A stretch of 35,250 nucleotides of DNA from Bacteroidota bacterium (GCA_023406915.1 JAEXTR010000343.1:1-35250), one strand, 5' to 3'. Counted from the first letter of the stretch, positions 1 to 35,250 are shown. Notes: generated by a model from the letters alone, not told the origin. Numbers and translations are program-made.

Positions 1-693
1 TGCAATTCCAAGCGCTGTATTCACTAGTGCTTCTGAAATTCCATTTGCAAGGGCTACAGCATCTGGTGCACCAGCAGTTGCAAGGGCGGCGAATGCCTTA
101 ATCATTCCAATAACTGTTCCCAATAAACCCATGAGTGTGGCAATAGATGCGATAGTTGCCAGAATTACAAGATTCTGTTCCAGCATCGGGAGCTCGAGTG
201 AGGTAGCTTCCTCAATTTCTTGTTTTATCGCTACTACCTTTTGGTCTTTGTTCAGCTGTTCGTTGTCTGCCATCTCCCGGTATTTGAGTATGCCGGCCTT
301 TACAACATTCGCAACTGAACCGCGCTGTGTATCACAAGCTTCAATGGCAGCATCAAAATCCTCTTTAGGCTTGGAAAGATGGCTGTATATGCCACGAACA
401 AAGGCAGCAATCTTGCCCTTTCCTTTTGATTTTGAAATGGTTATAAAGCGTTCAATAGTGAAGGTTATTACTGAAAGCAGCAGAGTTAGTAGTATAGGCA
501 CAATGATTCCGCCTTTATAGACTATACCAAGATAATTGTTTGGAAGCGGATGGTTAGCGGGATTTCCCCCCTGAAAATTCTCTGGATTACCCAGAATATT
601 GTAGTACACAAAAAATGAAACAACAAATAAGACAGGAATTGCAATACCAGCAAATCCAGAAAAGAATGTTTTCAGAAATGAACTGTTTTTCAC
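1..693 (-). CDS. MotA/TolQ/ExbB-family proton-channel protein, truncated by the window edge (231 codons visible)
   Basis: Absent from the ORF track because there is no stop inside the window. The minus-strand frame is open from GTG at 693-691 to base 1. An in-frame TAG lies at 699-697, and GGAG at 703-700 sits 6 nt upstream of the GTG. My translation reads VKNSSFLKTFFSGFAGIAIPVLFVV...ERFITISKSKGKGK...LPMLEQNLVILATIASIATLMGLLGTVIGMIKAFAALATAGAPDAVALANGISEALVNTALGIA. The LGLLGTVxGMIxAF...GISEAL segment is the family signature. Confidence 0.85.
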   Translation of the reverse strand, partial: MKNSSFLKTFFSGFAGIAIPVLFVVSFFVYYNILGNPENFQGGNPANHPLPNNYLGIVYKGGIIVPILLTLLLSVITFTIERFITISKSKGKGKIAAFVRGIYSHLSKPKEDFDAAIEACDTQRGSVANVVKAGILKYREMADNEQLNKDQKVVAIKQEIEEATSLELPMLEQNLVILATIASIATLMGLLGTVIGMIKAFAALATAGAPDAVALANGISEALVNTALGIA

Positions 694-732
694 AATCTAC
701 TCCAGTAAATGAAAAATGAAATACTGGAGCTA

Positions 733-748
733 TGCAATTCCCATACCA
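733..748 (-). promoter_or_regulatory. Candidate sigma-54 (-24/-12) promoter for the ExbB/TolQ gene
   Basis: The minus strand 748->733 reads TGGTATGGGAATTGCA, against the consensus TGGCACG-N4-TTGCW. GG (747-746) and GC (735-734) have the exact consensus spacing. The -12 element lies about 41 nt upstream of the GTG at 693. Confidence 0.6.
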
Positions 749-843
749 CAAAGCCGGATTGTTCGTAGAACCCGTTTTTGTCTCAAAAATAATGAGTTCT
801 GTGCTTCTTCGAGTTGAATTGAGTGATGGGGCCGTTTTTCCGA

Positions 844-879
844 ATTTCAAAATGAAATCCTGACATTTCAAAATGAAAG
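844..879. promoter_or_regulatory. Two phased palindromes ATTTCA-N3-TGAAA(T/G), candidate enhancer-binding-protein sites (UAS)
   Basis: Copy 1 is 844-858, ATTTCAAAATGAAAT, with perfect 6+6 arms. Copy 2 is 865-879, ATTTCAAAATGAAAG, with one arm mismatch. Centre-to-centre spacing is 21 bp. The sites lie about 100-130 bp upstream of the -24/-12 element, just past the regulator stop codon at 903. Confidence 0.5.
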
Positions 880-902
880 CTGATTACGGAAGTACTAATC
901 CC

Positions 903-2225
903 TCAAAGGTTATATAATCTTCTTTTTCGCCAAAGAGTTGCTTCAGAAATACCCAATATCTGGCAGGCATCCTTTAATGTGGGCGCAGAATTCAACACGA
1001 CAGATATATGATTCCGCTCCAGCTCTTCTAAACTTTGAAGAGTAGTGGAAGGCTTCGTACCCCTGAAGAATTCAGGCGGTAAATCTTCACTTCTCAGCGT
1101 ATTATCTTTATTCATTATGAGCAATCGCTTCACAACATTCTCTAACTCACGGATATTTCCGGGCCATGAGTATGATCGTAGAACGGAGAGAAGAGATTCT
1201 TCAATTGTGAAGGCAACCTCTGGTGCATACTTGCTGAGTAGGTATTCTACTAACTCAGGTATGTCTTCACTTCGATCTCTCAGTGCCGGGATAGTAAACT
1301 TCATTGCGCTGAGCCGATAATAAAAATCCTCCCGCAGATTTCCAGTTCTCATTTCTTCCTGTGTATTCCTGTTTGTTGCGGCAATGATCCTTACGTTGAC
1401 TTTTCTGAGCTGGCTATCCCCGACTCTTTCAAATTCACCATACTGAAGAAACCTGAGTAGCTTTACCTGCAAATAAGGGGGAAGCTCTGCAACTTCGTCT
1501 AGAAATAACGTGCCGCCATCAGCAAGCTCAAAACGTCCCGTTCTATCCTTCACGGCTCCTGTAAACGCTCCTTTTTTGTGTCCAAACACCTCGCTTTCAA
1601 AAAGATTTTCCGGTATAGCAGCACAATTTACTGCTATAAATCGTGAGGACACTCTTGGACTGGTAGTATGGATAATTCTGGCGAGCAACTCTTTTCCTGT
1701 TCCATTTTCTCCTTCTATAAGTACGGGGAAATCACTCTTGGCAACCTCACCCGCAATTTTCAGGCAATCCATCAGTGCTTTCGATTTTCCAACTATTCGG
1801 GTTGATTCTGACATCTCTGGAAGAAGTGCCCTGAGTGTTTTCAGTTCTGTGTTTAAGTGATGATACTCCCGGGCTTTATCAACATAATGCAGAAACTCTT
1901 TATGATTAAAGGGCTTTGTAATATAGTTGTAAGCTCCCTGTCTCATGGCATCAACTGCTGTCTCAATTGATGAAAACGCAGTCATCAAAGTCACGGTTGT
2001 ATCACTGCTGATTTTTTTAATCTCTCTGAGGATCTCAATTCCGTTTATCGGTGCCATCTTAAGATCAATAAATGCAAGACGGTAACGGTTCTTTCCTGCC
2101 GCTTCAAGAGCTTCTGTAGGAGACAAGTAAGAGTCATAGGTATACCCAGCGGCTTCGAGGGCGTAGCCAATCATTTTGAGGATATTTTTTTCGTCATCAA
2201 CTACTAAAATTTCAGGAAATTTCAT
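903..2225 (-). CDS. Sigma-54-dependent response regulator (NtrC family: REC + AAA+ + HTH)
   Basis: REC N-terminus MKFPEILVVDDEK. Walker A is GENGTGKE and the sigma-54 contact loop is GAFTGA (HKKGAFTGAVKDR). The C-terminal HTH includes ISEATLWRKRRLY. The track ORF begins at TTG 2270; ATG 2225 gives a canonical REC start and overlaps the kinase stop by 14 nt. Confidence 0.9.
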   Translation of the reverse strand: MKFPEILVVDDEKNILKMIGYALEAAGYTYDSYLSPTEALEAAGKNRYRLAFIDLKMAPINGIEILREIKKISSDTTVTLMTAFSSIETAVDAMRQGAYNYITKPFNHKEFLHYVDKAREYHHLNTELKTLRALLPEMSESTRIVGKSKALMDCLKIAGEVAKSDFPVLIEGENGTGKELLARIIHTTSPRVSSRFIAVNCAAIPENLFESEVFGHKKGAFTGAVKDRTGRFELADGGTLFLDEVAELPPYLQVKLLRFLQYGEFERVGDSQLRKVNVRIIAATNRNTQEEMRTGNLREDFYYRLSAMKFTIPALRDRSEDIPELVEYLLSKYAPEVAFTIEESLLSVLRSYSWPGNIRELENVVKRLLIMNKDNTLRSEDLPPEFFRGTKPSTTLQSLEELERNHISVVLNSAPTLKDACQILGISEATLWRKRRLYNL

Positions 2226-4050
2226 CTCTGTACACCCGTAATGAAAAGGTAAACGAACTGCCTGAGCCAACCTTACTCTGCACGGTTAGCGTTCCTTGAT
2301 GCAGCTCTATAATCTCTTTGGCAATTGAGAGACCAAGTCCAACACTGCCAGGAACATTTGACTTTAACTGTTCGAATTTATTGAAAATCGAAGTGAGTTG
2401 CGAATCTGGAATTCCAACCCCCGTATCAGATATTATTACAGTAACACAATCTCCGGCATTTCTTGCAGATATTGTAATTGCACCATAATCTGTGAACTTA
2501 ATCGCATTTGACAATACATTGTCAACTGCCCTGTATAAATACTCATAATCTCCCGAAACTGGTTGAAGGTCCTCCTCAATATTAATATATAGGGGTATTC
2601 GCTTCTCCATACAGTGTAAGGCATGTGCTTTCTGGAGGGTGAGTAGCAGTTGTTTCATTTCAACCGCTTCGAAGCTCAGCTTCAGACTTCCGGATTCTAT
2701 TTTTGACAAGTCCAGGATTTCTTTGACAAGTCTGTTCAGCCTCGTATAATCTTCCTTCATTGTGTCAATTAGCTCAAGCTGCCTTTCACTCATTTCTCCA
2801 AAGGTCTTATCACCTAATATACTGAGCGCCATCCCTATAGATGTCAATGGTGTTTTTAATTCGTGCGACACCCTGCCCATAAATTCTGACTTAAGATGAT
2901 CTAATTCCTCATATTGCGTAATATTGTTGAAAAGAAATACAAATCCAGATAGCTGTGTATTCGGAATGCTCACCTCAGCTTTTACGACTCTGTAGTAATT
3001 CTTTCCGCCTGAAGAATCCGGAACTTCAATCTTGTTAAATCGAGAATCTGATGTCCGCATTGGCTTATCCTGCATCAATCCTTTTAATGAAGGTATGACG
3101 GTTTGTACTAAATTGTAGAGCGGATTCTCAAACAGAAAAACTTCACAAAATTTTGCGTTATAGGTCAGTATTCTCCCCTCGCCATCAACCAGAATAACTG
3201 GCTCATCCATACTCTGGATGATTGTCTCAAACTTCTCCTTTTCATACAATAATTTATTTATATTAAGGGTTTCATACGATTCGAGTTTCTGCGCCATCTT
3301 ATTGAACTCTTCTGATAACTGGGCTATTTCATCCTCACCGATGATTTCAACCCTTTCTTGAAATCGTCCTTCTGCAATCCTCTTTACAGAGTCAATGAGG
3401 TTATACACCGGTTTTGAAAGGTATGTCGCGAACCGGGTGCCGAAAATAAAATAAAGAAAAATTCCTGTTGTAGTAAGTAGCCCTATCATCAGGACAGCAC
3501 TTTTGATCGCCTCATCCACTTCTCTGATGATATTCTCCATAAAATGATTATTTACATCAAAAATTGCATAGCATTTCTGCTTGAGGTTTTGGATGAGTGC
3601 GATGATCTCTCTGAAATAAAGCTCCTTATAAACTGTATTGTTTTTGGCTACCTCCTCTTGGTCAAGACGCAGATACAAATAGTCAATATATGCATCATAA
3701 TCGTGCTTTAACTCATCCAACAGCTTTTGTTCACGTGTGGTATATGCGCTTGTAAGTGCTTCCTTGTATGCATCTAAAAACTGGTTCTGAGCTTCTTTGA
3801 GAATGGAAAAACCCAGACTTTGCTTATTTGAAAACAAATCCAGCAATCCATATAGCTGCTTATCCAGTGACTTACTCATATTGTCAGCTGCAACTATACT
3901 CGTATAGTTTTGCACAAGTGAACGCCTGAAAGGTTCGGTGATGAGACTGTAACTGTAAAAGCTTAAGACAACAATAGCAAGCATCAGGATCAAGACAGCT
4001 ACAAATCCCAGAAGAATTTTTTTCTTCAGATTCATCTTTATTGATTTCAT
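2212..4050 (-). CDS. Membrane sensor histidine kinase (helical extracytoplasmic domain, HAMP, PAS, HisKA, HATPase)
   Basis: Two TM segments (ILLGFVAVLILMLAIVVLSF and VLMIGLLTTTGIFLYFIF). HAMP-like stretch PVYNLIDSVKRIAEGRF...EIAQLSEEFNKMAQKL. H-box SHELKTPLTSI, N-box VLSNAIKFT, G-boxes DTGVGIP and GSVGLGLSIAKE. Confidence 0.9.
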   Translation of the reverse strand: MKSIKMNLKKKILLGFVAVLILMLAIVVLSFYSYSLITEPFRRSLVQNYTSIVAADNMSKSLDKQLYGLLDLFSNKQSLGFSILKEAQNQFLDAYKEALTSAYTTREQKLLDELKHDYDAYIDYLYLRLDQEEVAKNNTVYKELYFREIIALIQNLKQKCYAIFDVNNHFMENIIREVDEAIKSAVLMIGLLTTTGIFLYFIFGTRFATYLSKPVYNLIDSVKRIAEGRFQERVEIIGEDEIAQLSEEFNKMAQKLESYETLNINKLLYEKEKFETIIQSMDEPVILVDGEGRILTYNAKFCEVFLFENPLYNLVQTVIPSLKGLMQDKPMRTSDSRFNKIEVPDSSGGKNYYRVVKAEVSIPNTQLSGFVFLFNNITQYEELDHLKSEFMGRVSHELKTPLTSIGMALSILGDKTFGEMSERQLELIDTMKEDYTRLNRLVKEILDLSKIESGSLKLSFEAVEMKQLLLTLQKAHALHCMEKRIPLYINIEEDLQPVSGDYEYLYRAVDNVLSNAIKFTDYGAITISARNAGDCVTVIISDTGVGIPDSQLTSIFNKFEQLKSNVPGSVGLGLSIAKEIIELHQGTLTVQSKVGSGSSFTFSLRVYRDEIS

Positions 4051-4563
4051 ATCAATTTTACTTTGTCAAATAATAATTCATTCGATCGAGTGACAATGGG
4101 ACTTGCCCTCACTATCTAAAAACGCGATTCTTAGTGTTACTCATAAGACCGAAACTAGTGTCATTCATTTATGATGTTATTTCTGCCAAAATGAAAGCAA
4201 TCAAAGCCATTTCCTCTCTTCATTTTATCTAATCCAGGATTTGAGAAGTTTCATAGGAAATTATCAAACACTTTCATTAGCCTGTATGTTGTCAACAAAG
4301 ATCGTACCATAAAAACACTGATTATAATTCATAGAAGAAAACATATAAAAAGTACGTGAATCATTCTCCTCCCCCGATTGAAAAAGGAATATTCCGCTAC
4401 AGATGTCACTTTTCGAACATCTCTTAGAGGAAATATTTTTAACCCAAGCTATTTAGTCAAGAAACCTCAATTGTTAATTACTTATACACTACTTTTTTCC
4501 ATTTCTGTCACCTTGAAATTTGTTATTTTATATGTTCGTTTAAAAAACTTAGGATATCCTTCA

Positions 4564-6213
4564 TTGAAATTCGTTTATAAAAGCATCACTCTGCTGATCC
4601 TTGTTCAGCTCTCACTCCTCGCTCAGATACATTCATCAACAGAATCAGTCACATTCCCTCAAATTAAGACAAAGACCACCGACAGTACAGTAATCTTTGT
4701 AAAGAACCTTTTCCCATCGGATAAAGAAGTGAAATTTTCCACTTCTGCTTCTGTGTACTCTGTGAACATTTCCTCAGCCATTATCCCGGTCGGAGACAGT
4801 CAACGCGTGGCAATATATTTCACCCCTGCCAGCAATATTGTGTATAATGGGGTGGTAATCGCTGTTACCAGTGATTCCCTTTCAGCGGTAGTAGTCAATC
4901 TGACCGGATCGGGGAAGTTCCAGGATACTTACGATGCCACGACGTTTAATAAATTCGATACCGAATTACGTTCTGCACTGAATGCGCTCGTGATAAACCA
5001 CACCTCTCTCGGGTATGATACCGGAAGAGACCGTATGTTCGAAAACATCGATAAACAACCCGGTGACACCATTGAATGTGTTTATACAGGCAGAAAAGTC
5101 AAAGCTGCAACCCGTACAAGCGCCCAGAGCCAGGGATTTAATACGGAACATACATGGCCACAGGGATTTTTTAATCAGTCTGAACCCATGCGGTCAGACA
5201 TTCATCATCTGTTTCCGACAGATGACGATGCAAACAATCGCAGATCCAATTATGCATTTGGTATTGTAACTACCGGAATCACCTGGCAGGTTGGCGGCAG
5301 CAAACTTGGTAAAAACAGTATTGGACAGACTGTATATGAACCCCGCGATGCTCATAAAGGTACGGCAGCCCGTTCTGTTCTCTACTTTATCACCCGCTAT
5401 CCAAACAATTACGGTTCATACTTATCAACTATCCAGGAAAATGTCCTGAGACAGTGGAATACCGACTTTCCACCTTTGCAAAAGGAATTGAATCGCAATA
5501 CTGGCGTTGCCACCTATCAGAAAAAACGAAATCCCTATATTGACCATTCTGAGTTTATTGACAGAATCTATAGCTTTTCTACCACTAATGTACGGCCCGT
5601 CTCACCAGTATTCTCAAATTACCCGTCTGCATTGAACTACGACACAACTGCTGCTGCCGATTCCTCCATCCAGTTTATTTATGTTGTGAACAGTGGTACT
5701 GGAACATTGCAGATTAATAGTGTCATGACAGGTACAAATGCCTTCACACCTGCATTCACAGCACCTACCATATCTGCTGGCACAACTCAGAAAATTGCGG
5801 TAACATTTAAACCGAACCAGGATGGCGTGTACTCCGATTCTCTGACAATCATTACATCAGCCGGCACAAGCATTCTTCCTCTCTCAGGTATTGCAGCTAC
5901 ACCGCTATCTGTTGATAACGATGGAGTGATGGAAAAAGATTTTGTAATTATGCAGAACTACCCAAACCCATTTAATGCTGAAACAAACTTTACTTTCAGC
6001 GTTCGCCAAACCTCCAACGTCCGAATTACGGTTTATGATGTTTTAGGCAAAGAGGTAGTAGAGGTGGTTGATAAGGCATTTTCGGCAGGGACCCATGTAG
6101 TTTCATGGCAAGGTACCGATGCACAGGGAGCCTTCTTATCAGGCGGTGTATATTTTGCAAAAGTCGAAAACCTTGCTTCTGCACAGATGCTGAAAATGGT
6201 TATTTTAAAGTAG
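4564..6213 (+). CDS. Secreted endonuclease I-family nuclease flanked by two Ig-like (ASH / choice-of-anchor-D-like) domains, with a T9SS C-terminal sorting domain
   Basis: Endonuclease_1 motifs lie within about 4930-5571: FNTEHTWPQGFF, DIHHLFPTDDDANNRRSNYAFG, YEPRDAHKGTAARSVLYF. The track ORF starts at TTG 4378, but residues 1-62 are not protein-like. The in-frame TTG at 4564, with AGGA 9 nt upstream, gives the signal peptide (M)KFVYKSITLLILVQLSLLAQIHS. Confidence 0.8.
   Translation: MKFVYKSITLLILVQLSLLAQIHSSTESVTFPQIKTKTTDSTVIFVKNLFPSDKEVKFSTSASVYSVNISSAIIPVGDSQRVAIYFTPASNIVYNGVVIAVTSDSLSAVVVNLTGSGKFQDTYDATTFNKFDTELRSALNALVINHTSLGYDTGRDRMFENIDKQPGDTIECVYTGRKVKAATRTSAQSQGFNTEHTWPQGFFNQSEPMRSDIHHLFPTDDDANNRRSNYAFGIVTTGITWQVGGSKLGKNSIGQTVYEPRDAHKGTAARSVLYFITRYPNNYGSYLSTIQENVLRQWNTDFPPLQKELNRNTGVATYQKKRNPYIDHSEFIDRIYSFSTTNVRPVSPVFSNYPSALNYDTTAAADSSIQFIYVVNSGTGTLQINSVMTGTNAFTPAFTAPTISAGTTQKIAVTFKPNQDGVYSDSLTIITSAGTSILPLSGIAATPLSVDNDGVMEKDFVIMQNYPNPFNAETNFTFSVRQTSNVRITVYDVLGKEVVEVVDKAFSAGTHVVSWQGTDAQGAFLSGGVYFAKVENLASAQMLKMVILK
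5950..6210 (+). other. T9SS type-A / FlgD-Ig-like C-terminal sorting domain of the nuclease
   Basis: QNYPNPFNAETNFTFSV...VRITVYDVLGKEVVEVV...VSWQGTDAQGAFLSGGVYFAKV...MVILK. Confidence 0.8.
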
Positions 6214-6240
6214 ACTTTTATTTGAAGAAGGATATACACA

Positions 6241-6603
6241 ATGGCTGTGCATATTATGAAGCCCTCAGTTATTGAGGCTGCTGGCAACAAACCTAAAATT
6301 ATTGAAGAGTACTTCGGAAGAGTAAATTCAGGCACATCGGCCCTGAGCATTGCGAAGATGCAAAGCCCCGGAGGTTGGGTGGAACCAGGTCAGCGCCCTG
6401 AATTTGATGAGTACACAGTTGTGTTGAAAGGCGCTTTGCAGGTAAATACTGAATCTGGGACAATCATTGTAAAAGCGGGCGAGTGTATTTTAACCCAAGC
6501 AGGCGAATGGGTGCAGTATAGTTCACCTGATCCCGAAGGTGCGGAATACATTGCGGTGTGTGCACCTGCATTTTCACCCGATACTGTTCACAGAGATGAA
6601 TAA
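6241..6603 (+). CDS. Small cupin-domain protein
   Basis: 120 aa. Beta-barrel-like run [45 protein letters not shown] lies about 10 nt upstream of the ATG. Confidence 0.6.
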
Positions 6604-6632
6604 TATTTTATCTAAACTTATCAGAAACAACT

Positions 6633-8315
6633 ATGGCAAACGAGAACACGCAAAACGAATCTGGCAAAACAAAAAACTTCATCTATGAAATCATTGATGA
6701 TGACCTCAAATCCAATAAATGGAACGGAAAGGTACATACACGATTCCCTCCTGAACCGAACGGGTATCTCCACATTGGACATGCAAAGTCTATCTGCCTG
6801 AACTACGGTATTGCTGAGCATTACGGTGGTAAGTTTAATCTCCGTTTTGATGATACAAATCCTGAAAAAGAAGAACAGGAATATGTTGATTCAATTGTCG
6901 AGGATGTTACCTGGCTGGGGGCAAAGTTTGAAGACAGGATTTTATATGCTTCAGACTATTTTGAACAGATGTATCAGTATGCTGTTGATCTTATCAAAAA
7001 AGGGAAAGCCTATGTGTGTGATCTGAGCGGAGAAGAGATTCGTTCTACCAGAGGAACCCTTACTGAGCCGGGTAAGGAAAGCCCTTTCAGAAACAGATCT
7101 GTTGATGAAAACCTACAATTGTTTGAAGCTATGAGGCGCGGAGAATTCCCAAATGGCTCGAAAACATTACGCGCAAAAATCGATATGGGTTCACCCAATA
7201 TGAATCTCCGGGACCCTATTATGTACAGAATCGTGCACGCTGAACATCACAGACAGGGTAATAACTGGTGCCTGTACCCTACTTATGACTGGGCACATGG
7301 TCTGGAAGACTCACTTGAGGGTATCACTCATTCAATTTGTACGCTCGAGTTTGAAAATCATCGCCCTCTCTATGACTGGTATTTGGATGCATTGGAGATT
7401 TATCATCCTCAGCAGATTGAATTTGCGCGATTGAACCTGAGCTATACTGTGATGAGTAAACGAAAGCTTTTACAGCTGGTGAAGGAAGGATATGTAGACG
7501 GGTGGGATGATCCCCGAATGCCTACCATTTGTGGGTACAGAAGAAGGGGCTACACTCCGGAAGCTATCCGTAACTTTGCAGAAATAATTGGCGTTGCCAA
7601 ACGTGATGCAATGACTGATATTTCATTGCTTGAGTTCGCTATCCGCGATGATCTGAATAAAAAAGCACTCCGGAGAATGGCTGTACTGAAACCATTGAAG
7701 GTTGTGCTGACAAATTATCCTGATCAGACTGAAGAACTTGATGCAATCAACAATCCTGAAGATCCTGAAGCAGGGACAAGAAAAGTGGTTTTTGGCAAAG
7801 AGCTTTTTATTGAGCAAACTGACTTTATGGAAGAACCTGTAAAGGGTTATCATCGTTTAGCGCCCGGTACTGAAGTAAGATTACGGTATGCTTATATCAT
7901 CAAATGTGAGGAAGTAATCAAGGATGAGCAGGGCAATATTTCCGAACTCCGCTGTACGTATGATCCCGATACCAGAAGTGGTACAGGTACCAGTACAAAA
8001 AAAGTCAAGGGCACCATACACTGGGTTGCAGCAAATCATGCGGTCAAGGCTGAAGTTAGGTTGTACGACAGGTTGTTTACGGTGGAGAATCCCGGAACTC
8101 AGGATAACTGGCTTGAGTTAATTAACCCTGAATCACTTACCGTTCTGGAAGAAGTATATCTTGAGGCCGCACTCGGTTCAGTTCATCCAGGAGACAAAGT
8201 ACAGTTCGAACGACATGGTTACTTCTGTGCTGATACCAAACCATCATCTGATGGCAAACTTGTCTTTAACCGTACTGTCACCCTGAAAGACAGTTGGGGA
8301 AAAACAGGTAAGTAA
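6633..8315 (+). CDS. glnS: Glutamine--tRNA ligase
   Basis: Class I signatures: [14 protein letters not shown] (HIGH) and VMSKRKL (KMSKS). The protein has the length (560 aa) and the [13 protein letters not shown] and [18 protein letters not shown] blocks typical of GlnRS. Confidence 0.93.
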
Positions 8316-8325
8316 CTTTTAACGG

Positions 8326-9216
8326 TCATCGTACAAAGAGAAGGGCAATACCTCCGATGGCGATGACCGTCCCTATTACTCCCCTCATGGTGACTTTCTC
8401 CTTGTAAAAAATCCTCATCAACGGAATCATGAGTATCGGCATGGTAGACATCAGAGTTGAAGCAATACCAACCGGCGCATTAGATACGGCTATCAGACTG
8501 AACGTAATACCCAGAAATGGTCCGACAATACTCCCTCCAATGGTAAAAGCGAGCGCCCTGGGATGACTTCTGTACAGTCTAACAGGATTCTTGTACTTAC
8601 CCAATATCAGCAGCATCGGAAAGAATACAATCACTGATGCTACAATCCTGATAAAGGTGGCAACAAACCCATTGACTTCACCCATATTAAATGCCAGTTT
8701 CGCAAGAATAAGTCCCACTGCCTGACCAACTGCACCCATAAATCCTAGAAACAATCCATATGGTGTCACCTTGAATGTTTCTTCCGTCTGAACCCGCTTT
8801 TCAAGAACCACAACTGATATCCCGACGATGGTAATAACAATGCCGAGGATACCAATAAATGGCAACTGCTCATGCAGGAAAATGTAGCTCAGAACAAGCG
8901 CCATACCCGGGGAAAGCGCCATCAGAAGCATTGCCATTCTTGGCCCAATGTGAAGATAAGACTTGAATAAGAACGCATCATCTATCACCAGACCAATGAG
9001 TCCGCTCAATCCAAGATAGATACCCTGTTCTGGTAACACAGGGTGAGCAAGTCCAAAAATAAAAATGGTGGAGGAAAGCAAAAAGACGGCAATCAGCAGT
9101 CGATTAATGTTTAACTGCATCGAACCAGTAATCTTTGCTGCTTCGGAAAAGAAGATAGATGTGAATGACCAAAGGACGGCTGTAATCAGAGCGGAGATTT
9201 CACCAAGAAAGGGCAT
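8326..9216 (-). CDS. EamA/DMT-family transporter
   Basis: 296 aa with about 10 hydrophobic segments in a duplicated pattern. Convergent with glnS, with only 10 nt between the stop codons. Confidence 0.75.
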   Translation of the reverse strand: MPFLGEISALITAVLWSFTSIFFSEAAKITGSMQLNINRLLIAVFLLSSTIFIFGLAHPVLPEQGIYLGLSGLIGLVIDDAFLFKSYLHIGPRMAMLLMALSPGMALVLSYIFLHEQLPFIGILGIVITIVGISVVVLEKRVQTEETFKVTPYGLFLGFMGAVGQAVGLILAKLAFNMGEVNGFVATFIRIVASVIVFFPMLLILGKYKNPVRLYRSHPRALAFTIGGSIVGPFLGITFSLIAVSNAPVGIASTLMSTMPILMIPLMRIFYKEKVTMRGVIGTVIAIGGIALLFVR

Positions 9217-9287
9217 CAGTATCGTAATTGGTTAAAAAATGACACGGCAAATTAGTGATACTGATACCCTTTCACAAGGCAATTCTT

Positions 9288-10061
9288 CTATTGGAGCTTG
9301 AAGAGAATAGGGATAACTATTTTCATATTTACCTTTTTCCCATTCTTCATGCCAGAGGTAAAAGGTGTTTTACGAACGGCTTCAATGGCAGCCTTATTCA
9401 GTTCATCACCAGCACCCTGAAAGACTTCGCAATGTGTTACATTGCCATTTACATCAATATACGCTTCAACCAGTACTTTACCCTGCAAACCCTGCGCCTT
9501 TGCGTTTGGCGGATATACAACGTTCTTAACCAGGGTACCGATACCACCTACCGGCATTGGCATTTCATCTGCCTCAGTATAGTACGCAACCTTGTTCCGA
9601 ACATGATACTTTTGATTGTCTTTGTTTTTTACCAGCCCGCTGCTGATATCAACGAGGAGTGGAAACTGATACTTAATCCCCTTACCTTCTCTCTCTACTT
9701 TCTTGAAAGTGGAGGTCTTAAGGACTGATTCCATCATGAGATTATCCCGTTCATCTGCTTGCACCTTTTCAACCAACCGCACATAATCAAGTTTACCTTG
9801 TTCACTAATGAAAACTCTGTAGTTCAGCTGCTTTGTTTCACCGGGTAATTCACGAAGCTTTTGCAGGAAAGCTGCTTCATTGAGTTTCTCCAAACCAGAA
9901 ACGAATACACCTTCTTTCTCGATGTCTGTAATCTGCATATAAACAGCATCTTCATCCGGTTTTAGTGTTTTAGATGTGTCACTATCATTGCAACCGGGTG
10001 TGAATGCCGACAAAAGAACCAGGAGACTTAAAAACAGGGTATAGAAAACTTTTTTCATCAC
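9288..10061 (-). CDS. Exported (probably lipid-anchored) protein with a C-terminal TonB_C domain
   Basis: Signal sequence MMKKVFYTLFLSLLVLLSAFTPGC. C-terminal stretch YPPNAKAQGLQGKVLVEAYIDVNGNVTHCEV...AAIEAVRKTPFTSGMKNGKKV matches the TonB C-terminal fold pattern. Starts 5 nt after the anti-sigma stop. Confidence 0.65.
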   Translation of the reverse strand: MMKKVFYTLFLSLLVLLSAFTPGCNDSDTSKTLKPDEDAVYMQITDIEKEGVFVSGLEKLNEAAFLQKLRELPGETKQLNYRVFISEQGKLDYVRLVEKVQADERDNLMMESVLKTSTFKKVEREGKGIKYQFPLLVDISSGLVKNKDNQKYHVRNKVAYYTEADEMPMPVGGIGTLVKNVVYPPNAKAQGLQGKVLVEAYIDVNGNVTHCEVFQGAGDELNKAAIEAVRKTPFTSGMKNGKKVNMKIVIPILFKLQ

Positions 10062-10066
10062 TTACC

Positions 10067-10522
10067 TCACATTTTTGCGGTTTTAACAACTTTATAGCTT
10101 GAACTATCAATAACCGGAACAACCGGATAGCCAAAGTTCATTTGCAACAACTCCAGCTTCTCATCCTGCTCAGAAATCTGACTATTCTGATGCATGATGG
10201 TTTTATCCTGCTGAATATTTTGAGAGAGCAAAACCAAAGACATAATCAGCAAGATAGCAGCTGCGGAAGCGGATATCCATTGCACAACTGTTGCATATGG
10301 CTTCTTCTTTCTCTGTTCTTCCTTAATCAGCGTAAGTACATGATCATCAGCGGTTTCATCTTCCTGATAGTCCGCAAGGAGCTTTAATCCGGATAATGCT
10401 CTGTATAAAGCCCGGGCCTCTTCGTCATTGGCGAGGAGCAAAAACACCTCTGCTTCCTGCTCAATTTGTAGCTCACCATCAAGAAGTGATTGAATGCATA
10501 ATTGCTGATTTTCTGTTAGCAT
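10067..10522 (-). CDS. Putative anti-sigma factor (single TM, non-zinc type)
   Basis: Starts 1 nt after the ECF sigma stop. Helical N-terminus, one TM (WISASAAAILLIMSLVLLS), short external tail. No HxxxCxxC motif. The call is mainly positional. Confidence 0.55.
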   Translation of the reverse strand: MLTENQQLCIQSLLDGELQIEQEAEVFLLLANDEEARALYRALSGLKLLADYQEDETADDHVLTLIKEEQRKKKPYATVVQWISASAAAILLIMSLVLLSQNIQQDKTIMHQNSQISEQDEKLELLQMNFGYPVVPVIDSSSYKVVKTAKM

Positions 10523-10523
10523 A

Positions 10524-11075
10524 TTACTTCACCATTTTTTCAAGATACAGAATGAGTTTTTGCCTGATACGAAACAGTGCGCTTTTCACCTGAGATACCT
10601 CTAATCCAGTTACTACTGAAATCTCTTGATACGAAAGACCCGAATATTCTTTCAATAAGTATACTTCACGTAGCTGCTCCGGTATCTTGAGTAGGTAGTT
10701 CTGAATCAGATGGGCAACCTCGCTTCTTTCGTACACAGACTCCAGCGTATCAGCTTCAGGCAGTTCCAGAGCAGATATATCCTGCACTGAATAGGAATCC
10801 CTATGCGTTAGTTTTCTCCTGAAGTGCATATACACTGCATTCCGTGCAGACTTGAAGATATAGGATACTGCCGCACGTGAATCAGTGATCTTATTAAAGG
10901 ACTGATAACATCCGATAAAGACATCCTGCAGAATGTCTTCAGATAGCATTTTGTCATTTGTCATTTTTAAGATGTACTGATACACCGGTCTCTTAAAACG
11001 GAGATACAATTCAGTGAACAGGCTCTGTTCTTGAACTGGCTGCTGCACAGTGTTCCGATCATATAATGAATACAT
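10524..11075 (-). CDS. ECF-type RNA polymerase sigma factor
   Basis: Region 2 (LSEDILQDVFIGCYQSF) and region 4 (LPEQLREVYLLKEYSGLSYQEISVVTGLEVSQVKSALFRIRQKL); 183 aa. Confidence 0.88.
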   Translation of the reverse strand: MYSLYDRNTVQQPVQEQSLFTELYLRFKRPVYQYILKMTNDKMLSEDILQDVFIGCYQSFNKITDSRAAVSYIFKSARNAVYMHFRRKLTHRDSYSVQDISALELPEADTLESVYERSEVAHLIQNYLLKIPEQLREVYLLKEYSGLSYQEISVVTGLEVSQVKSALFRIRQKLILYLEKMVK

Positions 11076-11129
11076 ACTTGCATCTATAAAGATGCATCAG
11101 AAGAGGAAAAGTTATCTAAGAAGGAAAAA

Positions 11130-13727
11130 TTATAATGGAAGGGTAACTCTAAATGTACTGCCTTCACCTGGCTTGCTTTCAACTGAGATGACACCCTCCA
11201 TCTTGGTTACAAACTCCTTTACGAGCAATAGTCCCAGCCCAGTTCCCTTCTCCATGCTAGTACCTGGTCTGGAATAATTCTGATCAATTCTGAAGAGTTT
11301 CTCAATATCCTCCGGAGGCATACCTATACCGGAATCAGTAACTGATATAGCAACCTCGTTGCTTGTTGTGGATGAAGTAAGGGTAATTGAACCACCAGGG
11401 TTTGTAAATTTAATTGCATTGGATATAAGATTGCGCATCACTGTTTTAAACATATTTTCATCAACAATAGCCGCAATATCCCGTTCCATAAACACCGAGA
11501 GTTTCAGATTTTTTGAGAGGAGTGCTGCCTCAAATTGTAGCAACACATCTTTGGTGAGAATATATAGATTTGATAATTCAAGCTTTACAGCAATCCTTCC
11601 GGTCTGAGAGCGCGACCATTCCAACAGATTTTCCAGCAGAATGTAAGCTTCTTTTCCGCTCTCCTTTATCTTCTCAAGGTATTTCAACTTATCTGCGTCC
11701 TTAAAGGAAGCGTAATCTTCTATTAAAACCTCTGCGATCCCATTGATTGCATGAAAAGGATTTTTAAGATCGTGTGCAATGATTGAGAAGAACTTATCCT
11801 TTGCAAGATTTGTCTCGCGAAGTTCAGCATTCTGCTGTTGCAGCTTTCTCTCTGTCCGCTTACGTTCGGTAATTTCCCTGATAATAGCACAAATGAGGGA
11901 TTCAGTCTCAGTTTTTATAGGAAAAACTACATACTGTACGAAGTACTCCTTGCTGGAAATTACTATTCTGTCTTCTAAAAGCTTATTATAGAATGGCCTG
12001 AGTAAATCAATCAGCATTTCTGACTCATGGCGTTCGAAAAAGCTCTGAGCTGATTTCCCGTTCCTATTTGGTAAATATATCTTTATAATATCAAGAATCG
12101 TCATTTCAATGGCACGCCTGCGCGGAAGCCCAAAGATTTCCTCACATGCTTTATTCCAATATGTTATTCTCCCGTACTTATCAGCAATCAGGATTCCATC
12201 TACTGAACTCTCCGCCAGCATTTTAAATTTTTCTTCACCAGCACGCAGAGCAGCTTCTGCTTCTTTCTGTTTGGTCAGATCAACGAGTATGGAAATAATA
12301 CTTTCGACTTCACCATCCTTGCTGAAGAGAGGCGCTTTTGTAATGTAAACCTCCCGTCGCTGGTTGTTAGGAAGGCGCAAAGTAATATCCATGCTATCGA
12401 TTGCCCGGGTTTGAATCTGACGCTTCTCCTTCTGCATAAGAAGCCTTGCCATATCCTCATCATAAATATCCAGAAGAGTCCTGCCAATTATTTCATTGTG
12501 GGTAACATCCATAAATCGAACCATCGCTTCGTTACAATCGGTAATAATTCCTTCGAGGTTCTTGATGATAATTGGCGTTGGTAACGCGTGGAGTATATAT
12601 TCAACACGTTCCTTCATGGCTCGGACTTGCAGTTCTGCAGCTTTTCTCTGTTCAACCTCCTGGGCAAGCCGCCGGTTAACTCGAACGAGGTAAAAAATAA
12701 AACCAACGGCAACAACTGCAACCAGCAGACTTATCACCGTAATTCTTAGCATATTAGAAGAAATGGGAGCATAGCCCTCAGGATCAAAAACGAAACCGGT
12801 CAGATCATATGTTTTGGGTACAATCCCTAGTTCTGCAAATGATGATGCAATGCTTTCCCAACGTTCCATTGAAATTTCGCCAACAGTACCATTCCCGGAT
12901 TGAATCAGTCTGGTAATAACACTCGCTTCATAATACAGCTGTTCAACTGATTTTCTGCCTGGGAACTTAGAATTTATGAACTCTATTAGTTCCTCTTTGT
13001 GAGTGAGTGCATATTCCCATCCCCTGATGGTTGCTTTTTTGACTTTTTCTACCGTCTCCGGATTCTTCCTGGCATAATCTTCGGAGGTAAAAAGGCAGTC
13101 TCCATAAAAAGAGGCCCCATAATTGACAGGTCTGAAAAGCTTATACGGAAGATTATGCTTATGGAAATAAAATGGTTCGTTTGTGGAATAGCAAGAAATA
13201 GCATCAACAGAATCAGAGAGCAAGTCAGCAAAACGAAAGGAATGGGGTACGGTAGTAAAAGCGTTCAGAGGAATCTTTTCCCTGCTGAACATATACATCA
13301 ACTCTGCATCCTGTGTATTCAGCATTACCTTTTTCCCAATCAGGTCCCGAAGATCATTAATACCCCGATCACCTCTGACAGCTAAGGATAGAGGTGACTC
13401 CTGAATGATTGCAGCAACCAGAACAATTGGCTGCCCATTAATTCTGTTCATAACCAGTTCAGAGAGTCCGATACTAAAGTCAGCCTTTGCGGTAAGTACA
13501 TCAACAACCGGATTTGTAGTGTTATTCCCCTCTACTATAGTAACATGCAACCCCTCATCACGATAGTATCCCCTCTCCAAAGCAGCATAAAAACCCGCAA
13601 ACTGGAACTGATGGTACCACCTCAACTGAATTGTTACTTCTGTTGCCTGAGGATACACCCGGGAAGAAACAATCAGCATAAACCCGCACAGAAGCAACCA
13701 AAGATATTTCTTTGGAAAGAGAATCAT
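11130..13727 (-). CDS. Hybrid-architecture sensor histidine kinase: periplasmic NMT1/SsuA-like substrate-binding domain, TM, two PAS, HisKA, HATPase
   Basis: N-terminus IQLRWYHQFQFAGFYAALERGYYRDEGL (substrate-binding-like). TM ITVISLLVAVVAVGFIFYLV. H-box IAHDLKNPFHAI, N-box LISNAIKFT, G-boxes DSGIGMP and GTGLGLLLVKEF. No receiver domain and no adjacent response regulator. Confidence 0.85.
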   Translation of the reverse strand: MILFPKKYLWLLLCGFMLIVSSRVYPQATEVTIQLRWYHQFQFAGFYAALERGYYRDEGLHVTIVEGNNTTNPVVDVLTAKADFSIGLSELVMNRINGQPIVLVAAIIQESPLSLAVRGDRGINDLRDLIGKKVMLNTQDAELMYMFSREKIPLNAFTTVPHSFRFADLLSDSVDAISCYSTNEPFYFHKHNLPYKLFRPVNYGASFYGDCLFTSEDYARKNPETVEKVKKATIRGWEYALTHKEELIEFINSKFPGRKSVEQLYYEASVITRLIQSGNGTVGEISMERWESIASSFAELGIVPKTYDLTGFVFDPEGYAPISSNMLRITVISLLVAVVAVGFIFYLVRVNRRLAQEVEQRKAAELQVRAMKERVEYILHALPTPIIIKNLEGIITDCNEAMVRFMDVTHNEIIGRTLLDIYDEDMARLLMQKEKRQIQTRAIDSMDITLRLPNNQRREVYITKAPLFSKDGEVESIISILVDLTKQKEAEAALRAGEEKFKMLAESSVDGILIADKYGRITYWNKACEEIFGLPRRRAIEMTILDIIKIYLPNRNGKSAQSFFERHESEMLIDLLRPFYNKLLEDRIVISSKEYFVQYVVFPIKTETESLICAIIREITERKRTERKLQQQNAELRETNLAKDKFFSIIAHDLKNPFHAINGIAEVLIEDYASFKDADKLKYLEKIKESGKEAYILLENLLEWSRSQTGRIAVKLELSNLYILTKDVLLQFEAALLSKNLKLSVFMERDIAAIVDENMFKTVMRNLISNAIKFTNPGGSITLTSSTTSNEVAISVTDSGIGMPPEDIEKLFRIDQNYSRPGTSMEKGTGLGLLLVKEFVTKMEGVISVESKPGEGSTFRVTLPL

Positions 13728-13778
13728 ATATGTTTTAATATACTAAAACTTGAAGTGAATGTAAAGAGAGCCAAAAAA

Positions 13779-14960
13779 CTACTTTTTTGGTGTGATGTAG
13801 GTCTCAATTGCCTCCTGATAGATGCTTATCAATTGTTGATATGCAACTTCAGGTGAGTACTTTTCTTTGAATTCTTGAAATGCTGTTTCACCCATTTGCC
13901 GGAGTTCTGTGGGGTGGTTCATTGACCATCGGATTTTTTCAATAAAGTCATGGAGACTCCCCACCTGAAAGAGAATGCCGGTTTCACCATTCCGTATTAG
14001 TTCAGGTATCACCCCAATATTCGATGCCAGAATTGGCTTTGCATAAGCAAAGGACTCAGGGATTGGCATTCCCATCCCTTCATACAATACCGAAGGGAAT
14101 AATACCAAAGCGGCTTTAAAAACCGTTTCAGCCAATTTATCTCTTTCCAGTACACCCAGATATTTCAGATTTGATATTTGCAATGACTCTAACTCAGATT
14201 GCAATGGACCCGCCCCGGCAACAACAAAATGATACTCCGGCAGTGCCTGCGCCGCCTTCATAACCAAATCAAAACCTTTCAGGGGGTCTAGTCTTCCAAA
14301 GTAAAGCAGATAATTATCGTTTGAGGGCGTTATCCGAATATCGGGTGTATGCGAAAAGTTTGGCTTTACCAATATCTTTTCCTCGGGTAAACCACCCTGT
14401 ACAAACAGCTTTTTACCAAAATGTGTCAAAGCAATAAATCTGCTTATACTCTTATCCCATACATTCCGTTTTCTCGCTTTCTCAATCGTGTGCGCCAGGT
14501 GGAAAGTATGGAAATATGAATCCCGATAACACTTTCGTTTCACCGAATGATACAATGAACGCCCAACACACTCTGTGCATACCGCCCCATCACGATAAAG
14601 CATTGAATTAGTGCATATAAGCCGATAGCTGTGAAGAGTCATCACCAACGGAATATTCTGATCCGTACATGCATCGACCACACTAGGTGATAGCAGCGGG
14701 TAAAAGTGATGAAGGTGACAGATATCAGGTTTAAAGGTTTTAATTTTTGACGTTAAATCATTATAACTCTGCCTGGACCAAATCGCATTCGAAACTAATG
14801 AGATTTTTTGGGGGATGGAAAAAGACTCAATATCTCTATTGTCTTGTAAGTATTGTTCTACAATATGCCCATTGTCATATAAAAGTTTTCTTTCATTCTC
14901 AACGACGGTCTCCTCCCCACCCCTGAGCGCGTACATATTATGAATTTGTAGTATTCTCAT
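13779..14960 (-). CDS. GT4-family glycosyltransferase
   Basis: N-terminus MRILQIHNMYALRGGEE. C-terminal E-x7-E region FPSVLYEGMGMPIPESFAYAKPILASNIGVIPELI. Confidence 0.85.
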   Translation of the reverse strand: MRILQIHNMYALRGGEETVVENERKLLYDNGHIVEQYLQDNRDIESFSIPQKISLVSNAIWSRQSYNDLTSKIKTFKPDICHLHHFYPLLSPSVVDACTDQNIPLVMTLHSYRLICTNSMLYRDGAVCTECVGRSLYHSVKRKCYRDSYFHTFHLAHTIEKARKRNVWDKSISRFIALTHFGKKLFVQGGLPEEKILVKPNFSHTPDIRITPSNDNYLLYFGRLDPLKGFDLVMKAAQALPEYHFVVAGAGPLQSELESLQISNLKYLGVLERDKLAETVFKAALVLFPSVLYEGMGMPIPESFAYAKPILASNIGVIPELIRNGETGILFQVGSLHDFIEKIRWSMNHPTELRQMGETAFQEFKEKYSPEVAYQQLISIYQEAIETYITPKK

Positions 14961-15004
14961 TTCTCGATATTTTTGTATACATGCTTAACTATGGAATCTG
15001 TCTT

Positions 15005-16162
15005 ATGTCTCATGCGAGTCCGGTTTTTTTTATTAATCACCTTCGAAATTATGACGATTTATCAACTGAAACAACCTCTTGTTATGTAAATCTTTCTGCT
15101 CCTCGATTCCACAAAAATATCAAAGGCTACAAACCAACACCTTTGGTTGAGTTACCAGGACTGGCTGCATCAATCGGAGTTGATAAGATTTTTATAAAAG
15201 ACGAATCAAAACGATTCCACCTCAAGGCATTTAAGTGCCTGGGGGCATCATTTGGTATTCATAGCGTTATTGGTAATAAAGGGGGGAGCGAGTTTGATCT
15301 TATTTGCAGTGCAACAGATGGTAATCATGGAAGAGCAGTGGCTTGGTATGCACGTCAAATTCAAAAGAAATGTGTAATCCTGGTGCCAATAGGGACCACA
15401 CAGCAGCGAATTGAGGCAATCAGGTCTGAAGGGGCAGAAGTGATCATTGTGAAGGGTGATTATGATACTACCGTAGAAATAGCTTTTCAATACTCCATTG
15501 AAAATAATGGATTACTGGTTCAGGATACTGCGTTCGACAATTATGAACTGATACCGCAACTCATTATGCAGGGATATACAACGATGATGGAAGAGATCAG
15601 GGAAGAATTAGAAATAAAGGGTTGGAAGAATAGTTTTGATTTGGTACTGATTCAAAGCGGCAATGGGACATGGGGGGCAGCTGTGGCATCTTACCTTCAT
15701 TCTGAAAGCAATAATTCAATACCACAGATCATTTCGGTTGAACCGTTTGAGTCTGATTGCTGCTTCAGTGCGGTTTTTTCAGGGAAAATCATTCAAACTC
15801 AAAAGTCTCAAAAAACTATGATGGCAGGATTGAATTGCGGTACGATATCCAAACTCGCATTCCCCATTTACAAAAGTGTTTTCTCTGGAATGTTGTTACT
15901 CAAAGAAGAACACACAATTAATGCGATGAGATTATTTGCATCACCATTAAAAAGCGATGCGGCTATTGAATCAGTGGAATCAGGTGCGGCAGGATTGGCG
16001 GGATTAATGGCGTTGACGAAGGACAAATCTTACGCAGACCTTAAAGAGTATCTGGGAATCGGCAAAAGGTCACGGGTTCTGATTTTCAATACTGAAGGAA
16101 TTACTGATCAATCAAATTATGACAAAATTGTAAAAAGACAGTTAAACTTTTTCAGGGATTGA
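15005..16162 (+). CDS. dpaL: PLP-dependent diaminopropionate ammonia-lyase-like enzyme
   Basis: IKDESKRFHLKAFKCLGASF (PLP lysine), ATDGNHGRAVAW, DYDTTVE and VQDTAFDNYELIPQLIMQGYTTM closely follow the YgeX/DpaL pattern. The track start is ATG 14981, only 20 nt from the divergent GT4 start; ATG 15005 (MSHASP...) is an equally good start. Confidence 0.75.
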   Translation: MSHASPVFFINHLRNYDDLSTETTSCYVNLSAPRFHKNIKGYKPTPLVELPGLAASIGVDKIFIKDESKRFHLKAFKCLGASFGIHSVIGNKGGSEFDLICSATDGNHGRAVAWYARQIQKKCVILVPIGTTQQRIEAIRSEGAEVIIVKGDYDTTVEIAFQYSIENNGLLVQDTAFDNYELIPQLIMQGYTTMMEEIREELEIKGWKNSFDLVLIQSGNGTWGAAVASYLHSESNNSIPQIISVEPFESDCCFSAVFSGKIIQTQKSQKTMMAGLNCGTISKLAFPIYKSVFSGMLLLKEEHTINAMRLFASPLKSDAAIESVESGAAGLAGLMALTKDKSYADLKEYLGIGKRSRVLIFNTEGITDQSNYDKIVKRQLNFFRD

Positions 16163-17273
16163 CTGATCGCAGGTATTTTTTTCGGTCAGTTAAAAATTTC
16201 TTCAACCTGGTGGCTTCCCTGTCAAGATCAAATCCACTTTTGCCAAGGAATAGATCGTTTTTGTGAGGTTCTCTTATCAGGCCAGATAAAGAATCTATTA
16301 CGGCAAAAAGAACATGCTCAGTCAAAACACTATCCCTGATCTGTACCATATAATTATGATACAGTGCAATTCCTTCTGGGCACTGTTTCAAGACATCGAT
16401 AATTTCATTTTTCCCATAGTAATCACCATCGGCAGATATATCATCCCACCTGTCGAAGTCCCAGGGAATAACATTAAACTTATTATCTGACATGCTTGTA
16501 TAGAGATAAAAGTTGTTATTAAAATTATCATGAAGCTTCAATGCGGCAGTGGCAGCATGATATCGCAGATATTGATTAATATCAATGATTTTGCTCAGAG
16601 ATTGATATGCCTGAATAGGGTTGGCAGAATCCACTGCCATCAACAGATCAGCAAGGGTACCAAAATTGTCATCCTCGGGATACTTTTTTTCAAAATTGTT
16701 TGAAATATTTGGTGACCCTTTGAGTGAAAACCTACCCTTAAACCCAAGCTGATACAATTCCTGTATATGAATCCCTTTTCGTACAAAGAAATCTTCCTTT
16801 ATCGGTTCGACAAGTACCGATAACAACTCAGCACCTTCGTTTATTTTTATCCGTACATACTTCTGTTTGAATGCAGGGAATCCCAGTTTACTATAGACAA
16901 GCTGAGCCACAGAGGTTTTCAGCATGGAATTATCCTCTGCCTGAGAGTTCAGATTAAATTCTTTCAGCCCCTCAATACTACTACCTCCTTGAAGGGCAAC
17001 CCGATAATTCCACCGAATGGTATATCGTGAGCTTGCTCCGGATGAGCGGATACGCCCAACTAACCTTCTGCCCTGATAATAAAACTCAGCCGTCACTGGT
17101 GCATCAATTGTTTTGTTGCCTAATAGTTGTTGGTATTCCTCTGGTTCAATAATGATTTGCAACAGCGGGACCTCTTCTCCTGGTTTCGTTGGATCATACT
17201 CCTCGATCTGGTCGCAACCGACGATAAACAGAATCAGAAAAGCAGTGATAACACTTTTCAGGTACTGATGCAT
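16152..17273 (-). CDS. CotH-kinase-family protein with a lipoprotein signal
   Basis: Lipobox LILFIVGC. CotH-like blocks: RIRSSGASSR...WNYRVAL, FNLNSQAEDNSMLKTSVAQLVYSKLGFPAFKQKYVRIKINE, QYLRYHAATAALKLHDNFNNNFYLYTS...KFNVIPWDFD. Confidence 0.7.
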   Translation of the reverse strand: MHQYLKSVITAFLILFIVGCDQIEEYDPTKPGEEVPLLQIIIEPEEYQQLLGNKTIDAPVTAEFYYQGRRLVGRIRSSGASSRYTIRWNYRVALQGGSSIEGLKEFNLNSQAEDNSMLKTSVAQLVYSKLGFPAFKQKYVRIKINEGAELLSVLVEPIKEDFFVRKGIHIQELYQLGFKGRFSLKGSPNISNNFEKKYPEDDNFGTLADLLMAVDSANPIQAYQSLSKIIDINQYLRYHAATAALKLHDNFNNNFYLYTSMSDNKFNVIPWDFDRWDDISADGDYYGKNEIIDVLKQCPEGIALYHNYMVQIRDSVLTEHVLFAVIDSLSGLIREPHKNDLFLGKSGFDLDREATRLKKFLTDRKKYLRSVNP

Positions 17274-17277
17274 AAAT

Positions 17278-18276
17278 TCAGAAAGCTACCATGAGTTGAG
17301 CTACATAGAATGAAAGATCAGATGAATATACTGATGATGCACGGTTTTTTGAGAATCTAAGGTCTGCGTTTAACATCAATCTGGCATCCTTATTAAAATA
17401 GATATTCAGCCCGATCATGGACTGGATTACCTGTTCACCTGGGATTTGAACATCTGGCCGGAAAATTCCTAGCGTTATAACAGGTTCCAGGCTCTTTACT
17501 ACCATTTTTTTAATTTCAAATGTATAAGATGTGATCAATCTTCCACCGAACGAGTAAACAGTTTCATCCAAACCGATTTTCCTTCTTCGTAAACCCTCAA
17601 TCGGGTCCTGTACATAGGATAGTTCAAGATCAACGAGACTACGTTCACCAAATCTGCTAATATCTACTGCAAACCCATTGCAGCCAATTTCTCCATTATA
17701 ACTTCTTTGCATACGTTCATAGCTGAAACCAATATTGAGCAGTGGAAAGTGATACTGATATCTTACAATACCACCATAGTATTGAGAATTATCCTTATAC
17801 AATGACACATAATATGTCATCGGGATATCTTCCGGGTCATCCTCATCATGTTTTCTGTAAACCATCAGACTGACACTTCTTCCTGAATACCCAAGTTCAG
17901 ATAGCCTGTCCGCGGTATATGAATGATCAACCATGGGCAATTCTTCTGTATCATAAAGATTTTCAAAGCCGAATGGTTTTTTAAGCATACCAACCCTGAC
18001 CTGAAAGTCTTTGGAATACTCAAACTTTGCAGAGAACTCTCTGAGCCTAACCGAATTATCAGCTGAGTTCCCCCTGAAATCCAGTTGTGCATCGATATAT
18101 TTGCTAACCTTGTAGTCAGCCTGAAATTTACCTTCAAAATATGTCTTTTGATTATTTTCTCCGACGATTTCATGATTATAATGGATATAACCAGTAGCCC
18201 CATATCCTGAAAATTTAATCTCCTGGGCTGAAATAATACTTGTAAAAAGGAGAAGGGAGAGGAATATTTTGTTCAT
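17278..18276 (-). CDS. Outer-membrane beta-barrel, OprO/OprP (porin O_P)-like
   Basis: Signal MNKIFLSLLLFTSIISAQE. Alternating amphipathic strands and a terminal ...LMVAF. VRLREFSAKFEYSKDFQVRVGMLKKPFGFENL resembles the porin O_P core (vGqfK.PfglE). Confidence 0.55.
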   Translation of the reverse strand: MNKIFLSLLLFTSIISAQEIKFSGYGATGYIHYNHEIVGENNQKTYFEGKFQADYKVSKYIDAQLDFRGNSADNSVRLREFSAKFEYSKDFQVRVGMLKKPFGFENLYDTEELPMVDHSYTADRLSELGYSGRSVSLMVYRKHDEDDPEDIPMTYYVSLYKDNSQYYGGIVRYQYHFPLLNIGFSYERMQRSYNGEIGCNGFAVDISRFGERSLVDLELSYVQDPIEGLRRRKIGLDETVYSFGGRLITSYTFEIKKMVVKSLEPVITLGIFRPDVQIPGEQVIQSMIGLNIYFNKDARLMLNADLRFSKNRASSVYSSDLSFYVAQLMVAF

Positions 18277-18287
18277 AACGTTTCGAT

Positions 18288-19037
18288 TTATGTCCTGTAC
18301 TTATATGCAATAACTTTTACAAAAAAGTGTGGAATACCAAGCAGGTACCGTTTCCATAGGCGTTTCGGGTCAATCCATAGCCGGTGTAACCATTCAATCC
18401 CAAACCGCTGCATCCAGATTGGGGCACGTGGCTTGAAATCTGTGAGGAATTCAAAAAAGCTGCCCACTGTGAGAGTGATCTTTGCATGTACTAATGATCT
18501 GTATTGGTGGTTAATCAGTTCCTGGGTGGGCGTCCCCAACCCTAGCATGAGAACACTTGCATTACTTTTATTAATTTGGGTTAGTATGTCTGGGGAAGGG
18601 GTATTGTCCCGGTCGAGGAATCCGGCTACTCTAAGATTTGGGAATTTTTTTGATAAAACTCCCGGCAAGAGTTGTATCGCCTTTGGGTCTCCGCCCCAAA
18701 AAAAGACTGAGTACCCCAGTTCTTCACACAAGGCAAGTACCTTATAGTTCAAGTCTGTGGCGTTTATGAAGTGACGAAAACCATGTCTGCCATAAAGCAT
18801 TTTTGATGCAAGGTACATTCCAATTCCATCTTCGTACCTGACATCTGAATCCAGAATCACTTGTTTCAAGCGTATATTTCTCTGCACTTCCATCAACAGA
18901 TAACTATTGATATATTGCACAGAAACCGGAGTGTCCGATTGAAGGCTTGTAGCGATTAAAGAAAGTATGTCATGATATCCAGCATCGATTACTGGGATAC
19001 CCATTAAATCCAGTTCAGAGAAATCAGAGATACTCAA
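18288..19037 (-). CDS. WecB/TagA/CpsF-family (GT26) glycosyltransferase
   Basis: YEDGIGMY, MLGLGTPTQE and PIWMQRFGIEWLHRLWIDPKRLWKRYL are family hallmarks. The longest start, TTG 19037, is 4 nt after the upstream stop; an alternative ATG lies at 19004. Confidence 0.85.
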   Translation of the reverse strand: MSISDFSELDLMGIPVIDAGYHDILSLIATSLQSDTPVSVQYINSYLLMEVQRNIRLKQVILDSDVRYEDGIGMYLASKMLYGRHGFRHFINATDLNYKVLALCEELGYSVFFWGGDPKAIQLLPGVLSKKFPNLRVAGFLDRDNTPSPDILTQINKSNASVLMLGLGTPTQELINHQYRSLVHAKITLTVGSFFEFLTDFKPRAPIWMQRFGIEWLHRLWIDPKRLWKRYLLGIPHFFVKVIAYKYRT

Positions 19038-19041
19038 AGAA

Positions 19042-22000
19042 CTATTTCACCACCGCTATCTTCTGAGTAACTATTTCATTCTTGTCGTCAGCCTTCATTA
19101 TGAATCTGGCAAAATAAACACCGTTTGCTATTGAGTCACCGTCTTGGTCTTTTCCATCCCAATAGATTCTGTTAAAGTCGTGCCTCAGATCAGTTTTTGG
19201 AATACTGATTTCTCTGATGAGTCTGCCGGCAATCGTATAGATTTTGATGAAAAATTCTTTGGGAATGGTGGTTAGTTTGAACGTGAAATATGTCTCATCT
19301 TTCATCGGGTTTGGATAATTATAGACATACGTCAGAGATGACTGAGATTCTACCGTAAATATCTTTTTAACACCAGATGTATCAGTAAATGAACCCGATG
19401 GATTCGTATACTGCACTTTTAATTGATACTTACCATCCTCTAACTCTGGTTTATACTGCACTTTTATTTTGGGATTGGCAGTATTAAATGAAGTAGTTAT
19501 CGAAGGATCATTGTGATAAATACGCGTATTATTCAGGAATATCTGAACAAGACCTGTATCAGCAGCTGTTAGTGCAGACGGATCATTATACACGACATCA
19601 ATAGTTGGTTTCGAAGAAACAAAATCACCGTCAAGGATATCAATATCATCAAAGGTAACGAATACTGAAGGGCGTGAAGTGTCTTGTGTGATCTTCAGTT
19701 CTCTACTGAAGGAATTATTATCTTCGTAGAGCTCTGAAACAGCATTTTGCGGATCGATTGTTACCACAAAAGTCATCTTATTTTGCTGTCCCACAGCTGT
19801 ATAGGTATGTGCAAACCGTTTCTTTGAGTTCTTCCCTAATGTATCAACCTGATAAGTAGCCAGTGTTGTCCGGGCATTATTTGGGTCAACGCCTTCTAAC
19901 ACCACCTGGAACTGCTTTGCCACAGAGAATCCGACATTATACACATCAAACATTACATCCACAGTCTCACCTTGCATAACCGAGTCCCTTGAGAGTGACA
20001 TTACCTGATAGTTAATTGCTAACTCAGGTAAGCCGTCAAAGTCAACAGCAGCCACTGCAAGAACTGGAGACTGCTTGAGATTGTTTGCATAGAAATTTGG
20101 CTGCAATCTGATGAATGGGTATTGCGTCGGATTAATTGAGGTCAACGAGAGTGCAGTATCAGCTGAAGTATGCTTCAGCAGCAATGCCTCACTTCCATCA
20201 TTCTTAATACCATACACATCGGTGATCAGTTTTGTGCCTGCGGGTAACTGACGTTTTATCGCCATTTCTCCCCAACGTGATGCCGGCCCGATTCTGGGGA
20301 ATTCTATGTGGCCGGAATCGGCGGGTATAGTTATTATCTTTTCTACTGTTGCTGGACCTGAAAAAAATATGTTTCGTTTTTCTGGAACTGAACCCATTGG
20401 GGCACCCTTTTTACCTAGCATACACCAGGATTCACGGTACTTGATTGAATCAGCATACAAGCTACCCATCTTTTCTAACGCTTTTCTTGCAATGGTTCCA
20501 GATACGAAACCAAGAACTGACTGCGCACCATCATCACAAATGGCAAATGCAACCACAGTGCCGTTTGGAAGAGAATCTATAAAACTATTTAATGCTGGTC
20601 CAGCTGTCGATGCTGGATAGAGGAAGTACCGGATTGAAGTGGGTTCAAGAGTTACCGTGTCTAAAACAGCCGCTGCCATACCCCAAAAGTATGTATTGGG
20701 TAATGTCTCTCTGTTATCAATGAGTAAAGAGACAAATGAGCCTTCGTACCAGCCTGCTGAAACCAGATTCAATTTGCGGGCTCTATCCGATAAACTCCAT
20801 AGCGACAATGAGGAATCATATCCAATATTAGTGCTTCCATAACCTTTTGCAGCATTCGAAGGCACATCGGCATACCACGTATATGGCACAGACTTATTAA
20901 GAAAGGACACAGACTCTGACCATTCCACTGATGGAATGTCTGGTTTTGTTTGCAGCCATAGTCTCTTATTAAGACTACCAGATGGGAAAGATATCCTCGT
21001 TGCCAACGAATCGTAGCTAATGACGGTTTCTGTACTATTCGAGAAAACAGCGGTAGTGTCAAGACGATATCGCATTTTCTGAATAGCGTTTGGCAGAAGA
21101 GATGTAGGATTAAGTACTGTAACATCATTTATAAGTGTCGAGTAATACGAATCCTGAAGCAAATTTCTTGTGCTAATTGAGTATACCGTATAGGTTATTG
21201 CAGTTTGATTATCACTTTTTGAATACTCATCTACAAGATTATCCGGGTCTATTACAATTCTCAGTTCATTCTGTCCAGGATACCCTTTTGCCGGAACCTG
21301 CAATCGCAAGGTGTCCTCAAGAGGTGGCGAAGCGATTTTTATATAATCGGTCGCGAACACAACCCCCTTATTTCGAAACTCAGTTTTCAGCGTGAGTGAG
21401 TCTTGAACTGGTGTACTACCACTGTTTTTTATTACAACTTTAAATAGTACTGAATCATAACTCTCATTAATATCCGTTTCCGGGAGATAAATATCTGATT
21501 CTGTAATTAAATAATTCGCTTTCTGAGGCAATCCTAACTGCACGATTGGATCACCAAACAACAAATTACAGTACAATAGAACTCTATTTACATCATTGAT
21601 GCCACTTTCCTGAAAGTTTTGAATCTTTGCCTCATAATGAGCTTTCCCCACTTCAATTACAGAGTCCTTGATCAATTTACTATAAAACAATCTGGGCATG
21701 CGAAGTGATGTTGAAAGATACCCCCAGCTCGTATTTCCAAGATAAGCTATGGCTTGACCATCTGTGAGATCTCTTACAAATAACTCACCAAAAGCATCAA
21801 TATCCGGTTCTGCAAACTTGCCCGTTGAGCAACCAAAATCCGAAATAAGTGGGTGTCGGTTATTAAACTTGTTCTTTAAATAGGATACTGAGTTAACTCC
21901 ATTATCCCATGTTTGAGTACCACTATGTCCAACATATGAAATATACACTCCCCCTTCTTGAATTGCATTATTTACAACAGCAAGAGAGAAGGGACCAAAA

Positions 22001-24411
22001 TTTGTTAATGGATTAACAGTTTTGTAAAAATGCTGTGCCCTTCCACCCAGGGGCTTCGCCAAATGCACATCTGTCATTACTGATTGATTAGCATTAAAAA
22101 TCTGTTGAAGCTCTCCGGTATTGTTCACATCACCGCCACTAAAAAACAATGCTGTTTTATTCCAAAAGTCCCTTGGTCGGGTTATATATGTCTCATGCTT
22201 TTGCTTGTATCTCAATACTTCTGCATCGGAATTAACCGGTATTCTTCCTACATACAATTGAGGAAAGACTGGGCTCAGATCTTCAAAGACAACAAACCAT
22301 GGATCACTTACAGGGTGCCCATACGTAAAAACATGATTTTGTTTCTTCTGTGCCGGTACAGGTGACCATTGTGATTTGTAATCATAAGTGGCATCACCCA
22401 CAAAAACAACATATGAAGGTTTTGGTGAAGTCCAATTAGAGAAGGCATATCTGATGAAATCCTTAGTGTTGATTGCAGAAGGTTGACCATACCCAAACTC
22501 ATCAATGATATCTTCTATGTACACAACACTGGTTCTGACATTATACCTGGACTTAATAAACTGGATATAGTCAGTCGCAACTGAAGGGAAACTCTTACTC
22601 GTGATGGCGATGTAATCACTTCCAACTGGGTTGCTCCTGATATTAGCAAATCTTTTCGATTGTATTAAAGTAGGTTTTATAATTCGATTGTCACCAACTA
22701 TATAATAGACATCATTCCCTTTTAATGTATCAGTAAATGTCAGCACTCCCTGAGAAATATTTGATGCGGAGATTTTCTTATATCCGTCGGTTACTTTATA
22801 AATAGTATAGGGGGAGTTTGAAACATTATATACCGCAACTACCCTTTCAGCTGCTGACACCGAATCTGGAATCGTAATTCGGATCGAGTCATTTACCATT
22901 TGATTGAATCGGTAGTAATCAACATCAACCCAGTCAAGCAACACCTGATAAAAATTCGCATTTGTCGGAAGACCATGTATCTTTACTGAATTGGTACCAT
23001 TGATTAAAATTGATGACTGCTGTGTGGTTTCAAGATTCACAGTCTGACGGTAATCAAATTTAATGGAATCGAGCACCGCAGAACCATTTACACTTATACC
23101 CATCAAATGTGAGTTAGTATAAACATCCGCAGCATTACTTATCCCCCTTGCTATGAACTTTGCAGATGTACCGGGGACTGGTGAATCAACCAAAAAGGAT
23201 GCAGATGCACTACCATTTTTACCAAAAGCAATCCACGTCCAAACCTTGTGCTCCTGCCACATTGGTAACTGAGTTGTTGCAGCAGTTGCATCATAGTACC
23301 ATAATCGCTGATCCCGCTCTAAATGAACCTTGGCTAAATGACTCTTTACCGTATCCTGCAATGAGGTGTTAAAAACACTCTTATAAAAAACCCGTTTCCC
23401 ATTTTCACCGCCCCAGGTAATCCAGGCAAATGATGTATCTGAGTACAAATCATAATAATTTAAGTAGTCTGACCCTTTGGGCACAATATCCCTATAGTTC
23501 GAAGATCCATAATTTTGTTGAGCAAAAAACTCAAAGTATTCATTTGGATCAAGCACAGCATCTTGATTACCCTGAAAGTGAAGAGGCTTCTCTTTGCCCT
23601 GATGCATGAATCGAATCGAACTTGGGTTTATGCTGCCAATGTCAATTCCATATCCAGACAAATCTTGCCCATAAATTCTATAAACGCCATCCTGTGCGAT
23701 CCCAATTTTCAGATAATCTTTAGAATAATCAATCCAATCTCCTGTTGAGTCCGCTGAAGTAAAAGTGGTTCTGAACTTTTCCGCTTCGCGCCAGTTAAGG
23801 ATAATTCCATCATAGCTAAACTTTTCTTTGGCATCTGACGGCGTTGAGCCACCCAAGAAAGGTGAATCATAATCTAATTTTAATACCCCTCGTGACAACT
23901 CAACTAGCTCTCTCTTTTTCCAATCATACTTATGCGTAGTAATTTTTAGCGCAACAACATAAAACTCTCTTATTCTGTGATATCCCTGCACTTCGATATT
24001 TGGTTTCTCAATTGATAAATCAGCATATAAGTCAGTATTTATCAGTGATGAATATTCATATAATGTTGAGTCTCCCAAATCAATCAGTGTTGGAGAATTT
24101 TTAATAATTACGTTCGAATATCGCTTTTCTTCCAACATTTCAATTCTGGGTGCAACCTTGGAACCAGGAGGAATCGCGATAAATACTATCTTGTGTGGCA
24201 AAACTGGCTTTCCACCTTCTGCCTCATTGTAGTGCTCAAAATAATCAAGTATCAATCCATCAGTGCCCTGAGTAATATTCATGTTTACCTGCGGAACTAC
24301 AAATTCAATTCGCAACCCCGTTTCAGAATCAGTATACTGTGTTATGTCTATCTGGGCATAGTTATTCATGTAAACCAAAACGACCGATATAAGAAAAACG
24401 AGTCTTTTCAT
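19042..24411 (-). CDS. 1,789-aa secreted multidomain protein: PorU/gingipain-type N-terminal region, peptidase C25 domain, CARDB-like, FAM3/ILEI-like, CARDB-like, Ig-like, T9SS sorting domain
   Basis: Signal MKRLVFLISVVLVYMNNYAQ. DYLKIGIAQDGVYRIYGQDLSGYGIDIGSINPSSIRF resembles the PorU/C25 N-terminal region. See the sub-features for the remaining domains. Confidence 0.85.
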   Translation of the reverse strand: MKRLVFLISVVLVYMNNYAQIDITQYTDSETGLRIEFVVPQVNMNITQGTDGLILDYFEHYNEAEGGKPVLPHKIVFIAIPPGSKVAPRIEMLEEKRYSNVIIKNSPTLIDLGDSTLYEYSSLINTDLYADLSIEKPNIEVQGYHRIREFYVVALKITTHKYDWKKRELVELSRGVLKLDYDSPFLGGSTPSDAKEKFSYDGIILNWREAEKFRTTFTSADSTGDWIDYSKDYLKIGIAQDGVYRIYGQDLSGYGIDIGSINPSSIRFMHQGKEKPLHFQGNQDAVLDPNEYFEFFAQQNYGSSNYRDIVPKGSDYLNYYDLYSDTSFAWITWGGENGKRVFYKSVFNTSLQDTVKSHLAKVHLERDQRLWYYDATAATTQLPMWQEHKVWTWIAFGKNGSASASFLVDSPVPGTSAKFIARGISNAADVYTNSHLMGISVNGSAVLDSIKFDYRQTVNLETTQQSSILINGTNSVKIHGLPTNANFYQVLLDWVDVDYYRFNQMVNDSIRITIPDSVSAAERVVAVYNVSNSPYTIYKVTDGYKKISASNISQGVLTFTDTLKGNDVYYIVGDNRIIKPTLIQSKRFANIRSNPVGSDYIAITSKSFPSVATDYIQFIKSRYNVRTSVVYIEDIIDEFGYGQPSAINTKDFIRYAFSNWTSPKPSYVVFVGDATYDYKSQWSPVPAQKKQNHVFTYGHPVSDPWFVVFEDLSPVFPQLYVGRIPVNSDAEVLRYKQKHETYITRPRDFWNKTALFFSGGDVNNTGELQQIFNANQSVMTDVHLAKPLGGRAQHFYKTVNPLTNFGPFSLAVVNNAIQEGGVYISYVGHSGTQTWDNGVNSVSYLKNKFNNRHPLISDFGCSTGKFAEPDIDAFGELFVRDLTDGQAIAYLGNTSWGYLSTSLRMPRLFYSKLIKDSVIEVGKAHYEAKIQNFQESGINDVNRVLLYCNLLFGDPIVQLGLPQKANYLITESDIYLPETDINESYDSVLFKVVIKNSGSTPVQDSLTLKTEFRNKGVVFATDYIKIASPPLEDTLRLQVPAKGYPGQNELRIVIDPDNLVDEYSKSDNQTAITYTVYSISTRNLLQDSYYSTLINDVTVLNPTSLLPNAIQKMRYRLDTTAVFSNSTETVISYDSLATRISFPSGSLNKRLWLQTKPDIPSVEWSESVSFLNKSVPYTWYADVPSNAAKGYGSTNIGYDSSLSLWSLSDRARKLNLVSAGWYEGSFVSLLIDNRETLPNTYFWGMAAAVLDTVTLEPTSIRYFLYPASTAGPALNSFIDSLPNGTVVAFAICDDGAQSVLGFVSGTIARKALEKMGSLYADSIKYRESWCMLGKKGAPMGSVPEKRNIFFSGPATVEKIITIPADSGHIEFPRIGPASRWGEMAIKRQLPAGTKLITDVYGIKNDGSEALLLKHTSADTALSLTSINPTQYPFIRLQPNFYANNLKQSPVLAVAAVDFDGLPELAINYQVMSLSRDSVMQGETVDVMFDVYNVGFSVAKQFQVVLEGVDPNNARTTLATYQVDTLGKNSKKRFAHTYTAVGQQNKMTFVVTIDPQNAVSELYEDNNSFSRELKITQDTSRPSVFVTFDDIDILDGDFVSSKPTIDVVYNDPSALTAADTGLVQIFLNNTRIYHNDPSITTSFNTANPKIKVQYKPELEDGKYQLKVQYTNPSGSFTDTSGVKKIFTVESQSSLTYVYNYPNPMKDETYFTFKLTTIPKEFFIKIYTIAGRLIREISIPKTDLRHDFNRIYWDGKDQDGDSIANGVYFARFIMKADDKNEIVTQKIAVVK
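19045..19329 (-). other. T9SS type-A / FlgD-Ig-like C-terminal sorting domain
   Basis: YNYPNPMKDETYFTFKL...FFIKIYTIAGRLIREI...IYWDGKDQDGDSIANGVYFARFIM. Confidence 0.8.
19687..20019 (-). other. CARDB-like domain 2
   Basis: GETVDVMFDVYNVGFSVAKQFQVVLEGV...MTFVVTIDPQNAVSELYEDNNSFS. Confidence 0.55.
20377..20769 (-). other. FAM3/PANDER/ILEI-like domain (aa about 1215-1345)
   Basis: GMAAAVLDTVTLEPTSIRYF...ALNSFIDSLPNGTVVAFAICDDGAQSV...ARKALEKMGSLYADSIKYRESWCMLGKKGAPMG aligns by eye with FAM3 GLNIALVNG...FD...LLKFIRPLHEGTLVFVASYDD...TRKLFSELGSRNAKELAFRDSWVFVGAKG. Confidence 0.6.
21178..21474 (-). other. CARDB-like domain 1
   Basis: SVLFKVVIKNSGSTPVQDSLTLKTEF...NELRIVIDPDNLVDEYSKSDNQ. Confidence 0.55.
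21532..22629 (-). other. Peptidase C25 catalytic region with an intact His/Cys dyad
   Basis: DYIAITS...YVVFVGDATYDYK...LYVGRIPV. His829 is in YISYVGHSGTQTW (codon 21927-21925). Cys861 is in LISDFGCSTGKF (codon 21831-21829). Confidence 0.75.
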
Positions 24412-24519
24412 AGCAAAACTTTCGCTGCAATTGATTGATGTATAGTTCTTATGAGGAGCTCTTTTATAATATTGAGAGCTGAGAAACTCCGTGCACTGAT
24501 TCTGCGTTGTTGCGGAGTT

Positions 24520-25647
24520 TTATCTATCATACAGATAGAGCTTTTTCATCATCTTGATAAAATTAAAACGTGGATTATTTTCAACAAAGTAATTGTAGGC
24601 TTCTTTTCCCATTTTAAGCCTTACATCCTCTTGCGATATAAGAATGTTTAGGTAGTTAATTCCTTCCATAATATTGTCTCTATTAAAGACGAATCCCCCC
24701 TGACTTGACATAAGCACCTCTTCAATTCCACTGACCTTTGTTGCAACTATCGGTTTGCCAGCTGCCATTACCTCCCAGAGCACTAATGGGAAGCCCTCAT
24801 AATCAGAGGTTAAAATGAAAGCATCAATATACTGAAATATTCTGCGTACATCCTGACGGTATCCTAAAAACCATACATCCTGATATTCTGAGTATGCTTC
24901 CTTGTAATAATTCAGATACTCCCCCTCACCAATGACTAACAAGATGGTACTTGAAGATTTTCTAACGCTCTTATACATTTCAAGACATCGATCGACTCGT
25001 TTTTGTGGTAAGATCCTTCCTGTGAAACAAAGAACAACAACCCCATCATCCTTCATTCTTTGTATTCTTGAGTATATCTCATCATCATTATCATTTGAAC
25101 TATCCTGATGAATACTTTCTGCACCAGGACTTCCAACAACAACGTCAGAAAAGTATGGCATTTCGGACTGCAGATAGATTTTATTGGGATCTGAAGGAGC
25201 AATTGCAGTAATCTTATTAAGCTTAAGGAGCAATATTAGTAATGCTCTTAATACCATCTGCCAGGAAGACGCATAATACTCAGATTTTATTAGTTGACCA
25301 TGGAAGTGAAATATTAGCTTCTTTTTGAGAAATACATTGGTAATCAGACTTATAAGAAGTGGTTTCAGAGCATGTGTATGGACAACATCTGCGTTACTAC
25401 TTCTTATGACATTCATATAATTTAGAATTGCCTTCAGTGGTACTTTTTTTCGCATCCCTTTTACAGGTTTACCGATGTATCCATTCTTCTCGATAGCAAC
25501 TGAAACCTCTGATTCCTCTTCGTATAGAATAATATGATGAAAAGTACCATCATTTGTCTCGTCAATAATTGCTCTTATTGTATTAAATATACCATCTGAG
25601 CGGCCTGTCAGGTCTTTGGTAAAATGAACTATAACTTTTTTATTCAC
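24520..25647 (-). CDS. GT4-family glycosyltransferase
   Basis: ILTSDYEGFPLVLWEVMAAGKPIVATKVSGIEEVL (E-x7-E region); 375 aa. Confidence 0.8.
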   Translation of the reverse strand: MNKKVIVHFTKDLTGRSDGIFNTIRAIIDETNDGTFHHIILYEEESEVSVAIEKNGYIGKPVKGMRKKVPLKAILNYMNVIRSSNADVVHTHALKPLLISLITNVFLKKKLIFHFHGQLIKSEYYASSWQMVLRALLILLLKLNKITAIAPSDPNKIYLQSEMPYFSDVVVGSPGAESIHQDSSNDNDDEIYSRIQRMKDDGVVVLCFTGRILPQKRVDRCLEMYKSVRKSSSTILLVIGEGEYLNYYKEAYSEYQDVWFLGYRQDVRRIFQYIDAFILTSDYEGFPLVLWEVMAAGKPIVATKVSGIEEVLMSSQGGFVFNRDNIMEGINYLNILISQEDVRLKMGKEAYNYFVENNPRFNFIKMMKKLYLYDR

Positions 25648-25696
25648 TTATAAGCCACTTTATGAATTATGGTCATCTATACTGCCTGTATTTAAC

Positions 25697-26743
25697 TCAA
25701 CTATTGAGCATTGAAGAATATAAGAACTCATACTCTTTCACCATCCGATCAATCGAGTATAGCACCTCAGCTTTCTTCAGACGATCATCCTGGTACTGGT
25801 AATGCTTTGCAATTTCAGTATGAAGTACATACATTTTTTCTGCAAGAGCATGTTCATTTCCAGAATCAAATGAAATCCATGAACCTAATGGCTCACCTAT
25901 TTCTTTCAACGCTGGGACATCCGAAGTGATCACGGGTATTGATGCGGCTACACCTTCAATTGCACTTAAGCCGAAAGCTTCATCACGTGATGGTTGAACT
26001 AGTATGTCATACTTATAGAGCTTCTTATAAATATCGTTTCTTCTATGGAGACCTAAGAATGTTACTCTTTCGGCAATGCTTAACTCACTACTTAATTCAT
26101 TTAAATACTGTAACGATTTACCAACACCTATAAAATCAACTGAAATCAATAGCCCATACCTCTTTTCAAGAACCTTAATAGCTCTGAGAAGAATATCCTG
26201 ACCCTTTTTCACATGATCAAGCCTTCCGACTTGGACGACTTTATTTATTTCGCTCTTTTTTTCGCAAGGTGACTTCACAACTTTACTAAAATCAATTCCG
26301 TTCAGAATAACTCTACAATTTTTGACGCCAGACTTTTTTACTTCTTGCATTAGACTGTGCGAAACAGCCACAACTGAACCGTATTTTGTTATTAAATCAT
26401 TGCATTCATTAAAGCCATGAATTGTTAGAACTGTTCGTCTCTTTTGAACTAGAGGTAAGAAACGTATAATTGTTGTATCATGGCAATGGATAATATCCGG
26501 CTTAAGGTAATTAAGAATGAAATTCAATTTGATAAATGGGAGTAAATTTTTTGATCCTGAGGTTCTTTTCAGTAGGTGTACGTTCACACCCGGTTGCAGG
26601 TCGTTTAGCAAATCTTGATCATAGTCATTATCAATAACAATTAAAGATACTGTATTATTGACTGATTGACCATTGATGAGATCAACTACTAAATTCTCTG
26701 CCCCACCACTATTGAGATTAAACCGCAGGTGTACTATTTTCAT
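25697..26743 (-). CDS. GT4-family glycosyltransferase
   Basis: MKIVHLRFNLNSGGAENLV and LVQPSRDEAFGLSAIEGVAASIPVITSDVPALKEI. The start overlaps the Wzx stop by 4 nt. Confidence 0.8.
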   Translation of the reverse strand: MKIVHLRFNLNSGGAENLVVDLINGQSVNNTVSLIVIDNDYDQDLLNDLQPGVNVHLLKRTSGSKNLLPFIKLNFILNYLKPDIIHCHDTTIIRFLPLVQKRRTVLTIHGFNECNDLITKYGSVVAVSHSLMQEVKKSGVKNCRVILNGIDFSKVVKSPCEKKSEINKVVQVGRLDHVKKGQDILLRAIKVLEKRYGLLISVDFIGVGKSLQYLNELSSELSIAERVTFLGLHRRNDIYKKLYKYDILVQPSRDEAFGLSAIEGVAASIPVITSDVPALKEIGEPLGSWISFDSGNEHALAEKMYVLHTEIAKHYQYQDDRLKKAEVLYSIDRMVKEYEFLYSSMLNS

Positions 26744-28164
26744 TTTATAAAATTATCTCTTGATAAAATGTCATTTTTTAGGGTGATAATCTCATTTTTA
26801 TAATGCAAAACCATTTGAGTCAGTATTAAAATAATAACAAGGATTGCAGCACCATAATAAACAGGAATCATCCCATGATAGTACTCTACAATATGTATAG
26901 CGATGAGAAGACTTATAGGTATAGAAATCTCCTGTAATAACATTCGATAATATTTGAATAAGGATAGTGGTACAAGTTTACGTGCAACAAATCGTAGATA
27001 AAGGTAATTCAGCAATAGAGAAAGTAAGAGCAAAGTGATGATAAAAGTATCGATGGATATACTCAATACATACACTGTAACAAAGGATACTATTACCAGG
27101 CGAAAGACCGTCCAAAGAAAACCTAAGTCTGTTCTGCCTTTAGCTACCTGAAGCGCTGCAATAGGAATCCCAAGTGCCATAACAACCATTATATAAGCCA
27201 ATATTCTTAGTACGAATGCAGAACCTGTATACTGTGATCCATACACTATTGTTATCATATCTTTCGGGAATAGAATTAGTGGAAGAAAAGCCACAATATT
27301 CAGAATAATGATGAGTCTTGATGACTTCATCACAGATGCTACCATGCCAAGATTTTCCTTTGTTTTTGATAGCTTTGCTGCCAATGGAAAATACAATCCA
27401 CTGTTAACTATCCCGCTCAGTTTCAGTACGAGGGTTTTCATCAACGTATAACTCCCCAGATCAGCCATACCAATAAATTTTCCAATTAATAGTGTGTCGA
27501 CTTGCTCTGATAGGAAATCCAAAAGGCGGCCACCAAATTGATAAAAGCCGATTTTCAAATGAGGAGATAAATGCTGGGTCTTAAACCTACTCGTGATCTG
27601 ATGTGACTTTCGAAGAACGAAAACAAAACCAAAGTGACTTATAAATGTGAAGACTGTGCTTGAGATTACAAGACTATAAATACCCGTTCTTGAGTAGACA
27701 GCAATAATTGCCAACACAAGTGAAGTAGTTGCCGCAAATATCTCTAGGAGGGCAATCACCCTGAATTCCAACTCTTTCTGTAACAGTGTTTTGGCATACC
27801 TACCATACCCTGAGAAGAGTAAATTAACTGCAAGTGCCTTAATCACAATAGACAATGAATAACTTCCGTAAAACTCACCAAGAAGTCCTGCCCCAATAAA
27901 CGCAACTACAAAGAGTCCTGCTCCGATTATTAAATTGAACCAAAATACGGCTGAATGCTCTTCGGGTGAAAGCTCCTGTTTATAAAATACTGCAGAAAAC
28001 AATCCAAAATCCCCAATCATATCCAGTAACTGGATGCTTAGTAATGCAATACTGAATGCCCCAAAACCAGCTGGTTCGATAAAACGACTTACTATCAGTA
28101 TTAAAAGGAATTGAGATACTGATTTGTAAATGTTTGATAGAGATGACCAAAAAATATTGTTCAT
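26740..28164 (-). CDS. wzx: Wzx-type oligosaccharide flippase (MOP / polysaccharide biosynthesis protein family)
   Basis: 474 aa with about 12-14 TM segments. The N-terminus NIFWSSLSNIYKSVSQFLLILIVSRFIEPAGFGAFSIAL is typical of the Polysacc_synt family. Confidence 0.8.
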   Translation of the reverse strand: MNNIFWSSLSNIYKSVSQFLLILIVSRFIEPAGFGAFSIALLSIQLLDMIGDFGLFSAVFYKQELSPEEHSAVFWFNLIIGAGLFVVAFIGAGLLGEFYGSYSLSIVIKALAVNLLFSGYGRYAKTLLQKELEFRVIALLEIFAATTSLVLAIIAVYSRTGIYSLVISSTVFTFISHFGFVFVLRKSHQITSRFKTQHLSPHLKIGFYQFGGRLLDFLSEQVDTLLIGKFIGMADLGSYTLMKTLVLKLSGIVNSGLYFPLAAKLSKTKENLGMVASVMKSSRLIIILNIVAFLPLILFPKDMITIVYGSQYTGSAFVLRILAYIMVVMALGIPIAALQVAKGRTDLGFLWTVFRLVIVSFVTVYVLSISIDTFIITLLLLSLLLNYLYLRFVARKLVPLSLFKYYRMLLQEISIPISLLIAIHIVEYYHGMIPVYYGAAILVIILILTQMVLHYKNEIITLKNDILSRDNFIK

Positions 28165-28426
28165 CCAATTGAGCTTAACAGAGTATTGTGAATTGTTCCT
28201 GCCATTTGGAGTTTTTTGATAATCAACACTAAAAGTCTTTACCTACTCCTTCACAGACATATTTTGTAACCATAGATTACCATCGAGTCAATATTCTAAT
28301 TTTCGTATTCTTACCACTTCGGTAAGCCTTAATTATATGTATATCAGAATTACGTTATGACAATGATAAAGCAATAATTACCAAGATTTTGTCAGTGTGT
28401 CAGTAGTTATGGGATATAAAATTTTT

Positions 28427-29755
28427 TTAAACTTGAAACTCAGATTCCCCCCACCCCACAACCACATCATTGAGGTTAGTATTTGTGATTCCCGTTTTTA
28501 TCAGGCAGTCGTGTTTCTCAAAAAATGTGTAACTGTCATTATTGTGTAGGTAGTGGTCAATCTCGTCGATAGTAGTGACTTTAGAAAGCGTGTCCGTATT
28601 GAACCATGCACCTGCAGCGTCGGTGATACCATCGTTACCGTCAGAAGCCGCACACAAAACACCAAAACCAGGCAATCCGAACAATTGTCTCGCCATCGCC
28701 AGACAAAGCTCTGTGTTTCTGCCTCCCTTTCCGTTTCCTCGCACCGTCACTGTCGTCTCACCACCCGCAATCAATGCGTACTCCTCACTCTCTTGCTTAT
28801 GTGCTCTCATCTCATTCGAAAAATGGATGGCGGCCACAGTAGCTTCTCCTGTCATCGGAGAAGTGTAACTATGCACGGGATTAAACTTCTGTTTCAGTCT
28901 GTTTTCTAATGCCGTCACGAAATCTCTGTTGTTCGCCAGTATGTAGTATTGTTGCTTATTCAATAATGGGTCATCGGGTTTCACTGTTTCTGGCACACAT
29001 CCATCCATTCCCAGATCCCAATAGGTTCGAATTCCCGGATAATACTTCATATCTATTTTGTATGTCTCCAGGACTTTCATCGCATCAAAGAACGTTGTAG
29101 GATCAGGGCTGACTGGTCCTGAGGCAATATCCTCGTGTGCATCACCCAAAACATCTGATAGCGCGATAGCCACCACTCTTTTTCCGGAAAACTTTCGCAA
29201 CAAATTTCCGCCTTTACCTCTTGAAAGATGCCTGCGAACCTTATTCAGTTCATTGATTGACGCCCCAGTAAGAAGCAATCTTCTGATCATCTCTCTTTTC
29301 TCAGAAAAAGGCACACCTCCGGCAGGTGAACACATCAATGATGATGCACCACCAGATAGCAACAAGAATAGGAGACCTTCTTCATTGATCCCAGTTACAA
29401 GAGATTCCAACTCTTCATAGGCAGACAAACTGCTTTCATCAGGTACCGGATGGGCTGCGAAAATCGTTTTGTAAGGATGATGTACTTCACCAAATCCATG
29501 TTTGGTTATCACCAATCCTTCATCGATCTTTGACCCAATGGCATTATCCAAACCCTCAGCCATCGAACCAGCTGCCTTACCTACCGCGACGGTTTTGATC
29601 TCACGAAAATCACAAAGAGTCAATACAGATGTTTCGCCGGTACGGTCTGTAACAGACAGAGAGTCTCCCTGAAAACTCAATGCTCTCGAGACCAATTCCT
29701 TTCCGGAAACTGATCCGAGAGCATCAAGAAATACGCTTTTAATATAATCAATCAA
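28427..29755 (-). CDS. Glycerate 2-kinase (DUF4147 + MOFRL family)
   Basis: VAVGKAAGSMAEG, LLLSGGASSLM, IAGGETTVTVRGNGKGGRNTE, AASDGNDGITDAAGAW. Confidence 0.85.
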   Translation of the reverse strand: MIDYIKSVFLDALGSVSGKELVSRALSFQGDSLSVTDRTGETSVLTLCDFREIKTVAVGKAAGSMAEGLDNAIGSKIDEGLVITKHGFGEVHHPYKTIFAAHPVPDESSLSAYEELESLVTGINEEGLLFLLLSGGASSLMCSPAGGVPFSEKREMIRRLLLTGASINELNKVRRHLSRGKGGNLLRKFSGKRVVAIALSDVLGDAHEDIASGPVSPDPTTFFDAMKVLETYKIDMKYYPGIRTYWDLGMDGCVPETVKPDDPLLNKQQYYILANNRDFVTALENRLKQKFNPVHSYTSPMTGEATVAAIHFSNEMRAHKQESEEYALIAGGETTVTVRGNGKGGRNTELCLAMARQLFGLPGFGVLCAASDGNDGITDAAGAWFNTDTLSKVTTIDEIDHYLHNNDSYTFFEKHDCLIKTGITNTNLNDVVVGWGESEFQV

Positions 29756-29769
29756 AGATTAATTATGCG

Positions 29770-30993
29770 CTATTTGTTTTTGAATTGTGGAATTACAGAG
29801 CTGACAACATCCTTGTGAGCCATGAGCAACAGCATTTTCAGTTTTACATAATCACTACGGAAATAAAAATATCCTGGGTGGGTTGAGTTGAAAACTCCCG
29901 ATCCGGAATCCTTGATCAGATACCACACCACACCATTCCTGTTTACCGATCCGATGATATGGACCAGATGATCATCAGTCGTAGTTTTATTCAGAAACCG
30001 AAAATACCTTGCATCATCGTTGATCGAATTGGCAGCAATATCAAACGTCGGCACAATTGCTAACCCTGCTGGACCGTCTATTCCAGGCTCAGAAACATCT
30101 CCGCCAATGGTCACACTAACCCCTTTTTCCAATGATGCATTAATAATCTTCATGAAGTCCTCAACCGGGAGGTTGAAGTAGTCTTTACTTCTTCGCCAGT
30201 TATCAGGCACATCATAGAGTGAATATTCATGGAATGGCTGATTCAGCACAGAAATGCACATCACGTAGTCATCCAACTTCAGGGGGATATAATCGTTCAG
30301 AAACTGTTTCGGGGTAATCGTTTTCCCTTCGTATGCAAACTCAACAGGTGGAACACCCATGTAATGGTCCAGAATTGCACGAATTGTCTTAATACCATTA
30401 TCCGGGTTCCAGTCACCTGATGTCTTTAAATAACTGAGATACTGCTTCATTTCATCATACATTTTCTCATGATCGTACACAGCTTTCCCGTTCTTCCCGT
30501 CATACACGGATTCCGGCACTATTCCATATTTCACCCATAGTTCAGTCACAGCATCCGCCTGACTTCCTTCCGGGAAAATTGTCTTACCCCTTGTTACAAT
30601 ATAACTTCTTGCCTTCTCCACAAACTCCCAGTAAGCGGTGAACATTTCAGAGAGTTTTAACTCTTTACCAGTTGTGCGCAGAATCTCTGATTCCAGAAAT
30701 GAGGTAGTTGCAAAATCCCAACATGTACTGGTTCTACCCTGATTTATAGGAGGTGTGTGTTTTAGCACCTTAAATTCACTGTTCGTTTTTGGAGCATCGG
30801 TATTTGAAAAGTCAACCTTAAAGGTCAAACGCTCAGGTACCAGATCATTCTTTGCATCCAGCACGGTAGCAATTGAATCCCAGAACTGATTTTTATACGT
30901 TTTAAATACTCCTTTATCATACTGCTGAGCCGGTATGAGAGTAGCAAAAACCAAAACCAAACCAGCCACCAAACCCATTCTATTCTTTATCAT
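29770..30993 (-). CDS. pepC: Peptidase C1B (aminopeptidase C / bleomycin hydrolase-like) with an N-terminal signal peptide
   Basis: Catalytic Cys context NQGRTSTCWDFATTSFLESE. His context DDHLVHIIG. Hydrophobic N-terminus GLVAGLVLVFATLIPAQQ. Confidence 0.75.
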   Translation of the reverse strand: MIKNRMGLVAGLVLVFATLIPAQQYDKGVFKTYKNQFWDSIATVLDAKNDLVPERLTFKVDFSNTDAPKTNSEFKVLKHTPPINQGRTSTCWDFATTSFLESEILRTTGKELKLSEMFTAYWEFVEKARSYIVTRGKTIFPEGSQADAVTELWVKYGIVPESVYDGKNGKAVYDHEKMYDEMKQYLSYLKTSGDWNPDNGIKTIRAILDHYMGVPPVEFAYEGKTITPKQFLNDYIPLKLDDYVMCISVLNQPFHEYSLYDVPDNWRRSKDYFNLPVEDFMKIINASLEKGVSVTIGGDVSEPGIDGPAGLAIVPTFDIAANSINDDARYFRFLNKTTTDDHLVHIIGSVNRNGVVWYLIKDSGSGVFNSTHPGYFYFRSDYVKLKMLLLMAHKDVVSSVIPQFKNK

Positions 30994-30996
30994 TTT

Positions 30997-31467
30997 CTAT
31001 TCCTCTCCTATATCTTCGTTCCATAATTCAGGATTCTTTTGGATAAAATCAGCAAGCAACGCCTTGCATTCTGCTGATTGCATCTCTATTACCCGAACAC
31101 CCTGCTCACGCAGCCAATTGATTCCTCCGTCAAAGTTATCTGACTCACCAACTACCACAGTACCAATTTTGAACTGATAAATCAGTCCCGAACAATACCA
31201 GCATGGTGCCAGAGTCGTAACCATGATTTTATCTCTGTAGCTTTTCTGCCTGCCTGCCTTGCGGAAGGCATCAGTCTCAGCGTGAATAGATGCATCATCC
31301 TCCTGCACGCGCCGGTTATGTCCCCTGCCCAGCAAGGTACCATCATTCGTAAATACAGCTGCACCAATTGGTATCCCACCTTCATGCAGCCCGAGCTTGA
31401 CTTCTTCAATGGCTATATCCAGAAGAGGTTGAAAATCAGTAATCATAGTGACTCCGACATCTATCAT
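30997..31467 (-). CDS. Yeast-type (CDA-fold, FCY1-like) cytosine/nucleoside deaminase
   Basis: GGIPIGAAVF..DGTLLGRGHNRRVQ, zinc motifs HAETDAF and LAPCWYCSG, VVVGES. An alternative start is ATG 31446. Confidence 0.8.
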   Translation of the reverse strand: MIDVGVTMITDFQPLLDIAIEEVKLGLHEGGIPIGAAVFTNDGTLLGRGHNRRVQEDDASIHAETDAFRKAGRQKSYRDKIMVTTLAPCWYCSGLIYQFKIGTVVVGESDNFDGGINWLREQGVRVIEMQSAECKALLADFIQKNPELWNEDIGEE

Positions 31468-31557
31468 GTGTGAAAATCAGTTAAATCTAAGGCAAAATAC
31501 AGGAAAAGTTCGATATATCTGTGTGATATGGTTGGCATTTGGAAAGCAGCGAGAGCC

Positions 31558-32433
31558 TCACTCCAACAGTGTAATGGGAAATTTCCCCGGCAAACTATTC
31601 TCTGCAAAACAGACTGTTTCCGAACCTGAGTCCATTCCGGTGATATCTATCATAACGCACTGAAACTCACGTAGAGAGGAAGTATGATAATCACGAAGAT
31701 GAAAAAAACCCTCAATATTTCTGATTTGCCCCATTGCTGTCAGTATCCTGAAATTCAACGTCAGATTGTTTACCATTTTTTTCAGTGATTCCTTCAGGGC
31801 AATTTTTACGAAGCTAATATCTTCGTGGTGCAAAACACTCCAAAAGCACCTTCTGCCTGTATAAAAATCGCGGGGGGTGTATCCGAATTGCTTAATGCTG
31901 TCAGAGATATACGTGGGATAAAGTTCTTTCTGAACCGAGAACCGAAACGCTGTAACCGGCGACAGGCTGACAATTGTCTCAAATTCCTCCGTCTGCATAC
32001 ATGTGATCTCACGCCTTGTGTTTCGTGTTCGCTCCCGGGATTTATTTGTGGCAATGATCAGTGTGCATGCCCCATACTCTGTAATCATAACATCTGAGGT
32101 AATCGCCTCAGTCAGAACCAAACCGCCCTCAGTACCCATAAAAAGGACTTCTCTGCCTCCCTTCTCTTCATCCGCTTGCCTGCGAACATCACCCGCACCG
32201 AACATGACATCATGCAAATATACATCCCTGGAAGGAGGTATAGCCCCCAGGATACAATCGGCTGCCTGATTCCACCACAGGCACTTCTTATCTGCATCAG
32301 TTACAAGTACCATTGCCGGATGACTGAGAAATACTTTCTGTATAGAATAGAAAGAAACTGCTGACAAAGAGTCAGCTTCAGAATGGTTATAACAAACCGA
32401 TGACGGGGCTGAAGCTTGTTTTTGCATACACAC
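31558..32433 (-). CDS. Stand-alone dual-PAS protein with no recognisable output domain
   Basis: PAS-like stretches AMVLVTDADKKCLWWNQAADCILG and ISDSIKQFGYTPRDFYTGRRCFWSVLHHEDI...LNFRILTAMGQIRNIEGFFHL...QCVMIDITG. GTG start at 32433; an ATG lies 2 codons in, at 32427. Confidence 0.6.
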   Translation of the reverse strand: MCMQKQASAPSSVCYNHSEADSLSAVSFYSIQKVFLSHPAMVLVTDADKKCLWWNQAADCILGAIPPSRDVYLHDVMFGAGDVRRQADEEKGGREVLFMGTEGGLVLTEAITSDVMITEYGACTLIIATNKSRERTRNTRREITCMQTEEFETIVSLSPVTAFRFSVQKELYPTYISDSIKQFGYTPRDFYTGRRCFWSVLHHEDISFVKIALKESLKKMVNNLTLNFRILTAMGQIRNIEGFFHLRDYHTSSLREFQCVMIDITGMDSGSETVCFAENSLPGKFPITLLE

Positions 32434-32478
32434 CTCGTGAATATCCTTTCGGATTATTCAACACGATGAAAGGTTGGC

Positions 32479-32525
32479 ATGAAACACTGCGAGCAGCGGG
32501 GAGCGTGACTCCCCGCGTGTTTCAT
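32479..32525. other. GC-rich compound hairpin between the DUF4836-like gene stop and the PAS gene start
   Basis: ATGAAACAC-tgcgagca-GCGGGGAG-cgtga-CTCCCCGC-GTGTTTCAT. An 8-bp GC-rich inner stem plus a 9-bp outer stem, with an 8-nt bulge on one side and no adjacent T-run. Confidence 0.6.
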
Positions 32526-32585
32526 AAATGTGAAGTGAAATTATAAAAAAAACATTCTCTGCGCAAGCAGATTCTTTAGCTTCCT

Positions 32586-34133
32586 TTAATTTCCTGCCTG
32601 CTGTTCCTGATAGCTTTCCTCAAGAAGTCTGAACATACCCATTAACCCATTTTCCTTGCTGTTGTTAAACAGGAGTACGCCCTCACCACCAGTCAGGTTT
32701 CCGGTAAAGTACGCCTGATTCATCAGACCCAATGATTTATCCAGATCGTCAGTCAACTGACTTTCCTTTAAGAAAGTCCTTAACTGCTCAAAATAGACTG
32801 CACCAAACGCACTGCCTTTTCCAGCAAGGGTGCGTAATTGGTCTCCGACCTCTCCAGACTTTTCTGGTGCTTCCGTCAGATTCAAATACCGTGTATCATT
32901 CGTTAGAACAAAGTAATCACCCATCTGTTTCAGATACATCGTGCTGATAAAGGGAATTGCAACCTTATAGTAATCTTTTTCTTTGCTGATTGCCCCACCT
33001 GACTGATCAATCAAACCATTCAGCATCTTATGAACAGCATCAGGGGCAGCGGATTTTAGGACTAATGCAATACCCGGCAATGGTACAGCGTTCTGCGCAG
33101 TGGTATCAACTGCCATTTTGTACACACTTAACGCCATATCACCTTGCAGCAGTTTTTTGACCTCATCTTCAGTAAGACCAAACTGGTCTGCAACCATTGG
33201 CAATTGAGGTTTAATTGTTGAGTCTGACAGGATTTTGTCCATATTTACTGATCCACCTAGTGCCAAAAGAGCATTCTTACCAGGTACATAATCCAAAATC
33301 TTCTTGTCCATGTCATCATTCAGATATTGGCTATTTTCATCCAGCTTGATCTTTGATGATGCAGTAATCTTCCCCTCCTCAAAATTCAAATGAGCATGCA
33401 TTGTGCCCTGGATGGCAAATATATTTATAGGTAGGATTGCAGCCTGGGTCATCATACCCTGCTCCAGGAGTTCAGGCATTGAGGCATAATCCAGCCAGAG
33501 GTCTATATCTCCAGAATTCGATAAAAACGACGCAAAATCATCATTTGCCTCTGTCAGTTTCCTTCCTTTTCCCCCGTTCAGTATACTGATACCTTCACCT
33601 TTTGCTGTTGCAGTCAGTCCATCTTCAGTTTTAACGTACAGCACGGTTGCATCATTCCATACCATGACCTCTTGTTCATCAATAAAGAAAATACCATCCT
33701 GCTCACCTACTTTACTGCCTGCTTTTTCTGAAAACTTTCTCAAATTATCCTTATTATCCACGCTGGCAGCGATGCAGAATACCCCACCCGCATCACCTTT
33801 ATAGGCAAACGCCAATAGCGGTTGGGTAACATTAATACCTGTTACAGCTATATCCTTCTCAATTTCCATGTATAATTGATACGATTTAGGATCCTGCTCC
33901 TGCATTTGCTTCTTCATATCCTTATAGAAGCCCATTTCCTTTACTGTTGCAAAGTCAACCTTCCCGGACATTTTAAAGTAGTCAAACCTGGCGACGAATG
34001 CGGTTTTCTCTGGTATGATGGTAGCGTATTCAGGTACCCTGCCCTTTGCAAACAGAAAATATACCAGTACTGCGATGCCGATAACAGCTGCAGAGGAAAA
34101 TAGAATTACTTTGAGTGATGTTTTTGATAGCAT
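32586..34133 (-). CDS. Membrane-anchored hypothetical protein, possibly DUF4836-like
   Basis: N-terminal TM VILFSSAAVIGIAVLVYFLF followed by a soluble region of about 480 aa. The coding call is solid. The family guess rests only on the N-terminal IIPEKTAFVARFDYFKM...VDFATVK resemblance. Confidence 0.5.
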   Translation of the reverse strand: MLSKTSLKVILFSSAAVIGIAVLVYFLFAKGRVPEYATIIPEKTAFVARFDYFKMSGKVDFATVKEMGFYKDMKKQMQEQDPKSYQLYMEIEKDIAVTGINVTQPLLAFAYKGDAGGVFCIAASVDNKDNLRKFSEKAGSKVGEQDGIFFIDEQEVMVWNDATVLYVKTEDGLTATAKGEGISILNGGKGRKLTEANDDFASFLSNSGDIDLWLDYASMPELLEQGMMTQAAILPINIFAIQGTMHAHLNFEEGKITASSKIKLDENSQYLNDDMDKKILDYVPGKNALLALGGSVNMDKILSDSTIKPQLPMVADQFGLTEDEVKKLLQGDMALSVYKMAVDTTAQNAVPLPGIALVLKSAAPDAVHKMLNGLIDQSGGAISKEKDYYKVAIPFISTMYLKQMGDYFVLTNDTRYLNLTEAPEKSGEVGDQLRTLAGKGSAFGAVYFEQLRTFLKESQLTDDLDKSLGLMNQAYFTGNLTGGEGVLLFNNSKENGLMGMFRLLEESYQEQQAGN

Positions 34134-34256
34134 GGAGAACCTCAGAATTGTGATGTAAAATTTTACGAAAAAAAGACTTAAAAAGAAAGAACCTTCGAAC
34201 TGCTACGAAATCGTATATTACGTTATTCTTTTACCCTGATTAGGAGCCGATCCACG

Positions 34257-35250
34257 TTGAATGCCAAGGAATATTACGCTAAAATCTACTTTTTACTCAG
34301 CGACAGCTCAACACTGCCAGAGGATAAGCTGAAAAAACTGCGCACCATTGCAGAGCAGGTTTTCTCAGAACTTACAAAAGATGCGCCTGATACCGTTTCT
34401 ACTCTCAGCGAAAAAATGACCTACTATTTTGAGACAAATCAGGTAAGGGGTATCATCAAAAGAGAACTCACCTCCCTCAGAAAACTCGCAAATGATGCCG
34501 TTCACCAGACTGGCTTTTCCATAACACCATATTATTTTAATCTGTGCTGTAAAGTCCTGGTGTCATTCATTCACTCAATCACACAAGAGAAATTTGATAC
34601 AAACCTGAAAGAGTACATCATTGAATTTATTCAGAATAAAATCAATCTTTCTGAATTATACTTTAATCAGCTTGCATCGCAGCAGCAGCACGATTCTTCA
34701 GAGCTGATCCGCGGCATTATCCTTACACCTCCCATCCTGCACACAGATGATTCCGGCAATAAAGGGTTGAAGTTCCGGATCGAAGTCGAATCACTGAATA
34801 GCGATAGAGATACATTCCTTGTTTTGCCGGCTCACAAATACTATCACGATAGCGATATCTTGCCTGAATCACTTCAGATCGATTTTTTTAAGTCATTTCC
34901 CGTATTCCATCTTACAGATTGCCAGATACGCTATTCTGAGACTATTACCATCAGTGCCACCACAGCATCATATTTTATCCTCGAGCCTGATTATCTGATC
35001 GATGCCAGTGATATCGCCAATTGTTTTGAAATGTCAACATTGCCGCTTCCAGTCATATATCTCATGAATAAATTCGAAGTACCCCAGCCAAACATTAATA
35101 TGATGCGGGGGTCTCTCGTTAACACAATGCTGGACCTTGTGCTGGAAGACCCTAAACTTAGTGATGAGACTCTCTTCTCAAATGCGCTCCGGGATAACAT
35201 TGACAGTGCCTATCAGTATAATTTGTCAGAACTTAAGGACGTACGTACAG
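34257..35250 (+). CDS. 5' part (331 codons) of a large uncharacterised ORF running off the window; possible DUF4145-like helical N-terminus and start of a Dna2/Cas4-like nuclease region
   Basis: Absent from the ORF track because there is no stop. The frame is open from 34182 to the window end. TTG at 34257 has AGGAG (34242-34246) 10 nt upstream. My translation reads LNAKEYYAKIYFLLSD...ELTSLRKLANDAVHQTGF...IRGIILTPPILHTDDSGNKGLKFRIEVESL...SYFILEPDYLIDASDIANCFEMS...LSELKDVRT. Confidence 0.7.
   Translation, partial: MNAKEYYAKIYFLLSDSSTLPEDKLKKLRTIAEQVFSELTKDAPDTVSTLSEKMTYYFETNQVRGIIKRELTSLRKLANDAVHQTGFSITPYYFNLCCKVLVSFIHSITQEKFDTNLKEYIIEFIQNKINLSELYFNQLASQQQHDSSELIRGIILTPPILHTDDSGNKGLKFRIEVESLNSDRDTFLVLPAHKYYHDSDILPESLQIDFFKSFPVFHLTDCQIRYSETITISATTASYFILEPDYLIDASDIANCFEMSTLPLPVIYLMNKFEVPQPNINMMRGSLVNTMLDLVLEDPKLSDETLFSNALRDNIDSAYQYNLSELKDVRT

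Follow-up and report, generated by a model that had tools for sequence, protein, structure and literature searches.

PorU is the enzyme that both trims and anchors the cargo of type IX secretion (T9SS). To our knowledge, how T9SS cargo is anchored has been worked out in just two species, P. gingivalis and T. forsythia, where the route involves PorU, PorZ and A-LPS. PorU acts as a peptidase of the C-terminal sorting domain (CTD) and also as a sortase-type transpeptidase, attaching anionic LPS that PorZ delivers (PMC11285876); the attachment is made via a uronic-acid-type linking sugar (PMC7468200). A second protein of this kind, PorU2 (NF052324), is itself a database prediction only; a literature search for it found no paper, the sole match being a typographic artefact composed of 'PorU' and reference number 29.

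The protein described here is a giant relative of these enzymes, encoded on the minus strand at 19042..24411 of the window (the whole stretch of DNA that was analysed, 35,250 nucleotides in length). The gene was located from the ORF list and its translation as an ATG-started ORF of 1,789 aa without interruption, and the single ORF of the initial annotation, for which no strand had been given, is real; an ORF of 1,789 codons with hundreds of homologues is far beyond chance. Full-length homologues fall into about 43 protein clusters at 32-63% identity, and the base composition of the gene gives no sign of a foreign origin.

The protein begins with a signal peptide read from the sequence (aa 1-19, MKRLVFLISVVLVYMNNYA; 24355..24411, minus strand, as are all of the domains below), with cleavage predicted before Gln20. 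Of 41 relatives, 38 have this Gln, and Ignavibacterium album is reported to have Gln at +1 in a high fraction of cases (PMC5837995). This is followed by a gingipain-propeptide-like domain (aa 20-211; 23779..24354), identified by family profile and Foldseek, which matches the prodomains of RgpB (4ief, E 6e-10) and Kgp (5mun, E 1e-7) in the profile search, with Foldseek TM scores of about 0.56-0.64 against the same prodomain chains. A single-sequence search of PDB sequences retrieved FAM3 proteins only, and PorU and the gingipain prodomains were reached only with the family profile. The next region (aa 220-590; 22642..23754) is a PorU-type N-terminal beta-sandwich region, supported by NCBIfam and by the AlphaFold model, and contains the stretch 'YLKIGIAQDGVYRIY', which, as initially proposed together with the signal peptide, aligns with the N terminus of PorU and falls within the span (aa 220-1068) matched by the NCBIfam models for PorU and PorU2. 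An AlphaFold model of aa 1-1000 (pLDDT 88, pTM 0.88) retrieved PorU, RgpB and Kgp in Foldseek, in agreement with the family likeness first suggested for it; PorU 6za2 is the top match (E 2.8e-30 over 835 columns), with RgpB and Kgp behind.

The peptidase C25 catalytic domain occupies aa 600-958 (21538..22614), where PF01364 scores 177.3 bits against a cut-off of 23 (E 7e-52) and is covered over positions 1-373 of 374, in close accord with the previous placement of this domain at 21532-22629. The caspase-like fold typical of C25 is recovered by Foldseek in RgpB 1cvr (E 8e-16, TM 0.60 on the target) and in 4rbm and 6i9a (E 4e-12). The catalytic residues proposed at the outset, His829 (codon 21925-21927, minus strand) and Cys861 (codon 21829-21831, minus strand), lie within Gly828-His829-Ser830 and Phe859-Gly860-Cys861, and when aligned with characterized C25 enzymes they match the His and the Cys690-equivalent of PorU: His829 aligns with the PorU His and Cys861 with residue 688 of the PorU chain in 6za2, which corresponds to the published Cys690 on the assumption of an offset of 2 in the deposited chain. 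The catalytic mutant described in the literature for P. gingivalis PorU is C690A (PMC5562754). Both residues are invariant in 41 of 41 full-length giants, and also when 25 further PorU2 and PorU sequences are included; the G-H-S-G-T and D-F-G-C-S-T-G motifs are invariant or at least 90% conserved in sequences that are otherwise 25-63% identical, and this pattern therefore points to purifying selection on catalysis. An intact and correctly aligned dyad favours an active enzyme, as the initial annotation had argued, and makes a catalytic role far more likely than that of a decayed adhesin.

Between the catalytic domain and the C terminus lies a chain of five domains. CARDB-like beta-sandwich 1 (aa 960-1079; 21175..21534) corresponds to the second Pfam CARDB stretch and is seen in the model; beta-sandwich 2 (aa 1080-1204; 20800..21174) is all-beta in a confident AlphaFold model; a FAM3/PANDER (ILEI)-type domain (aa ~1205-1350; 20362..20799) is found by Pfam, profile and Foldseek; beta-sandwich 3 (aa 1354-1459; 20035..20352) is taken from the AlphaFold model; and CARDB domain 2 (aa 1462-1575; 19687..20028) contains the best Pfam CARDB stretch (aa 1462-1569) and gives profile matches to the CARDB-type structures 2l0d, 2kut and 3idu. 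The two CARDB stretches are recognized by Pfam at E 3.4e-15. In the AlphaFold model of aa 960-1700 (pLDDT 89.4), beta-sandwiches 2 and 3 flank the ILEI domain, and the Foldseek matches of the whole model are to generic Ig/MG trains such as complement C5 and alpha-2-macroglobulin (TM ~0.15), a result that marks the region as a chain of beta-sandwiches and nothing more specific. Pfam and profile searches thus recover each of the domains named at first sight (CARDB-like, ILEI-like, CARDB-like, Ig-like and T9SS). The gingipain-prodomain-like domain and the two extra beta-sandwiches had been missed, as had the position of the gene among glycan genes.

The C terminus consists of an Ig-like domain common to PorU (aa 1579-1690; 19342..19677, by profile alignment) and a PorU/PorZ-like T9SS C-terminal sorting domain (aa 1699-1789; 19045..19317, by alignment with the PorU CTD). 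Residues 932-1154 of PorU 6za2, which comprise its Ig domain and CTD, align with profile positions 1579-1792 (domain E 1.2e-8), canonical Ignavibacteria PorU matches positions 1580-1793, and the C terminus of the giant matches the NCBIfam PorZ model at E 3.6e-11. The residues P1700-N-P1702, G1764, Y1766 and K1784 (the PNP, GxY and K motifs) are invariant. Three Pfam matches, to FlgD_ig (aa 1706-1766), Por_Secre_tail (aa 1699-1770) and Big_13, all fall below gathering scores, and searches of the whole protein with the type A CTD models gave 16.8 bits for PF18962 (cut-off 27) and no match for TIGR04183; several orthologues do pass PF18962. Despite the sub-threshold Pfam scores, the alignments confirm the predicted C-terminal Ig domain and CTD.

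The PANDER-type domain is strongly supported, with Pfam ILEI (PF15711) scoring 55.6 bits against a cut-off of 27 over aa 1244-1337 (E 7.5e-15), profile matches to FAM3C, FAM3B and FAM3A, the POMGnT1 stem domain and TMEM2 hyaluronidase at E values from 7e-18 (FAM3C) to 1.7e-11, and a Foldseek TM of 0.64 against FAM3B 2yop. Its motifs are kept across the family (W/R-G1244, D1294 within D-D-G, and R1326-x-S-W1329). In POMGnT1 and in FAM3 proteins the FAM3/PANDER fold is a binder of GlcNAc and mannose (PMC9802357), and by analogy the domain is a candidate glycan-binding module. It differs from the FAM3B/C domains, the POMGnT1 stem domain and the GG-type domain of TMEM2/CEMIP2 in being bacterial and internal to a peptidase, and at the first of the three reported sugar-contact residues, as far as an equivalence taken from alignment allows, 35 of 41 giants appear to have Trp in place of Arg.

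The annotation of giants at present goes no further than 'C25 family cysteine peptidase' or 'T9SS sorting domain-containing protein', a vagueness that arises because they fall between two curated models, those for PorU and PorU2. The protein studied here scores 365.9 bits against the NCBIfam PorU2 N-terminal model, below its curated cut-off of 450, and 240.4 bits (aa 220-1068) against the PorU model NF033707, below its cut-off of 420; other giants scored reach 386-419 bits on the PorU2 model and giants span 240-278 bits on the PorU model, all of them sub-cut-off. Bacteroidota PorU2 proteins score 713-891 bits on NF052324, and canonical Ignavibacteria PorU (~1,324 aa), which is followed by PorV, scores about 900-1,294 bits on NF033707. 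Giants thus score higher on the PorU2 than on the PorU model, yet they form a clade of their own in a neighbour-joining tree, the other two clades being canonical PorU and PorU2. The family profile matches PorU 6za2 at E 5.5e-34, and in eight of ten PorU2 proteins single hmmsearch domains span profile positions ~225-1783, the divergent PANDER-like region included. Judged by these comparisons, the giant is a member of the PorU branch of C25, in a lineage that forms a sister group of Bacteroidota PorU2 and is collinear with it. Ignavibacteria also carry a separate canonical PorU-PorV pair, found abundantly in Ignavibacteriaceae and in MAGs of Ignavibacteria, and the giants are therefore a paralogue lineage. 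The protein had been considered unusual in its size and domain train, a view that does not hold: the ~1,790-aa architecture is encoded in at least 80 species-level Ignavibacteria genomes and is collinear with PorU2 proteins of 1,650-1,740 aa, so that the extra length relative to PorU is a family trait, and the giant is an ordinary member of a widespread PorU sister family.

The most informative feature of the giant, and a new point, is its conserved placement in a glycan operon. Upstream of it, and likewise on the minus strand, are genes for a MOP/Wzx flippase (26740-28164), with 10 TM-like segments, and two GT4 glycosyltransferases (25697-26743 and 24520-25647), all three identified by Pfam and NCBIfam. 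A gene of the WecG/TagA/CpsF glycosyltransferase family (18288..19037, minus strand; PF03808 E 1e-42, TIGR00696 above its cut-off) begins 4 nt past the stop codon of the giant. A WecG homologue adjoins the giant in about 63 of the 65 related loci that have an upstream flank, and among 79 related loci 56 have GT4 genes, 36 have Wzx-type flippases and some have multi-TM Wzy-like genes; the giants of the loci compared span 31-48% identity. Bacteroidota PorU2 loci lack glycan genes. The synteny could arise because envelope functions are regulated together, and not from a substrate in common. Scans of the operon for promoters and terminators gave results at chance level, and within it a lower GC content is confined to the GT4 and flippase genes. 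GtfC, the A-LPS transferase of P. gingivalis, was considered as a WecG-type enzyme that would tie WecG to T9SS anchoring and was dropped; because the literature assigns it to GT2, the WecG link is without direct literature support.

Further downstream on the minus strand are genes for a porin-like beta-barrel protein of 332 aa with a signal peptide (17278-18276) and for a CotH-like lipoprotein (16152-17273). These are kept only in the nearest relative (L087, 63% identity) and in none of the other loci, and because they are so confined their membership of the system is doubtful. Two other genes recur in related loci: the first, at position +1 and co-oriented with the giant, encodes a ~224-aa Por_Secre_tail protein (21 of 79 loci), and the second encodes a highly conserved 447-aa outer-membrane-like protein that follows the giant (43 of 71). 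The window also encodes an endonuclease with a CTD, and T9SS is therefore in use in this organism.

A search for a PorV-type partner found no PorV, PorV2, PorQ or PorZ gene within 10 kb of any giant, in the window or in the 80+ related loci, whereas PorV2 (NF052325) is directly upstream of PorU2 in three of three Bacteroidota loci. The 332-aa barrel and the 447-aa protein were each considered as relatives of PorV, PorV2 or PorQ and rejected, since neither matched an NCBIfam PorV family; hhalign probabilities against PorV, PorV2 and PorQ were at most 3% (2% for the barrel against PorV2), and the search for PDB relatives gave nothing beyond a marginal match to OprP. The two barrel families have only a weak N-terminal similarity to each other (probability 29%).

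The explanation that we favour, with confidence that is about evenly balanced, is that the giant is a second, T9SS-exported CTD peptidase/transpeptidase that is coupled to a surface glycan encoded by its own locus. The protein would be exported by Sec, lose its signal peptide before Gln20 and come to reside on the cell surface, where the Cys861/His829 dyad would cleave the C-terminal sorting domains from some T9SS cargo and, as PorU does, transfer the C terminus so created to an amine of a glycolipid at the surface. The acceptor glycan would be the product of the operon itself, made by the Wzx flippase, the GT4 transferases and the WecG/TagA-type transferase, and the beta-sandwich train with its PANDER-type lectin-like domain may hold this glycan close to the active site. 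Before export the enzyme is probably kept latent by its N-terminal gingipain-prodomain-like domain. A more specific version of this scheme is possible, though we regard it as doubtful: a PorU-type transpeptidase with a built-in glycan-presenting module that replaces PorZ would link some of the CTD proteins to a dedicated glycan, variable between lineages and made by the operon, with WecG adding a sugar at or near the attachment point. With a PorU paralogue that has a lectin-like module and lies in a class-wide Wzx-type operon, a second attachment route gains a candidate enzyme and a candidate anchor; if the glycan link reflects co-regulation only, the giant is one more uncharacterized C25 peptidase.

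It is unlikely that the giant is instead a conventional degradative protease with a gingipain-like role, a T9SS cargo rather than a T9SS component, whose lectin-like and beta-sandwich domains target glycoproteins or proteins embedded in polysaccharide. An intact-dyad C25 domain combined with a gingipain-type prodomain and a CTD is exactly the arrangement of gingipain zymogens, a PorV-type partner gene is missing from its vicinity, and the window and related loci encode other secreted hydrolases with CTDs. However, canonical Ignavibacteria PorU has a prodomain-like N terminus too, and the prodomain is thus no argument for a gingipain-like role; the ~370-aa PorU-type region and the PorU-type Ig and CTD tail give the protein a PorU-like structure, and nutritional proteases do not typically keep to strict synteny, as a single copy beside WecG and glycan genes, throughout a whole class.

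Somewhat less probable again is that the giant forms a sortase-substrate cassette, dedicated to the small CTD protein encoded downstream or to the assembly of a glycosylated surface layer rather than to general cargo. The recurrence of the ~224-aa protein at +1 and of the 447-aa protein behind the giant is what such a cassette would predict, but both genes are absent from the window and from the closest relative of its giant, and the small CTD protein cannot be a universal substrate because most loci do not have it.

We consider it very improbable that the giant is simply the organism's own PorU, an enlarged form of a sole housekeeping T9SS sortase. Save for the insertion it resembles PorU along its whole length, the window contains no other PorU, and no assembly that carries both a canonical PorU and a giant was found from accession blocks and assembly ids for ten clusters and two contigs. 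Against this are the abundance of the ~1,324-aa PorU with its PorV in Ignavibacteriaceae and Ignavibacteria MAGs, the low scores of giants on the PorU model together with their separate clade, and the fact that a giant never adjoins PorV. A surface adhesin or lectin that has no catalytic role and is built on a dead peptidase, which the many Ig-like domains and the lectin-like domain might suggest, is scarcely credible in the face of His829, Cys861 and two catalytic motifs that are conserved to the extent described above.

A second CTD peptidase/transpeptidase coupled to its own glycan, as we propose, can be set beside known systems. P. gingivalis PorU (PG0026, PDB 6za2) shares with the giant the N-terminal beta-sandwich, the C25 domain with its His/Cys pair, the Ig domain and a CTD of the uncleaved type; it differs in that the giant has ~600 additional aa (aa ~970-1578) inserted after the catalytic domain and ahead of the Ig/CTD, is not encoded next to PorV and belongs to a paralogue clade. 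The gingipains RgpB and Kgp (1cvr, 4rbm, 4ief, 5mun) have the same catalytic fold, dyad, prodomain fold and T9SS CTD, but in these the prodomain leads directly into the catalytic domain. The initial description of the giant as PorU/gingipain-like stands as regards PorU, with 6za2 as top Foldseek match, and not as regards the gingipains, since in the giant the ~370-aa PorU-type region intervenes; Pfam found no haemagglutinin/adhesin domains of the gingipain kind in the giant, and its Foldseek likeness to gingipains is much weaker than that to PorU (E 8e-16 versus 2.8e-30). The domain order thus supports its being PorU-type and not gingipain-type. With PorZ of P. gingivalis the proposed analogy is functional only, that of presenting a glycolipid acceptor to a sortase; PorZ is a separate two-beta-propeller protein whose homology to the giant is limited to the CTD, whereas in the giant the enzyme itself includes the putative glycan-binding module as a fused part.

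The closest counterpart is PorU2, as found in Ekhidna sp. To15, Niastella populi and a Fluviicola MAG, in which the dyad is identical and an N terminus, C25 domain, ~600-aa beta-sandwich/PANDER-like insertion, Ig domain and CTD follow one another in the same order. Unlike PorU2, giants usually have the additional N-terminal gingipain-prodomain-like domain (one, P0045, is without it), their PANDER domain is detected by Pfam ILEI while the PorU2 versions are not, and their loci have WecG and glycan genes and no PorV2, where PorU2 loci have PorV2 upstream and no glycan genes. The giants give a functional handle on the PorU2/PorV2 system, so far a database prediction, and if the more specific version of our proposal is true, the two together would imply that sorting in many T9SS bacteria proceeds by two systems in parallel, with different anchors.

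The giant C25 protein is encoded by a single unbroken ORF with an ATG start (19042-24411; ORF list and translation), which agrees in extent and length (1,789 aa) with the initial annotation and is placed here on the minus strand. Pfam assigns aa 600-958 to Peptidase_C25 (E 7e-52), aa 1244-1337 to ILEI (E 7.5e-15) and two stretches to CARDB; at the C terminus, FlgD_ig, Por_Secre_tail and Big_13 match more weakly, below threshold. The C25, CARDB and ILEI segments had been recognized previously; a prodomain-like domain at aa 20-211 and two post-catalytic beta-sandwich domains additional to the segments then listed had been overlooked. The former resembles gingipain propeptides, the family profile matching the prodomain structures of RgpB (E 6e-10) and Kgp (E 1e-7) and Foldseek giving TM-scores of about 0.6 to the RgpB and Kgp prodomain chains; the latter are seen in a model of aa 960-1700 (pLDDT 89.4). 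Relative to PorU, the giant carries an insertion of about 600 aa (aa ~970-1578), for which Pfam, profile, model and Foldseek give the order CARDB-like sandwich, beta-sandwich, FAM3/PANDER (ILEI) domain, beta-sandwich and second CARDB domain.

A family profile built from 41 full-length relatives matches the sequence of the P. gingivalis PorU crystal structure (6za2) at E 5.5e-34. The match falls into two blocks, the first pairing aa 573-969 with PorU 374-789 (the catalytic domain) and the second aa 1579-1792 with PorU 932-1154 (the Ig domain and C-terminal sorting domain, CTD). The GHSG of the giants pairs with the PorU motif GHGG in this alignment, and Cys861 with PorU chain residue 688, which would be the published Cys690 assuming an offset of 2 in the deposited numbering; the published catalytic mutant of PorU is the porU C690A strain (PMC5562754). 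Foldseek, given an AlphaFold model of aa 1-1000 (pLDDT 88.4, pTM 0.88), ranks PorU 6za2 first (E 2.8e-30, 835 aligned columns), ahead of RgpB, Kgp and the gingipain prodomains. Both dyad residues (...YVG-H829-SGTQTW... and ...DFG-C861-STGKF...) are in place as first read, and are invariant in the 41 giants and in every added PorU2 and canonical PorU sequence. From the PorU profile and structure matches and these invariant residues, we conclude that the giant is a PorU-type C25 enzyme, not a gingipain-type one, and that it is under selection for catalysis. The earlier reading of an active enzyme is well supported by the PorU alignment and the conserved His829 and Cys861.

The size and domain train, initially thought unusual, prove not to be so. 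In a protein search, about 43 clusters matched at 84-100% query coverage and 31-63% identity; their lengths are 1,715-1,830 aa, apart from two of ~2,440 aa, and those with names are Ignavibacteriaceae, Ignavibacteriales or Melioribacter. When a single genome for each GTDB species was scanned, at least 590 candidate stretches emerged, and almost all of the best 80 of these are near full query length where the contig permits, a handful lying on truncated contigs. Most of these 80 are labelled Ignavibacteria, the cultured Stygiobacter electus among them, with about a dozen labelled only as generic Bacteroidetes/Bacteroidota MAGs and four bearing other labels (Chlorobiaceae, Chitinophagaceae, Bacillota and 'bacterium'). 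Bacteroidota proteins of 1,650-1,740 aa pass the PorU2 model (713-891 bits), and the giants' profile aligns with them as one block over positions ~225-1783, including the PANDER-like region, of which the PorU2 version is divergent and insertion-rich. Because of the clusters, the species scan and this collinearity, the domain train is the standard architecture of a PorU2-type family. Most giants add a prodomain-like N terminus of ~200 aa, also present in canonical Ignavibacteria PorU and missing from at least one ILEI-bearing relative (P0045).

The giant fails the curated NCBIfam thresholds of both PorU2 ('putative T9SS sortase PorU2', aa 220-1068, 365.9 bits, cut-off 450) and PorU ('T9SS sortase PorU', aa 231-965, 240.4 bits, cut-off 420). 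Other giants also lie between the curated cut-offs, with 386-419 bits on PorU2 and 260-278 on PorU, and for this reason bear generic public names. Three lower matches of the first search (P0056, P0057 and P0059) are genuine PorU (904-1,294 bits on NF033707), and P0056 as query shows a ~1,324-aa PorU to be abundant in MAGs labelled Ignavibacteriaceae or Ignavibacteria by NCBI; on two long contigs porV comes next after canonical porU, and then a gene for a ~1,015-aa CTD protein. We infer co-occurrence of canonical PorU and the giant at the class level only. A crude, midpoint-rooted neighbour-joining tree of the shared region, in which the branching order is unreliable, has three clades: canonical PorU, giants and Bacteroidota PorU2. 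The giant is typical of its lineage, which is large, PorU2-like and visible in the databases.

The giant lies within a tight minus-strand array (28164 to 16152) that runs from a Wzx-type flippase (26740-28164) through two GT4 genes (25697-26743 and 24520-25647), the giant, a WecG/TagA/CpsF-family transferase (18288-19037) starting 4 nt past the giant's stop codon, and a 332-aa signal-peptide beta-barrel (17278-18276) to a CotH-kinase-like lipoprotein (16152-17273) with a lipoprotein signal (…IVGC). Among 79 related loci, 65 have at least 1.2 kb of upstream flank, and in about 63 of these tblastn places a WecG homologue beside the giant, usually directly upstream on the same strand; ORF clustering puts it at position -1, same strand, in 39 loci. 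GT4 genes are found at 56 of the 79 loci, flippases at 36 and, farther upstream, a TPR-DUF4292-Peptidase_M23 block at about 30, some loci having multi-TM Wzy-like genes, and the sugar genes differ from lineage to lineage in the manner of O-antigen-type loci. Within the window, GC is lowest across the two GT4 genes and the flippase (0.35-0.37 at positions 24000-27500, against about 0.41), and the sugar genes upstream of the giant are not the same even in its closest relative, a pattern typical of rapidly exchanged O-antigen-type cassettes.

The order giant, WecG, barrel, CotH is common only to the window and that closest relative (L087, 63% identity), the only one to keep the barrel and CotH-like genes. 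The barrel, one of a small family (about 100 representatives), resembles OprP/OprO marginally, and comparison with PorV and PorV2 shows it to be related to neither. An unrelated 447-aa outer-membrane-like protein, absent from the window, comes after the giant in 43 of 71 other loci (L001 16239-17582 and 46 other loci, alignment A4); it has a signal peptide, is annotated 'hypothetical protein', falls in no Pfam family, resembles Leptospira ImpL63 only weakly, and at 62-92% identity across Ignavibacteria is far better conserved than the giant. At 21 loci (L013 15248-16051 and 20 others) a ~224-aa protein in which a Por_Secre_tail CTD is the only domain, also absent from the window, lies between the two, directly 3' of the giant, and is a candidate dedicated substrate.

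Elsewhere in the window, a diaminopropionate ammonia-lyase gene on the opposite, plus strand (14981-16162; 369 bits, above cut-off) is flanked by the CotH gene and another GT4 gene (13779-14960), an arrangement kept in L087. Regulatory genes nearby (903-4050, 9288-11075 and 11130-13727, minus strand) encode a sigma-54 response regulator and its histidine kinase, an ECF sigma factor together with a TonB-C protein and a possible anti-sigma factor, and an NMT1/PAS histidine kinase. Two further minus-strand genes (29770-30993 and 32586-34133) encode a cysteine peptidase that is C1-like (bleomycin-hydrolase-type) and a DUF4836 protein; NCBIfam assigns neither.

Beyond the giant being a catalytic enzyme of the PorU type that bears a CTD and is encoded in a glycan operon, we infer each further step of its action. 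PorU cuts the CTD off T9SS cargo. The cargo C terminus is then found in amide linkage to a 2,3-diamino-uronic 'linking sugar' (PMC7468200). The T9SS is in use in this organism, since the window encodes a 611-aa protein (4378-6213, plus strand) that combines an Endonuclease_I domain and Ig-like domains with a CTD passing the Pfam cut-off for Por_Secre_tail, likely a T9SS-secreted nuclease. Once exported by this system, the giant would most likely, because of homology, perform the same chemistry as PorU through Cys861 and His829. Its acceptor may be a glycan from its own operon, which the PANDER-type domain would position; in POMGnT1 and FAM3 proteins, GlcNAc and mannose are ligands of the PANDER fold (PMC9802357). 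The giants keep the FAM3/PANDER family motifs W/R-G1244, D1294 and R1326-x-S-W1329. WecG-family enzymes of ECA and teichoic-acid synthesis add to lipid-linked GlcNAc a ManNAc or ManNAcA, of the sugar class to which the T. forsythia linking sugar belongs; this is a suggestive parallel rather than evidence. The prodomain-like domain suggests zymogen-type latency in the gingipain fashion, and the PorU PDB entry is titled 'dimeric latent PorU'. What is worth pursuing is the class-wide fusion, within a glycan operon, of a PorU-type enzyme to a lectin-like module.

The two lineages differ in their gene neighbours. A PorV/PorQ-family barrel named PorV2 by NCBIfam, with 47-48% identity between genera, is directly upstream of Bacteroidota PorU2 in three of three loci (L003 8920-10014, L089 6854-7963 and L090 6910-8001; NF052325, 522 bits), and we found no publication on this two-gene module. 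No glycan genes are near PorU2 at these three loci, and no PorV or PorV2 homologue is near the giant at any giant locus examined.
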